From Lingula anatina (lineage: Eukaryota; Animalia; Brachiopoda): a stretch of 64,000 bases of DNA. Where the stretch lies: positions 14,942,001 through 15,006,000 of the forward strand of contig CM120641.1 in assembly GCA_051362555.1 (NCBI GenBank). Reading direction: 5' to 3'. A model generated the notes under the pieces. The model did not search any database and was not told the origin of the DNA. It worked only from the letters and a program-made list of their open reading frames with translations. The translations under genes were made by a program, and so were the position numbers. Of this stretch, positions 1-64,000 are shown in pieces (the stretch's first letter is position 1; each line of letters begins with the position of its first letter).

Positions 1-1246
1 GTGTGTCATTCCGCAATAATATGTGTTATACTCACTTTTGATTACATTCCATACCTTTTTTAATTGGACTTACTTAAAATATTTCACACATATCCCATTG
101 CATTGTGATGCTTTGGACTATATACACGTGTTACTTATTTGATTACCACTCGCACATGTGTGCAAGCTAGTGATACACAATGAATCGATGCTAAACTGTG
201 CAAAACGTTCCTTTTATTTAGACTATACGCGTGACTTAGGCTACAATGACATAAATGTGTGACATAAATGTGTGACAGCTAGCGTTATACAGTGCATCAA
301 TGCCAAATTGTGCAAAATATGTATTTTCTGGAAACTGACGAAATTAATTAGTTATTAAATATACATGCTTATGGAGTGTAATTGACAAATGTACTCATTT
401 AATTTCGTTTACCAATTTATATAAAGTTTTAATTTAAGTTGCAAACCCTAAATTAAAATGGAATCAACCCAAAAGGAATGTATTTCATGTTTCTCAGGGT
501 ATAAAATGGCTAGCTCTTCGCGATGTCTTACTCTGTCAGCATGGATTTTCAAGCAGTGCGACTTTATTTACAACATGGCAGGTACAGAAGACGAACAACC
601 AACCATCAGAAAAGAGCAATAAGGAGAAGCGCTGCAAACCATTATAAATTAATTATAAGTTTTATACATTTATACTCGTTTAACTTCAAGACTGTTTAAT
701 AAAAGCGCAACTTACATGTACATTTAAGGTACATATTTATATTTCTGTTTAGCTTGAAAGCGGCTGCTTATATTACAGAGCTGTAAGAAAGATAGTGGAA
801 GTAGAGAGTGGGATGGAGGAGAGGGAGAAGGGGAGATGGAGGAAAGTAGTAGAAAGCGAAGATAAGAAAACTGGCTTGTTACAAGAAATGCACGACAAAG
901 AGAAAATGACATTGAGGAGAAAAAACAATTACTATACTGATTAATAAAATTAACTTTTTTGTAAAATCAGGAAGTTCACCAAAGGCACTTATGTATTCTG
1001 AATAAATTTATATTTCTTAAGTGATGTTCTTTCTCAATTGCATACAAAAGATAATCCTGCAAATTAAAGTTTATGAAATGCGAACAATGCACATTTATAC
1101 TACGTGTAACACTTTAACAGAGGTTAATAATGTTTATTTTACCTGTAATCCTTATAATTCTTCCCTCCGTATCAGTTAACATCATCTCCAATGTCATTTT
1201 TAAATTGCATGTTTTAAGTGTGAGATTTCATTATTGCTCTTCAATG

Positions 1247-1992
1247 CGGACTTTCAGTATTAAAACGTAGGGTCCTAGGACTTTCCGTACTGAAATAGAG
1301 TGTCTAGGGGGACTCTACATTTCAGAACATAGAGTCCGGGACCCGTTATTTCGAGACAGGGAGTCCGCCGGACTCTCAGTTTTAAAACACCGGGTCCGCC
1401 GGACCCTAGAATGGCAGGACTCTGTGTTGCTTGACACCGGGAAAAACTGCGTCAAGGCTTTTATACTTTCACCTCGGTATCTGATTGGGTTAGATTTACC
1501 TTCATTTTTTGACACACAGAGACGGTGTGTTTTTTGGAAGAAAAGACGAACAAACAAAATGACAACAACGAAAGTACATTTATTTTAATAGTTGAAGTGC
1601 ATTCTGAAATATCTGTATGATTTCTTTTTAATGTCACCGTTTCAATGTCGGGAAAATTGGGGGGATTCCGCCCATGGGCGAAGCACTTTTCGCGGGTAAT
1701 TCCCGTGGAGAAACTCGCGCCGGGAATTACTAGTTTGACCTAGGCCTACTTAAAAAAGCCGGTGTGGCAGGAGTGCACGTCCTAGTAACGCAAGTCCGCC
1801 CGGACACTAAGTCCTGGGAATGCAAGTCCTAGGGCATGCATTGCTAGGAATGGAAGTCCTAGGACATACCGTGTACGTTACTAGGATTCAATGTCCGTAG
1901 GACGAAGGCTCCCAAGTAATGCAAGTCCTACGTGTAGTAATGCACGTCCTAATGGGACGTGCGTTCCTAACATTTTAGTAACGCATGTCCTA
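1247..1992. repeat. Two clusters of short palindromic/inverted GTCC..GGAC motifs (~16-bp AGTAATGCAAGTCCTA-like unit); probable subterminal region of a DNA transposon
   Basis: Motifs such as agtaacgcaagtcc, gaatgcaagtccta, agtaatgcacgtccta recur in both orientations at 1770-1992; gtccgccggac/gtcctaggac palindromes at 1247-1425. Similar motifs flank the Harbinger element (3000-3140, 4738-4800). Confidence 0.5.
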
Positions 1993-2796
1993 TATTGTTT
2001 ACACCAAGAAATGGCATGAATAAATAGATATAGAGACATGCTAGTTTTAAAGATATAATAAACATTTGCTTTATTCTATTCATATGACATTTTATCTTTA
2101 TATTTTACAATGTTTTCCGATAGGCAGTTTATATGCATATTAACGAAGAAATAAAAACAATTTATTTATTTTATGTGTATTTTTCATCTAGTAAACGCAA
2201 ATTTTGACGTGTTAACGCATATTTTTGGCGTACTCCTCCCTCATTGCACAATCTGTATGAGCCTGGTTTGCCCGATATTTTTTAAACAAAATAAGGCACC
2301 ATCCAAAGGTATCCCTTATATTCATCCTTTGAGGTATATGTACAGTGTATATTATTTCAAGTCCTTTTGTACTGAGGTGTACCTTTTGTGTTTTGCGTCG
2401 AAATTCCTATTATCTCTCCCTCTCTCTCTTTTTCAAAACCTTATTCCTAAGAGAAAAATCACTTTACACAAAACGCAGGATCTCCGTTCTTAGATTTATT
2501 TTTCGGTCAACACTCGCTGAAATTTTAAACAAACTCAAGCTCGATGGAAATTTGCTCTTGGAAAGTATGGGCTGAGATTTAAGACAAATCAAGACAGTTT
2601 AGAAATTGAAAATTGCAATATATGTATATATTGTTCTGTAATAACCCTTTGCTATTTTGGTGCTTTGACACTTAAAAGACAAAACAAAAAAGTTGTAAAT
2701 GTAATGAGCACCGAATTTCGAACACATATTAGACATTAAAAACACCATTAAACATTTTGCTACAAGTAATAAATAGGGGGGAGATGGTCATGTCAA

Positions 2797-2878
2797 AGGT
2801 AGGTCTCGAACCCATAGATGCAACAGAACGATTCATGAATTCTTACCTTGTGGCCTTGCACGCTAACCACTACACAGA
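2797..2878 (-). mobile_element. tRNA-derived SINE-like head (Pol III A and B boxes)
   Basis: Minus strand reads ...GTGTAGTGGTTAGCG (A-box-like) ... GGGTTCGAGACC (B-box); no complete cloverleaf is evident. Confidence 0.4.
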
Positions 2879-3144
2879 AGAGCTGAAGTTGCAATGAACT
2901 CATTTTTTGTCTGATATATATATGGCTCACCAGAAGGATTTCATATAGGCCTACATTTATAGTAGGCCTATTATCATTTAACAGTATTATTGGCTAAGGA
3001 TAGGACTTTCAAATGGCCGGACTTTTCAGGAAGACTGTCAGTATATAGCTCTGGATCCGCCCCTGCTTTTATTACAGTCATACGTGTAACAGGAATAAAA
3101 GTCCGACAGTAATACCAGTCCTATCTACTCTAATTATGAGCCAG

Positions 3145-4734
3145 GCCCCGTATGCACAAAACATCTTAAGTGTATTTTTTTAAGGATTTCCCTAAGAATT
3201 TCCTTAAGTGATCATCCTTAACATAAGTGATATGCACAAAGCATCTTAAGATGATAATTTCCCCAAATATCTCTTTAACTTTAAGGTATCTCATTGGGTC
3301 TCTTAAATGGAAATTTTGTCCTTAGATTCAGTGACTGTACAACACAGTGGCATTCATTTGTGCTGGTCAAAGCTGTGCAGCAACAGTATTTCTCTATGGC
3401 TCTTATTATTGCTGTTTATCGTGAAGAAGTGGATGAACTGGAAAGGGCAGTCGCAAGACCAAGAATATTTCGGGACCGCGAAATTCCTTTGGATTTTTAC
3501 CCAGATCATGAGATTTACCAGCGCTTTTGTTTTGATAGAGAGGGGATACTTTTCATTACGGATCTTCTGGCAGTTACATTTGTAATTTGTCGTTCTGTTA
3601 AGGGATATCTAAAGTGAAAAATTCTGAGTGGGCACTTTTTATGACATGTTGCTTATGAAATCCTCAAAAACCACCTATAACACGGAATCTCATACATCAA
3701 TGCTTATACAATTAACATAAGTATTTAATATGTGCATACGTGGGGTCAATAGTGAAATTTATAATTAAAATTAATATTAATATTATGAATTACATGCCAC
3801 AATTTTTCTTCACAGATAACACTAAAAATATGTAAGTCGATGACATGTAAATGGCCATAGTCATGAAATAAGTATATGCTGGGCTTATTTCTTTTTTAGG
3901 GCCCATGAAAAAATGTTACTTTATCATCCCCGGCCGCATTACTTTTTCTGCTCACATAAAAAAATTATAATGTAAATTTTCCCCATCGAATGTGCACTTC
4001 ATGCACAAAAACAGACTCTCCCTGTACTAAGAGTGCCTCTCACTGCAATTTATGTTACTATTAGCTTTGCTCATGGCATGTTTTAGTGTATGTAATGACG
4101 GTCCGGAGGGCATCGTTGGTTAAATTCAATGTGTTTTTGTATGAGCAAAAACTACGCCCTACTGAATCACTTCTTGTAGGTGACAATGATGGTAAACTGA
4201 TATTTTTTATGGGGCCTTTTTACAGAACTATCGCCGATAGGAGGGATGGGTGCACATGTATCAGCCAATAGAGATAAAACCTTTTGATTAAAATGTAATT
4301 ATGTCACTGGATTATTATTATTAGTGTTGGGTCTGGGGATTGGATGACATGCCTCTTTTTCTGTCAGAGTATAAAGAATACTAGGCCTACACAAGAAGTA
4401 ACAACTTCTTGGCCTACACGATTGATATCTCAACTCTTCTAATAATAATAACTGATAGGCCTATCATATCCAAGTAAAGGATTCCTTCAAACATGGATTC
4501 CCCAGGAATTCCCCAGTGTGAGCTATTGTAACAGGTAATTCTATTGGTCAATGCACAGGCTAAACATAGCTCAACACATAAGAGAAATCCTACAGAGTTG
4601 AGAAAATTCTTGGCTTAGGAAATTCTTAAGGTACTTTGTGCATACCACTTAAGGAGTTTCCTCAGCTAAGAATTTTCTTATGAAGTTAAGGAGAATGTTT
4701 CACTTAAGATAAGGATTGTTTGTGCATACGGGGC
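3145..4734 (+). mobile_element. Non-autonomous PIF/Harbinger transposon with a HARBI1-like transposase N-terminal remnant
   Basis: TIR GCCCCGTATGCACAAA / TTTGTGCATACGGGGC; 3-bp CAG (CWG) TSD at 3142-3144 and 4735-4737; ORF 3294-3617 contains RPRIFRDREIPLDFYPDHEIYQRFCFDREGILFITDLL, typical of the N-terminus of Harbinger/HARBI1 nucleases. Confidence 0.85.
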
Positions 4735-5079
4735 CAGGAACCTAAGTCCCTGTAGGACTACTATTCCCAAGTAAATGTTAGTCCTACAGACAACCATTAC
4801 CAGGAACCGGCGCAAAACGCAGAAAGACGTAACTATATCGGATATTAAATAATAAATCTTTTGCTTGAACTATCTTTGAGAAACAATTAAATAAATTGTC
4901 AAAGCACACAAGACTTTATTCCCTGTCATGAATTGTGATAATGAAGAATTTTATGAGGAAACTGTTCGCTCCAATCTTTTATTTTGATGTATTTTCTCGC
5001 CTCAGGAGAGAGGAGAGTTCCGAGTGTGGAATTAGGTCACGATTTCGACAAGGATTCGATTTGTTTTCGAATCGTTTTC

Positions 5080-5156
5080 GAATACCACGAAACCACGAAT
5101 CGTTCACGATTTTTTAACGAATACCACGAATCGTTCACGATTTTTTTAACGAATCG
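5080..5156. repeat. Short tandem repeat (CGAATACCACGAATCGTTCACGATTTTTTAA-like unit)
   Basis: Direct repeats of ccacgaatcgttcacgattttttaacga are visible. Confidence 0.7.
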
Positions 5157-5234
5157 AAGACGAAAAAATTTCGACGTCGAAACCTTTCGAGAATACCGCC
5201 CCAGATCATTTTTGGATAAAAATCCCCACAGTTT

Positions 5235-5903
5235 CACCCTGAGCTTCAAAGATAACTTGACACTAACCTCTTCACTATAGCCTATCTTCATCGTGTCAAG
5301 TTACCTCTGACGAAAATAGTTTGACCTAGTTTATGTAAGCCAATCGAATCCAAGTTTCAAAATTTTTCACCAAAGTTTGGTGAAAACGCTGATTGGTTGA
5401 CCGTCAATCGGTAATCCTCGGCTGATTCCGCAAGCTCCATACTAACAACAAAGTTATTGTCGAGTGCGGAGACATCCGAGTAGTTCCGAGTGCATAACCG
5501 TACACAAAGAAAGCATGGCGTCTCCTACGAGTGATTACGTAAAATTATGTGTTAAGTTATCTCTTGATTCTTTGCAAAATATGAGTATATCGGAATTGAA
5601 ACCAGAGCAGTTTGAGGCCCTGCATCATTATCTACTGAGGGATGATGTATTTTGCGTGCTGCCCACAGGTTACGGCAAGTCCCTGATATTCAGCCTTATC
5701 TTTGATTGGTCCGGATTTGAACAAAGCGCGCTTTGACTCGTTCGCGTTCATTGGCTAGATCGTTCAATGAGTCATTGAGTGCGGGCTTTAAATTTGATTG
5801 GCGGGCGGCGGGGACAATCGAATGTGGTCAGAGGTAACTTGACACGATGAAGATAGGCTATAGTGAAGAGGTTAGTGTCAAGTTATCTCTGAAGCTCAGG
5901 GTG
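5235..5903 (+). mobile_element. 669-bp TIR element carrying a RecQ-like helicase fragment (AcademH-like non-autonomous element?)
   Basis: Near-perfect ~77-bp TIR (CACCCTGAGCTTCA...TTACCTCTGAC); 8-bp TSD CACAGTTT at 5227-5234 and 5904-5911; internal ORF 5464-5736 encodes LKPEQFEAL..DVFCVLPTGYGKSLIF (RecQ/SF2 Q-motif and motif I). Confidence 0.8.
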
Positions 5904-5933
5904 CACAGTTTACAATCAAGGAAGAACGAGGAA

Positions 5934-8406
5934 ATGTTGAAAGCCGTTATTCTTTTGCTGGTGGTAGGTTTGGTCCACCATATCAGGGCGACTGAAAGTG
6001 ACGACCGTAAGTAATAACAGAGGCATAACTAACGCAAAAGATCGCGTTTGTTTGTATTGTTTCGGTGAGGAAGGGTGTTGGGAACGAGTGATTTCAGATG
6101 ACTAAGCCAATTTTCGTGAACCCACACAAACATGAATACATCTAATGGCAATATCGGGTATGATAGAGCTACACACACTGGACATAGAAGTGTCACCCCT
6201 ACTGAACCAATACTATGGAGGAGATAAATGACTGTGGAATGATATGCTCCTGGTATCATTTTATTAACATCAAATTTCACAAAAAATCACAAAATGAGAA
6301 CAAAAAGTACATTCTACCAAAATATGCAGCTCAAGTCCAAAATTAGTACTTAGTGGCATAGCCACGTGACCTAATAATAGGTGCCAGTCTACGAGGCAAG
6401 GATTCATATAATTGTCTGATGCGTTCAGGGCTTATGCTGGCCCAAGCATGAAACACTGAATATAACAGAGTTTCTCTGCTGGTTAGACGGGCATTTGTCA
6501 AAAGTTTTGACATATCATTCCACACATTTTCTAGTATGTTTGCATCCGGACTCTGGGCAGGCCACATCACCCTGCGAATGTCCTGTTGGTCAAACCAATC
6601 ATCAACTGCTCTGGGCCTGTGACGAGCATTGTCATCCTAGTGAACAAATGGATAATTCCTGTCACCAAACATGTTAGTAATAGATGGTAGCAAGCCTGAC
6701 TCCAAAACAGCGATATATTTCTAGTGATTCACGTTTCCATCAACCACTATCAATTCGCCCACGCCATGGATGCTAATGCAGCCTCACACCATGATAAATA
6801 TGCTGCTCCGGGTTCGAAAATTCAATGCATGTGGTTAAAATGCTTTACCAGCAGTTCGCCAGCATCGTACCCGTCTGTCATCAGAGGTCAGACCAAAGCG
6901 ACAATTATCAGAAAAAATATATAGGACCAAATGTCATGGACTGTCCAGTTCCAGATCCTATTGACCCTAGTTCACTCTACGTTGCCGGTTTTGTAACGAT
7001 ATAAGAGGTTTCAGTCTTGCTACCCTGCTGTACACTCTCTGAGCATGTAACCGACGCCTTGCAACTTCACAGACATTCTTATGTGTGAAATTGTTCCACT
7101 GTGTTGCCAACTGACAAGCAGTGTCAAACTTTGACAACTTGGGCATCAAAATCAGTCGTCGGTCTTCACGGCCAGTAGTTTTTCTTGGACGACCCATCAG
7201 AGGCAATTTGTCTCTTGATCCAGTGTTTCTATACCGAGACCAGACCCTCTGCACGGTTCTGACTGAACAATTCTATTGTATCGATATTCTGACATTGCTT
7301 ATATTCCGCCTCTTCAGGTTAATAACTTGACGCCTATAACCGTTAGATAATTGCCTGTATCTTGCCATATTGGAGGAAGACAAGAATAACATTTGCTGTA
7401 CATGTACAAGACCAACAATACAATTCCATGGTATAGCGGTTATATACTCATTAGTCACATTATAAGTAAACCAGGCATTATAACTACCCAAGATCTGCCT
7501 ACTTTTATTACTCTGATTTAGGGGGTGACACTTCTATTGTCCAGTGTGTGTAGGTAACGATCACAAAGTAGAGTGCATGAGATTTGTCTCCATCCTGTGT
7601 GCCTGATTCTGTTTTTTTTCCAGTTGGCAGCACCAAAGGGTGCACAGCGAAGGCGGACAAGGCACATTGCTGGGCACAATTTCGATATAAACAATGGCCA
7701 ATCGAATCCAATGCTACAAGTGAGACTTAAAAATATTCACATTACAGCAAATAACAAAAAAATAAAGTTTTAAAAAATACTTCAAATTGCGTAAATTGTC
7801 AGGATTATGATGGTGATGTGCAAAGATATTAAATTGTGAACATGTATAAGAGATCTCTTTAATATCAGATGTGCCACGTAAAGTAAAACTTACACGTACT
7901 ACTTATGTACGCCTCTTTTTTGCATATTTGTGTGCAATTAAATCCAGATGGTCACAACTGGAGAATTACGTAAATATATGGCTAACTTCTTGAGTAAGTC
8001 CATATCTTAAGCACATGCAAATGGTCTTATACACTTAAATTATTCTACAAATTGTTTTCAGTCGAAGTCAACTTGACACTGGTGTCTCCTCAGGTAAGTT
8101 CTAAATGTGTGTAAACCATATGCAAAAGACACTTATAGGAGCAGACCATGGGCAGCAAATACACTGAATGTTCCTGAGGTCATCAAGGCGTTTAAATTTT
8201 ATATTTTTTACTTTCCACCACCGCCCTCAACCCGAATTTAAATACACATGTATTAGTAAGTTTTGGCGTTTTCTTAAACGTTTTTTCCTCGAGTACTGAA
8301 ATACTGAGGTGTTAATCTAATTAATTTTTCTCTTTTTTTTGTAACTAGACACTTCGGCTGATACTGATTGGTGATCATAAAGAATTAAAGGACGTCACTT
8401 TAACCA
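5934..8406 (+). CDS. Candidate multi-exon secreted protein, 5' part (exons 5934-6006, 8062-8093, 8349-8406): MLKAVILLLVVGLVHHIRATESDD-LEVNLTLVSPQ-TLRLILIGDHKELKDVTLT
   Basis: ATG plus signal-peptide-like sequence; donors GTAAGT (6007), GTAAGT (8094), GTAAGA (8407); pyrimidine-rich AG acceptors; phases 1/0/1 join with no stop. The 3' end is not resolved. Confidence 0.5.
6172..7550 (-). mobile_element. Tc1-family transposon with disrupted transposase (~7368-6343)
   Basis: TIR CACACACTGGACA(A)TAGAAGTGTCACCCC at both ends; TA TSD at 6170-71 and 7551-52; peptides GRPRKTTGREDRRL (HTH linker), KPLISLQNRQRR and WPAQSPDANILENVW...LPRRLAPIIRSRGYATKY; broken by stops and frameshifts. Confidence 0.93.
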
Positions 8407-9765
8407 GTAAGATATTATTATTCATGCAGAGTTTCACTTAACCAAATATAAGAGATCTGAGTTATTTTAAAAGTGGATGTGTTAAAAGATCAGAAATAAT
8501 CAGCAGTGGAAAGATATTGAATAAAAATATATGGTTTTTATTCACAATGGAGAATGTCTTGCTTTAAGGCCGGTGATAGGGTTAAATACGCTTAAAATCA
8601 TGTTTTTGAGTTTTTTGTGTGTTTATATTAATCAAAAAAGTATCTAACGTTGCATGTAATAATTTTTATGAATTTGCATCGCAAAATGTGTCTTTTGATG
8701 AGTTTTTCAACCGGCACGCGCCCCAGTCAGGCTGACAACTAAGCCACGCCTCTGTTACTAAGGGCCGTTGCCATGAGGGGGTCGGAGCACAGTTAATGAG
8801 TTATAAGCCGATTACGTGTGCGGTAATAGGTCATAAGTCTTACATCAGCTTAGCAGCGAAGAAGTCTAGCTAGTACACTATGAATGTGTTTCATCATATA
8901 CTGGTACTAGTATGATCTACACCAAGACAACACACATTTTGATAATATATCCTTGCCACAGTCTGTATTGTAAAAAATTGTCTTTTAAGCTTCAAAAGTT
9001 CCGGATGCAGTATGTGACGAAGTGTCTGACACGTCCATATGGTGCGTCAGTTTCAAACAGTGGTCTTCACAGAACGGAGGTCTATCAGCAAACACAATAT
9101 TCACCTTCAAGCTGAAGTACGCTCCGCTCACCTCTACCATCAATGCAGGTTCTTGGGCATTATCTAAGAAACTCAGCTCAAGGTTACCCTGAGTGTCAGA
9201 GCACAGTAAAAGCTAGCTTGTTAAAAATCTTGTGATGCGATCGCTTTTACTAGCTCTGGCGAACAGCGGCCATGTTAGATTTCCGTCAATCAAATAGAAC
9301 TGCTCCGCAGTGAATCTCATCAGAATCAGCAGTTGAATGTCATCAGACCAAAATGAAACGTAAAACAGATTTAATTCTGCTTTATTTAATTTTATTTACT
9401 GTAGTAAGATATGTAAAGTGAAAAATAAATAATATGTTTCTAAAAGAAAAAGGTATATCCAATGTTTTTTGTATTTTTGCTTATCAAAGAACATTTGCTC
9501 TTGAAGATATATATAAACACAGTACACGTGCTTGCCATGTGCCAAGTTTGACAGCTACACTGTATGCCCGATACCAATATAAGGGCTGCGCAATGGCCAC
9601 ACCAAAATCAGTTTTTAAAGCAGAATGTTGTTGTGTTGTGGTACTGACCTTCGACTGCAAGATATTCTTAGTTAAAACTTCCAACTCCGCGTCAGCCACT
9701 TTGCTTCTTGTCTCGTCTGCACGAGATAACATCAGCTCCAGGCGGGAAAGGCAGCTCCAGGCGGG

Positions 9766-9870
9766 CAAAGCTGTGACGTACGAGACATGACTTCCAAATA
9801 TGGGAGCTCCAGGGGGACAAAGCTGTGACGTACTAGACTTGTGACTTCCAAATATGGAAGCGCCCCAGGC
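9766..9870. repeat. Two-copy ~53-bp tandem repeat
   Basis: aaagctgtgacgtac(g/t)agac..tgacttccaaatatgg occurs twice. Confidence 0.7.
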
Positions 9871-11141
9871 AAAATTTTGAAGAAGAATGCCCACGAATTG
9901 ACGGTGTTCGCTAGAGCCTGGTATTGCTGATATGGGTTATATATGAAATCCAGAACGAGCTGCCAATACCGGAATCTACCGTATAGCTAAAAAAAAACAC
10001 GACTATTGGTACGCGTATGATCGATAACTGATTTAATTCTCGTAAGATTACCATCCGCCCCCTTCCTTATGAATAGGTATTACTTTATCAATACAATGCA
10101 ACCGTCGTGTAGCCGCATGTTAGAAGACAATGTTTGATTACGCACAGCAGTAGGAGGCCGCTACCCCTTCCCAGCAAGGAGTCAACACAGCAGCGCGTAA
10201 CCCGGGGTTAATTAGGGGTTATTAGCTGTCCACTTATGATCGGTATTGTTCGTCTTGATTGCAGCACACTTCCTACTCACTATTGGTTCGACCGCCTCTT
10301 CTTTAAATGCTCTCTCAAACCTTTCCTCTGTCAGCCGAGAATGGAAACACGTTTATCTGCCGATAACTTACGTCGTTGATGTATTATTCGGCATCATTCA
10401 ACAGTGGTTCATAAGGCTCTATCTATCATTTTTTTCGTCTCGCATTTTACCAGATTGAGCTGACGCTCGAAAACTAAATTTAATGAATAATTTTCTCACG
10501 TGCACCGTATCCAGCTAATTTTACGACAATAACTACCACGGCACCTCCGCCATTTGCAATTGTAGACGAACCACGTGTTTCCAACTGATAGGCCAATACA
10601 ACTATACCAGACCCATTGTACGAGAAAAGACCGTTTATATTTAATTAATTAAAAAATATTTGAGGATTGCGACTTTCTATTGATATACTGTCGATGGTAT
10701 CCCTGTATTAAATCATCCACTGCTACCCCCACTTTTGTTGTGTAGCATGACTCGTATCACAAGATGGCCTTAGAAATGAAGTAAAACAGGCCTACACTCT
10801 GATAGTTTTTAGTCTATTATTAACCCTAATGTCGTTGCTTGTCATTCATTCTAGAACTCTCTGAGCCATCGCAAAATTATTTGCCAGGACATTTAAAGGC
10901 TACTTCTTAACGGATTTTTTTTTATTTGCACTGAGTCCAAAATGTTCGAGGACGTCTCTGTCGTTATCGCCGTTTCTCGGACGCAGTCCCAGACAAAGGA
11001 TCGGAAAGTTTCTAAATAAAAGAACTTATAAATGCTGCCACTAGCCATCCTTATTGTTCCTAAGTAAAGAGAGGCGATAATGATCTTTTCTTTCTTCTAG
11101 CTTAGTCTGTCGACTAAAATGAACAAGGTTAGGCCTACAAT

Positions 11142-12205
11142 GCAACCACCTATTATTACGACCATTAATGAGGTTCTTTGCTACACTCCCTTTCTTCATG
11201 ATCGCGAAACCAGTGGGGTGCTGTGTTTTAAATATATAAAAAAGGGTCTCGCGAGGTGAAGCTATAATAATGAAATAAAAAAAATCCAATGAATAGGCCT
11301 ATCTAATAAACCATGAAGCACGTAGTCTAGGCCTCTTCTTTGACCGACATCACATTTTTACATTCTTTGTTTTAATAAGAGGACAAACGTGGTCTAATTT
11401 GTCTTTTGGTGGTGTGTGATTTTGCTTGAAGTAGCGGAGTCAAGTAAATCGGTGATTTACCGTTGGTAAGAGTAGCGATCATCGCTCCTGCGTCCTCATA
11501 GATTACTTTCTAATCACCCGTAATTAACGCAGTCAGGAATAAGCGCTCAAATAGGGGTTTTTGTATCAGGGAAAATTTTAGTATTAATCTTATGTTATTA
11601 TGTATCTGTATTATGTAATCATGTAACTCATTTTCCCAAGGCAACCACCAATTATGACGACCATTAATGAAGTTCTCTGCTACACTCTCTCCTCATGATC
11701 ACTTGCTCGATCGTGAAACCCTGGAGGTGTTGTATATATATTTGGGGTAGTTTACTATAGCATGCTACACTCTCCTCATGATCAGCTGCTCGATCGTGAA
11801 ATCTGGAGTGAAACCCATGGTTTATCTAACAATGGTTTAAATAAATAAAAAGGGTGTCACGGAGGTGAAGCTGCTTAACTCATAAGAATAACGAACGAAA
11901 AAATACGATGAACATTTAATAAACCACGAAGCACGTATGTTTTGACCGTTATCGCCTTTTTTACATAAGATGTCTCAACAAGAAGGCAGATGTAGTCCAA
12001 TTTGTCTTTTGTTGGTGATTCTGCTTCAGGTGGCTGAGATTAGTTGATCGGTGATGCACCGTTGGTAAGAGTAGCAATCATCACTCCTGTGTTCTAACGG
12101 ATTACTTTCCAACCCCCCATAATTAACGCAGCCAGGAATAGGCGCTGAAATAGGGGGTATTAAATCAGGAATTAATTTTTGTAATTATGTATCCGTAAAA
12201 TAAGA
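11142..12205. repeat. Diverged tandem duplication (~0.5-kb unit; copies ~11142-11620 and ~11641-12205)
   Basis: Colinear shared motifs: gaccattaatga..ttct..gctacactc, gaggtgaagct, aataaacca.gaagcacgta, aatttgtctttt, ccgttggtaagagtagc.atcatc, taattaacgcag.caggaata.gcgct.aaatagggg. Confidence 0.85.
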
Positions 12206-15046
12206 ATCGTAACATTATCACGTATTTTTCCTGATGGAAAATATCATAATTTATGCACACTGATCGAATTATAAAGAAAATCTCCAGATGTAAATAAAGG
12301 TCAGTCAAGTATCACTCATCCCAGGCTGCAGGGCAGATATAGAGAATTGAATGAAGCGCCAGTGATCTGGCAACCCTACAAATTTGTCATAATGATTCAT
12401 GGGCAAACAATAGAAGCATGATATTAACACCTTTTACAGTGTGAATGACGACACCTTATGAGGCTTTTGTTTCTTCCCCTGGGTTGGTATTACAAAGTAA
12501 GTATGTTGACGTAAGTGTGTTGACTTTTGCATGTTCAAAGGAACAATGGAAATGTCATTTCAAAACAAAGAGCCACATTTCCCTACTTAGGTGGCCAAAA
12601 TATTGTCAATGAAACGCAAAAAAGACAAAATCACCAGCTGTTACTGACTGAGTCTAACTCAAATGCAAAAAGGTACGCACAGCGACAAAGCGCTATTGTA
12701 AACAATGACCTGACGATGAGATCAATAAGATGTATAAAATGACTATTTGTACTATAAAACTGTACCCCTGCCCCTATTTGTATATTATTACACACACAAG
12801 GCCACCCTATACCAGAGTTACAGATTGATTTTTCATTACACAGTCTCTTGCACTGAAGAAAAATACTCGTAATTAATTTGCGGCCCTAGTAGAGGGTCTT
12901 CTCTCGCTTTCTCTCAAATCAAAATAAACTAGCAAACATGAAAATTGGCAAAATGTATTAGAATGTAAAGTGTTGCGAACCCTTTAAACAAGGTGAATGG
13001 TAATATGCACGTTTAGACAAATTTTAATTTTAATTTCAATTAAATTTAATTTTAATTAAAATTGATATTACCAAAATTAGTAAATGTCGTTTGCGTCATG
13101 TATCAATATTTTTGCGCATAATAGTACCTACGTTATAAACATTCAGCAAAGATATTTGGAAGGCCGCTCTTTTGTTGTTTATATCAAAGGAAAACTATTT
13201 GATACCCATCGTATCAATCATTATACCATGATAAGAGATTAGCATACTAATTTATGTCCCCAGTAATAATAACTTTAACAATAACAACAAACCTTCCTAC
13301 TGTGCTTTCCGTTGCAAAAACAATTAGCCACGACTGTTTTATATATTAATAGATATTCATAATAATGACAATTTCAAAATCTTCAAAAGTACCGACAGGG
13401 ACACGAACTCCCGTCGGGTAGGTTGCAGACGACTCAACGACGTTAACCGTGGTTCCACCAATTCTATTATTCGCGCATACAGATATCGACAGCTCTGTAT
13501 TGCCGCGCATGCCGAAGCTTTGCGGAAATTGCCGAAGGCTAGGAAAATTCTTCAAAATATACTTTTATTACATTTAATCAAATCCAGACTATCTCCCACT
13601 GCCCTGAGGTATGGCTAAAGGCTTTCAGTTGTCATCAGACTTTGTAATTTGGGAGAAAAAAGTGAAACAGTAACTTCTGGTGATGAATAATAGGTAATAG
13701 TGCTGCAAGGTGTTGTTTTTTATCCCTGATGTACGAGTAGCTTTTTCTACAGTTTCTATAATTCTCTTAACGTATGAAAATATGCAGGTTTTCTGATATA
13801 ATAAGACTTTGATAAAATCAAAACCAATAATACTTTTAAAGTCGAGAGTCGGGATAAATATCGGCAAGGTGGAGATATGTCCCGCCGGCGCCTACGCAAC
13901 AGCAAGACTGAAGGACGCAAGTTACAAAGCAAAACATGTTTAGTCAAGTTAAAGACTTAATTACCGGTTTAACTTCGGCGGCAGTGCCTACTGCTGTGAG
14001 CAACATGCGCTGTCCATCGTAATCCCCCTATCATTAACACTGTCGGGGACGTGCGCATTAGCGCGTCTGATGTAGACAGCGTGTGCTATTAAAGTGACCG
14101 GGGACTTATTAGCTATAGTGTAGAACCTAGGGTACTCAAGGTACGTTTCCGTTTCAATCTGTACACATGCATTAGAACCTACACTAAATCCATGGTGTAA
14201 AAAGAAATGAAAACTTCTTCTTTTTTTTACATTTTGACAACTTTAACCTGGCATTCTGTAGTATAAGCAGTAGCAGCTTTTAGTGGCAGATTCTGAAATT
14301 GGCTTCGGCTACAGGTTTGAGGTGTACGAGACTACTGTCTGATAGTTGAATCTCAGAGAAGAGAATGCTTAAGGAACTTTGGTGGGAATAAAAAGTTAAG
14401 AGGCGACCATATATCGTGTTAACAACTTAAAATACGACATTAGTAAAATTCGATTAATTTATTCAATCATTTCAAGTATTTCACCTACTTTTGAAGTTGC
14501 TATTATTTCATAGACTAAACAAAATATGTCTTTACTATTGCAAATTTTCAAACACAATACAAGAAGATTTAATGCAATCAAACCACATAACATTAGGCTT
14601 TTTAAGATAGCGCTGCTTGTGACACCTCATTGTTATCAAGCACAACCCTTCAGTGTCACAGCTACCACATTGTGCCACATTTTTTTACGTTAAAATTAAA
14701 AAAAAACCAGTAGAACGCATGCGACGACGAAACGTATATTGGCAATCATATCGCATCTTTCCAAGTTAATGCCTTTCGCAAAGTATCTGCATAACACCAT
14801 AGTGTATATAATGCTATACTCGTAGCTTATCCTTCTGTTTTTCTGTCTTATTTTCAAGGTTACATTTCAACAAATATGTGCGCATGCGTACAGAACCCAG
14901 TGTCTAATTGTAGGGGTCCATGTTCCTCCCTACCCAGGTTCTTCTAATATTTCACTTGTCACTGAAGCATGGGAGAGGGAATATAACCACAATCTCACAT
15001 CTTCAGTTCCAACTTGAAAGACCTTTATTAAGTCCAAGCATTCAGC

Positions 15047-15327
15047 TGAATGCATTTGCTGAATCTTTCTTAATCTACCGCCACTGACTCATTATGTCAA
15101 GGACAGTTACACGTACCATACAAAGCTACCCGTTGTCTCAACCGCTGTGGGAATTTATTATGATCGTATTTTAAAGCTAACAGGAGCGACATGTCGCCGA
15201 CTTAATGCTTCACACTGCAGACGACTATCTGGGAACATGTATGGAGCTGCTGAAATCATACTGCCTGATCATATATCAGAGGGTACTAAAAAGCAAGAAC
15301 AAACCGTTCCCGGAGCCTGGACTGCAG
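15047..15327 (+). pseudogene. Degenerate copy of folate-receptor-like exon 1 and its upstream flank
   Basis: Encodes HVADLMLHTADDYLGTCMELLKS[insertion]KSKNKPFPEPGLQ|gtagac, homologous to 40922-41098; the start codon is degraded, there is an upstream stop and a ~30-bp insertion. Confidence 0.9.
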
Positions 15328-15364
15328 GTAGACATGTACATTACTGAACATTCAGCGCTCAGTT

Positions 15365-15892
15365 ATTTAGAGGTTGCTGATTTTAATAACAATAAAATGC
15401 GTTATCCAATCGACCACATTATCGTTTATAACGTAATGACTGCGTTCCTATAAAACCATCGTACAAGCTGGACCGATCAAAATCTGCGGGGCTGCTTACT
15501 TCAATGATTTCAGTGTAAACAGTTTAATTGTCGGGCATGTCCCCTTGAGTTAACTATAGGGGGTAATGAGTAGGGGTGCCAGACATTTAAGCAACTTACA
15601 CTGAATGCAATTAAGAGAGAATCCCCGCAGAGTTAAATTGATCCAACTAGTACAATGGGTTTATGGGAACGCTCCCTATGTCTTAACTTATCAAACAATT
15701 TCTGTGAATGGAATGGAATGGACCTTGGGAAGTATTAGGTAACTCGCTGCAAAAGATGCGTACTCTCGACCTTTCAAGTAACAGTTGTTCAAAAATCAGT
15801 GAGTCGTTCTTATATAATTTTTCTACAACTCAGATTTTACACCTGCATAATAAAAAACTAAAATATTTTGACACTATATAGCGAGTGGTTCA
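15365..15892 (+). pseudogene. TLR ectodomain (central LRR) relic, interrupted by a MITE
   Basis: LEVADFNNNKMRYPIDHIIVYN then, after the MITE, cttaacttatcaaacaat...gaccttgggaagtatta...aaaatcagtgag.cgttcttatataatttttctacaac, matching TLR1 19968-20260; contains frameshifts. Confidence 0.9.
15442..15672. mobile_element. MITE (~230 bp), related to the MITEs at 22.0, 42.3 and 48.7 kb
   Basis: Inverted ends GCGTTCCTATAAAACCATCGTACAAGCTGGA / TCCAACTAGTACAATGGGTTTATGGGAACGC; interrupts TLR homology. Confidence 0.75.
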
Positions 15893-16194
15893 ATGTTATT
15901 GGAAAAGTCTTGATGCAGAATGGCTGTCTTTAGTCCTTTTTGCGCTTGGTAATTTTTATTTATTTTTTTATTCCCCAATAATCTTTGTGTATAATTCGTG
16001 TTTATACTTTTAAAAATACAACTTTTTCGTATCTTGCGTTATACAAATTGTTTAAAAGACAGTGGATTAGTACTTTTGCCCTAAACTGATGAATACCCGG
16101 TAAAGGAGTTCTGTGAAGTCAGTCTAAATGGTGGAAAATCACAACTTTGTCAATAAATCAGTAAGTTTCGATTTTATAAATATCTCATTGGTAA

Positions 16195-16960
16195 TCTTAC
16201 TGGTTTCCTTATTTATCTCAAAGGAAGCAGAAGTGAAAGCGACAGTGGTGAGTCAACTTTTCTGGAATCAATCTGCTTTCAATTCCACAGCAATGTTTAA
16301 CGGCAACGGGGTGGGTCGTGACTATGCACTTTTAAACATATAAACTTTTTCGACTTGTAAAATTAATAATATTGGAATTCAACATGTATCTCCAAAGGAG
16401 GAAGCAATAGTATAGTGAGTCAACTTATCTGTTATCAGTCTGCTTTCAATTCCACAGCAATGTTTGCAGACATAGGGGGTGGGCTTTGAATATCCATTTT
16501 TAAACATTTAAGCTTGTAAAATGAATAATGTTGGAATTCAAATCGCGCTAGAAGATACGTAATGCACAAGCGAAAACAAAATTGGCTGAGGTGGCGGAGG
16601 GGAGAGGGGGGGGGGGGAGTGTACAAGCAAAAGAAAATTTCTTGCCTCCCTCCGCTCGGTAATTGTAAAAACGTCGCACGATCACAATTTACCAATTTAC
16701 AAAGGGATGGAAAATTTCTTTAGATCTGTCTAGTTACTTATATATTTTCTTAGAGGTTGGGGACAGGTTTTAACCTTAAAAGAGGGAGAAGGGGATATCT
16801 TCAATGCAAAGGAAGGAGACACTTGCCTGCTCTGCTCCCCTGTTTCCCCACCCCCTACGGCAATGTGTTGTACTGCATTCAAGCGTACTCTCCTACTTAA
16901 TTTGTTTAAATGAGCGGTCCCCACCTAAATATATCTCTAACATTTCAAGTTGGGTGCATT
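16195..16960 (+). promoter_or_regulatory. Orphan copy of the conserved TLR upstream block (core motif present twice)
   Basis: gtgagtcaactt.tctg..atca.tctgctttcaattccacagcaatgtt at ~16248 and ~16415; also seen at ~18023 (upstream of TLR1) and ~30559 (upstream of TLR3). Function is inferred only. Confidence 0.45.
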
Positions 16961-18804
16961 TTTAGATTGGTGGCGTAAAAGTAAAAGACACAAAAGCAAC
17001 CTGCCTCGGAGGAGATAGTTTTAACTTGAATGGGCACACATGTGAAAATCTACATGTATATGTCCTCAACATTGCTTCGTGTGAGTTTGTTTGTGCTGCT
17101 ACATTTCGAGGGCAATTTGAAGACAATTTAAAAAAGACCCAAATATAGGGAAGCCTGATTTAGGGCTAGGGTCAGACGTTATGTTTGCGTGTATAATATC
17201 TTGGCCCTAAACTTATGCTGTCACATATTATTCTTGTACTAGTACTACCAAAAAAAAAGCAATGAGGGAAATGACTGGAAGACTCCACTATAGTTGTTAT
17301 TCGATACTTCACGTTTGATGATTGGCAGTTTCTATCCAAGAAACGAGGAAGTAGTAGCGGTACCGAAAAACCCCCCATTGAATCGTTATTGATTTATTTT
17401 CGGCGTTAAAGCCTTCCCCCAGATGAAAAATATTTTGAATAGGTTTATACGAGTTCATCTTTCCTAATAGCTTTCTTTTTCCTGGTCTCTTCACGTCAGA
17501 TACTCTCTATTTATGCTACGTCCATCGCATTTCAGTGGCAAATTAAAGTTGCTACAGGTATTAAGGCCTCAATAAACGGTGTTCTTCTGGTTTTTTATGT
17601 CATAACTAACGCGATACAATGAAACTCGATTTTAGACAACTTACATAATTGTAAATTATTCTTTATTGGGCTTTCCTTTTAGCGCTAGGCTATTTTTAAA
17701 AATCGTGATCAATCTTTGTCTATAATTTTCGTTTAAACTTTTAAAAAATATAACTTCGTTATACGTATTGTTCATCTAGATTAAATGATATCCTTTGCTG
17801 GATTTTCTTTAAAAAACGTTTGTCGCAATCCTCTCTTTGCGAAACAGCAAACTTCAGAAATTGGAAGGTAGGTCATTTCTACATAAACATGTATATGTGA
17901 TATACTGTGGAAAGAATTCACAATGAGTTTCGATACAATACGTATCTCTTTGGTTAGCTAACTAGTTTCTTTATTTATCTAAAAGTGAAGCAGAAGAGGA
18001 AGCAAAAGCGAAAGCAATAATAATGAGACAACTTATCTGTTATCAGTATGTTTTCGATTCCACAGCAATGTTTGCAGACATAAGGGGTGGGCTTTGAATA
18101 TCCATCTTTAAACATTTAAACTTTGTCGACTTATAAAATTAATAAATTAATTGAAATTCAAATCACGCTGGGAGATATCTAATGCACATGTCGGGTCGGG
18201 GGAGGGGGATACAAGTAAAGAAAATGTTTTGCCTCGTTCTGCTCGTTGGTTGTAAAACAGTGTACAATCACGATTCACCATGCAGGGTATATGAATGAAA
18301 ACCTTCTTTTGATTAGTCTAATTATTTTTTTCATTTTCTTATTTAAGGGAGGGGAAGGCAAGGAAAAGGGGAAAGGGGTTATCTCCAGTGCAAAGGGGGT
18401 AAGGCACGTGTCTGGTGTGCTCCCCTGCGCCCATGCCCCCAACAGTAATGTGCATTCATACGGTTGGTCCTGGTCATTTTTTATTGAGTACCTAATTATA
18501 TATTTATCATTTGACATATCTAGTAGGGTACATTTTTAGATTGGTGATGTAGAAAAGACCTAAATGATTTCCATTCAAAGCTATTGATCGCCTTAATCGG
18601 CAGGCACTGAATTGAAAACATAGTCAAGCTCGAATATCCTGTTGTCAGGCGAGGAATGAAAAAAAAGAACTGCGCAATTCCATTATAATATTCTTTTATA
18701 ATTACCAGGAAGTATGGGGTTTTGGAAAGAGAGAAGTCGCTGGTATAAAAGAGAATTGCTTTCCAAAAGTAAAGTAGTTTCTGTCCAACTCGACAGCACT
18801 GAGC

Positions 18805-21333
18805 ATGTTGTGTAAAGATTTGATTCTGCTGGTTTTCATCACTGCGCCACTCGGTTGGCGAGTATCTCACAGTCATCGTCATTGTACGATCTATGACGAC
18901 TTACTGCGCCGTGAAGTCCTCTACGACTGCTCGGGTAGGAAGCTTCACGGCGTTCCAGTGGACATCCCGGCCAATGTCACGGCGATCGATTTATCCTACA
19001 ATCGAATCACAAGGATAACGCCGGGTAATTTTGGTCGTCTTCGTAATCTCAGTCGTTTAGACCTGTCGGACAATCGCATAGGAAAACTTGAGTTGGGTGC
19101 GTTTACAGACGTACCCAAACTACGCATGTTGAATCTTCGATCTAACTACTTAAGAATGGATTACGAGTCATTTCCACGAGGCGTTTTTAAAAACCTATCA
19201 CAATTACAATGGTTAGACTTAAAAAACAACACCAACCGTTACCCAAAACCGAAAGAAAACTACCCTGACGAGACCCTCAAAGACCTGACGGGTTTAACAG
19301 AATTATATGTGGACGGACTAAATATGGAGAATTCTGTTCTTGGCCCAGGATTCGCTTCTCTAAAAACATTGAGTTTGTTGGATTTTTCTGGAGATAATGG
19401 ACGCTGCAACCTAAAGAAATTAAGCAAAAATGTATTTTACAATTTACGTAATTCACAGTTGGAGTATCTCGACCTGGCGTATTGTGAACTGTATAAGATT
19501 GATAATTTTACTTTCACTTTTCTTCAAACAATCAAGACTCTTGATATTTCAGGTAACAAATATCTTGGATTAAATAGACTGGGGGGAGTTTTTTATGGAT
19601 TACAAAATTCATCTTTGGAGCGTCTAATATTAAATGCAACAACGTCCCGGGAAAGTAGGACGTACATGTTGTACAGTAGTCGCGTATCCCATTATCTCCA
19701 GAACATTACAACATTAAAACATTTAACTCTGGACAGTAACTCCATATCGGATCTTGAATCAAACACGCATGTGTACTTGGGACATTTAGAAACTTTATCT
19801 CTTTCTGACAACATTTTTCTGAACGCAATCATGCCAGCGTTTGACTTGAGCCATTTGCAACATCTAAAGTACCTCAACTGGAGCTGGACATTTAGATCTA
19901 AACCTGAGGTACAGCTTAAACAATTAGAACGTGGAGAGTTCACGTTTACTATTATTTCCGCCCCCAATTTAGAGGTAGCTGACTTAAATAACAACGACTT
20001 GCAATATCCGCTCAACCACATCATTGTTCATAACGCTACGTCTCTCAGGTTTCTTAACTTATCAAACAATAATTTCTATGAATGGAATGGACCATGGGAA
20101 GTATTAGATAACTCGTTTCGAAAGATGCATACTCTAGACCTCTCAGGTAATAACTGTAGAAAAATCAGTGAGACGTTCTTATATAATTTTTCTACAACCC
20201 ATGTTTTACATCTACAGAATAATAGGCTGGGGTATTCTGACACTATAGCAAATGGTTCACACACAAGTCCTTTTGGGTGGCTTGTCAATTTGACGTATGT
20301 GGATATATCTTCCAACGAAATGGAAAAGTTATCCCCAAATTTGTTCAACAATAATACCAAGCTACAGACAATGATGTTGAGAAACAATTATCTTACTTCG
20401 GATGGATTAAACCTTGACTTGAAAAACATATCTTTCTTGGATCTCGCCTACAATAAACTGGGTTCTCTGAATGCCAAAATGAGGTCTGTATTAGACGACG
20501 TCCAAACACGAGAAAAGTTGGTCAATGTGGTCGTAAATTTGGCGGGAAATCCGTTGCAGTGCACATGTGAAACTGAACAATTTTTCGTCTGGATGCAAAA
20601 AACAAAAGTACAATTTGTCGGTCAAGATGACTATCAATGCACCCTAAAAAATGGAAGCATCGTTAGTATAAAACAACTTTCTGCAATCGTTGGACACCTC
20701 AAAGTCACGTGCGCTTCTAAATTTACTTTGACACTCGTGTCTGTTGTTGTTTCACTTGTTATCATTACTGTTGTCGCGTCTGCGGTGTATTACAGATTCA
20801 GATGGGAAATTAAGTATTTCTTTTATAAATTACGAATAAGACGCAAAGAATACGAAGAAGTTCATGGAGATGATAACTATCAATATGACGCTTTCGTGGC
20901 ATTTAGCAAGGAAGACTACAAGTGGGTGTACAGACAACTGCGACCCAATCTAGAAGACGCAGAAGCCGAGCAAGACCGACTCCGTTTATGTCTTCATCAT
21001 CGTGACTTCCTACCTGGTGAAGACATCGAGGAAAACATTATCCAATCTATTTCACAAAGCAGAAAAACAGTTTTGGTGATAAGCCGAAATTTCGTGCGCA
21101 GCAACTGGTGCTACTTCGAAATGAAAATGGCGCGCATGCGATTGTTTGAAGAGGGAAAAGACGTCCTTGTTCTGATTTTGTTGGAGGACATTCCATTCCG
21201 TGAAATGAATGACACCCTGTTTCATTTGTTTAAATCAAAAAGTTATTTGGAGTGGCCTGACAACCAAAGAGATCAAGACGTTTTTTGGAAAAAGATAAGA
21301 ATGGTACTGAAAAGAAATAATGACGGGGTTTAA
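18805..21333 (+). CDS. Toll-like receptor (single cysteine cluster type), paralog 1, 842 aa, intronless CDS
   Basis: Signal peptide, LRRNT (CSGRKLHGVP), many LxxLxLxxN repeats, LRRCT (NPLQCTC...C...C), TM helix, TIR domain (YDAFVAFS, LCLHHRDFLPG, SRNFVRSNWCYFE, FW). Confidence 0.97.
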   Translation: MLCKDLILLVFITAPLGWRVSHSHRHCTIYDDLLRREVLYDCSGRKLHGVPVDIPANVTAIDLSYNRITRITPGNFGRLRNLSRLDLSDNRIGKLELGAFTDVPKLRMLNLRSNYLRMDYESFPRGVFKNLSQLQWLDLKNNTNRYPKPKENYPDETLKDLTGLTELYVDGLNMENSVLGPGFASLKTLSLLDFSGDNGRCNLKKLSKNVFYNLRNSQLEYLDLAYCELYKIDNFTFTFLQTIKTLDISGNKYLGLNRLGGVFYGLQNSSLERLILNATTSRESRTYMLYSSRVSHYLQNITTLKHLTLDSNSISDLESNTHVYLGHLETLSLSDNIFLNAIMPAFDLSHLQHLKYLNWSWTFRSKPEVQLKQLERGEFTFTIISAPNLEVADLNNNDLQYPLNHIIVHNATSLRFLNLSNNNFYEWNGPWEVLDNSFRKMHTLDLSGNNCRKISETFLYNFSTTHVLHLQNNRLGYSDTIANGSHTSPFGWLVNLTYVDISSNEMEKLSPNLFNNNTKLQTMMLRNNYLTSDGLNLDLKNISFLDLAYNKLGSLNAKMRSVLDDVQTREKLVNVVVNLAGNPLQCTCETEQFFVWMQKTKVQFVGQDDYQCTLKNGSIVSIKQLSAIVGHLKVTCASKFTLTLVSVVVSLVIITVVASAVYYRFRWEIKYFFYKLRIRRKEYEEVHGDDNYQYDAFVAFSKEDYKWVYRQLRPNLEDAEAEQDRLRLCLHHRDFLPGEDIEENIIQSISQSRKTVLVISRNFVRSNWCYFEMKMARMRLFEEGKDVLVLILLEDIPFREMNDTLFHLFKSKSYLEWPDNQRDQDVFWKKIRMVLKRNNDGV

Positions 21334-22018
21334 ATCAGAACGATTGTTTCTAAAATATTGCGCTTATTCAACCTTTTAATGATGCATGCGTTGTTTATTG
21401 GAAAGATCTTCCTGCCTTCAAACACGACTTCTTATTTACTTTTTAATAATGAAACAGGTGGTATTTGCACTGATTCCAATTTTGTAATTCAGATCAGTAA
21501 TGATTACAATGTACTATCAGAGGTATGTTGGGTAAGGACGTCTTTTTTTTTCAAAAATTTTCGCTCGTCAAAAATCTGCACTCAATTAGTTAGAAGAATA
21601 TTTATGCATAAATTTGGAAACATCTCACTGTGATCCTGAGAGGGGATACTGCAATGCACTCTAGAAATAAGTAATATAATCTTTTTTAGTATAGTGAAGT
21701 GTAGTTGAGTTGAGTTTAGTATTATATTGTATAGTTATACTTATTCCAGCACAACTTGATTGAAGACAACTACGCACTTTAAATATATAATTGCAAAATA
21801 CTTTATCTATGAACTATTCTCTTTACGCTAGGATATTTTTTGAAATTCCTGGTTAAACTTTGTGTATAATTTTCGTTTGTTTATATATATTTTAAATATA
21901 ACTTAGATATAACTTTTTGCGTTATACATATTGTTTAAGCAGCAGTGAAGGTGGTCTGCCCTTTATGCCTAAACTCAACTGATTAATTAATTATTATTGT
22001 GAAGTAAGTCTAAGACTG

Positions 22019-22806
22019 GGTTCCCATGCCTAGATCGATCCATCTGGATCGGTCTAACTCCCTGGGGAATCTCACTAAATTGCTATCAACTTGAAGGCTT
22101 AAAGGGATAATAACTCTTCGTTTCGGCCAAAAAATGAGCACATACGTTGTATAAATTACACAGCTCACTCTTTTCATTGAGGTTGTCTACTAATGGAATT
22201 ATCGTGGGATAATTATTGATGCGTTTGTCATCTAACACTAGGACTCAATACTGAGTCACAGACTGGCTTGATATTTCTGATAATACAGTGTTACTTTTGG
22301 GGGTTATGTTAAAGGGATAATAACTCTTCGTTTCGGCCAAAAAATGAATTTTCCTGGAGTAAACAACAATTTTCCCATACTTACCAATGGTTAATGAATC
22401 CATTTTTACATTCAAAGTTAGTCCCTGTTTTTTTTCTAAAAAGTTTGGTCTTTTGTTAAAATCTCCTAAGAGATTATAACAGAGTATAGCCATCAATGGA
22501 GGTTACGTGGTCTAAAGACAAGCTCAGATATTAGAATAATAGCTTTAACTGCCGTTTTTGTGGTAAAAGAGAATATATTATATTTCTATGAGTTATTCAC
22601 AATGTTTTTATTGTGAAATATAGATCTCATACGAAGAGTTATTATCCCTTTAAATGTCTGTCACCCCTACTGAATCATCTAGGGTGTAAAGATAATTACC
22701 CCCTAACAGCTTTACTAGGCTTGACCGATATTTAAGCGGGATAAGCTGATAGCAATTTAGTAAGACTCCCCAGGGAGATAGATCGATCCAAATATCTGTG
22801 GGAATG
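22019..22806. mobile_element. MITE (TAGATCGATC family) carrying nested insertions
   Basis: Inverted ends ..tagatcgatc..ctcccctggggaatctcactaaattgctatca / tgatagcaatttagtaagactccccaggggagatagatcgatc; related to 42282-42491 and 48670-48882. Confidence 0.7.
22103..22649. mobile_element. Kolobok-like non-autonomous element (TTAA TSD)
   Basis: TIR AGGGATAATAACTCTTCGT / ACGAAGAGTTATTATCCCT; TTAA at 22099-102 and 22650-53; RR..YY termini; a second copy of the left end lies at ~22309-22347. Confidence 0.8.
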
Positions 22807-23689
22807 GTCCTTAAAAGGCGAAAAGTTTCCACTGTTATCTTTTTAATCAGAAAGAGTTTCGATTATACATGTATACATAAATAGCAGTAATCACGCTGTA
22901 AAAGGAGAATCAACAACCCCAGGGACGGCCACACCCAATGCCAAAAAAGCCCAGAAGGACCCATACACATCCCCAAGACAGGTTTTTCATTCGCCATAGC
23001 CTTACGTTCCAAACATTAATACAGGTAGATAGCAGAATTTACAATGTCAGATTACATTCATTCACCCCCAGGACCACACCCAAAGTCAAAAAAAAATCCG
23101 AAGTACCCTTCCACATCCCAAGTGATACTGTAGACACGTCTCATGTTCTTAACTCAAATGGCTGATACAATGAGTAGATAGCAGAAACTACGATGTAAAA
23201 ATTGGAATCGATCACCCCCAAGGAGAAGAATGGGACAATATCCCACATAACAGAATTGTTACCCATGTTGAAGGCTTGTCGCGCCGTCTACAGCTAGGAG
23301 ATAATTGCAGTACGCGGTAGACGCACACGCTGTTAGGCACGTGATCTTTAACGAGCACACCCTAATGCTAATTGTGTGTGAATTTGGTGACATTTGATGG
23401 CGTCTTTTCAATTTTATAGACATCTGTTTACATCTGTAGAAGTCACAGTGAAACAGTCGATTTGAGGGGGTACTAAATGGTATAAAATATATACATTTTC
23501 ACCTATTTGGTATTTTTTAAACCATTAATCATGTTAGACACGGTATCCGTAATAAAAAGCACTATATCTAACAATTTACAGCTGTAAGGTGATCATTTGT
23601 AAATATACAATATATTCGTCATAAAGTATACTAAAGGGACAAATGTTGAAATGATCACCATGCAAATATCAAATAAAAAGCTTTTTCAT

Positions 23690-23990
23690 AGGGGAGTCAT
23701 TGGGTGGTAAAATATAAATTTTTTATTTTCTTAATTTCTCATTAAAATTTTCACCTGCAAACTAGTAACAAAAAGTGCAAATGTATCCTCCATTATGCAT
23801 ACTACTATATAAAAGTCATATACTCCAATAAAATAAGATTTATAAAGTTTTGTGGGGGGGGGGGAGTCAAAATTTCATGGGGGGAGTCACATTTTCTTTA
23901 TGAAAATTAGACTGGGGAGTCACATTTTCATAATGAAAATCTGACTGGGGAGTCACATTTTGGGGGAGTCAGATTTTCATGGTACACCTG
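23690..23990. repeat. GGGGAGTCA(CATTTT) subterminal repeats ending in ..TACACCTG; likely the end of a DNA transposon
   Basis: Six GGGGAGTCA copies; no partner terminus identified. Confidence 0.55.
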
Positions 23991-24758
23991 TTCAAAACTA
24001 GTGCAAACAACGATATGTCTGAGCAAACTTCACTGAAACTTACTGCTGCAGACACTTTCAAACGGCGCAAGAACAAAATTTATTAAAAGAACAGGCTGAG
24101 ATACATGTAGTTACACCTTATCTAAAAAATACATAGACATTCCATTTTTTGCAATTATGGGGAAAAGCTAACACAGTAAAAATATTAAAACAAAGCGTTA
24201 TGCGACCTGTTTTCGATATGTTAGAGGACAAAGCCTGCAGTAAAATCGCCTTCGTGCACGATATATTCTTGTGTATAATATCTGTTAGCCTTATTATGGG
24301 CTTTGTCGTTTGCATTCGGCTAACTGTATGGGTTTGGCAAGGGACAATTCATGCAAATCACCGTCATATAGGCCTATCGAAAGACTCTAGCTGATACAGT
24401 TTGGTGACTCTAAAAAAAAAATTACTCGATCAGGGGCCCACAGTGTGATTTTGTATAGTATTTTAGGAGCCTCTGATATCGGAGAGTAGGGTGTTGCCCG
24501 CGTGTGTGTAGTGGGAGGGCGGGGTAAGTTATTACCTTTTTCCATGATAGTGCGTATTATATTTTATCCTTTTCTGGTTATTATAAGCTCTTATTTTCAT
24601 ATAATCTCGTGTATACCCGTGAGTTTAACCGCTGTAAATAATGTCCTCTGTTTTCAGAACTCCCTATAAAAAAAGCCCAGTTCATTGTTTTACCCATTTT
24701 GTCTTGAGACCGCAGCTGGAATAATTTAATTAATGCTCTCAGCTTTCACATCCAAGTA

Positions 24759-26442
24759 GGGGAGACACCCCGGGGTAAGTCGCCCCCCCCCCCCCCCCCC
24801 CCCCGTCAATTTATAAAAAAAAGTAACTACGAGGTAAAAAAAAATTGGACACATACTCTTGTTAAGTGACCGTAGCTTACAATGCTAAGGAAATGTCGGA
24901 CGTTAAAAAGTTTTACTTAATCGGTGAGTCGAAATAAACAATTTTTGCTCCTAAAAGTAATTTTGTTTAAGAGATTTAGAAATCTATTTTCATAGGATTT
25001 TGATCGAATATAATATATGTATAGGGCATCAAACTGAAGCTCATTGTTTCAAGTTTCACAGAGATGTATCATCGTTGCTCATTCTAGTACCATAAATGGC
25101 TGCCATCCTTTAAAATAAAAAATGTGGTAGTTGGCTCCCTTGACTCGGGACAAGTTGGACCCTCATATTACCCACATCCTTTGCGCGCAACAGAGCTAGA
25201 GACCATTGTTGAAACAAACTCAATGGTTTGTTAAATAATTACCAGTTTAAAACTGAATTTGTTACTTTCTTTTAAAACGAAATTGTATTATATGTTTTCA
25301 TTCATTAAATACCTGCATTATACCATTATTAATTCATTTTAAATTAAAACAAAACAACATTTATTGATTAATATTTTGGTTCTTGCAACACATACAACGT
25401 GACGTACGGAAACCTCAATAAATCTGCCTCATTTGAACTATTTATTCATCAAAGACTCTCAAAAACTCTCATTCTAGCACCATAAAAGGCTGCCATCCTT
25501 TAAAATAAATAATGTGCACACGGGGTTAGTTGGCCCCATTGACTCGGGGCAAGTTGGACCCTCATATTACCCACAAACCTTTGCGTGCAACGTTGTTTGA
25601 AATAAACAAGTTGGTGAAATTGACAAAGCTTGCTGGTGTTTACCGTCTGATTGATTTTATTTAATTTGCTCTCTGGTGTCTTTTCAAAAATTTATATTAG
25701 AAATGTTCTGTTGCTTGTATGTATTAAAAAGTAAATCCATTGGAATTTCCTTAGAAAAACATTTATTTTGCCTTAATTCATTGTAAGGGGATTCCCTTTG
25801 TATTTATAGTGTTATATGTGGCCCCAAGGGGATTTTCCACCCCTCCCTAGCTAGAGACCATTGTTGAAACAAACTCAATGGTTTAAAACTGAATTTGTTA
25901 CTTTCTTTTAAAACGAACATTTATTATTCGTTTCATTCATTAAAACCCTGCTTTATACCATTATTAATTTATTCTTAATTAAAACAAAACAAATTTTATT
26001 GATAAATATTTTGGTTCTTGCAACACATACCCCCCCCCCCCCCCCACAACGTGACGTAAGGAAACCTGACTAAAACTGCCTCATTTGAACTATTTATTCA
26101 TCAAAGACTCTCAGAAACCAATTTAATAAGTTAAAAATGAATAAAAATGTATTTCAAGGCGTTTACATTGGATATATACTTCATTTTCGTATAGGTGGGC
26201 CAACTTGCCCCGACCCTGGGGCCAACTTGCCCCGTGGCGGGGCAAGTTGGCCCCCCTGACGTCAACTGCGTTTTTTGTCAAATTGTGAGCCATCTGGCAT
26301 TATATTTGAAAAATAATGACGTTGCATACGTAGCCTAGTTCATGGGGCTTACTTTGAAACCGGTTTTGTTACTCTAACTCATTCCAAATTGGCTCTACAA
26401 GGCCAAAAGTGTCGAACTGGGCCAACTAGCCCCGGTCTCCCC
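24759..26442. mobile_element. Non-autonomous Tc1/mariner-superfamily (pogo-like) element upstream of TLR2
   Basis: Ends GGGGAGAC..CGGGG / CCCCGGTCTCCCC with TA on both sides (24757-58, 26443-44); repeated GGGGCAAGTTGGCC motif; internal duplication (~25078-25460 vs ~25468-26112). Confidence 0.75.
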
Positions 26443-26834
26443 TATGTGTCCGAGCCCCACTTTCACCCCCACCCTAGGGGAACGGCAATGTTGTCCTGAT
26501 TATTTTTGAAATTTTACAGGTCCACCCCCAATATATTTACAGTATACCTTTTGACATTTCAATGACCAAGCCCGCTTTTGATACAAAATCTCGTCCCTAC
26601 ACATGTAATGAATGTTGATAATTAGTATCGTTTTGTTTGTGTTTGTGCACATATTGATATTTGTAAGGCACATGGCATTGATATTGGTCATGGGTTCTAG
26701 TCTTACTTCCACCTTTATATTTCCATATTTACTTAAAACCATACTTCCTTTGCTGATAAGAGAATGCACCACAATATAAGAAAAAGGGTTGCTCGTTGAA
26801 AACGTAATTTCTGTCAAACTCTACAGCATTCAGC

Positions 26835-29366
26835 ATGTTGTGCAAACTTGTAACTCTGTTAGTTTTCACCACGCTGTCATTGGCCTGGCGGCCGCATCAT
26901 GATTCCAGCAATTGTTCAATTGAAAATGCCCCACTGCGCCAAGATGTCATTTACAACTGCTCGGGTAGGAAGCTTCACGGCGTTCCAGTCGACTTTCCAG
27001 ACAATGTCACGGTGATCGATTTATCCTACAATCGAATCACCAGCATAACGCCGGGTAATTTCGCTCATCTGCGTAATCTCAGTCGCCTGTACCTGTCGGA
27101 CAATCGCATAGGAAAACTTGAGTTGGGTGCATTTGTAGATGTCCCTAATTTACGAGTGTTGAATCTACGATCTAATTACTTACGAATGGATTACGAGTCA
27201 TTTCCACGAGGCGTTTTTAAAAATCTGTCCCAATTACAATGGTTAGATGTAAAAAACAACACCAACCGTTACCCACAACCGAACGAAAACTATCCTGACG
27301 AGACCTTCAAAGACTTGGCGGGTTTAACAGAACTATATCTGGACGGACTTAATATGGAGAATTCTGTTCTTGGCCCAGGATTTGCTTCTCTTAAAAGATT
27401 GCGTTTATTGGATTTTTCTGGAGATAACGGACGCTGCAGTCTAAAGAAATTAAGTAAAAATGTATTTTACAATTTACGCAATCTTCAATTGGAGCATCTC
27501 GATCTAGCGTTTTGTGAACTGTATAAAATTGATAACTTAACTTTCAGCTTTCTACAAACAATCAAGACTCTTGATATTTCAGGTAACAAATATCTTGGAT
27601 TAAATAGACTGGGAGGAGTTTTTTATGGATTACAAAATTCATCTTTAGAGCGGCTAATACTGAATGCAACAACGTCTCCAGATGATAGAACGTACAAGCT
27701 GTACAGTAGTCGTGTTTTTCATTACCTCCGGAACATTACAACACTAAAACATTTAACTCTCGACACTAATTACATATCAGATCTTGAATCAGACACGCAC
27801 ATGTACGTGGAACATTTAGAAACCCTCTCCCTTTCCGATAACACGTTCCTTAACGCAGTCAAGCCAGCGTTTGACTTGTGCCATTTGCAACATCTTAAGT
27901 ACCTCAACTGGAGCTGGACATTTAGATCTAAACCTGGGATACTGTTCAAACAGCAATTAAGACGTGGAGAGTTAACGATTAATGTTGCTGCCCCCCCAAA
28001 AGTGGAGGTAGCTGATTTTAATAACAACAAATTGCAATGTCCGCTGAACCACATCATTTTGCACAACTCTACATCCATCAGGTTTCTAAACTTATCAAAC
28101 AATAATTTCTATGAATGGAATGGACCATGGGAAGTATTTGATAGCTCGCTTCGAAAGATGCATACTCTAGACCTCTCGGGTAACGGCTGTAGAAAAATCA
28201 GTGAGTGGTTCTTTTATAATTTTTCTACAACTCACATTTTACATTTACAGAATAATAAACTCGGACAATCTGACACTATAGCAAATGGCTCATATTCAAG
28301 TCCGTTTCGGTGGCTCGCCAATTTAACGTACTTGGATTTGTCTTCCAACGAAATGGAAAAAGTTTCCCCAACTTTGTTCAACAATAATACCAAGCTACAG
28401 ACAGTTATATTGAGAAACAATTATCTTACATCGGAAGGATTAAATCTTGACTTGAAAAACATATCCTTCTTGGATCTAGCCTACAATAATCTGGATTCTC
28501 TGAATGACAAAATGATGTTTGTATTAGACGACGTCCAATCACGAGAAAATTTGGTAAATGTGGTCGTAAATTTGGCGAGAAATCCGTTGCAGTGCATATG
28601 TGAAACTGAACAATTTTTCGTCTGGATGCAAAAAACAAAAGTACAATTTGTCGATCAAGATGACTATCAATGCACCCTAAAAAATGGAAGCATCGTTAGT
28701 ATAAAACAACTTTCTGCGATCATTGGACACCTCAAAGTCACGTGCGCTTCTAAACTTACTTTGACACTTGTGTCTGTTGCTGTTTCACTCGTAATCGTTA
28801 CTGTTGTCGCGTCTGCGGTGTATTACAGATTCAGATGGGAAATTAAGTATTTCTTTTATAAATTACGAATAAGACGCAAAGAATACGAAGAAGTTCACGG
28901 AGATGATAACTATCAATATGACGCTTTCGTGGCCTTTAGCAAGGAAGACTACAAGTGGGTGTACAGACAACTGCGACCCAATCTAGAAGACGCAGAAGCC
29001 GAGCAAGAGCGACTCCGTTTATGCCTTCATCATCGTGACTTCCTACCTGGTGAAGACATCGAGGAAAACATTATCCAATCTATCTCACAAAGCAGAAAAA
29101 CAGTTTTGGTGATAAGCCAAAATTTCGTGCGCAGCAACTGGTGCTACTTCGAAATGAAAATGGCGCGCATGCGATTGTTTGAAGAGGGAAAAGACGTCCT
29201 TGTTCTGATTATGTTGGAGGACATTCCATTCCGTGAAATGAATGACACCCTGTTTCATTTGTTTAAATCAAAAAGTTATTTGGAGTGGCCTGACAATCAA
29301 AGAGACCAAGAGCTTTTTTGGAAAAAGATAAGAATGGTACTAAAAAGAAATAATGATGGGGTTTAA
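26835..29366 (+). CDS. Toll-like receptor paralog 2, 843 aa
   Basis: Same SP-LRR-LRRCT-TM-TIR architecture; TIR nearly identical to paralog 1. Confidence 0.97.
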   Translation: MLCKLVTLLVFTTLSLAWRPHHDSSNCSIENAPLRQDVIYNCSGRKLHGVPVDFPDNVTVIDLSYNRITSITPGNFAHLRNLSRLYLSDNRIGKLELGAFVDVPNLRVLNLRSNYLRMDYESFPRGVFKNLSQLQWLDVKNNTNRYPQPNENYPDETFKDLAGLTELYLDGLNMENSVLGPGFASLKRLRLLDFSGDNGRCSLKKLSKNVFYNLRNLQLEHLDLAFCELYKIDNLTFSFLQTIKTLDISGNKYLGLNRLGGVFYGLQNSSLERLILNATTSPDDRTYKLYSSRVFHYLRNITTLKHLTLDTNYISDLESDTHMYVEHLETLSLSDNTFLNAVKPAFDLCHLQHLKYLNWSWTFRSKPGILFKQQLRRGELTINVAAPPKVEVADFNNNKLQCPLNHIILHNSTSIRFLNLSNNNFYEWNGPWEVFDSSLRKMHTLDLSGNGCRKISEWFFYNFSTTHILHLQNNKLGQSDTIANGSYSSPFRWLANLTYLDLSSNEMEKVSPTLFNNNTKLQTVILRNNYLTSEGLNLDLKNISFLDLAYNNLDSLNDKMMFVLDDVQSRENLVNVVVNLARNPLQCICETEQFFVWMQKTKVQFVDQDDYQCTLKNGSIVSIKQLSAIIGHLKVTCASKLTLTLVSVAVSLVIVTVVASAVYYRFRWEIKYFFYKLRIRRKEYEEVHGDDNYQYDAFVAFSKEDYKWVYRQLRPNLEDAEAEQERLRLCLHHRDFLPGEDIEENIIQSISQSRKTVLVISQNFVRSNWCYFEMKMARMRLFEEGKDVLVLIMLEDIPFREMNDTLFHLFKSKSYLEWPDNQRDQELFWKKIRMVLKRNNDGV

Positions 29367-30747
29367 ATCAGAACGATTATTTTTGATATGTTGCGCATAT
29401 TCAACCATATACGGTTGCGTCGTTTAACGGAAAGATCTTTCTCTGTACAAAATCCGACTCCAGATTTGTTTTAAAGATGAAACAGATGGCGAACTACTGA
29501 TTGCATTTTCGTAATTTCAACCAATTATTATTATTTTTGTTTGTTTGTTTGTTTGTTTGTTTGTTTTGGAGAAATTTCTTGCCGGACAGATATGTACGTA
29601 GAAGTAGCTAACAGAATATCTTCTAATATTAATTGACAAAATCTGTCTGATAGAATTAGCTAAAATGCACTCTAGAAATATATGATATCACCTTTTGTAC
29701 CATTGTTGATTGTATGGTAAAATGCCGCGGATAATCAGTGTTTGCTCTGTTTGCTCTTTTATTGTTGTTTATAGTAATGACTCTTCTGTGTACAAAATAT
29801 TTTAAACATGTTCATATTACAAATAACCCATTTATATAAAGCTCAATCAATAACATTTACTCTAGAATACTAGATTCTGCCGCTGAAGCTTTAATGAATA
29901 ACTTTACAAAACAGTAAAAAAACTACAATGCTCATGTGTTAAAATGCTTTCTTATTGATTTCAATACTAAATCATAGTATTCAATAACATATTTCAATTT
30001 TAGATGAAAAGTCTTGATGAAGAATGGCTCTCATAAGTAATGTAGTATTGTATACTGTAGCTATACTAGCTCCAGCACAAGTAGATTTAGACATCTTAAA
30101 CTATATAATAGCAAATTACTTTATTTTAGGGGTAGAGTATTTCTACATGTATATGCTTAGGTATACGTAAATGTTAATACACGTATATTACTGGGGAGAA
30201 ATATCATAATTAAATGAAAGACCGACATGTTTTTAATTAATTAATTAATTAATTTATTTATTTTTGTTTCTTTTTCCTTGTTTATGTCCTTTTAATTTGT
30301 CTGTTGGTTTATTTATCATCTGAAGGTGGGTGTTGTTTTAAAGTTGCGCTATTAAATCATTTTGCTGTGAATATATTCTGCGTTTTATACTTAACTAAAG
30401 CAATGGGTTAATTATTCCTGATAATAAAAAAGTTAAATGCCGAAAAATATCTACTGCTTCCTTTTTAATCAAACTGAGATAGATTATATACGTATCTTAT
30501 TGGTTACCCTACTGGATTCTCTTTTATCTAAGAGGAAGCAAAGATGACAGAGATAGTAGTGAGTCAACTTATCTGTTATCAACCTGCTTTCAATTCCACA
30601 GCAATGTTAAAGATATACGGGGTGGAATATGAATATCCACTTTTAAACATTTAAAATTTGTCAATTTGAACAATAAGTTATATTGGAATTCAACATCAGG
30701 CCAAGAGGTACATAATACTCTTGCGGATCCTGAATTCTGTTAGTGTA

Positions 30748-30750
<3 letters not shown>

Positions 30751-30788
<38 letters not shown>
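30751..30788. repeat. (GT)n microsatellite
   Basis: Seen directly; a similar tract lies at ~34967-34995. Confidence 0.95.
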
Positions 30789-30791
<3 letters not shown>

Positions 30792-31925
30792 AGGGGGGGG
30801 GGAGGGTACAAGTGCGGGAACATCCCCTCTTCGACTGGGAATTGTAAATGAGCACACAAGGATCTAACACTGTGTACATGCACGGCACAGGGAAGTAAAA
30901 CTTGTTTGGCTGTGTCTCGTAGCTGTCTTGAATTTTCCTCTTTGAAATGGGGGGGGGGGGGGGGGGGGCAGAAAAGGAAAACAGGGTATCTCAGGTGCAA
31001 AAGGAAGGAGTTTTAACCATGCTGTCACCGCCTGGTGACATCATGCCTGGTCACCGTACTGTAATGTTAGTAATTGTCAGCCACGAGTGAACAAGGAGCA
31101 GGGAGTGTTTAGTAGTGTAATTTGACTTGATTGATATGACCTAGTTGTACTTATGAGCAGAGCGTAATGTAAACAAGAGAGAACGATGTAAGAGGTTGAA
31201 CGGAGAGGAATAAATTGTAGATAGTGTAGTTAGGAAGTGATAATAAAGGATATGAAGGAACATGATGTTGTTCAGTTTTACCTCGCGTAACAAGTAAGAC
31301 AAAGTCAGTAACGTCGTCACAGTATCATAGACCGCTCCCACCCCCAGGGAAACGGCAATGTGTTTTAATGCATTTAAAGTGTTGTCTTGGTCATTCTTGA
31401 AATTATATTTCACAGGTCAGCACCTTAACATATTTTCATCTCTCGACATTTCTATCATCTATGTGTCGTTTTGAATTTTAATGTTAGTTATACAAGCGAC
31501 AAAATATGTACATTTTAATCACAGTGCATTTATTTTATGCTTATCACTGGCTTACTAATTACCAATTTCGCTTTTGATACAAAGCGTCATCCCCTTTCAC
31601 ATGGAATGTGTGTTGATAGTAAGTATCGTTTTGTTTGTGCACAAATCGATTCGATTTTATTTTTGGCTGGAAACTAAAATTATTTTTTCTAAAGCTATTC
31701 ACAGTTCAAACTTTATTTGTTTAGTAATTTCATTTTTGCTATCAGCAGCGCACGTGATATTGATATTGGTCATGGGATCGTGAGTTTTACTTCCACCTTT
31801 TTTCCTCCATATTTTCATATAACAATACTTCGTACTTCCTTTTCCAATAATAGAATCCAACACAATATAAGAAAAAGGGTCTCTCGTTGAAATCGCAGTA
31901 TCCGTCAAACTCTACAGCATTCAGC

Positions 31926-34451
31926 ATGTTGTGCAAACTTGTAACTCTGTTAGTTTTCATCACGCTGTCATTGGCCTGGCGGCCGCATCATGATTCCAGC
32001 AATTGTTCAATTGAAAATGCCCCACTGCGCCAAGATGTCATTTACAACTGCTCGGGTAGGAAGCTTCACGGCGTTCCAGTCGACTTTCCAGACAATGTCA
32101 CGGTGATCGATTTATCCTACAATCGAATCACCAGCATAACGCCGGGTAATTTCGCTCATCTGCGTAATCTCAGTCGCCTGTACCTGTCGGACAATCGCAT
32201 AGGAAAACTTGAGTTGGGTGCATTTGTAGACGTCCCTAATTTACGAGTGTTGAATCTACGATCTAATTACTTACGAATGGATTACGAGTCATTTCCACGA
32301 GGCGTTTTTAAAAATCTGTCCCAATTACAATGGTTAGATGTAAAAAACAACACCAACCGTTACCCAAAACCGAACGAAAACTACCCTGACGAGACCCTCA
32401 AAGACCTGACGGGTTTAACAGAACTATATCTGGACGGACTTAATATGGAGAATTCTATTCTTGGCCCAGGATTTGCTTCTCTTAAAAGATTGCGTTTATT
32501 GGATTTTTCTGGAGATAACGGACGCTGCAGTCTAAAGAAATTAAGTAAAAATGTATTTTACAATTTACGCAATCTTCAATTGGAGCATCTCGATCTAGCG
32601 TTTTGTGAACTGTATAAGATTGATAACTTAACTTTCAGTTTTCTACAAACAATCAAGACTCTTGATATTTCAGGTAACAAATATCTTGGCTTAAATAGAC
32701 TGGGAGGAGTTTTTTATGGATTACAAAATTCATCTTTAGAGCGGTTAATACTGAATGCAACAACGTCTCCAGAAGATAGAACGTACAAGCTGTACAGTAG
32801 TCGTGTTTTTCATTATCTCCAGAACATTACTACATTAAAACATTTAACTCTCGACACTAATTTCATATCGGATCTAGAAAATAACACCCACGTGTACTTG
32901 GAACATTTAGAACTTCTCTCCCTTTCCGATAACACGTTCCTTAACGCAATCAAGCCAGCGTTTGACTTAAGCCATTTGCAACACATTAGGTACCTCAACT
33001 GGAGCTGGACATTTAGATCTAAACCTGTGGTGCAGTTCGAACAGCAATTAATACATGGACAGTTCAAGTTCAACTGTTTTTCACCTCCAAATTTAGAGGT
33101 GGCTGACTTTAATGACAACAATGTGCGTTATCCACTCAACCACATCATTGTTCATAACGCTACGTCTCTCAGGTTTCTAAACTTATCAAACAATAATTTC
33201 TATGAATGGAATGGACCATGGGAAGTATTAGATAACTCGTTTCAGAAGATGAGTACTCTAGACCTCTCAGGTAACGGCTGTAGAAAAATCAGTGAGACAT
33301 TCTTCTGTAATTTTTCGACAACTCAATGTTTACATCTGCACAATAATAAACTCAGATATTCTGAAACTATATCAAATGGCTCATATCCAAGTCCGTTTCG
33401 GTGGCTCGTCAATTTAACATACTTGGATTTGTCTTCCAACGAAATGGAAAAAGTTTCCCCAACTTTGTTCAACAATAATACCAAGCTACAGACAGTGATG
33501 TTGAGAAACAATTATCTTACTTCGGATGGATTAAATCTTGACTTGAAAAACATATCCTTCTTGGATCTCGCCTACAATAATCTGGACTCTCTGAATGACA
33601 AAATGATGTCTGTATTAGACGACGTCCAATCACGAGAAAATTTGGCAAATGTGGTCGTAAATTTGGCGGGAAATCCGTTGCAGTGCATATGTGAAACTGA
33701 ACAATTTTACGTCTGGATGCAAAAAACAAAAATACAATTTGTCGGTCAAGATGACTATCAATGCACCCTAAAAAATGGAAGCAGCGTTAGTATAAAACAA
33801 CTTTCTGCAATCATTGGACACCTAAAAGTCACGTGCGCTTCTCAATTTACTTTGACACTCGTGTCTGTTGTTGTTTCACTCGTTATCGTTACTGTTGTCA
33901 TGTTTGCGGTGTATTACAGATTCAGATGGGAAATTAAGTATTTCTTTTATAAATTACGAATAAGACGCAAAGAATACGAAGAAGTTCACGGAGATGATAA
34001 CTATCAATATGACGCTTTCGTGGCATTTAGCAAGGAAGACTACAAGTGGGTGTACAGACAACTGCGACCTAAGCTAGAAGACGCAGAAGCCGAAGAAGAC
34101 CGACTCCGTTTATGTCTTCATCATCGTGACTTCCTGCCAGGTGAAGACATCGAGGAAAACATTATCCAATCTATCTCACAAAGCAGAAAAACAGTTTTAG
34201 TTATAAGTCAGAATTTCGTGCGCAGCAACTGGTGCTATTTCGAAATGAAAATGGCGCGCATGCGATTGTTTGAAGAGGGAAAAGACGTCCTTGTTCTGAT
34301 TTTGTTAGAGGACATTCCATTCCGTGAAATGAATGACACTTTGTTTCATTTGTTTAAGTCAAAAAGTTATTTAGAGTGGTCTGAACACGAAGGTGCTCAT
34401 GACTTATTTTGGAGAAAGCTAAAAATGGTCCTGAAAAGAAAGAACATTTAG
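31926..34451 (+). CDS. Toll-like receptor paralog 3, 841 aa
   Basis: ATG at 31926 is homologous to the paralog 1 and 2 starts (MLCK); same architecture; divergent C-terminus WSEHEGAHDLFWRKLKMVLKRKNI. Confidence 0.97.
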   Translation: MLCKLVTLLVFITLSLAWRPHHDSSNCSIENAPLRQDVIYNCSGRKLHGVPVDFPDNVTVIDLSYNRITSITPGNFAHLRNLSRLYLSDNRIGKLELGAFVDVPNLRVLNLRSNYLRMDYESFPRGVFKNLSQLQWLDVKNNTNRYPKPNENYPDETLKDLTGLTELYLDGLNMENSILGPGFASLKRLRLLDFSGDNGRCSLKKLSKNVFYNLRNLQLEHLDLAFCELYKIDNLTFSFLQTIKTLDISGNKYLGLNRLGGVFYGLQNSSLERLILNATTSPEDRTYKLYSSRVFHYLQNITTLKHLTLDTNFISDLENNTHVYLEHLELLSLSDNTFLNAIKPAFDLSHLQHIRYLNWSWTFRSKPVVQFEQQLIHGQFKFNCFSPPNLEVADFNDNNVRYPLNHIIVHNATSLRFLNLSNNNFYEWNGPWEVLDNSFQKMSTLDLSGNGCRKISETFFCNFSTTQCLHLHNNKLRYSETISNGSYPSPFRWLVNLTYLDLSSNEMEKVSPTLFNNNTKLQTVMLRNNYLTSDGLNLDLKNISFLDLAYNNLDSLNDKMMSVLDDVQSRENLANVVVNLAGNPLQCICETEQFYVWMQKTKIQFVGQDDYQCTLKNGSSVSIKQLSAIIGHLKVTCASQFTLTLVSVVVSLVIVTVVMFAVYYRFRWEIKYFFYKLRIRRKEYEEVHGDDNYQYDAFVAFSKEDYKWVYRQLRPKLEDAEAEEDRLRLCLHHRDFLPGEDIEENIIQSISQSRKTVLVISQNFVRSNWCYFEMKMARMRLFEEGKDVLVLILLEDIPFREMNDTLFHLFKSKSYLEWSEHEGAHDLFWRKLKMVLKRKNI

Positions 34452-34963
34452 TTGTTTATGATGAAACAGAACTTGTGAGTCATTTATTTAGCGGATTACC
34501 CATGTAAAACCTGCTTCAGTCTGTTTTGTTTTGAAATTTAAAGAAATTGCGTGCTGGCATTCGCTGCACTGTTGTTGAATGTGCTGGATTCCATTAATTG
34601 TTAGGCATTTCTCAACTAACGCATTATAAATTGGACACCCACTTTCAACGCTTGTTTCAGATTTTCAAAACAACAGAAAGGGGGAAGGGGTTAAATCAAA
34701 CATGAAAGATAAATCAACAACTAGAAAAATAAGTAAAGATGAAAATATTTAAAAGAATAATATGGATTTGATTGAATTAGTGTATATTAAAGCCCTATAT
34801 AAGTAAAAAAAATTGGTTTTCTTCATAATCTTGATATGGCAGGGGGGAAAAGTTTCATCTTACTAGGAAACCTGGTGTAACAACAGAACTGTTGAGGGTT
34901 TTTTTTAATCCGAGTTTTAAGATCTTTTATTTGACTAAGTTTCGTCAATACTGTCTGTGTGTG

Positions 34964-34998
<35 letters not shown>

Positions 34999-35381
34999 TA
35001 AAAGAGCAACTTCAGTGTTTCCCAATAGAAGGTACAAGATACATAACATTCATCAGTTGATCGCTGTCGAGGCAGTCACAATGAATGCGTTGCGTTCAGC
35101 TATCACTTAAAGACGCTTTGTAAAGCAACCTCCTGGAAATAACATACACTAAGCAGGCTAGCAATGCCATGAATAACAAGTAAGAGATATCAAAATCACC
35201 GATTGAAAAGGGTTGCTGAAATATTCGAAAGCACCAGAAAATATGAAAGCGAGGTTGATTTGATTCTAATACTTTCACCTGTTGGCTGCGTGTTATATTT
35301 TTTGTGAGGGGACCGCTGGCCTCGTGTCTGCCTCTTAGGAACATTAATTAACGAGCCGACTGACGGAACAAGTTTTTTTAA

Positions 35382-35447
35382 GACACATGTATGGAGCTGT
35401 TGAAATCACACAGCAAGAGCAAACCGTCTCCGGAACTCGGACTTGAG
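35382..35447 (+). pseudogene. Truncated folate-receptor-like exon 1 (3' third only)
   Basis: DTCMELLKSHSKSKPSPELGLE|gtagag; 5' part lost by deletion. Confidence 0.85.
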
Positions 35448-37153
35448 GTAGAGATTTACATGTATCTGAATATTTAACGCTCAGTTAAACTTATCTACAG
35501 CGTATTGGAATCAACTTGGCCCACCAGTACATGTGCATGTGTTTTATCCGTTTTATTAACGTGGTGGTCTCAGGCAAGTTTATACTACCATTATGTAATA
35601 GACACTAGATGTAGGTCAATACTTTACAAACAGGGGGAAGTCAGAATGTGTGTACATGTATGTATGTATGTACAAACTATTTATATACTCGCGTATATGC
35701 ATAGAAAGAAAAAAACATGCCCCCCCCCCCTCACACCAAACAAGTTACGAAAGGTGAGAAACTTTAAATGTCTACCTCTGTACGAGCTAGGACACGCAGT
35801 CCCGGTACTTATACATGTAGTGCCCTTATTTAACCAACAGCATCTTACGGAAATACATGTAAGCATTATACACGTCACCCAAGGGCTTAGTTCGAATAGT
35901 CTTTTTTGATGAAAAGAGGGTTTAGTAAAAATACTGAAAGGGATAACAAGTGTGCGTATGAGATTTGTATTTCACATATGAGATTCATAAATTGTAAACA
36001 ACTCATAAAAATATAATAAATTCAATTTTACCACCTAAACGGCGGTTATCGCAATTATTTTGGAATCTGTGCTTGTCATCAGACCACGTGGACCTTATCT
36101 ATACGTACATACACATAAAGATATATACACCTCCGTAAAAATCTCCAAAGAGTTTATTATAAAATCAATTTTTTAGAAAAAGACCATGGACTAACTTTGA
36201 ATGCTTGCAGATTCATTAACCTGGTAAGTATGGGAAAATCGTCGTTTACCCCTGGAAAATTAGTTTTTTGGCCAAAACTAACGGCTGCTATCCCTTGAAT
36301 AATCCATTTTTTACGTGTTATATTTTTTGTGAGGCGACCGCTGGCCTCGTGTCTGCCTCTTGGGAACATTAAGGAGCCGACTGACGGAACAAGTTAGTTT
36401 TTTTTAAGAAGCAGCGGCGATTATGGTCGTTGCGCTGGGAGTGAGAAGTCCGAACAGGATGACGTCTCGTTTCTACGAACAGTAAGGTTGAACTAGTTGA
36501 ATATGGCACAACTCCCCCTACCCAGGTCGCCAAAGTAGTAGCTTTCAGAATGAAGACTACTGAGTATACCGCAGAAAATAGTTTCAGGCCAAGAGAGAGC
36601 CAGCCTAGGGCATATTTCTAGCTAAAATGTAATCAGTGGAACAGCGCCCCCGTTGAGTTAATATCATATATAAAAGTTATATCTGTCATCAATAAACTTC
36701 CTACAGTGTACATCACATATCGGTGACATCTCTGTATAGAGTAGTAGGCCACTGATTGTTATCATCCACATCCAGCTGGAAAAAAATTCTCAGCGCAATT
36801 ACCCACCTCAAAGAAACACTTTTCAAAATAATCCACCTTTCTGGGCTTTGCCATGTGCCTGGGTCTCTCATGGGCCTATAACATTACTGTCACACCTGCT
36901 CCCTGGACCACCACAAACATCCACATTCCAGGCTCTGTCAGCAAGCAAACATTATCATATGATTGTATTAGGCTGTGTAGTAGTAGTAGTAGTTTATTAT
37001 CATCACTGTATGCGTATGATTACATAATAAATATCTAGCGAGCAGAACATTACATACAGGGATAAATGATCAATAAAGGCATTACAAGTATAATATGTAG
37101 CGCAATACAATACCATGACAAAAACTTATAGTTCGGTACACCGTTTTTAAAAG

Positions 37154-37625
37154 CTACGTTTCTGATATTTTCAAGACCTTGTATACATATGAAACGACTA
37201 AGTGCAAATTGTTCTTTGAAAATAGATCCCCTAAGGACGTATATACCAGCTCAGGGTAGGCAGAACGCGTCACTGATGTGAGCTCGCATTTGCTTATAAC
37301 ATGTACAGGGGGGTAGCTCTGTTTGCATTTCACCACACTTGCAGACACGTTCGTTCCTCTCTTTACGACACCAACGACCCGTTTCGATTGCCAATCTACG
37401 AGAACTTAGCCTAAACCTAGTAGTAGCTATGCGTAGATATTCCGGGATATCGAAGCGGTTTGCGTACATATCCCACACTTCCAGATTGGGGTTCATTTCT
37501 AAATAAGTTGTTGCTTTTGTTTGATTCGAATTTTTAAGTTGATCTTTTAGGTTTTCAATGTCCAAGTAAATATGATTGGATGTACATGTAACCACCTTCC
37601 CTATAGCTGGTGGAAGCCACTGCAT
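37154..37625 (-). mobile_element. Non-LTR retrotransposon ORF2 C-terminal fragment (frameshifted copy)
   Basis: LRIATTRFRLSSRRLAIETGRW..ERVCKCGEMQTE; 10-bp insertion relative to the 39983 copy. Confidence 0.8.
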
Positions 37626-38093
37626 TTCACCACAGACAATACCATCTCATGAGACTTATTTCTTATCGCTCCTGGAAACCTCTCTAATTATCGCTCATTA
37701 CGTACGGAGTACAGTATGCATTGCAATACAGGTGAATGTACCGTTGTATCTCTTCCGCAGCATAATAACTTATCGAAAAAGAGAATGGGGGAAATTTAAA
37801 TATTTATAACGCGCACCTTGGCACCAGCGTGCACTAAATGATTCAGCCGCCTGATAAAGACAAGACGAAGCAGTAATTTGAATAATGACTCTCTACCACT
37901 GCTACAACTACTACTGTATACCGGATGTGTAATTGTTAGAGGATAACCGCTGGGGCGTAATGGGTTAGGGGAGGGTGTTGATTTGTGCGCTGATTTTAGA
38001 GCGTGAGCACCAGTGAAAGGTGAATGTATTTGCCGAACCTTTCTTAATCTTACGTCATTGACGGACTTTGTCAAGGACACAGTTACATGAACC

Positions 38094-38270
38094 ATGCATA
38101 GCTACCCGTTGTCTCAAGCACTGTGGGCATCCACCATTGTTTTCTTAAGCTATCAGGCCCGCCATGTCGCCGACCCGAGGCTCCGCACCGCAGACGACTA
38201 TCTGGACACATGTATGGAGTTGCTGAAATCACACAGCAAGAGCAAACCGTCTCCGGAACCCGAACTTGAG
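38094..38270 (+). CDS. Duplicate intact folate-receptor-like exon 1 (possible alternative first exon or orphan)
   Basis: ATG..MHSYPLSQALWASTIVFLSYQARHVADPRLRTADDYLDTCMELLKSHSKSKPSPEPELE|GTAGAG, phase 0. Confidence 0.55.
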
Positions 38271-39982
38271 GTAGAGATTTACATGTATCTGAATATTTAA
38301 CGCTCAGTAAAACTTAGCTACAGCGTATTGGAATCAACTTGGCCCACCAGTACATGTGCATGTGTTTTATCCGTTTTATCAACGTGGTGGTCTCAGGCAA
38401 GTTTGTACTACCATTATGTAATATATTAGACACTAGATGTAGGTCAATACTTTACAAACAGGGGGAAGTCAGAATGTGTGTACATGTATGTATGAATGTA
38501 CAAACTATTTATATACTCGCGTATATGCATAGAAAGAAAAAAACATGCCCCCCCCCCTCACACCAAACAAGTTACGAAAGGTGAGAAACTTTAAATGTCT
38601 ACCTCTGTACGAGCTAGGACACGCAGCCCCGGTACTTATACATGTAGTGCCCTTATTTAACCAACAGCATCTTACGGAAATACATGTAAGCATTATACAC
38701 GTCACCCAAGGGCTTAGTTCGAATAGTCTTTTTTGATGAAAAGAGGGTTTAGTAAAAATACTGAAAGGGATAACAAGTGTGTGTATGAGATTTGTATTTC
38801 ACATATGAGATTCATAAATTGTAAACAACTCATAAAAATATGATAAATTCAATTTTACCACCTAAACGGCGGTTATCGCAATTATTTTGGAATCTGTGCT
38901 TGTCATCAGACCACGTGGACCTTATCTATACGTACATACACATAAAGATAAATACACCTCCGTAAAAATCTCCAAAGAGTTTATTATATAATCAATTTTT
39001 TAGAAAAAGACCATGGACTAACTTTGAATGCTTGCAGATTCATTAACCTAGTAAGTATGGGAAAATCGTCGTTTACCCCTGGAAAATTAGTTTTTTGGCC
39101 AAAACTAACGGCTGCTATCCCCTGAATAATCCATTTTTTACGTGTTATATTTTTTGTGAGGCGACCGCTGGCCTCGTGTCTGCCTCTTGGGAACATTAAG
39201 GAGCCGACTGACGGAACACGTTAGTTTTTTTTTAAGAAGCAGCGGCGATTATGGTCGTTGCGCTGGGAGTGAGAAGTCCGAACAGGATGACGTCTCGTTT
39301 CTACGAACAGTAAGGTTGAACTAGTTGAATATGGCACAACTCCCCCTACCCAGGTCGCCAAAGTAGTAGCTTTCAGAATGAAGACTACTGAGTATACCGC
39401 AGAAAATAGTTTCAGGCCAAGAGAGAGCCAGCCTAGGGCATATTTCTAGCTAAAATGTAATCAGTGGAACAGCGCCCCCGTTGAGTTAATATCATATATA
39501 AAAGTTATATCTGTCATCAATAAACTTCCTACAGTGTACATCACATATCGGTGACATCTCTGTATAGAGTAGTAGGCCACTGATTGTTATCATCCACATC
39601 CAGCTGGAGAAAAAATTCTCAGCGCAATTACCCACCTCAAAGAGACACTTTTCAAAATAATCCACCTTTCTGGGCTTTGCCATGTGCCTGGGTCTCTCAT
39701 GGGCCTATAACATTACTGTCACACCTGCTCCCTGGACCACCACAAACATCCACATTCCAGGCTCTGTCAGCAAGCAAACATTATCATATGATTGTATTAG
39801 GCTGTGTAGTAGTAGTAGTAGTTTATTATCATCACTGTATGCGTATGATTACATAATAAATATCTAGCGAGCAGAACATTACATACAGGGATAAATGATC
39901 AATAAAGGCATTACAAGTATAATATGTAGCGCAATACAATACCATGACAAAAACTTATAGTTCGGTACACCGTTTTTAAAAG

Positions 39983-40444
39983 CTACGTTTCTGATATTTT
40001 CAAGACCTTGTATACATATGAAACGACTAAGTGCAAATTGTTCTTTGAAAATAGATCCCCTAAGGACGTATATACCAGCTCAGGGTAGGCAGAACGCGTC
40101 ACTGATGTGAGCTCGCATTTGCTTATAACATGTAGCTCTGTTTGCATTTCACCACACTTGCAGACACGTTCGTTCCTCTCTTTACGACACCAACGACCCG
40201 TTTCGATTGCCAATCTATGAGAACTTAGCCTAAACCTAGTAGTAGCTATGCGTAGATATTCCGGGATATCGAAGCGGTTTGCGTACATATCCCACACTTC
40301 CAGATTGGGGTTCATTTCTAAATAAGTCGTTGCTTTTGTTTGATTCGAATTTTTAAGTTGATCTTTTAGGTTTTCAATGTCCAAGTAAATATGATCGGAT
40401 GTAGATGAAACCACCTTCCCTATAGCTGGTGGAAGCCACTGCAT
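39983..40444 (-). mobile_element. Non-LTR retrotransposon (CR1/L2-group-like) ORF2 C-terminal fragment
   Basis: TRFRLSSHRLAIETGRW..R.C.C...QTELHVISKC: the cysteine/histidine-rich tail that follows RT in many LINEs. Confidence 0.8.
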
Positions 40445-40921
40445 TTCACCACAGACAATACCATCTCATGAGACTTATTTCTTATCGCTCCTGGAAACCT
40501 CTCTAATTATCGCTCATTACGTACGGAGTACAGTATGCATTGCAATACAGGTGAATGTACCGTTGTATCTCTTCCGCAGCATAATAACTTATCGAAAAAG
40601 AGAATGGGGGAAATTTAAATATTTATAACGCGCACCTTGGCACCAGCGTGCACTAAATGATTCAGCCGTCTGATAAAGACAAGACGAAGCAGTAATTTGA
40701 ATAATGACTCTCTACCACTGCTACAACTACTACTGTATACCGGATGTGTAATTGTTAGAGGATGACCGCTGGGGCGTAATGACCGTAATGCGTTAGGGGA
40801 GGGTGTTGATTTGTGCGCTGATTTTAGAGCGTGAGCGTCAGTGAAAGGTGAATGTATTTGCCGAACCTTTCTTAATCTTACGTCATTGACCGACCTTGTC
40901 AAGGACACAGTTACATGCACT

Positions 40922-43854
40922 ATGCGTAGCTACCCGTTGTCTCAAGCACTGTGGGCATTCACCATTGTTTTCTTATGCTATCAGGCCCGCCATGTCGCCG
41001 ACTCGAGGCTCCGCACCGCAGACGACTATCTGGACACATGTATGGAGTTGTTGAAATCACACAGCAAGAGCAAACCGTCTCCGGAACCCGGACTTGAGGT
41101 AGAGATTTACATGTATCTGAACATTTAACGCTCAGTAAAACTTAGCTACAGCGTACTGGAATCAACTTGGCCCACCAGTACATGTGCATGTGATTTATCC
41201 GTGTTATCAACGTGGTAGTCTCAGGCAAGTTTGTAATACTTTACAAACATAGGGAAGTCAGAATGTGTGTATGTATGTATTTATATACTCGCGTATATGC
41301 ATAGAAAGAAAAAAACATGCCCCCCACACAAACCAAGTTACGAAAGGTGAGAAACTTTAAATGTGTACCTCTGTACGAGCTAGGACACGCAGTCCCTGTA
41401 CTTTACATGTAGTGCCCTTATTTAACCAACAGCATCTTACGGAAATACATGTAGGCATTATACACGTTTCCCAAGGGCTTAGTTCGAATAGTCTTTTTTG
41501 ATGAAAAGAGGGTTTAGTAAAGTATACGTACTGAAAGGGATACCAAGTGTGCGTATGAGATTTGTATTTCACATATGAGATTCATAAATTGTAAACAACT
41601 CATAAAATTATAGTAAATTCAATTTTACCACCAAAACGGCGGTTATCGCAATTATTTTGGAATCTGTGCTTGTCATCAGACCACGTGGACTTTATCTATA
41701 CGTATATATACATATAGCTATCTATACCTCCGTAAAAATCTCCAAAGAGATTATTATAAAAATATTTTTTTAGAAAAAGACCATGGACTAACTTTGAATG
41801 CTTGCAGATACATTAACCTGGTAAGTATGTGAAAATCGTCGTTTACTCCTGGAAAATTAGTTTTTTGGCCAAAACTAACGGCTGCTATCCCTTGAATTAT
41901 CCATATTTTACGTGATCGCGTTAGCACGACGTGTCAATTGCACCTCCTCACAACTTGTTAGCCCTGAGATTTTTTTTTAATCGGAACCGGCTACGGGCCA
42001 TTTCGGGCTACGGCTACGGTTTTGTTTTTCGGACAACCACACCGTGCCTTCTCACGTACAGTTGTGTACGACGCACGAAAAAGAAATTAAAATACGGACA
42101 AGATGAGACTCCATGGGGGTATCGCAAGCCAAATGTAACGGTAACTTTGGAATGAGCCTCTCCTCTCACACTCACAACCGCGCGATGGGTGAACAATGTA
42201 AGATCTGTGTGTTAAACTTATCAGCGTTAAATCCTTGTCACCTCTCCCTTCTCTAAGTGGCGAACATCCGTCGTTTAACACCCCATTTCCAGAGATTAGA
42301 TCGACCTATTTTAGATCGACCTAACTCCCTGGGGGTTCACGCTAAATAGCTGTCAGCCGGGCGGACACGAAAGTTAATTACCACCTGACAGCTTGTAGTA
42401 AGCGGGACGGACATTTAAGTCGGATTATCTGAAAGTAATCTAGTGAGACTCCCCGCGGGGATAGATCGATCTAAAATCTATGGGAATAGAGCTACCAGGT
42501 GCAATTAAATGTACCCTATATGCATCTTGTCGGTGGTTGCTTGTTTCCTGGACATTGCTTGAGCGTTTGAAACAATCTAGCAGATTGCATTAATATGTCG
42601 TTTAACGGTTAGCTTAATAATTCATGTTTTTATGACTTTTAGTGTCCCCAGTATACGAAGAAGTCGTGCTGTAAAGCGGGTGTGACAGAGGATTTTGAGA
42701 CAAAGGAAAACTGGCAGAACATCACCAGCTATGTCCACTGTCCACAGAAGAGCAGTCTGTCACCGATGTGTCACAAGATGTTCTTTGATGAACTCTGCTT
42801 TTTCCTGTGCTCACCTTATATTGGGCCGTGGATTGCCCCCGCGGTGAGAGCGAGCACGATGGCTTTATTTTGAGTCAAGACATTTTGTTTGCTTATAAAC
42901 AACACTTCTGAATAGGAAAAATAATGCTTGACAATCGCTGTTGATCATATAGTACTGATTTCACTGAGGCGCGTACTATAATTCATGTGGGGGGGGGGGG
43001 CGCTTACCCCTCTTTGATTCATATGTAATTTCTTTTTTTTTTCTTTCAAACACACACGCATGCACTTCACCATTTTACAGATGTTAGGGCTAAATTTGTT
43101 GAACATGCAGCATGAAACAGCAATCAATCATTTCACACATGAATATAGCACTATACTTTTAAATACAAATAAAACTGTATTGGACGCTTGTACTTCGTTT
43201 CAGACACATGACGAACCTGTAACCGACCGCTTCACAGACGTTCCATTGTGCGCCAGTGAGTGTAACTCGTGGTGGGAGGCATGCAAAGGAGAATATACTT
43301 GTCACGAAAATTGGTACACTGATTTTGATAGAGATGAAAATGGTAAATTCTTTACTTTTTATTTAACTGATGACTTGTGTATCAAAAATCGGATTATATG
43401 TGTGCCGCCGAAGCGTCGCAATCTTCGTTATTTGATCAAAATAAATGGTCGAAGAATATACCAGCACAAACATATACTCAAAGTCGTTTATTTCAATCTA
43501 ATCTCGTGGCACCAGTAGGTTTGTCTAGTGGGGTCGTGGTTTTCAAAAACAATGTCTTTTGCGTGATTGACTAGTTAAAACTATTATCACTAAGTAAGTA
43601 TAAATATTAAAATATATTTAACTTTCCTTTTAGGATTAAACATATGCAAAGAGGGCGCTGAGTGCAGGACGTATGAAGACGTGTACGGGACAGCTTTCCA
43701 CTTTTGTGAAATAATTTGGGATCATTCTTTTAAGGTAGTCCCAGATGAAGTGCCTTGCATGAAATTTACGTTCGATCCTTCTGGCCCGGATCCTAATGAA
43801 GCGACGGCGAGAATGGTCGCAGAGACAAGTGCAAAAATGCACGAGGAACTGTGA
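40922..43854 (+). CDS. Folate receptor / riboflavin-binding protein family, paralog A ending in HEEL (exons 40922-41098, 42643-42843, 43204-43342, 43634-43854)
   Basis: GT-AG introns with phases 0,0,1; family motifs C..H.K.KPSPE, CPQY...SCC, CFFLCSPYIGPWI, DVPLC..EC..WWEACK..YTC..NW, FCEIIW.HSFKV, CMKF.FDP...PNE; ends ...ETSAKMHEEL*. Confidence 0.9.
42282..42491. mobile_element. MITE (TAGATCGA family) in intron 1
   Basis: Near-identical inverted copy at 48670-48882; imperfect TIRs. Confidence 0.8.
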
Positions 43855-45595
43855 GGACAGAGTCATCGTCAGCTGAAGTGCTCCAAAAATCTAGAATTGT
43901 GAATAAAATGTTGGAGTTAATGCCTGAGAAATATCCATTTTTCCAAGATAATAAAGATAATTGTACTGTTGAATTGTATTGGATAGGCAAAGTATGTGCT
44001 GTGTTATGATTTGAAAAATATAGATAGAACAACTCTTTGCGACACTTTGTACATGTACATGATAAATTATTTTTTTATACAAAACTAGAATTGTTGTTTG
44101 GTTTTTCTTTTTACCTCTTTATCACCTTGCTAGTTATAGAAAAAAAAAGATAATTAAGAAGCCTTGGTAGGGAAAAAGGACGGACGGACTTAAAGAAGAC
44201 TTTCCAAAAAATACAATACAACGACCTTTAAGGTTTTAAGGCATATCCAGGCACTGTAAAACACCAAAGATAATTTGAAATATGCAAGTACATGTATTCC
44301 GAACACTGTGCAATACCCCCTTGTTCATTATTAAATATAGTGTATTCATATGGTAGATTCTTTCAATATTTTATTTCAATTTTAGGATGTAACAAGAATT
44401 TGTGAATATTTAATTGCACGTGTTATAGGTGTGAAGTATGAGAATTATTGTGCCACAAACGCACAAAAACTGGCGGACGTTTTTTTGCTCTAAGAGAATA
44501 GCATTCGATTTGGAGATTGTCATTTATCAAAGTAAAGACGTTTAAAATGAGAAAGTAAAAGAAACAAGAAACAAGACAGCTGGTGATAATAATCACATCG
44601 CCAACCAGGAAATTTATATGCGTCATTAACTAGAAAGTACTACACAAAATTATAGAAAGTAAAGTAACGTGACGTACGATACTAAAGATCAAAAAGATTG
44701 CATTCAATGAAAAATGAGTCGCAAGATTTGAACGAAATACACATCCTTACCTTCCTCTATTTGCAACAATCGCATGATTAAAATTTATGGGATTCTGGCG
44801 GCAGGATTCTGGTCGTCCACATATTTCTATTGGACATTGACCATCTTTGTCAAATTCTAAATCCAAAATACCCTTAGATATACGTTAAATTCCTGCTGTT
44901 TTCCTTTTGCTTGAGCCGTTGCTTGCATCCCTTGCTTCGTTGTACTCTGTATGGTGAATGCTTCGCAATATGCGCCCTGACTCGCACATATTTGTATCAC
45001 TGCCCTGGTCACAGGTCATTTACATGTGATAAATAAGGATCATTTTTAGAACAAACGTTTGATAATAGGTCTGAACTGAATTATACATCGGGTAAAAACC
45101 TCAAGTCAGGAATTTAAATGATGGATTTTGTAGCTTTCTCAAGGCTGACTCCTGCGTCGTGTTTACATGACCTAAATGAATATTTTTAAATATTTTTAAA
45201 AATATTTATGACCTAAATACAGCATATGATGCTATCTGATTTTAAACGTTTTTTCAGCAATTCGAGATGCATGGATTTTAGTTTATTGAGTGAATTAAAC
45301 ACTAAACCAACCACTATTTGTCACTCAAGGACATTATGAACGGGCAGTGTCCGACTTTAAAAAATAAGAAACAGAAGAAGATGACCAAGGTCACGACCCC
45401 TGCATTCGTCTTTTCAAATGTTGACCCTGGCAATACTACACACTACATAAAGAATGTGAGATATATGCAGCAGGGGTTGCTAGGGGAGTGCTACTTGTAT
45501 GGTCTGTTAATCATCCGTACAAAGAGGGGCCCTAGATTGTGTGTAGTAGATTTTAGACACTACTGTATTTGTCGGAAGAGACATCCCTGGTTTTA

Positions 45596-48124
45596 ATGGC
45601 TGGTGACCAATTTTCTCAAGCGATGTGGACTTTCTTTGTCGTTATTCTGATATGGCAGGCACTACATGTCGCCGACTCAAGGCTCCGCACTGCAGACGAC
45701 TATCTGGACACATGCATGGAGCTGTTGAAATCACACAGCAAGAGCAAACCGTCCCCGGAACCCGGACTCGAGGTAGATGAAACTTCTAATTACTGCAAGA
45801 CACGAAAAAGTACGTTTCACCCTAACCACACCTTACCGTGTCATTTATTACTTCTCAGCGCGGCCAGTGTGTAATTACTGGGGGGAAAAAGAGGGAAACA
45901 AAAATGCAGGCTTTCTGTTTACCAGTACATTATTTGCTATGAAAAGCGAGATAAAAATTTTTATTATAGGTTTCACAATATAAATTTTAGTAGTAAGTGA
46001 ATGGTTAGAGTGATATTTTAAGGTAGTAGAGGGAGTTTCCTTAGAATAATAACCAAGTTAATATGTCCAAGGAATAAGGTCTCATTCTTGGTAGGCCTGT
46101 AAGTAAGGGAGTCTACACCAAAAGTCTTAAACCTAGGGCGAAGCATACATGTATATGTACAAATTAATGGGGAACGGTCACTCTATCAAGGGGACTCTCG
46201 ATCACGTTACACCGGCAATAGAGACCTTGCACTGAGGTTATTAATTGTTCCACAAGACAAAGATGTATGCTTTTTACTGACGACTTAGCACATTTAGTGT
46301 GGTGAGTGGTCTTCAATATTTATTATGTAAGGTTTTAACCAAAATCTATACACATAAATTACACTCGCAATTGTGGAAATGGTATGAACAATATTGAGGG
46401 ACACCTTAAAGACGGTTGGAGCGGGCTTTTTCGGTTAAAAAAAAAACAGTCCATGAAATGAAGTCAACTACGATGCAGAGAGGGGCGTAGAGTCTCATTT
46501 TGTAACTGCAGCCTGCAACCAAGAGAAAGTTCTTGAGGTCACTAAACTGTTCAAAGACCTATATACATATTACAAACTATAGGTGGGAGCTGCTTAACTA
46601 AATTACCAATTGTCGTGTTAACGTCTCATCAATACGAAAAATCCCGCCGAATACGAGGAGTATTACGCACTAATCGAGATCCACCGGAGCGCCAAAGACT
46701 ATCCAACACTTTCGTCTATCCAACTTTTTAAAATACATCGTTGGATCTGCTTTTTAGTATGCAAATTTGATTATCATATGCATATGTAGTGTCAAATAAA
46801 TTCATATTTGACTTTTCAAAACAAATTCAGTGTCCCCAGTATACGAAGAAGTCGTGCTGTAAAGCGGGTGTGACAGAGGACTTTGAGACAAAGGAAAACT
46901 GGCAGAACATCACCAACTATGTCCACTGTCCACAGAAGAGTCGTCTGTCACCGATGTGTCACAAGATGTTCTTTGATGAACTCTGCTTTTTCCTGTGCTC
47001 ACCTTATATTGGGCCGTGGATTGCCCCCGCGGTGAGTGCGACAATGGTGACTCTATTTTGAGTCAAGACAATATTGTTAAATGAAAATTTGGAACTTTAA
47101 ATTTCATTGTTATGATACACACTTTTGAAAATGACCCCTCCAAAGAATTACGATATCTGTGGCAGTCATCATTTCTAGTAGTTAAAATTTTAATATCACT
47201 GTTCTACATGTACCAGTATCTGCATTCTGACACCCACATTCCCTACTATTCTCCTTTCCAAAATTCTCTTCATATTTTTTCTCTGTTACACCTACACTAC
47301 TAAATATAAACAAACAAATACCGACAATTACACATCATATATAACATAGAACAGGCTACAAAATAGCGTGGCTTTAGGATGTCATACACATATACTAATT
47401 TTTTCAGACACATGACGAACCTGTAACCGACCGCTTCACAGACGTTCCATTGTGCGCCAGTGAGTGTAACTCGTGGTGGGAGGCATGCAAAGGAGAATAT
47501 ACTTGTCATGAGAACTGGTACACTGATTTTGATAGAGATGAAAATGGTATATGTCATTCATCTCCATGTCAGTAAATATTTGTAGAAAAAAACGTGTCTA
47601 ATGTGTTATAGTAGGCCCACTTAACTTTCCTTTGACAATGCGACGCTGCTCCAGTTGACTGCTACAATATAAAAGAAAATATTGGAATACATCAGCGCAA
47701 ATACAAACAAACAAACAAACAAATAAATAAATAAATGAATGAATAAATAAATAAACAATTTAAAACCTATGTTAATATGAGGCTAATATCACTAAGATTA
47801 ATACGTAAGGCGTTTTTTTTAGGAATAAACGTATGCAAAGCTGGTGCGGAATGCAGGACGTATGAAGCCATGTACAGGACAGCTTCCAACTTTTGTGAAA
47901 TTATATGGGATCGTTCATTCAAAGTGGTCCCAGATGAGGAACCCTGCATGAAATTCACGTTTGATCCAGCTGGCCTGGATCCGAATGAAGAGACGGCGAG
48001 GAAGGCTGCAGCGTCGAGCGCTATAAGGAACCTAGGAATGTCATTTTTTCAGTGGATTTGTTCTTTTTTTCTGATACATTGTATGACCCTTTACCAAAAC
48101 TTGCCTGCATGGGTGAATACATGA
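45596..48124 (+). CDS. Folate receptor / riboflavin-binding protein family, paralog B with GPI-anchor-like tail (exons 45596[or 45623]-45772, 46831-47031, 47408-47546, 47823-48124)
   Basis: Same exon sizes (201, 139 nt) and phases as paralog A; signal peptide MWTFFVVILIWQALHVADS; C-terminus AAASSAIRNLGMSFFQWICSFFLIHCMTLYQNLPAWVNT (small residues, then a hydrophobic stretch). Confidence 0.92.
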
Positions 48125-48669
48125 CTCTTTCTTTATCAAAGATGGCCCTTTGTTTCTTTATAAAGATACTTTGAAAATATACAAACTTATCTGGAGAAAA
48201 TGGCCTTTATGCACCAGCAAAGAGAGAAAAGTCAAAATGATGCACGATTTCATGGGTTAAAAAAGTACATGTAGGCCACATAAAAGGAGCCTCAACCGAT
48301 TTCTTTTTGTATTATTTTTTCAACCAACCTGGTACTTTTTTTATACATTAGCATGAATACAGTTTGAATTTGTCATTATGTTCCAAAATGAATGAGAAAA
48401 TCAAAAGATTCATTGATCAGAAATTGGTGCAAAATATCGACTTACGTGTACTAAGCACTGTGTCAAATGTTCCTGTCGAACTACAAGTGCAGTAGAGGCA
48501 TATGTACACTACTGGTGAAATTGTCAATATGGTGTACAGTACATGTAGGTGGTAGCTTCTAGAAATAGTATTTTTAAGTAAGATATTGAAAGAATAACAA
48601 AAACCCACAGCCTTACATGAATTATTACACCTTCAGTGTTGCAGCCAATTTTTGTCTAGTGTAACCTAG

Positions 48670-48882
48670 GCTGTATTCCCAGAGTTTTTAGATCGATCTA
48701 TCCCCGCGGGGAGTCTCACTAGATTACTGTCAGATAATCCGACTTTAATGTCCGTCCCGCCTACTACAAGCTGTAAGGGGGTAATTAACTTTCGTGTCCG
48801 CCCGGCTGACAGCTATTTAGCGTGAACCCCCAGGGAGTTAGGTCGATCTAAAGTAGATCGATCTAATCTCTGGAAATGGGGT
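48670..48882. mobile_element. MITE (TAGATCGA family), inverted relative to 42282-42491
   Basis: Reverse-complement match over ~200 bp. Confidence 0.8.
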
Positions 48883-50884
48883 CCTAGAATTATCCTATAA
48901 TTAAATATCAGCTGGACATGATCTTCGTCAGTCATTTTCTCAGAATGCTGTACTCTGTTATCTTTGTATGACTTGCAGTATGTGGAGGAATAATAAGTCT
49001 TTGAACCAGAAATAATCAATAACCTTATTACTCTTGGCTTAAGTTTGGCATTTTTAAAGGCAAGTTTTGGTAAAGTGCCTTATAGGCTTACATGTACGCA
49101 ATGTATGTACTGTATCTCCACTTGTAATAACGCATCTCCTTAATGAGTAAATTATACTTGTCATATGGAGAGTATTGTGCTGATATCCACTATAAATGCT
49201 CCTGTGTGTGTATGTAAGCATGGTTGATAACCATGGAAATGAATATCAACCTTAGTGCAGTATATAACTTGGTAATTATCATGCATCCTACCTCAGTTAT
49301 GCATACGCGTAGGCCCTATACGAGTACATGTACATGTGCTCACGTTTTCTTTTTGTATCGACAAACCATTATGTGATGTTGGACAAATAAGTACTCATAT
49401 GTGTCTGATACATGTGGAATTTATATGAACTACGGGCGCATCAGTATAGGTAAATTCGTTACGGTAACAGCACACAGGTCTGAGGTACAGTGTAACCCAT
49501 AGTTGAGATATGAATACAATAAGTAAAATGTATACATATGTACGTATGTTTGTTTGTATGTATGCATACTTATGTGATAATAAATATGTTAAAAAAGAAA
49601 ACATATTAATGTTTAACAAGAGGCTATGCGTGCTATGGATAGGTCGTTGAGGAATAAACTGGTTTCATATTTCTCTACATTTCCAATTGCTGTAGTACGA
49701 CGTTTAGTATTGATTACTCTTCTGCATAACGAAGAACCTATCTCCAGGAATTCCACAAAGTCGGGCATATTTATACAATGATGCAAACGTTTTAACGTTT
49801 ATAATCAAAATATATGGTACGTATAATGTAGTGTGACAATCTTCATCTCTTGTACCTGAATTATATATAATCGTCTGCAAAATGTAGTAACGTCCATGTA
49901 CATGTGCATGAGACCATGAGACATACTTTAAATACTATCTACTAGAATTCTAGATTTTTAAACCTTACATTATATGCCGGGAATATATTTTTATATCTCC
50001 TCATTAACCCAAGCGAAAATATAAGTAAAGGACAAACACAAATATGTTGCTCGAAATTTGGCCGGTAGCGGCCGCTTTTATTGAAAGGTCCCTCTAGTAA
50101 AAGAATAATGTTAGTTATTACATAGCATTAGATAATGTTAATTTCATAAAAATTACGTAATGTTATAGCATAAAAAATAAATATCCAAACAAATAGTGCC
50201 CATATTTTCATTTGTGGGGTTGCAACATAAGAATTGTTGAATCAAATCTATTGCAAGAAAGTGGCTGCTACAATATGTCTAGTATGTGATTTACATGTAC
50301 ATCAAAATTTTGCCCAAGTATTGTTGCATTTTGAATATTCACTCTTGTATATTACTTGACTAGTGCTGTAGGGCTTTGCATACTATCGCCAGATGAAACC
50401 ATGAGATCAGTTTACTGAGATGACATCAAACACATTCACTTCTCACCTGAGGTCGATTTCTACCGGTTGGGCGATTTTCCAAGCGTGTTTCCAAAGTAAC
50501 CAGAACACTATTGGACGCGTCAAAATTTATTATGTCAAGGGTTTCATTTATTCAAAGGCATTAGTAGGATTGGTTTGCTTCCAGCTGTAGCGTGGAAAAA
50601 AGAGATGGTCATCGGAAACCCTCGGTACATTTTCAGGTGAGCCTTTCAGCGACACAAAGTGCTTTACACGTATTGACAGTGACTGTGGAGGATTGCGTAT
50701 TATTGATTAACGTGGAAAGATGATTTAATCAGTAAAAAGCTTTCCTTTGAGAGGCTAACAAGTGATCTGGATTGATACATAATTTCCTCTCTGTTCATTC
50801 CCCTCCGTACGCGTGGCATGAGAACAAATTTAGAAATAGATCTCAACAGATAGTTCCAAAACAGAACAGTGTGAGATCTACAAA

Positions 50885-51895
50885 ATGAATATGAACAGCG
50901 GGTCGAGCCAGGGCTCTCTTACTACTGCCGTGGTGAATTCTACATTTGTCCACTCTCATGGAGATGTCTTATACTTCGAAACCGATTGGTATAAAGCCTT
51001 TGTTGTGTCTACTTTGTCGGTTTTAATGTTTCTGATTTGTTTCGGAAACGGCTACGTGATATTCGTCTACTTTTACGTGCGAAAATTACAAACGAAGGGT
51101 AACCTGATGATCATCCACCTCGCAGTGACGGACTTCGTCGCCGGTCTGGCCGTACCATATCATATAACGACATTTGTGGACACGTCATTGTCAGAAAACA
51201 TTTACTCGTGTATACTAAGGTACTCCTTGAATGTGTTTCCAGGAATGGCCTCACTGTTGTCATTGCTGATGATAACAGTGCATCGATACAAGGCTATCGT
51301 TCACCCGTTACAACACCAAGTCAGTAACTCTCGACGGTTTGCATGGATAACTGGAATTATGGTGTGGGTGCCATCGTTTTTATTTGGGTTCGTCTTACCT
51401 TTTATATGGCACAAAAACTGGTCCTTCGAAAGTGACAGGGATTGCGAATTTTCACTTGTGCTTACAGAGGAGTATATTTCATATACGTTGGTTCTGCCCT
51501 TCTTTCTCATAGCTATGAGTATATTTTCTCTTTACATGGGAATATTGGTCATGGTGAAAATTCGAAACAGGCGCCAAGTTGGTCCAGATAACATTGGGCC
51601 GTCGGCAACAGAATTGGCACAACAGCGTGAGATTAAACTGACAAAGACCATTGCCCTCATACTGATTGGATTTTTTCTATGCTGGGCGCCTTTCATTGTC
51701 ATTCTTGCTGTGCATTCATTTTCATATGCGCCTTATTCGACTAATGCCATTGTCATGAGAAATGCCTTCAACTTTTTGGCTGGTGGCAATTGCGGATTGA
51801 ACCCTATATTGTATGCCATCCGTTTGCCAGAATTCCGTGAACCACTGCGAAGAATTGTTTCAAAAGGCCCACAGTCACGTACTTTGACCAACTAA
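50885..51895 (+). CDS. Intronless class A (rhodopsin-like) GPCR, adenosine/amine-receptor-like orphan, 336 aa
   Basis: Seven hydrophobic segments; GN (TM1), LAVTD (TM2), HRY (TM3), W (TM4), CWAPF (TM6), NPILY (TM7), helix 8 EFR. Confidence 0.93.
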   Translation: MNMNSGSSQGSLTTAVVNSTFVHSHGDVLYFETDWYKAFVVSTLSVLMFLICFGNGYVIFVYFYVRKLQTKGNLMIIHLAVTDFVAGLAVPYHITTFVDTSLSENIYSCILRYSLNVFPGMASLLSLLMITVHRYKAIVHPLQHQVSNSRRFAWITGIMVWVPSFLFGFVLPFIWHKNWSFESDRDCEFSLVLTEEYISYTLVLPFFLIAMSIFSLYMGILVMVKIRNRRQVGPDNIGPSATELAQQREIKLTKTIALILIGFFLCWAPFIVILAVHSFSYAPYSTNAIVMRNAFNFLAGGNCGLNPILYAIRLPEFREPLRRIVSKGPQSRTLTN

Positions 51896-52047
51896 CTGTA
51901 AGCAGACTCATTCAACTAACTGATTCAACAGAACTTTCCATCCTTTATACCTGCTTCATTTGCATTTATTCCCAACTATACTACCAGTAGGTCAGTTCAA
52001 AAGAACTGAAATAAGCTGTAACATCGTAGTGTTTTAGTTACTTTACA

Positions 52048-52048
<1 letters not shown>

Positions 52049-52094
<46 letters not shown>
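52049..52094. repeat. (ATT)n microsatellite
   Basis: Seen directly. Confidence 0.95.
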
Positions 52095-52095
<1 letters not shown>

Positions 52096-53385
52096 TGAGT
52101 AATATATTGATAAAAAAGATTATCTCGAAACAAAGGACGTTCACACTTTAATAGAGTACCTTAATTGCATCGTTTGTCTGGTACTGTAAGCCTTTGTGGG
52201 TATACATGTATATCTTCAGACAGTTCAGAGTTAACTCATCGATTGGGTCATGTGTTACATGACAGTGCAGACAGATGGTACATGTATATACATGTATGAT
52301 AGATGAACTCTGTAACTACTTTAAATGTTTCATCCTTAATCCGATTAATGGATATCGTGTGCCATACTTCGAGTTGATGCCAAGGTCTGTTTAGTACTGG
52401 GTTTCAAATAAATCAGCTGAGGCGCGTGGCTTTCAATAACAATACTTGGTACTTATTTTCCCTGTTCTGCCAACTCCGGTCCCTCGCCCTTTTTTCGCTC
52501 GTCTGCTTCATGCAACACGTATGAAACTGAGAACGCACCGTAGACTGGTGCATATTATAGTCAAATGATGTCTAAGACAATAAAAGCACTACACTATTTA
52601 AGGGGAGCGTCGTCGCTTTTTAATTTCAGCAATCCAAGGATAAAATAATAACATAATTTACCTTCATCCATGTTTGAAATGCACAGTGTTGATATCCTTT
52701 GTGTAAATAGGAGTTATTGACCGCCATTTTGAATTGGGATAAACGTAAGTTTATTATTAGTGAAGCGACCAGTGAGTTGACATTTAGATCACAAAAGACA
52801 CATCTGTTGTACAGAAACATTCAAAACACATTGTCCAACATCAGTCACTCACCTACTAGCACATGTGTCCTGCCCTTGTATTTTATTGTAATTTTGTATA
52901 GTAGGCCCCTAATATAATGATTTGCCCTCTTTTACATCCGCCTGCCGTTATAGTGTTGGCTATAAAAAACAATCTGTGTAGCTGCATACTTTAAATACGG
53001 ATATGCACGGTAATTGATGTAAACTATTCATGTATTTATGCATATATCATATAGCCTGGTGTCCAACTAATCTGTCAACTACATGTACATACCCCTGATA
53101 TGTACATGTACAATATATATATATATATATACAGAAACGCTATGGACCCAAATGTCGCGGTGGAATTCCCAAAGTTTACTTTAATATTTGAGTTCAAAAC
53201 ATACTTCCAGCCAGTGCTTCACTGCTCGCCCCGACTTGGCGCCAAATTACACACCGACTCCTACAAAAAAGTGGCACGGGAGCAATGCACAAGGTTTAAA
53301 ATGACGCGCGCGTCGACCAGAAACATAACCATTTAAAAAAAAGGGGGGGGGGGTAACTAACTAGGTTAGACAGAAGCCCAACCAG

Positions 53386-53542
53386 CAGCACATACATTGT
53401 ATTTACACAGCTCACTCTATTCATTGAGGTGGTCTACTAATGGAATTATCATAGGATAATTATTGATGCGCTTGTCATCGAACACTAGGACTCAATATTG
53501 AGTCTCAGCCTGACTTGATATTTCTGTTAATACAGTGTTACT
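53386..53542 (+). repeat. Interspersed repeat; second copy at ~22137-22293
   Basis: agcacatac.ttgta...cacagctcactct.ttcattgaggt.gtctactaatggaattatc...aatacagtgttact is shared. Confidence 0.85.
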
Positions 53543-54064
53543 CGCGCGCTGTTTATAATGCTTATATTTCCCTTTATCCACATTGAACACAGAAGTAGCT
53601 CACAATCCACATAAGCCGGTCTAAGTGGTCGCGTACGGATGTTTATTACCAATGATTCACATTTACATGTGCATTTACGGGTGTTGTATTTAGAAACATA
53701 TAGATCACACCGCGGTAAATGTAGGCAATTATAATCCTGTCCTCATCAAGGTATTATGCTCTCAAGAAAATCGCGGTAACCAGGACAAAATTAACTCATT
53801 TCCATAAATGTCCGAAGAAAATTGATGGAAAGCATTGACTAAAGCAATCAACAAGTTACAATAACCATAACCTTCTCGTTTCACATGTTATTACTCATAT
53901 CGTACTTGATTTAGGAACATGAAAATCCATTTAACTCTACCATAAATGATTTAACATACCGTACAATTAAAATGCTATTTACACCTAGTTTGGAAGGAGT
54001 CCCATCCATAGCTTGTCGTGAGTTAAGCATGCGTACAGGTACGTGTAATATATCCATGTGCGTG

Positions 54065-54096
<32 letters not shown>

Positions 54097-54258
54097 CCAT
54101 GGTTTCCTGTCTGCTTGTCTGTGTGTCTACCCGATATTTTTCTGGTGAAAGTGCTCCAGTCCATGGTCATGGTCACGAACACGTCTTGCGAAGACGTCTG
54201 GGATGGAGGATGTTCATGCAACCTCGCTAAGATGTTTTATAAAATGCTCCGTCTTTAA

Positions 54259-55859
54259 GGTAGATCGGTCGTTACATGTTCCAACGTTCGAATTTTAAAA
54301 AAAATTTTTTTGTTTGAAGAGACACCCAAGTACATTAAAAATTTGCAAAAAAAATTGGGGGTCACCGATCAAATAAGAGAACTAGCCCCAAATATGATAC
54401 ACCCTGCATATCGCACTAGTCCCCATTCAAATCAATGGGAAAATGGGTGTTTTCTCACTAAAGCATTATTTTTTATGACTTTCTGACGTTTGAATTTTTA
54501 AAAAAATTTTTTTGTGTAAAGAGGCCTCCAAGTACATTTAAATTTTACCAAAAAAATTGGGGGTCACCGACCAAATAAGAGAACTACGCCAAGTTGAAGT
54601 GCGCTACACCCTGCGTGACGCACTAGTCCCCATTCAAATCAATGGGGAAATGGGTGTTTTTCACCAAAACGTTATTTTTTATGATTTTTCTAACGTTTGA
54701 ATTAAAAAAAAACTTTTTTTGTGTAAAGAGGCATCCAAGTAGATTTTAATTTTGCCAAAAAAGTTGGGGGTCACCGACCAAATAAGAGAACTACGCCAAG
54801 TTGAAGTGCGTTACACCCTGCGTGACGCACTAGTCGGAAGTCCCCATTCAAATCAATGGGAAAATGGGTGTTTTTCACTAAATCGTTATTTTTTATGATT
54901 TTTTTGTGTGTGTGTGTGTGAAGAGACATCTAAGTACATTTAAAACTTTCATTATGTTTAACAGTTGAAGTGAGTATACTCAGCTATTTTCAGATTTGTC
55001 AAACTGATGAGAAGGTGTAAGCCATTAACTTTACAATAAAATTATTGAAGAGAATAATAAGGGAAATATTCATCCATATGAAAATAGTTTATTGCTGTTG
55101 TTATTTATTAACGAATATAACATGAACGTGACATCGTAAACACTGTGTTGTCAAGTAAAATGAAGCGTCTGATACAAAGTATCAAATGCGGCATTCACGT
55201 GCTTGCTTGCGGTGCGTTCAGTACACTCTGTTTACACTGACAAGTCAAGGTCAGAAGTGCACAATTTTTCTGTATAATATAACGCAGTTTCAATTTTGAT
55301 TAGTGAATTTTCTTCAAGCTGTAGACCCTATGGCCATTTTCTGAACATTTGTATAAGCTACGAAATATTTCTCAGTCTAAATTTCTCTAAGTCCAAATGA
55401 GTGGGGTTACGACGCACTTCCGGTTTTCGTCGAAATCTAAACTACAGCAGCACATTCAGGGCGTTCTACCTCAAAATATACGCAGCCGCTTTGATTGGAA
55501 TTTACAACACTTATTCTTTACATGACATAGCACCTACGTGCATAATTTGTGAGCTTTAGCTGTCATACATTTTCTAGTGCCAATTCAAATTGGAAAAGGA
55601 GCTATTCCAACGATTTCTTGAAGGGCAAGTCTATGAACGTGCTACAGTTGTCGTATGGAATCATAGTCGACAAACGTTGTCGAAAATCTGTATCGATCAT
55701 ACAGAGTTACAGACAAGTTGATAATGTGTGTTTATCTTACAGATAATTGTTTTATTTCCTTAAATTAATAAAACCGACTGAAATGTCGTTAGAGACGATT
55801 GACGATGCGCTGAAATTGCGCAAATCGTCAAATTACCGGTACGTAACGACCGATCTACC
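54259..55859. mobile_element. Kolobok-like non-autonomous element with an internal ~205-bp tandem array
   Basis: TIR GGTAGATCGGTCGTTAC / GTAACGACCGATCTACC; TTAA TSD at 54255-58 and 55860-63; GGGGTCACCGA at ~54357, 54560, 54767. Confidence 0.85.
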
Positions 55860-57531
55860 TTAAGATGCTGGAGAACGTACGTCCTAATGTAAAGACCACG
55901 CATGACCGTTATCAAAACGTTTCACAAATCAGTCTGTCCGCAGATCTTGCATATCAATGCGTAAGCGGTAATCATTACAAAAACACCTACGCGCTTGCAC
56001 AAAATAGTCCACGACGTGTGTTTCGCGCCATGTTTTCAAAAATCCGTAGTTGTTATATAAATCCATGAAGCTCTGTGAATAACTCATCATTCCGCTTGAA
56101 ACTTTCAAAAAATAAAATTTAGAACTTGATGTAAACGCACAATGTAAAATAAACATTTCAATTTCGACGAAAGCCTTGTATCAGTTGTCTAAAAATAGCA
56201 CACGCATTTTTCTCAAGCAGATCGTGTAATTTTGTACCCTAAAATGAAATGATTGTAGAAAAAATGGACAAACTTACTTTCATGATATTATAACGATTTA
56301 TGCAACTATATATGCTGGAGTTGGGCCAAGAAGAATAAAAAATTTGTACAACCGTCCTTTTTTGTGAAATCCTTATTTTAGCGCGAACTATGTAGGTCAG
56401 TCGAAACTGGGACTGTCACGTTGCACTGAGCAAGTGACTTGAGAGCGTTTTTCTCGGTAAATCTTGCATTTCGGTTGAAAAAAATTTAATTTTCAGCTTT
56501 TCAAGTGTATATTTATAGTATACAATGTGTCACTGTCATAGTGAGAGTTGTTATGGAAAATTATACGTGAAAAAACGACATCGGTGCTGGAGATCAACCA
56601 ATGCTATGGTTTTAGATTTTAGAATGGAAAAATCTGCCTTTCAAGTTACATAGCTTTGGGTTTGCCGACTAAAAGGTGAGTCTTTTTTTTCATTCACTAT
56701 GTTTCATATAAGCGCCGAAATGTATAGAAATGATTTTGGAGTAACCTCCCTTCGCATAGTTCAGATGCACTTGTTGACGTTCAGTACTAGTGAATGTTAC
56801 ATTTTGTTGCAAAGTTACAGTTGTACTTTGTTTACATAAAATGTGTACTGGCGTACCTTCATCCGTTGTATTTCCTTATCTAGACCTTTTCCAAAATAGG
56901 GTGTGTGTCTATACACACCTGTTAACTAGCACATTTGGCAATCAGCATTACAGGTGTACTAAAGGTCTTTCTTGGGCAGGTTCCAAAGTTGTTTTACATT
57001 ATAAGTTTAAATATTGTGATTTTTTAACAATTTTTCTCAATTTATCTGAAATTGTTGGTATTAAAATAAAAGTCTTCAAATTAAACAAGTTTTTAAAAAA
57101 TAGTTTGTCAAGGCACAGCCACACTTTATGACCTATGCATTGTGCTTTTTCAATTTTAGTGAAATGTTGACAGCATGCCTATCCCTGCCTAAGCTATAGC
57201 ATGAGAATGGACTAAATGGCATGAAATGATGAAAAGATACCAGTCAGACAAAGCAGAAGGTAATTAAGTGTTTATATATACATATAAAAAAGCCAATACT
57301 TCTGTATTTTTATAACTGGTCTATTACTAGTAGTAGGACCAAGGAATTATTATTAGTATATAGCATGGTAAGAAATTACTTTGATAAACAACTGGTGTGA
57401 GACTGACAATGAAGTGAGTTTTTTTTTTTAATCTATGGATTTTTCATTAAATTTCATTTTTTATCTGCTTTGTATAAATTTCTTGTTTCTACATGTATGA
57501 TTTTATCATTTTATTATATTTATTTTTAACA

Positions 57532-58130
57532 GATTCCCGAATTTCATATCAGCTGACAATAAGGGAAGAGGTGTTCTAGTCAAGACCAGGGAAAATTTAT
57601 TTCCATACGATTGTGTGTGATGGTGCTGTTGATGCAGGTGTGAATGAACAAGAGATGGTGTTTTGTAGAGTCTTGGATACTGTTTACCCTAGAAACCTTT
57701 CTCATAGCAGACAAATTCTGGAACAATACTTTCTTCAAGTAGTAAACAGGATGGGCTTTGACCCACAAGACTTCCACTGAGAGTGGCCTGCATTTAAAGA
57801 GCACATAGATAGGTGGCATGTTTATAGTGAATAAAAGTAAAGATATGTGTATGGATTTGTTTCAAGGCTAGGAGACCAGACAAAGATTAGAATACATACA
57901 ATAATGCTAATTGAAATTGCCTTGTTCACCCTGTCCACTTCACAGGTGGAGAGAGGATACAGTGCTCTCTAAAGAATCAAATCTGACTGGAGGTCAAGTT
58001 TGGGGATTATTATGCTTAAGTTAACCAAATTTTGACAGCAGTTTTATAGGGGCCAAGTTTTGATGATCATTTAGTCAAGGAATCTATCAACCACTGGGTG
58101 GCAGGGTGACACTCTGGGAAAAACGGCCCA
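57532..58130 (+). pseudogene. hAT transposase remnant (ZNF862-like, dimerization domain)
   Basis: From 57901: IMLIEIALFTLSTSQVERGYSAL*RIKSDWRSSLG, with upstream EWPAFKEHI and downstream ESINHW; contains stops. Confidence 0.75.
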
Positions 58131-61100
58131 ATTTTGAACTTGAAAATTGATTTAGTTTTCTGATTGTCATATCCAGCAGGTAAATGACCTGGCCATTGAA
58201 GGTTCTAAGGAAATAAAAAAAATTGAAACATACTCTATACTGAAGTTTTCTTTTTTTTAAATTATTAATGCATTTTACTTTGTTATGTATTTAATTACAA
58301 ATTATATTCATGAATTTTCAGCCGGGGATGATCTTAATTGTATGTCAGTTTTGGCAAAGGTAATATTCATAACTTGCTGGGGCAGGTGCTTCTCCTGCCT
58401 TCAGAATAGACAGATCAAGTTGGCCAACGAGTTTATTGGAACCTTGTTATCTGCTTTAATTTTAAAGGCAAGTTTCCAAAAAACTTTTAACAAGGTCAGT
58501 GCATATTCATGAGGCTGAATGAACATTTCCCAGGAACAGTGCTTTAAGGACATGAATTTTAAATGTTTACTTAGTTTTGTTTATCACACAGATTTCAATA
58601 TTTTGCATTTTTAAAAACAGAAATGTACATTTTAAATAGATTAGGGATATTTTTTAAAATTATAATTGGAAGGGTCTAATTTTAAATAGTTTAATATGTA
58701 AGAGACAAAAATAGTACTAGTAAATAGAAATCTTGAGCAGTAAAATAAGAGAACAAGGCAGAAGTGCAGATCTTAATATAATGATTAAACCGGTGTTGAA
58801 TGATTTTTTATCAAAACCCTTTCAGGCTTTAAAAAGTACAACCTGGTCATAGGCCAGTACTTCTTTGTAAATATTTATTCAATTAAAAAATCTTGTTTTA
58901 TTTATAACTAGATCTAGCAATATCTTTCTATATTGGTCAAAATTCACACTGGATTTCTTGTGGGTTGGATCATAACTATTATACCATTTTTGATGTTTTA
59001 AGAATGAAGTATATAACTCTTGGAATATTCTGGCGGTATATATATTTTATATATTTTTATATATATCATATATATATTTTTTATATAAATAGAATATTTA
59101 AGAAAACTTGTAGTCTTGCTAAGTCGGGACAGTGCTTCAGGTTGGTCACGTGACGCTATAAATTATGATGAAAATTGGGTTCCATTTTTGTCGTCGTTTT
59201 GGAGATGCTATATTTCCCCACACAAAATGGGTAAAAATTGTAGGAGACATACCTTATGATATATCATTTAAAAGTTTATGATTTCGTCTTTCTGGAGAAT
59301 ATTAATGTTTGATAATATTTCGCGTTTCCTGCGATACATAGTCACAGTAACCCACTGCACTTGAAAAAATCGGTTTTGCCAACTTTTACACCGACTTCAC
59401 GGGATTATCAACACTTTGCCAACCAGATGGGAGCCGAACGCAACATATATTTTATATCAACACGAAGCCCACTTGTTTAGCTTTTAGAATTTATATAAAA
59501 CGCTGGTGATATGAACATTATAGCAATTTTGTTATAATTTAAACGCCCCAATGTTATACGCTTCAAAAATGCGAGTGTTTGGCGTCGCGTTCACCTCGCG
59601 CTTAAAAAAATGGACAAAGCTGAATTCACAAAATATATATACCGCCAGAAAGCGAGTTTAACCGGCTTTCATGATTTAGTTTTTAAAAATTTGTACAATT
59701 TAAACTTCTTATAGAAATCTTTACATAGAAAATTTCGGACACCTGAAACGGGACACCATTTGCAATCACCCGCGTGGATAAATCTTCCATTTTACCGTTC
59801 TGAATCTATGTTTTATGACAACTAACCTTAAAATAGCGAATCCCTAGATATTCCCGCTTCTTTTTATATATCTATCGTTTAATCACATCAACTGTTGACA
59901 AAAATACACATGAAAATACGAAGAGCTCAAAAGTCGTCCATTTTCACTCGATTTTGCTGAAAGTAGTGCGAAAATGGCCGTCGCTTCAGACAGTGTGCAC
60001 GCGCAGCTCGAAATCTGCGGACAGACTGAATGTTTGTAAAACTTCATTATGACGAAGGGAGGACGCCTTCTTTTGATTCAAATGTGCCTCAACAATATTT
60101 TAGGAAGACGTCTCAAAGACGCCAAATTGCCATGACGTCATCATGATATAGTGATGGTATAAAGGCCCTGCAAGACCAATGCCAAGACCCAAAATATTTT
60201 AAAAACATCAGCACTTGTAAGACGTACGGAATACAACACCACAGTACTCTTAAAAGTTGCAAGTTAGCAGACATAACTTTTTTGTGGTCTATAAAACAAC
60301 ATATTTATTTCAACCATTTGCAGCCAATAATTATAAAATGCTATATCCGATCTCAAAATAAAATATAAGTTGTAGTTTTTGGGTACGTAACCAAGACGCG
60401 CCGATCCTCCACTCATGTAACACTCAGCGTGGTGGCAGAATTCATATCAGGTGAAGATGTAAATGAGAAGTGTTATACTGGGACTTTATCAGGATGTCCT
60501 CCTATTCAGAGGAAAAAATTGAGGACGCTTATGTTTGATGTATATATTGTAAATTATGAGTCTTTCAAAGACAATTAAAAATAATAATTAGAAAAAAATA
60601 ACCATTGTCGTCTAAAAGATTACAGTTTGTTGAACCCACCCCCTCACAATCAAATTATTAAGGACGCAAAATATGAATTGCGACAGGTGAGGCTGTGGCA
60701 TCAATACAGCATTGCAACTGCTGGATGCGACGTTACAATACGCTTATGTGTAATGATGGCAGGATACTAATTAGGTTAGCTTTGGCGTTTGTTTGTGTGT
60801 TGAAAGTCCGAATACAAACCTAAATTGTTTATTATGACGTCGAGTTGGTTTATAAAAAAAAACGTCAGAGGAACGAAACAGTACATCTTTAAAGGGATGG
60901 ATGTTTAGTATCAAAATAAACAAGTTTTTTAAATCGAAAACCAAATGATGAAGAAAATGTCAGCTTTTAAAAATGTATTTATTATGCTTTTATGTTACAT
61001 TTAAAATTGTTTAGTTCATGGAGAAGTTCGAGATCATGCCTTAAATAGCTAGTTATTGTTATATTTTGGAAGTTACGCTTTAACAAAGCGTTAAAAATAT

Positions 61101-62887
61101 TTAGAAAGTTAGATTGATATAAGGCATCATAAGTATTGAAATACACGTACTATCAAAAGTGGCTTTATATACAGTTCAAAGTTATCGCCCCTATGTCTTG
61201 TAGTGTAAAAAAAAGTGAAAGTTTTCATCCAGTGCCCAACTGCCACAGACATAATGGTCCACCGCTTAGGTCAAATTCACTGGCAATGTATCCCTAGAGG
61301 ATTGCACTGCATAAGGTTAATAATGTCATTTGAGAAGTTGTCGGAGATGTGAGAACTAAGCTTTCGTCCCAGGGTATGCATTGAGTAATTGTTATACAGC
61401 TGTCGTCTCTATCAATTTCAAATTGGCCTTTAAAGGTTGGTTCAAGCGATAACGTGTCGTCACTTAACTGTGAGATTTTTGCAGCTTTATTGACATTGTG
61501 TCGGATAGATTACAATGCAATCATTAAGAACACACTGACTAGCTGTTTTATTGACTTTTACACATATAAATGGGCACACACCTGTCTTCCGAAAAAAAAA
61601 GAAAAAACACTTAACAGTTATTGTTTGTTGTTGATAAGAAGCATACTACATATATTTTGGAAGGTGTTACATTGTCTTTGACATAATTATTTTGTACTGC
61701 TGCCCGCGGTGTTAGACTCTTTTTCAATGTTAATCAAAACATCCGTATAATTATGTTCAGAAATTGCACTTCAGCATTACAAACCACATCTTTTTAGCAA
61801 GAATCTAACTTGGAATTTTTTCATTTTACACGATAGTCATCTGGCGGATAAAAGCACGGTCATTTTCTGCGCACACGAGTGTGCATTCAATGATTCACAG
61901 CATGCAAATGCCTACATTAGCGTGGCACCGGTGTCATCGCACGCCAGGGACACCTTTACTGCGGGGTTTTAAGCTCTGCCTCCGAAGCATTCATCTCGCC
62001 CAGTCAAAAAGACAATATGAACAACTGATGCCACATGTCTGTTTTTCATGAATACATCTATCATCAAGGTTGATACTGATTCATGAACACTGCTGGAGGG
62101 CCAAACTCATCCCTCAGGCATTATTACTTTTTCTTGATTTTTTAAATGCTTTTTAAGGTTATATATTGTGCTATAACATACAGAGTCTGTGACATACAGT
62201 GCATTAGCAACATGCATATCAACATAAGTTTTTACCAAAATGACTACACGCACCATAGCACAGAAGTGAAGTATTAAGTTAAAATGAAAAATGTATGTAA
62301 AGTTCAGCTTCACGGGGGGTCCATTATCAATAATTTAATGAATTAGTGGTTTTACGTCTGTACAGCTGTGTCTGAAGTTGAAAACAAACACATCTACTGC
62401 TCCTACCGATTTCTGGTAACCAGAAAGAAAACTATTTTTGAGACTTCAAGAATTGTAAAAAATGACGCTGAACTATGATTTGCATTACCGAAATAAGACT
62501 AAGGCTTCCAGCTCGTAGAGAGGATTAAAGAAAGCGGGTTCAGGTGTCTTAATTTCAATCTCAGATACATTGAGAGGTCTATCAGCAGTTGATTTTTTGG
62601 ATGTCTGGAATCAAAAGCTTTCCGCCTATAAGAGCCTTTTAGATTTAATCTCAGCTTAATCTAAACCTTGCTGTTTGCAACCTTTTTTAATCATATTCCG
62701 CACGATGTTTATTTAGGTTACGTGTATGTAACATTGCTATTGACTTGTCGCATTAAATTTCAAAGTTTTTTATATATATATAAACTAGATACTCGTAGTA
62801 TTCAGTATGCTATCCACAGTACTTTGTAATGACAATGGGTTATCATCTCTGATAGTCTGTCAAATATTCCACTGTGTTGGATTACAG

Positions 62888-62888
62888 T

Positions 62889-62921
<33 letters not shown>
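62888..62921. repeat. Poly-G tract
   Basis: Seen directly; other G/C runs at ~24783 and ~30948. Confidence 0.9.
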
Positions 62922-62922
<1 letters not shown>

Positions 62923-64000
62923 GGGCTTTCATGTGAAAGGGGATGGGTTTGTCTTATTCTAACAAACAATTTTGTGTTTCTAAATATTACTTTATATTTT
63001 AAACTTTTTAATTCTTCGCTAAAAATGACACTCAAACAGTGCGAAAATCTGGGAAACAGATTGTTTTTAACAGTCTGTTTTGCTGCTGTAAGTTGTGGAA
63101 AAGGGATCATTTAACACACTAGAGAAATACAAAAATAGTTCTTCGTCATAAATTTTGATGGGTGAAGAAAACGGGTTATTGTGCATCACTACCGTAGCAA
63201 TACAAAGTATTATCTCCCATAGATGTAAACTATACAAATCGTTTAATTCTGGAATTTTTAAAAATACCCGAGATCCATTCTGCTTTTCACAAAACAACAA
63301 GGTATGAGAAAATCCTGTCATCTGAGCGTGTAATCACAGATGTTATGACCCAACCCAGTTTCGATTCCTTCAGAAATGCACGACATCGATACCACAGCGT
63401 GTAGTTTCGTTTCCTCACTCAAATTTGGTCCTAGGACGTAGTGCTAGTATGGAAATTTCTGATGACGTAATGACCCAGTCACATTAGTATTAAATGACAA
63501 TAATCAAATCAGCTATGCCGGTTCCCGCTTTTCGTCGTGAATCGCACGCGAGACGATTTCGTGCCATCGCTGTTTTATCGCCAATTCAGGATCGCAGCGT
63601 GCTTTCCCAACTCTGTGAAGGTAATCGACTCTTAACTAATAATATTTATATGTGTTTAATGTTACATTTTCCAAAATTTACGAATTTAAAGCAAAATACG
63701 ATGCATATTCTAAGCTGAAAGCGGTCTCCCAAGATCTAGTCAATCAGTGCCATGTTGAAATTTTGATGCCCATGTCCCATTGTTGTTACCCAGTACCGTG
63801 TTCGTACACATACATGTATATATTAGCAAAATGAAAAGTTCGCAGCAATGTTTCTGCAAACTTAAAGTTTGAGGCAACGAGTATGCAGGAGTTTGCAAGA
63901 AAAAAATTATTGCTGCTAATTTGATCCAATTTTGCAAGAAGGAATTACAGTTTGCAGAAATTTGCCACAATTTTTCCACAAACTTTCGACAGGCCTGATA

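Follow-up and report, generated by a model that had tools for sequence, protein, structure and literature searches.

A single open reading frame (ORF) in the genome of Lingula anatina runs without interruption from sequence resembling the first exon of a folate receptor (FOLR) gene into sequence resembling the leucine-rich repeats (LRRs) of a Toll-like receptor (TLR). It raises the question whether two unrelated gene families have been fused here into a gene, past or present, or whether the frame is an accident of decay. Here we delimit the parts of this relic within the whole stretch of DNA analysed (64,000 nucleotides; the window), document it in further DNA samples, and weigh the explanations of its origin. 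We consider it very probable, from the features of its sequence, that the relic is a chimeric pseudogene that never worked as a fusion protein. It joins two recognizable parents at a sharp junction, it is present in genomic DNA, and it carries inactivating lesions: loss of the start codon, two stops, insertion of a miniature transposable element (MITE), frameshifts, and removal of the membrane span and TIR domain.

The TLR array and its folate-receptor neighbours

Three intact single-exon TLR genes, two four-exon FOLR genes and a seven-transmembrane (7TM) receptor ORF occupy the window, all on the plus strand. The TLR and FOLR genes, with the orphan exon copies between them, are as follows.

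18805..21333, plus strand: TLR1, an intact single-exon LRR-TIR gene of 842 aa, with Pfam LRR and TIR matches
26835..29366, plus strand: TLR2, an intact ORF of 843 aa
31926..34451, plus strand: TLR3, an intact ORF of 841 aa
35382..35447, plus strand: an orphan copy of FOLR-A exon 1, truncated at its 5' end, from self-comparison
38094..38270, plus strand: an orphan full copy of FOLR-A exon 1, within a 2.8-kb tandem unit
40922..43854, plus strand: FOLR-A, four exons with an open frame; the FOLR type to which the relic's intron, upstream region and signal peptide belong
45596..48124, plus strand: FOLR-B, four exons with an open frame; exons 2 and 3 match Pfam Folate_rec (PF03024)

A named L. anatina protein is 99% identical to TLR1, and the FOLR genes of the window match named folate receptors of this species. 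A difference of six separates the public accession numbers of TLR1 and FOLR-B, which suggests that public annotation also places the two side by side, although different longest contigs are listed for them. Two public gene models look faulty: protein P0003 is a mix of TLR2 and TLR3 pieces, and P0103 (FOLR-A) begins in mid-exon 1 and lacks the signal peptide.

Sequence comparison within each family revealed uneven divergence. TLR2 and TLR3 are near-identical over codons 1-300 (dS 0.04), while TLR1 and TLR2 are the closest pair in the membrane-TIR part (dS 0.08); the three genes appear to be mosaics, consistent with conversion or unequal crossing-over. DNA identity between FOLR-A and FOLR-B is 94-97% in exons 2 and 3 and only 83% in exon 4, a contrast that suggests gene conversion. 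Because FOLR-A ends without the hydrophobic C-terminal tail of FOLR-B, one of the two is likely secreted and the other GPI-anchored.

Besides the relic, FOLR-A exon 1 has undergone two further partial duplications, at 35382 and 38094. The region 35382-41914 comprises a 2.8-kb tandem unit (95% identical) repeating this exon and part of intron 1, and each unit carries a minus-strand ORF (37251-37646; 39983-40465) that we take to resemble a LINE C-terminal fragment; a Pfam search with ORF 39983-40465 gave no match. Elsewhere the window holds an intact single-exon 7TM receptor ORF of the rhodopsin family (50885-51895; Pfam 7tm_1, E 3e-40), a 207-nt tandem repeat in three copies (54279-54903) and two decayed transposase-like ORFs. 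One of these, on the minus strand at 6343-7533 with inverted ends near 6123-6199 and 7522-7601, is presumably Tc1/mariner-like; the other, on the plus strand at 3285-3617 between inverted repeats 3134-3251 and 4624-4745, we take to be Harbinger-like.

Composition of the relic and its junction

The relic was compared with the remainder of the window and with contigs from four of ten matching DNA runs (X1, X5, X6 and X7), which represent four samples and three studies; X1 may be the source sample, and two other studies contributed X5, X6 and X7. Its parts and immediate surroundings are listed here.

14909..15040, no strand assigned: a high-copy repeat at the relic's left edge, with depth 6300-9800 in X5-X7 and loose contig ends at 14909
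15044..15327, plus strand: a decayed copy of FOLR-A exon 1 including about 74 nt upstream, from self-comparison and alignment
15118..15120, plus strand: the lost FOLR start codon, ATA in the relic and ATG in FOLR-A
15172..15180, plus strand: two TAA stops (15172, 15178) in the signal-peptide region, from the reading frame
15205..15453, plus strand: the 82-codon chimeric ORF, its ATG standing where three complete FOLR exon-1 copies have Arg AGG
15262..15291, plus strand: a 30-nt insertion in the FOLR exon, missing from four other copies
15328..15365, plus strand: a 38-nt remnant of FOLR-A intron 1 with its GT donor intact, 2 nt shorter than parental-type introns
15365..15365, no strand assigned: the FOLR-to-TLR junction, with one shared A; the parents show imperfect 7-nt similarity here
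15365..15433, plus strand: the first TLR LRR piece, equivalent to TLR1 residues about 389-410
15436..15676, no strand assigned: a MITE-like insertion of about 240 nt, its ends approximate, with arms 15442-15537 and 15577-15672, which supplies the stop of the chimeric ORF
15681..15892, plus strand: the second TLR LRR piece, with indels of -3, +5 and +2 nt
15889..16127, plus strand: a second deletion junction into DNA like the TLR 3' flank, with 4-nt shared TTCA at 15889-15892
16125..16980, plus strand: a copy of TLR 5'-flank DNA that leads into no TLR coding sequence

Self-comparison of the window confirmed both of the homologies first proposed for the relic. The stretch 15044-15365 matches four FOLR exon-1 copies; identity is 71% between 15044-15363 and FOLR exon 1 at 40846-41136 (E 4e-44), and 78% between 15044-15264 and 38018-38237. 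Upstream region, signal peptide and intron are all of FOLR-A type. On the 5' side this homology reaches some 74 nt beyond the old start codon and ends at the high-copy repeat, which may be LTR-like, having TG at its edge and AATAAA on the minus strand; no second copy of it was found within the window, nor was a source for the 30-nt insertion when looked for there. The FOLR-like motif with which the preliminary description opened the ORF is of FOLR origin, but its abridged form concealed this insertion, and the ATG of the ORF is not the FOLR start. On the other side, 15365-15433 is 84% identical to TLR3 at 33091-33159 (E 9e-14), and this 69-nt piece scores 83 against TLR3, compared with a maximum of 34 over 1000 shuffles. 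TLR homology resumes beyond the MITE, as had been noted: 15681-15892 matches TLR1-3 at 80-81%, with a weak LRR_8 match (E 5e-4) at 15711-15878. Of the LRR ectodomain, membrane span and TIR that make up a Toll-like receptor, LRR pieces alone remain, about 1.7 kb, membrane span and TIR included, being gone at the second junction. Further downstream, 16125-17790 holds TLR 5'-flank DNA and an extra 3'-flank piece, the coding sequence between the two being absent; a deletion may have removed another TLR unit there.

The insertion that divides the TLR half is short and bounded by terminal inverted repeats, its arms being 96 nt long and 75% complementary. It is present in high copy, with many loose contig ends at 15677 and a contig depth in X5-X7 that reaches 5000-7200, where the junction bin has 54-207 (summed contig depth being only a rough guide). 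Related copies lie near 22716, 42397 and 48688, spanning 22688-22805, 42280-42492 and 48670-48882; two of these are 95% identical and inverted around FOLR-B. One reading that fits is a TA target-site duplication, provided that about 11 nt have gone missing as well; other readings fit too.

The join between the halves had been placed at about 15364, after some 35 nt of intron; the join itself stands, while its exact values become position 15365, with one shared A, and an intron remnant of 38 nt (15328-15365). Single contigs bridge 15365 in all four DNA runs with at least 31 nt on each side (X1, 15214-15503; X5, 15244-15518; X6, 15214-15518; X7, 15330-15518). Both edges of the MITE and the second deletion are likewise bridged in every run, and no joint or loose end at 15365 occurred among the contig matches listed; contigs being prone to drop rare variants, an undeleted allele may still occur. 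Because these contigs bridge 15365 in four of four runs, the relic is not a misassembly, a condition under which the chimera was to have been given up, and it is real and genomic. An assembly artefact joining two repeated loci might be suggested by the wealth of repeats and paralogs in the region, but it is scarcely conceivable when each half is 15-22% divergent from all its other copies in the window and when three of the runs that bridge the junction, the MITE edges and the second deletion derive from two further studies.

The two TAA stops also occur in contigs of X1, X6 and X7, the three runs in which the matches listed allow them to be read. In X1 and X5 the contigs have a 1-nt insertion at some point within 15214-15518, an interval that the X6 contig spans without a gap. 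X7 has deletions around 15833-15849, and X5-X7 share a 2-nt insertion at 15104.

Reading frame, selection and decay

The ORF at 15205-15453 is open and both of its parts are read in their native frames, so that the in-frame union reported for it is correct. It begins after the signal peptide and contains about 30 residues of the mature FOLR start and about one LRR. Pfam searches with it gave no Folate_rec or LRR match at E<=0.1 (intact FOLR exon 1 alone gave no Folate_rec match either), and no signal peptide, membrane span or TIR was found in it. The parents belong to the folate receptor (PF03024) and TLR (LRR_8 + TIR) families, whereas the relic ORF matches neither. The protein collection contained no match to the exact 82-residue sequence; among longer proteins seven candidates appeared, none at E<=0.01, which is weak evidence only. 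FOLR exon 1 was matched by none of 102 TLR-like proteins of 463-1474 aa, and the only two candidates among longer proteins for FOLR exon 2 were ordinary folate receptors whose listed families include neither LRR nor TIR.

Classical exon shuffling places both breakpoints in introns of compatible phase and moves whole domains. In the relic the TLR breakpoint falls mid-exon, inside a single-exon coding sequence, and no whole domain is carried, so the preliminary description's view of the locus as a case of domain shuffling is not supported. Nor is any weight on the in-frame union supported: in all three parental-type introns the distance to the breakpoint is 2 nt longer, and the frame stops after nine codons. 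If the parental intron state is ancestral, the fusion would have been closed and out of phase at birth. Because the FOLR start is lost, two stops follow, the ATG derives from an Arg codon and the parental intron is longer and contains a stop, the ORF is likely a functionless chance by-product of decay. The indels and junction 5' of the MITE (+3, +30 and the junction) all keep the frame; over the whole relic four of seven do so, an unremarkable share (p=0.17). We also considered whether the FOLR donor might be spliced in frame to a cryptic acceptor at 15372 and rejected this by inference, as it would require a 45-nt intron and use of the second of two adjacent AGs, the first of which gives a frameshift.

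Selection was gauged from changes private to the relic over 36 mature FOLR codons and 84 TLR codons. The FOLR part has accumulated three synonymous and nine replacement changes (omega 0.84, p=0.73 against neutrality), whereas FOLR-A and FOLR-B differ at the same mature codons by six synonymous and no replacement changes. The TLR part has eight and 11 (omega 0.34, p=0.02 against neutrality), similar to the 13 and 17 of the live TLRs pooled; direct Fisher tests for a difference in decay were not significant (p=0.13 and 0.45). A functional chimeric gene would keep an intact frame from a genuine start through functional parts of both parents and would show purifying selection on both. Such a frame is absent from the relic, and on these small counts purifying selection is seen in the TLR part and not in the FOLR part; in the former the signal can predate the fusion.

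The lost paralog is itself distinctive. The TLR part has a dS of 0.50-0.57 to TLR1-3, compared with 0.34-0.36 among those three, and it shares 69-74% amino acid identity over 78 residues with five live paralogs, two of which sit on another scaffold. Its larger dS and the signature of purifying selection on its own branch mark it as a distinct paralog that worked for most of that branch, and support the earlier proposal that a further TLR once existed here. The earlier judgement that the relic is dead is likewise upheld by the lost start, the two stops, the MITE and the frameshifts, which together point to loss of function.

Whether the two halves died together was addressed with a crude Poisson model of the 36 and 84 codons, in which omega for live FOLR was set to one value and multiple hits were left uncorrected. 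Time dead is estimated at 0.106 substitutions per site (about 0.05-0.18) for the FOLR part and 0.004 (0-0.08) for the TLR part, and under this crude model equal dead times receive p=0.039. The difference weakly favours a dead FOLR fragment that was joined later to a living TLR, an outcome to be expected of a deletion. Start loss and two stops have a joint probability of 0.0008 at t=0.02, 0.014 at t=0.06 and 0.05 at t=0.11, about 65-fold likelier at 0.11 than at 0.02. The indel loads of the two parts (3-4 in FOLR, 5-6 in TLR) are similar, which fits simultaneous death.

Origin of the relic and its meaning

From these observations we infer both the lack of function and an order of events that we regard as fairly probable. 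The 5' end of FOLR-A, without exons 2-4, would have been duplicated upstream of the TLR array and have drifted thereafter. A non-homologous deletion would then have taken out the DNA from FOLR intron 1 to the middle of the LRRs in a TLR paralog that was older and still working, joining the two and killing that TLR, after which the MITE, small indels and the second deletion would have eroded the remainder. Finally, a 2-nt change in intron length, the change of AGG to ATG and the stop within the MITE would happen to delimit the present ORF. Deletions appear recurrent at this locus, to judge from the second junction at 15892 with its 4-nt microhomology and from the orphan TLR 5' flank, and this speaks for a deletion model. 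It had been proposed that the TLR and the FOLR 5' end were co-duplicated as a block before a deletion joined them; this is plausible and unproven, as no TLR or FOLR copy that might be the left-hand remnant of such a block was found in 1-15043, and a single duplication junction gives the identical join.

Such a single step, in which a template switch or a tandem duplication reached from the middle of the TLR to FOLR intron 1, would have left a product dead on arrival, with both halves decaying equally. We think it rather unlikely, though it deserves serious consideration: head-to-tail duplication of a TLR-then-FOLR segment should yield exactly the FOLR-then-TLR join, the other partial duplications of FOLR exon 1 are tandem junctions, indel loads in the halves are similar, and equal dead times of about 0.064 are rejected only marginally. 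It predicts, however, an upstream copy of TLR array sequence, which is missing from 1-15043, and none of the five live paralogs is a close match to the relic TLR. A bolder reading has the FOLR promoter and signal peptide placed on a TLR lacking its first 388 residues, giving a protein of about 530 aa with a few LRRs, a membrane span and TIR that was selected for a time and then died. The low omega of the TLR part beside a FOLR stub that drifted like an unconstrained linker would suit it, as would the frame-keeping +3, +30 and junction and the read-through free of stops. We nevertheless judge it improbable, as parental read-through is stopped and 2 nt out of phase, start loss and two stops demand a long dead time, no TLR-like protein in the set of 102 matched FOLR exon 1, and the overall proportion of frame-keeping changes is unremarkable, the in-frame junction having been the reason the finding was selected.

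Still less probable is an active element, transcribed at present and either yielding the 82-residue peptide or supplying TLR1 with an alternative 5' exon in the form of its exon 1. The intact GT donor at 15328, the ORF open in the window and the gap-free X6 contig would permit it; most of the upstream DNA is gone, however, the FOLR homology breaking off at the high-copy repeat, the ORF encodes neither a signal peptide nor a domain, its substitutions follow a neutral pattern, and the 1-nt insertion in X1 and X5 may break it. Our preferred reading thus remains a chimeric pseudogene assembled by duplication and deletion.

Unequal crossing-over is reportedly the mechanism behind the sirenian chimeric globin pseudogene and the hybrids of the RCCX locus. 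As presented in the passages drawn on here, these resemble the relic in being dead hybrids from rearrangement in a gene cluster (PMC6526914, PMC11542561), but they join paralogs, whereas the relic joins two unrelated families that share 1 nt at the join. According to excerpts of one study, local duplication commonly yields chimeras, most of which are lost (PMC5460883). The tandem-duplication chimeras of Drosophila yakuba treated there similarly fuse one gene's 5' end with the 3' part of its neighbour; they are young, polymorphic and accompanied by expression data, while the relic is old, broken, present in all four samples examined, and known from DNA alone. Excerpted accounts also document tandem TLR expansion in molluscs (PMC10279657) and list 25 TLRs for Lingula anatina (PMC8609888). 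The lophotrochozoan arrays they treat consist, as here, of species-specific tandem paralogs of one subfamily with gain and loss of copies, but neither pseudogenes nor fusion with a neighbouring family, both features of the relic, are described in those excerpts. A search of the open-access literature turned up no publication that treats this locus or a FOLR-TLR fusion.

The relic is likely an ordinary chimeric pseudogene, the debris of duplication and deletion and not a working new gene. As such it preserves, fossil-like, the birth and death of genes in a TLR array of an invertebrate, recording one more TLR paralog and a neighbouring FOLR exon 1 that has been partly copied at least three times, and it warns that an in-frame chimeric ORF can arise through decay alone. 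Were the chimera instead to have worked once, it would represent a new signalling receptor with a short ectodomain, perhaps still intact in lingulid brachiopods related to this one; an intact version in such a relative, if one exists, would be a TLR that took its leader and promoter from an unrelated neighbour.

Follow-up and report, generated by a model that had tools for sequence, protein, structure and literature searches.

Two folate-receptor-like genes lie side by side in the window, the stretch of 64,000 nucleotides of Lingula anatina DNA analysed here, and the question raised by the locus is to which compartment the product of the first of them, paralog A, is sent. The folate-receptor family includes GPI-anchored proteins (FRalpha/beta, Juno), secreted proteins (FRgamma, riboflavin-binding protein) and domains present within larger membrane proteins. 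Paralog A ends with the residues HEEL and consists of the following features.

40922-43854, + strand: paralog A, whole gene, a four-exon Folate_rec gene of Lingula anatina
40922..41098, + strand: exon 1, with the ATG at 40922, MRSYPLSQALWAFTIVFLCYQARHVA.., signal-peptide-like, ending ..PEPGLE, with a GT donor at 41099
42643..42843, + strand: exon 2, Folate_rec profile positions 22-84 (Pfam PF03024, 39.3 bits, cut-off 29.8)
43204..43342, + strand: exon 3, Folate_rec profile positions 86-125 (Pfam, 44.9 bits), phase 1 at its end
43634..43854, + strand: exon 4, with the end of the Folate_rec domain (128-171, 25.1 bits), a predicted C-terminal helix, HEEL and TGA
43840-43851, + strand: HEEL codons, followed by the TGA stop at 43852-43854
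43855..44160, + strand: 3'UTR, with AATAAA at 43902 and 43950 and with RNA depth

The acceptor AG of exon 4 occupies positions 43632-43633, the first base of the exon is 43634, and CAC GAG GAA CTG TGA covers 43840-43854. The spliced frame (42643-42843, 43204-43342 and exon 4) reads ...PNEATARMVAETSAKMHEEL up to the stop, the C-terminus being ...SAKMHEEL. From MELLK to HEEL the product is identical to the database protein P0001 (XP_023932569.1, 'folate receptor beta [Lingula anatina]').

Reads of four RNA-seq runs, chosen by species label (X1, X4, X7 and X2), were mapped over the paralog A region. All three junctions of the gene are GT..AG and were used cleanly in the RNA. Junction 41096>42641 was supported by 18, 24, 1 and 13 reads in X1, X4, X7 and X2, respectively, junction 42842>43203 by 17, 29, 6 and 26 reads, and junction 43341>43633, joining exons 3 and 4 (43342/43634), by 16, 25, 0 and 5 reads. 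Exon 4 had an RNA depth of 18.3 in X4, and the RNA continued past the TGA, with depths of 3.5 (X4) and 1.0 (X2) at 43925-44161, dropping to 0.35 and 0.83, respectively, in the bin that follows. Joints leaving exon 4 upstream of the stop were not present in any of the four runs, and the last codons showed no read differences among the table rows listed. At the sites discriminating between A and the neighbouring paralog B, the B letter was found in only 0-2 of the 29-37 reads of X4, and the X4 reads therefore represent paralog A transcripts. A-type transcripts were thus found in X4, while X1 and X2 were mostly C-type, from a further copy of the gene, and X7 B-like. The HEEL end followed by a stop, which the sequence-only reading had placed at 43840-43854 and for which it had proposed a check of the 43342/43634 junction and of the use of the stop, was confirmed both by the sequence and by the RNA. 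Paralog A, a folate-receptor-family gene whose product ends in HEEL, is expressed, correctly spliced and under selective constraint. An Rfam scan of the window at gathering thresholds gave no match.

Exons 2-4 match PF03024 collinearly, in the three profile segments given above, and P0001 carries a precomputed match to the same family; also the proposal that A and B form a tandem pair of Folate_rec duplicates was borne out by the PF03024 matches. All cysteine columns conserved in 12 outgroup relatives (16/16) are kept in both A and B, which argues against A being a decaying copy. Eight disulfides are present in solved folate receptors. The AlphaFold2 model of P0001 had a mean pLDDT of 87.9, and its Foldseek matches in the PDB included FRbeta (4kmy, E 1.1e-17, TM 0.80) and FRalpha (4lrh, TM 0.84) as well as Juno and riboflavin-binding protein. 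At the sequence level, residues 6-196 of P0001 matched human FRbeta (FOLR2) with E 3.6e-34 and FRalpha (FOLR1) with E 7.7e-31, both of them GPI-anchored members of the same Pfam family, and the C-terminal helix ..DP..NPNE..AR.. could be aligned between P0001 and the human receptors.

Paralog A keeps the aspartate, tryptophan and serine columns of the human folate receptors (..FFDELC.., ..IIWDHS..), which we take to be pterin contacts. The human H-K-G-W stretch, presumably the holder of the glutamate moiety of folate, reads Y-T-D-F in paralog A, and with its contact residues kept only in part folate can be named as a candidate ligand and not more. FRgamma and riboflavin-binding protein arose from anchored ancestors through tail loss, and to our knowledge neither has a KDEL-like end. 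Like paralog A, FRgamma (FOLR3) and riboflavin-binding protein (PDB 6hce, its chain matching P0001 at E 6.5e-27) are Folate_rec proteins without a GPI signal, but they are secreted, unlike the predicted ER-bound A.

The tandem neighbour, paralog B, is composed of the following features.

45596-48124, + strand: paralog B, whole gene, tandem Folate_rec neighbour of A
45596..45772, + strand: exon 1, MAGDQFSQAMWTFFVVILIWQALHVA.., signal-peptide-like (Kyte-Doolittle 2.33)
46831..47031, + strand: exon 2, differing from exon 2 of A at 4 of 201 bases
47408..47546, + strand: exon 3, differing from exon 3 of A at 3 of 139 bases
47823..48124, + strand: exon 4, with the end of the domain, AAASSA, IRNLGMS, hydrophobic FFQWICSFFLIHCMTLY, the nine residues QNLPAWVNT and the stop

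The N-terminus encoded by exon 1 of B is identical to that of the database protein P0002. At the point where A has HEEL, B continues ...KAAASSAIRNLGMSFFQWICSFFLIHCMTLYQNLPAWVNT to its own stop. Hydrophobicity of signal peptides and tails was judged by Kyte-Doolittle windows, the best 12-residue window reaching 2.03 in the tail of B versus 0.42 in the last 45 residues of A. The tail of B is as had been claimed, AAASSA followed by a hydrophobic stretch, and AAASSA aligns to ..AAAMS of human FRalpha, the region which we take as the omega-site position. Paralog B is predicted to be GPI-anchored at the cell surface. Compared with FRalpha, paralog A stops five to six residues past the omega-equivalent stretch, with its HEEL end and without the hydrophobic tail, and by the same windows it is a protein devoid of any recognisable transmembrane segment or lipid-anchor signal. 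Hydrophobic C-tails were detected by Kyte-Doolittle, which is a crude measure, in 87 of the 169 family proteins (146 representatives of 451 matches included).

The reading frame of paralog A is open from the ATG at 40922, which aligns with the start ATG of B, and the first exons of the two genes are 78% identical (tblastn with exon 1 of B as query). The N-terminal hydrophobic core, ALWAFTIVFLCY, has a best 12-residue window of 2.09, within the range of the relatives. The NCBI model P0001, which begins downstream at MELLK, lacks a signal peptide. The X4 depth of 13.8 in the bin 40844-41080 is compatible with an RNA 5' end shortly before ATG 40922 as well as shortly after it, and a short upstream ORF (40915-40929) overlaps this ATG. 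We infer that paralog A is translated from ATG 40922, yielding a 245-residue product with a putative signal peptide.

HEEL before the stop fits the PROSITE ER pattern [KRHQSA][DENQ]EL, as quoted in PMC2140024, so that the pattern check proposed for A came out positive. The same paper reports that histidine is effective at -4 and that any residue except proline is tolerated at -3, and also that some PROSITE-fitting motifs localise reporters poorly and that many proteins with KDEL-like ends are held in place via other interactions. That HEEL is a recognised ER-retrieval signal, as had been stated of it, is borne out by two sources: according to PMC8248988, human FKBPs carry HDEL or HEEL as their canonical retrieval signal, and Table I of PMC2140024 gives HEEL for the ER-located human protein C5orf21. 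These proteins have the class of C-terminal tetrapeptide in common with A, itself presumed to be lumenal, but no sequence or fold relation to it. In these proteins the signal is conserved and the localisation tested; for paralog A, ER localisation is a prediction.

With the amino-acid composition of the family, a random C-terminus fits [KRHQSA][DENQ]EL with a chance of about 2.8e-4, which is rare for a single gene; by a rough estimate, about one such chance end is expected per genome's secretome. In the AlphaFold2 model, a helix covers residues 188-204 of P0001 and extends beyond the domain. HEEL lies at the end of this confidently predicted helix, and its entry into the receptor pocket might be limited if the model is correct. 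The last five residues, at the helix end, have a lower pLDDT (74), and this, together with the reach of the modelled helix past the domain, was counted in favour of an accessible HEEL. We put the probability that the HEEL end would keep the paralog A protein in the ER at roughly 0.5.

Conservation of the motif was examined in 169 family proteins, of which 23 came from word-index searches and 146 were representatives of 451 matches at E<=0.001. Only paralog A itself fits the pattern (1/169). A search of relatives for ends of the [KHR]-[DE]-E-L type, as suggested by the sequence-only reading, thus produced none besides A in this set. No orthologue of paralog A from another species was found in the database protein searches, the 146 representatives of 451 matches included, and the literature search found no naturally ER-retained member of the family. 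Soluble Lingula members ending near the same place are common (..EEKATA, ..EKKATE, ..ANGKVN), and five Lingula relatives (P0009, P0012, P0013, P0017 and P0021) end soon after the domain, with neither a hydrophobic tail nor a KDEL-like end. Since anchorless members are common in Lingula, the ER need not be invoked to explain why A lost its anchor, and HEEL could be there by chance.

A conserved ER-retained subclass was not supported, as the remaining EL- or DL-ended family proteins were explained otherwise. The ends of P0073 (RMEL) and P0096 (EIDL) follow a transmembrane segment and would therefore be cytoplasmic, P0135 (VIEL) looks like a poor gene model, and P0119 ends in KDEF directly after a hydrophobic segment. 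The Owenia fusiformis protein P0008 (237 aa, ..DKIKNVEL), a lophotrochozoan Folate_rec relative 53-54% identical, resembles A in its signal-like N-terminus, in the lack of a hydrophobic tail and in the ..EL end, but its NVEL is outside the PROSITE pattern, unlike the HEEL of A. Single substitutions to N at -4 and to V at -3 were each tolerated in the reporter assays of PMC2140024. In the exon 4 tree P0008 groups with Owenia copies, and the similarity of its end to that of A would thus be independent.

Between A and B, exon 4 has a dS of 0.84, a dN of 0.124 and a dN/dS of 0.15 (0.12 in the domain part), and judged by sequence divergence exons 1 and 4 are old duplicates under purifying selection. 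Exons 2-3 are near-identical (dS 0.05-0.13), and residues 25-172 include just two differences, in agreement with the earlier claim of nearly the same binding domain. The near-identity of exons 2-3, set against the old exons 1 and 4, suggests gene conversion. The linker and tail are fast-evolving, with eight nonsynonymous differences in 23 codons. Faster evolution of A than of B was rejected, as with the 12 outgroups 10 derived residues of the mature part fell in A, 10 in B and five were ambiguous. This even split and the exon 4 dN/dS were also counted against decay of A.

The end of A may have been formed from a GPI-signal spacer like those of B (..NLGM-S..) and copy C (..HQGM-S..) by a few point changes in ungapped register, one of which would be a nonsense change from a TCA-type codon to TGA. 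An ungapped 80%-identical block extends over 43628-43842 in A and 47817-48031 in B, and the position of the A stop opposite a serine codon of B rests solely on extending its register. Homology of the 3'UTR of A to the hydrophobic-tail coding sequence of B was rejected by local alignment, the observed score being reached by 1171 of the 2000 shuffles. As for the targeting, HEEL is predicted to be exposed, bound by the receptor and ER-directing in A, and B would reach the surface on its GPI anchor. Gene conversion would keep the ligand-binding core of the two alike with the targeting ends staying different, and the simplest guess is that A and B share one small ligand, which A would bind within the early secretory pathway.

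A still wider reading, which we regard as rather doubtful, is that the genes form a two-address pair in which conversion keeps exons 2-3 the same and selection keeps the targeting exons apart, one product being anchored at the surface by GPI and the other being the first member of the folate-receptor family to reside in the ER, where it would capture or chaperone the ligand or the surface receptor. If HEEL works, the locus would show how the spacer of a GPI signal, altered at a few points, can send a surface receptor to the ER lumen instead, and it would be a natural case in which gene conversion keeps one binding domain unchanged across two compartments. Paralog A is a genuine variant, specific to its lineage, within a known family; as the case for its retention rests on one species and a motif, it is a lead and not a field-changing finding.

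ER retention has to be weighed against secretion, which is a quite possible though tentative explanation. Paralog A would then be a soluble binding protein like FRgamma, riboflavin-binding protein and the anchorless members of Lingula, and HEEL an accident of a nonsense mutation in a fast-evolving tail; any retention by it would be weak or partial at best and functionally unimportant. The five anchorless Lingula relatives without a KDEL-like end, the uniqueness of the motif to A (1/169, the 146 representatives of 451 matches included), the fast change of the linker and tail and the weakness of some PROSITE-fitting motifs in the reporter assays of PMC2140024 all fit this well. Less easily reconciled with it are the presence of H at -4 and an E-L end among the effective combinations in PMC8248988 and PMC2140024, the lack of differences in the last-codon reads among the rows listed, and the constraint on the gene (dN/dS 0.15), given that, if secretion mattered, one base change would be enough to abolish HEEL.

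It is improbable that paralog A makes no functional secretory protein at all, the product being cytosolic and without disulfides if started at MELLK, or the gene a transcribed pseudogene-to-be, and HEEL meaningless in either case. The start of P0001 at MELLK, the RNA 5' end compatible with either side of ATG 40922, the upstream ORF overlapping this ATG and the recent 2.83-kb tandem repeat in which the exon 1 region is caught would agree with such a product. The exon 4 dN/dS of 0.15 is, however, well below the value of about 0.5 expected for one neutral lineage, itself a rough estimate, all 16 cysteines are present in A, the derived changes of A and B are symmetric, the junctions are all cleanly used, and the open frame with its hydrophobic core begins at an ATG that aligns with the start of B. 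Very improbable is also that A remains associated with the surface or leaves the cell by a different path, for instance bound to GPI-anchored B or C or to another partner masking HEEL. The nearly identical cores of the paralogs and the many KDEL-like-ended proteins which, according to PMC2140024, stay in place through other interactions would allow this, but A and B/C-type transcripts dominate different samples (A in X4, C in X1 and X2, B-like in X7), which argues against an obligatory partnership.

Upstream of paralog A, the window includes a second copy of its first exon.

38094..38270, + strand: second intact exon 1 copy, MHSYPLSQALWASTIVFLSY..PEPELE, with a GT donor, within the 2.83-kb tandem repeat upstream of paralog A

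The 2.83-kb tandem repeat around the exon 1 region of A is recent. The joint 38268>42641, from the upstream copy, a candidate alternative first exon, to exon 2 of A, was supported by six reads in X1 and six in X2, and in those runs only, both being dominated by third-copy transcripts. Nearly all the reads listed at this joint differ from the window (9/9, 11/12 and 9/9 in X1), and they may therefore derive from a gene copy other than those mapped.

Paralog A was modelled as a gene of four exons, with a second Folate_rec copy, paralog B, 4.2 kb downstream of it. The window is eukaryotic, with a G+C content of ~38%.

Exons of the two Folate_rec paralogs
40922-41098, + strand: A exon 1, located using the first exon of B; codes MRSYPLSQALWAFTIVFLCYQARHVA.. 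and has a GT donor at its end
42643-42843, + strand: A exon 2, PF03024 profile positions 22-84
43204-43342, + strand: A exon 3, PF03024 profile positions 86-125
43634-43854, + strand: A exon 4 (HEEL exon), AG acceptor before it, PF03024 positions 128-171
45596-45772, 46831-47031, 47408-47546, 47823-48124, + strand: B exons

Joined, A exons 2-4 formed an uninterrupted Folate_rec protein with collinear PF03024 matches (Pfam), and the complete model has 245 residues. Exon 4 terminates CAC GAG GAA CTG TGA. As a word-index query it gave one 100% identical protein, P0001 (XP_023932569.1, "folate receptor beta [Lingula anatina]", 205 aa), the same as the model from MELLK through HEEL and without its first 40 residues. 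Acceptor, terminal codons and database entry thus bear out the HEEL-stop exon proposed in the sequence-only reading.

An index search with the stretch gave no RNA run. Nine raw-read RNA-seq runs carry the species label; reads of four (X1, X4, X7, X2) were mapped on 38000-45100.

Splice junctions of A and reads supporting them
41096>42641, GT..AG: X1 18, X4 24, X7 1, X2 13
42842>43203, GT..AG: X1 17, X4 29, X7 6, X2 26
43341>43633, GT..AG: X1 16, X4 25, X7 0, X2 5

The last of these is the predicted 43342/43634 junction, which is thereby seen in RNA, and use of the HEEL stop is likewise supported: none of the four runs mapped on this region had a joint leading out of exon 4, and depth runs on beyond the stop. 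At 43688-43924 it was 3 in X1, 18.3 in X4, 0 in X7 and 2.3 in X2, and coverage extends into 43925-44161 (3.5 in X4). First mates map to the minus strand, as expected for plus-strand RNA in usual stranded libraries. Of the read differences listed for exon 4, 43737 A>T is silent in the frame as read here and 43774 G>A replaces Asp by Asn, the latter in 10 of 19 X4 reads; none of those listed falls in the HEEL or stop codons.

Because exons 2-3 are near-identical among the copies, read origin was typed at sites differing between A and B. The B letter occurred in 0-2 of 29-37 X4 reads, so X4 contains true A transcripts. Most exon 2-3 reads of X1 and X2 were mosaic (42728 A, 42693 T, 42753 C, B letters at 43305/08/11), in agreement with the residues of P0002 (XP_013384402.1, 279 aa, ..NITNYVHCPQKSSLSP..), a third copy whose gene lies outside the window. 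P0002 is B-like, but its end differs and is non-hydrophobic (..CSFFSDNSVFPLGFQWRKPVFEPKDNED). The X7 reads resemble B; different copies therefore dominate in different samples.

Divergence between A and B
Exon 1: dS 0.68, dN/dS 0.21
Exon 2: 4/201 bases differ, dS 0.054, dN/dS 0.23
Exon 3: 3/139 bases differ, dS 0.135, dN/dS 0 (no nonsynonymous differences)
Exon 4: identity 80-83%, dS 0.84, dN/dS 0.15 (domain part 0.12)

The introns are unalignable save for a few to ~46 bases flanking exons 2 and 3. From these patterns we infer an old duplication, the middle exons of which were probably homogenised by short gene-conversion tracts. The exon 4 dN/dS of 0.15 is not what would be expected if one lineage were neutral, and the derived residues are split evenly (10 in A, 10 in B, 5 ambiguous), so that A is as constrained as B. 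In the exon 4 tree, A joined (B, P0002) within the Lingula copies (supports 81/85 and 84/84). When the 80% block is extended without gaps, A CAC GAG GAA CTG TGA stands opposite B AAC CTA GGA ATG TCA and the P0002 residues H-Q-G-M-S; the HEEL-stop thus probably arose by a few point changes, one of them a nonsense change. No similarity was left downstream of the A stop in a shuffle test. A degenerate exon-1-like piece with stops (15133-15327, + strand; 51% identity to B exon 1) lies far upstream as the remnant of one more duplication.

Profile, cysteine framework and fold all place A in the folate-receptor family. P0001 matched the human FRbeta chain (E 3.6e-34) and FRalpha chain (E 7.7e-31) over residues 6-196, and also Juno and riboflavin-binding protein. 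All 16 conserved cysteine columns are kept in both A and B. An AlphaFold2 model based on a 22-sequence alignment (mean pLDDT 87.9) superposed on FRalpha/beta with TM 0.80-0.84; it has a C-terminal helix at residues 188-204, the final five residues having pLDDT 74. Also the divergence of the two C-termini described from the sequence was recovered: B (272 residues) continues past the end of A into a small-residue and hydrophobic tail (..KAAASSAIRNLGMSFFQWICSFFLIHCMTLYQNLPAWVNT), its ..ARKAAASSA.. aligning opposite human ..ARFYAAAMS.., where the human GPI omega site lies. Relative to the human folate receptor, A ends a few residues past the omega-equivalent stretch and has no hydrophobic tail. 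The family set comprised 169 proteins: 23 came from word-index searches, and a wider search with 451 hits added 146 representatives taken from its top 150. Judged by a crude hydrophobicity measure, 87 of the 169 have a hydrophobic C-tail as in B, the stretch of which is ordinary for the family.

A KDEL receptor is assumed in Lingula, as in other eukaryotes. If A enters the ER via its N-terminal hydrophobic segment, it would, since it lacks a hydrophobic tail, be soluble there and a likely client of that receptor; for B, a tail acting as GPI signal would imply a place at the cell surface. HEEL matches the PROSITE pattern as quoted in PMC2140024, a paper on a reporter screen of KDEL-like motifs. 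According to that paper, H at -4 equals K or R in effect, -3 tolerates all but proline, -2 favours E and -1 favours L, and its Table I includes a human ER-located protein with a HEEL end; a paper abstract reports that HDEL is bound ten times more tightly than KDEL. Against retrieval stands the family comparison. The sequence-only reading looked to relatives with xxEL ends, and here it found no backing: among the 169 proteins (23 plus those taken from the 150 best-scoring of 451 hits) only A fits the pattern, and the same searches turned up no A orthologue in other species. An EL end occurs in four of this set, A, P0008, P0073 and P0135. P0073 was rejected as an ER-retained relative as its EL end comes after a transmembrane segment, and P0135 as its end belongs to a doubtful-looking gene model. 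Lingula itself has several anchorless relatives with ends differing from HEEL. The chance of the motif is ~2.8e-4 per C-terminus, small for one gene but not for a genome-wide scan. In titles and abstract beginnings of the papers listed, no naturally ER-retained folate-receptor member was found, and none of those listed for the folate receptor together with Lingula dealt with brachiopods. A is predicted to work like an anchorless family member with an ER-retrieval-type end in addition, and we put the probability that it is ER-retrieved at roughly one half.

P0008 (Owenia fusiformis, annelid), soluble and anchorless with an NVEL end, is the sole other soluble member with an ..EL end among the 169 (best 150 of 451 hits plus 23). 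P0073 and P0096 (folate receptor gamma-like, Styela clava) combine Folate_rec and a transmembrane segment with a cytoplasmic tail that is acidic and finishes GTLRMEL or GTLEIDL, a membrane-spanning family form with a conserved-looking end. P0024 (1671 aa) and P0025 (1105 aa), top-scoring representatives of the wide family search, have six and four Folate_rec stretches per chain, respectively.

A further point against retrieval concerns the start of A. X4 depth in the bin 40844-41080 was 13.8, compared with about 24-29 at the 3' end of A exon 1, which is consistent with a transcript start near 40880 given tapering coverage and near 40955 otherwise. An upstream ORF of five codons (40915-40929, + strand; ATG CAC TAT GCG TAG) overlaps the predicted A start codon, and an equivalent is present at the exon 1 copy at 38094. 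That copy belongs to a 2.83-kb unit in ~2.3 tandem copies (35290-41820, 91-100% alike), which carries A exon 1 and the beginning of intron 1; the repetition reflects recent duplication or else an artefact of the assembly.

Exon 1 copies in the 2.83-kb repeat
35382-35447: truncated
38094-38270: intact
40922-41098: used

A 213-base repeat lies in A intron 1 (42280-42492) and again, as an inverted copy 95% alike, beyond the 3' end of B (48670-48882), with partial copies at 22031-22088 and 22688-22805. In each of the four runs its RNA depth was around 100-430, and the majority of its reads pass into unrelated sequence, so it is a dispersed, transcribed repeat; it had no match in Rfam. The window also holds other open frames, three of which look like Toll-like receptor genes.

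Other open frames
18778-21333, 26808-29366, 31854-34451, + strand: three intronless tandem frames of 851-865 codons, leucine-rich repeats and C-terminal TIR domain
50840-51895, + strand: frame of 351 codons, rhodopsin-family 7TM domain (E 5.4e-40)

What the first reader, a model, noticed from the sequence alone, without database searches (positions are those of the whole stretch)
42643..47546. Exon-restricted homogenisation: binding-domain exons 2-3 nearly identical while introns and the targeting exon diverge
Exon 2 (42643-42843 vs 46831-47031) and exon 3 (43204-43342 vs 47408-47546) differ at only a few nucleotides, synonymous sites included, and exon 3 is identical in protein. Introns do not align beyond ~40 nt after the exon 2 donor, and exon 4 and the signal peptide are clearly diverged. 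Inference: gene conversion keeps the ligand pocket the same while sorting signals stay distinct, which supports both copies being functional.
Basis: partly seen in the sequence, partly recalled or inferred. Interest (0 to 1): 0.7.

Follow-up and report, generated by a model that had tools for sequence, protein, structure and literature searches.

The report
Twin receptor genes share middle exons
Two neighbouring copies of a folate-receptor-like gene in a brachiopod are almost letter-identical in their two middle exons but long diverged in their introns and last exon, likely because short patches keep being copied between them, which makes this a clean new example of a known process.

Summary
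Two tandem four-exon folate-receptor-family genes (A, B; gene A matches a Lingula anatina protein exon by exon at 100%) differ at 4 of 201 bases in exon 2 and 3 of 139 in exon 3. Synonymous divergence is 0.05 and 0.12 there, against 0.67 in exon 4 (p about 1e-5). The introns align no better than shuffles, except 46 nt after exon 2. Contigs from two other DNA runs collapse the copies at these exons, so this is not a polishing artefact. A roughly 10%-diverged lineage carries a synonymous change that, by depth, sits in both copies, and a Ser/Arg variant occurs at both loci. Recurrent interlocus gene conversion is the best explanation (0.85). The functional reading is only partly right. Exon 4 is not just a targeting exon: it holds 42 codons of the domain and the W171/S174 pocket residues. 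Only 3 of 11 human folate contacts are kept, so the ligand is unknown. A is transcribed and spliced; no B-type exon 4 reads appeared in two RNA runs. A ends in HEEL, unique among 119 relatives. Exon-restricted conversion beside an unalignable intron is already described in Tigriopus GOT1. Interest 0.3.

The parts
40922..41098 (+). Gene A exon 1, coding part: ATG, predicted signal peptide, start of mature domain
   Evidence: Open frame with hydrophobic stretch and GT donor; RNA reads at the exon 2 start continue into an A-type exon 1 end
42643..42843 (+). Gene A exon 2 (homogenised; D81 and Y85 equivalents)
   Evidence: 4 of 201 differences to B; RNA depth about 25 and spliced
42844..42889 (+). 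5' end of A intron 2, still similar to B (partner 47032-47078); likely an older tract or a relic
   Evidence: Score 55 vs shuffle maximum 48; 27 of 33 identical beyond the donor consensus
43204..43342 (+). Gene A exon 3 (homogenised; 7 of the 11 positions that contact folate in human FOLR1)
   Evidence: 3 of 139 differences, all silent; collapsed contig at about four-copy depth in X10
43634..43854 (+). Gene A exon 4, coding part: end of the domain (W171, S174 equivalents), C-terminal helix, ends HEEL-stop
   Evidence: spliced RNA reads and 3' UTR depth to about 44050
45596..45772 (+). Gene B exon 1, coding part
   Evidence: P0002 residues 1-59 match exactly
46831..47031 (+). Gene B exon 2 (homogenised)
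47408..47546 (+). Gene B exon 3 (homogenised)
47823..48124 (+). Gene B exon 4, coding part: end of the domain and a hydrophobic tail, predicted GPI-type signal (borderline)
   Evidence: Translation and hydropathy, best 13-residue mean 1.81; dS 0.67 and dN 0.11 to A over the first 58 codons

Best explanation
Two old tandem copies of a folate-receptor-family gene stay nearly identical in exons 2 and 3, likely through repeated short DNA-level gene conversion that can now only act where the copies are still alike. After duplication the introns drifted beyond alignment, leaving each exon as an island of similarity 4.2 kb from its twin (shown). Conversion tracts therefore end at or near exon edges (inferred). 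Exons 2-3 are still exchanging, the mature end of exon 1 less often or less recently, and exon 4 has largely escaped (inferred from dS). Exon 4 carries the paralog-specific C-termini: A is predicted soluble and B predicted membrane-anchored. Selection against overwriting these differences is a likely contributor to the escape (about 50%), passive drift past the similarity threshold is the alternative. The ligand is probably not folate bound as in human FOLR1.
For: Silent-site mosaic: 0 of 37 vs 7 of 16 four-fold sites, p=7e-5. Family-wide protein conservation is similar across exons (0.39, 0.42, 0.40 over 41 relatives) and three other homologue pairs do not show the pattern; GC3 is 0.37-0.60 in exons 2-3, so no extreme codon bias. 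Run X10 (about 10% intron difference from the window): one exon 3 contig at depth 95.7, against 41.3 for A exon 4 and 44.8 for B exon 4, carries C at 43246, where window A and B, X5, X12 and X15 have T. Position 42754/46942: Ser in window A, P0001 and P0002; Arg in window B and in both X5 contigs covering it (166.3 of 166.3 depth), so both states occur at both loci. Shared polymorphism is described as a very strong indicator of conversion (PMC3924837, passages). The three neighbouring TLR genes also show a three-way mosaic, p=1e-4.
Against: The lineage-shared change is a single site; chance parallelism in 68 silent sites has probability up to 0.32 if silent sites diverge like introns. Assignment of contigs to paralogs rests on depth, not on phased reads, and 106 difference rows were not shown. 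One X5 B-linked contig has about 9 exonic differences from A in the 3' half of exon 2 (inferred from counts), so homogenisation is not fixed in all B haplotypes. No third sequence was available for GENECONV or per-exon DNA trees. Direction and non-reciprocity were not tested.
Confidence: 0.85

Rival explanations
1. Exons 2-3 are held still by selection on the DNA itself (splicing elements, RNA structure or codon use), with no exchange between copies.
For: Purifying selection acts on the protein (dN 0-0.013 in mature exon 1 to exon 3). Few exon 2-3 differences between X10 and the window appear among the rows shown.
Against: Constraint would have to cover all 37 four-fold sites. Silent sites do change between lineages (42693, 43246), and 43246 changed in both copies together; under strong constraint (d=0.02) a parallel change has probability 0.016. 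It does not explain Ser and Arg at both loci.
Confidence: 0.04
2. Assembly collapse or polishing wrote one copy's exons over the other's.
For: Near-identical exons do confuse assemblers: X5 record 16 appears to join a non-A intron 2 to A exon 3-4.
Against: Contigs built from two other runs (studies P3 and P4, not the studies of the two best holders) merge at the first 31 letters of exon 2, and in X10 also of exon 3, with B-type intron ends as loose ends and summed depth. A database B model that differs from window B at 6 of 83 exon 4 residues still matches A at 113 of 114 residues of exons 2-3. The window keeps 7 differences between the copies in these exons.
Confidence: 0.03
3. The donor is a reverse-transcribed spliced RNA of the expressed copy A, which would confine copying to exons by design.
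For: Identity stops at exon edges on three of four exon 2-3 borders, and A is the copy seen in RNA.
Against: All three introns remain in both genes, whereas cDNA recombination across junctions would be expected to delete them (established knowledge). Similarity runs 46 nt into intron 2. At 42693 and 42754 X5 has the window's B state in all copies, which does not show A as the sole donor.
Confidence: 0.05
4. A single unequal crossover or recent segment duplication replaced the middle of one gene.
For: Unequal-crossover-like tandem units lie next to gene A (35382-41914).
Against: One continuous event would carry intron 2 with exons 2 and 3, yet intron 2 does not align beyond 46 nt.
Confidence: 0.03

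Closest known systems
Tigriopus californicus GOT1Sd/GOT1Sr paralogs (PMC3728101; abstract and one Results section read)
   Same: Inter-paralog conversion largely restricted to exons, next to an intron too diverged to align; the abstract says conversion did not keep each copy functional in all populations.
   Different: There the sequenced coding regions are alike throughout; here one exon of similar length has escaped and carries different C-termini.
Arabidopsis halleri HMA4 tandem copies (bioRxiv 10.1101/2025.10.29.685298; abstract and one Results section read)
   Same: Mosaic divergence; long introns escape conversion; shared polymorphisms in coding sequence; fixed differences concentrated in terminal exons.
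   Different: Short introns are still converted there and divergence is a few percent; here all introns have escaped.
Primate red/green opsin genes and the peak-of-divergence model (as reviewed in PMC3924837; passages)
   Same: A diverged exon within converting duplicates, read as selection protecting a difference.
   Different: Opposite polarity: opsin introns are homogenised, which isolates the selected peak. Here the introns are diverged, so exon 4's divergence does not by itself show selection.
Vertebrate folate receptor family (FOLR1/2, Juno, riboflavin-binding protein; Pfam PF03024)
   Same: Pfam score 130.6 vs cut-off 29.8; predicted fold pLDDT 94, TM 0.81-0.84 to FOLR1/2. A paper on gene conversion among primate folate receptor genes exists (Petronella and Drouin 2014; title seen in a reference list only).
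   Different: Only R106, W171 and S174 of 11 folate contacts are identical; D81E, Y85F and W138F are conservative; W102, R103, H135, K136 and W140 are replaced. A has no anchor.

Membership tests
Folate receptor family (PF03024) | Profile match above the curated cut-off | tested here: met
   130.6 bits vs 29.8, E 6.9e-38 for P0001
Folate receptor family (PF03024) | Cysteine-rich folate-receptor fold | tested here: met
   15 Cys in P0001, 14 invariant and 1 nearly invariant in 43 sequences; model TM 0.81-0.84 to FOLR1/2
High-affinity folate receptors (FOLR1/FOLR2 type) | Folate-contact residues D81, Y85, W102, R103, R106, H135, K136, W138, W140, W171, S174 | tested here: not met
   3 of 11 identical, 3 conservative, 5 replaced; mapping from a sequence alignment to 4lrh
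High-affinity folate receptors (FOLR1/FOLR2 type) | C-terminal GPI signal | tested here: inconclusive
   Absent in A; B tail borderline hydrophobic (1.81) and different in model P0002; no GPI predictor available
High-affinity folate receptors (FOLR1/FOLR2 type) | Measured folate binding | not testable with these tools
   Needs a binding assay
Interlocus gene conversion (concerted evolution) | Mosaic silent divergence with significant runs of identity | tested here: met
   Heterogeneity p=4e-5; run test p=5e-4
Interlocus gene conversion (concerted evolution) | Polymorphism shared between paralogs | tested here: met
   Ser and Arg at 42754/46942 each seen at both loci; locus assignment in X5 is by depth and intron linkage
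Interlocus gene conversion (concerted evolution) | Paralogs group by lineage in the converted part and by locus elsewhere | tested here: inconclusive
   One lineage-shared site (43246) in exon 3; exon 4 of X10 separates into A-like (5 differences) and B-like (28) contigs; no tree could be built
Interlocus gene conversion (concerted evolution) | Non-reciprocal transfer | not testable with these tools
   Needs phased haplotypes or pedigrees
KDEL-receptor clients (ER-retrieved soluble proteins) | C-terminal [KRHQSA]-[DENQ]-E-L on a protein with a signal peptide | tested here: met
   A ends HEEL; motif definition and a human HEEL protein in PMC2140024 (passages); signal peptide is predicted from hydropathy only
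KDEL-receptor clients (ER-retrieved soluble proteins) | Motif conserved among relatives | tested here: not met
   1 of 119 proteins whose match reaches the C-terminal part has the motif (A itself); 4 more end in EL or EF
KDEL-receptor clients (ER-retrieved soluble proteins) | Motif-dependent ER localisation | not testable with these tools
   Needs cell imaging; in PMC2140024 the human HEEL protein stayed in the ER without its motif

The most novel reading that the evidence does not exclude
The pair is one binding core kept uniform by conversion but delivered to two compartments: A lost its anchor, gained a working HEEL signal and became an ER-resident folate-receptor-fold protein, a location not seen in any relative examined, while B stays on the cell surface. 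Selection blocks conversion of exon 4, where five amino-acid changes with no silent change lie in 43663-43710.
Probability: 0.15. Interest if true: 0.55.

Novelty: new member of a known kind. Interest (0 to 1): 0.3.

Why it matters
It is a compact case of conversion persisting in 140-200 bp exon islands after the introns have lost similarity, with cross-lineage and population hints from public reads. It warns that dating or tree-building from the middle exons would make this old pair look very young, and that short-read assemblers can mis-join such genes. If A is truly ER-retrieved, it would extend the folate-receptor fold to a new compartment and an unknown ligand. The process itself is well known.

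Tried and rejected
No whole genome is held for the window, so other copies on the scaffold and genome-wide conversion rates could not be checked. No close relative with an A/B pair turned up in three protein searches or among the best 150 of 451 cluster representatives (its best hit of single-domain length is 53% identical), so no per-exon tree was built. No RNA holder was listed among indexed runs; this is no evidence on expression. Reads were laid on gene A exons 2-4 only, so gene B and both exon 1 copies were not examined directly. A's sequence after its stop looked like a remnant of B's tail in protein alignment, but the DNA score was no better than shuffles (p=0.29): rejected as evidence. 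The X5 contig that seems to join B intron 2 to A exon 3-4 was not used as evidence of a real chimera, because its loose letters were not shown and an assembler artefact is plausible. Codon bias and higher protein constraint on exons 2-3 were tested and rejected. Literature: a search for Lingula with folate receptor gave 5 papers, all medical by title and none on brachiopods; two phrase searches for exon-only conversion gave 0 papers and one gave 1 unrelated paper. The library lacks most subscription papers, so absence from print is not shown. Three papers were not held. No supplements were opened; those of PMC3728101 list the conversion tracts. Earlier scan notes by place and by sequence were empty.
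Full report
What is there. The region holds two tandem four-exon genes on the + strand. Gene A: 40922-41098, 42643-42843, 43204-43342, 43634-43854. Gene B: 45596-45772, 46831-47031, 47408-47546, 47823-48124. All introns are GT-AG. Database protein P0001, labelled Lingula anatina folate receptor beta, matches A at every residue it covers. P0002, on a contig of the same length, matches B exactly in exon 1, at all but one residue in exon 2 and at 77 of 83 in exon 4, then has another tail. I read P0002 as another allele or haplotype of B; a third paralog is not excluded. The protein is a folate-receptor-family member by Pfam and by predicted fold (pLDDT 94; TM 0.81-0.84 to human FOLR1/2).

Observation. 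Exon 2 differs at 4 of 201 bases (2 silent, 2 replacement) and exon 3 at 3 of 139 (all silent). dS is 0.29 in mature exon 1, 0.05 in exon 2, 0.12 in exon 3 and 0.67 in the first 58 codons of exon 4. At four-fold sites exons 2+3 differ at 0 of 37 and exon 4 at 7 of 16 (p=7e-5). The longest silent-identical run is 57 codons against 24 expected (p=5e-4). Introns 1 and 3 and the flanks align no better than 200 shuffles; intron 2 aligns for 46 nt after the donor only.

Not constraint. Protein identity to 41 relatives is 0.39, 0.42 and 0.40 for exons 2, 3 and 4, and in three other homologue pairs exon 4 is about as conserved as exons 2-3 or more so. GC3 is unremarkable. Protein constraint and codon bias therefore do not explain the silent identity.

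Not an artefact. I laid 4 of 21 listed runs on 42520-44150 at 80% likeness. In both DNA runs the A-type intron 1 contig ends 30 letters past the last A/B difference, where the two genes begin to share 31-letter words. X10 shows B's intron 1 end and intron 2 start as loose ends, and X5 shows the intron 2 start. In X5 a 46-letter contig at depth 160 splits into A-type (100.7) and B-type (63.7) intron 2 contigs. The identity is thus present in other animals' reads. These contigs are unphased, and 106 difference rows, 13 loose-end rows and 25 contig pieces were not shown.

Signs of exchange after lineages split. X10 differs from window A by about 10% in introns (48 differences over three contigs with 488 intronic letters). 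Its A exon 4 contig has depth 41.3 and its B exon 4 contig 44.8. One exon 3 contig of depth 95.7, at least 97 letters long, carries C at 43246 (TTG to CTG, silent), where window A and B, X5 and all 57 RNA reads have T. By depth, both paralogs changed together. One site is weak alone: parallel change has probability 0.32 at intron-like rates and 0.016 under strong constraint, while zero A-B differences in both lineages over that stretch has probability 0.024 and 0.47. Neither no-exchange model fits both facts well. At 42754/46942, Ser occurs in window A, P0001 and P0002; Arg occurs in window B and in both X5 contigs that cover the site, one B-linked at depth 35.3 and one at 130.9. Both states therefore occur at both loci, a pattern described as a very strong indicator of conversion (PMC3924837, passages). 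X12's exon 1 end has B's letter at one diagnostic site and A's at the next. Against a simple picture, the B-linked X5 contig has 16 differences from A over 160 letters; about 7 are intronic, so one B haplotype seems less homogenised in the 3' half of exon 2 (inferred). Three neighbouring TLR genes change closest partner along their length (p=1e-4), so exchange between tandem copies is likely common here.

Mechanism. Conversion needs local similarity (established knowledge; HMA4 long introns escape it). Once the introns diverged, exons were the only substrate, which explains exon-bounded identity without selection. The 46-nt intron flank and the retained introns favour a DNA donor over a cDNA donor. 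Why exon 4 escaped is open. Its differences start at the first codon, about 200 bases before A's stop, and dN/dS is about 0.16. One stretch (43663-43710) has 5 replacements and no silent change, and B's SNF there matches P0003 and P0005, suggesting derived changes in A. Selection to keep the exon distinct is plausible but not shown.

Function. Human FOLR1 contacts folate with 11 residues (PMC9055165, passages). By alignment to 4lrh they fall in exon 2 (2), exon 3 (7) and exon 4 (2). Only R106, W171 and S174 are identical, and two of those three lie in the diverged exon 4, the same in A and B. The pocket is thus the same at these positions in both copies, but partly by selection on the protein, and the ligand is unknown. 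A is transcribed and spliced (exon 2-3: 17 and 29 reads; exon 3-4: 16 and 27 reads, in X12 and X15). None of 90 and 149 laid reads was under 90% alike, so B-type exon 4 was not seen; about 6% of each run was read and the tissues are not known to me. Two X15 reads carry B's letter at 42693, in the opposite orientation. B has an intact frame in the window. A ends in HEEL, which fits the Prosite ER motif (PMC2140024, passages), but it is the only such ending among 119 of 161 fetched proteins whose match reaches the C-terminal part; 78 of the 119 have hydrophobic tails and several other Lingula paralogs are short and anchorless. A is most simply a soluble form; ER retrieval is possible.

Comparison and verdict. 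Exon-restricted conversion beside an unalignable intron is described for Tigriopus GOT1Sd/GOT1Sr, mosaic conversion for HMA4, and conversion among primate folate receptor genes by title. Earlier scan notes returned the opposite polarity (homogenised introns) in other genomes; they are unchecked leads and did not change my reading. This is a new, fairly well evidenced member of a known kind. Interest 0.3; the most novel reading (ER-resident versus surface twin) has probability 0.15.

Noticed in passing
window 35382-41914: Tandem units of about 2.83 kb (89-95% alike) carry two extra copies of gene A exon 1: 38096-38270 with ATG, open frame and donor, and 35382-35447 cut at its 5' end. RNA reads in X15 match the proximal copy.
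   Followed up: partly
window 15133-15327: Degenerate copy of the same exon 1 with an in-frame stop and a 30-nt insertion, upstream of the TLR genes; no partner exons found in the window.
   Followed up: partly
window 18805-21333, 26835-29366, 31926-34451: Three single-exon Toll-like receptor ORFs (LRR and TIR shown for the first; 841-843 aa). Copies 2 and 3 are 96-100% alike in the 5' 900 bases, while copies 1 and 2 are 96-99% alike at the TIR end; informative sites cluster, p=1e-4.
   Followed up: partly
window 42280-42492, 48670-48882, 22688-22805: A roughly 210-nt element with terminal inverted repeats, likely a MITE: in A intron 1, inverted downstream of B (95%), and partial elsewhere.
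   Followed up: no
window 43198-44116 (run X5, record 16): A 1623-letter contig follows A from exon 3 through the 3' UTR but has 343 unaligned letters to the left, the length and breakpoint expected of B intron 2; no B exon 4 contig was laid for X5. Real chimera, assembler artefact or mis-phased window.
   Followed up: partly
window 43663-43710: Five replacement and no silent differences between A and B in 16 codons of exon 4, just before the W171 equivalent.
   Followed up: partly
window 48062-48070: T run in B's tail; database model P0002 leaves the window's reading here and ends in a non-hydrophobic tail, so the anchor signal may vary between haplotypes or the model may be wrong.
   Followed up: no
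window 50885-51898: Single-exon rhodopsin-family GPCR ORF, 336 aa or more (Pfam 7tm_1, E 3e-40).
   Followed up: partly
window 54279-54902: Tandem array of about three units of roughly 205 nt, 81-87% alike.
   Followed up: no
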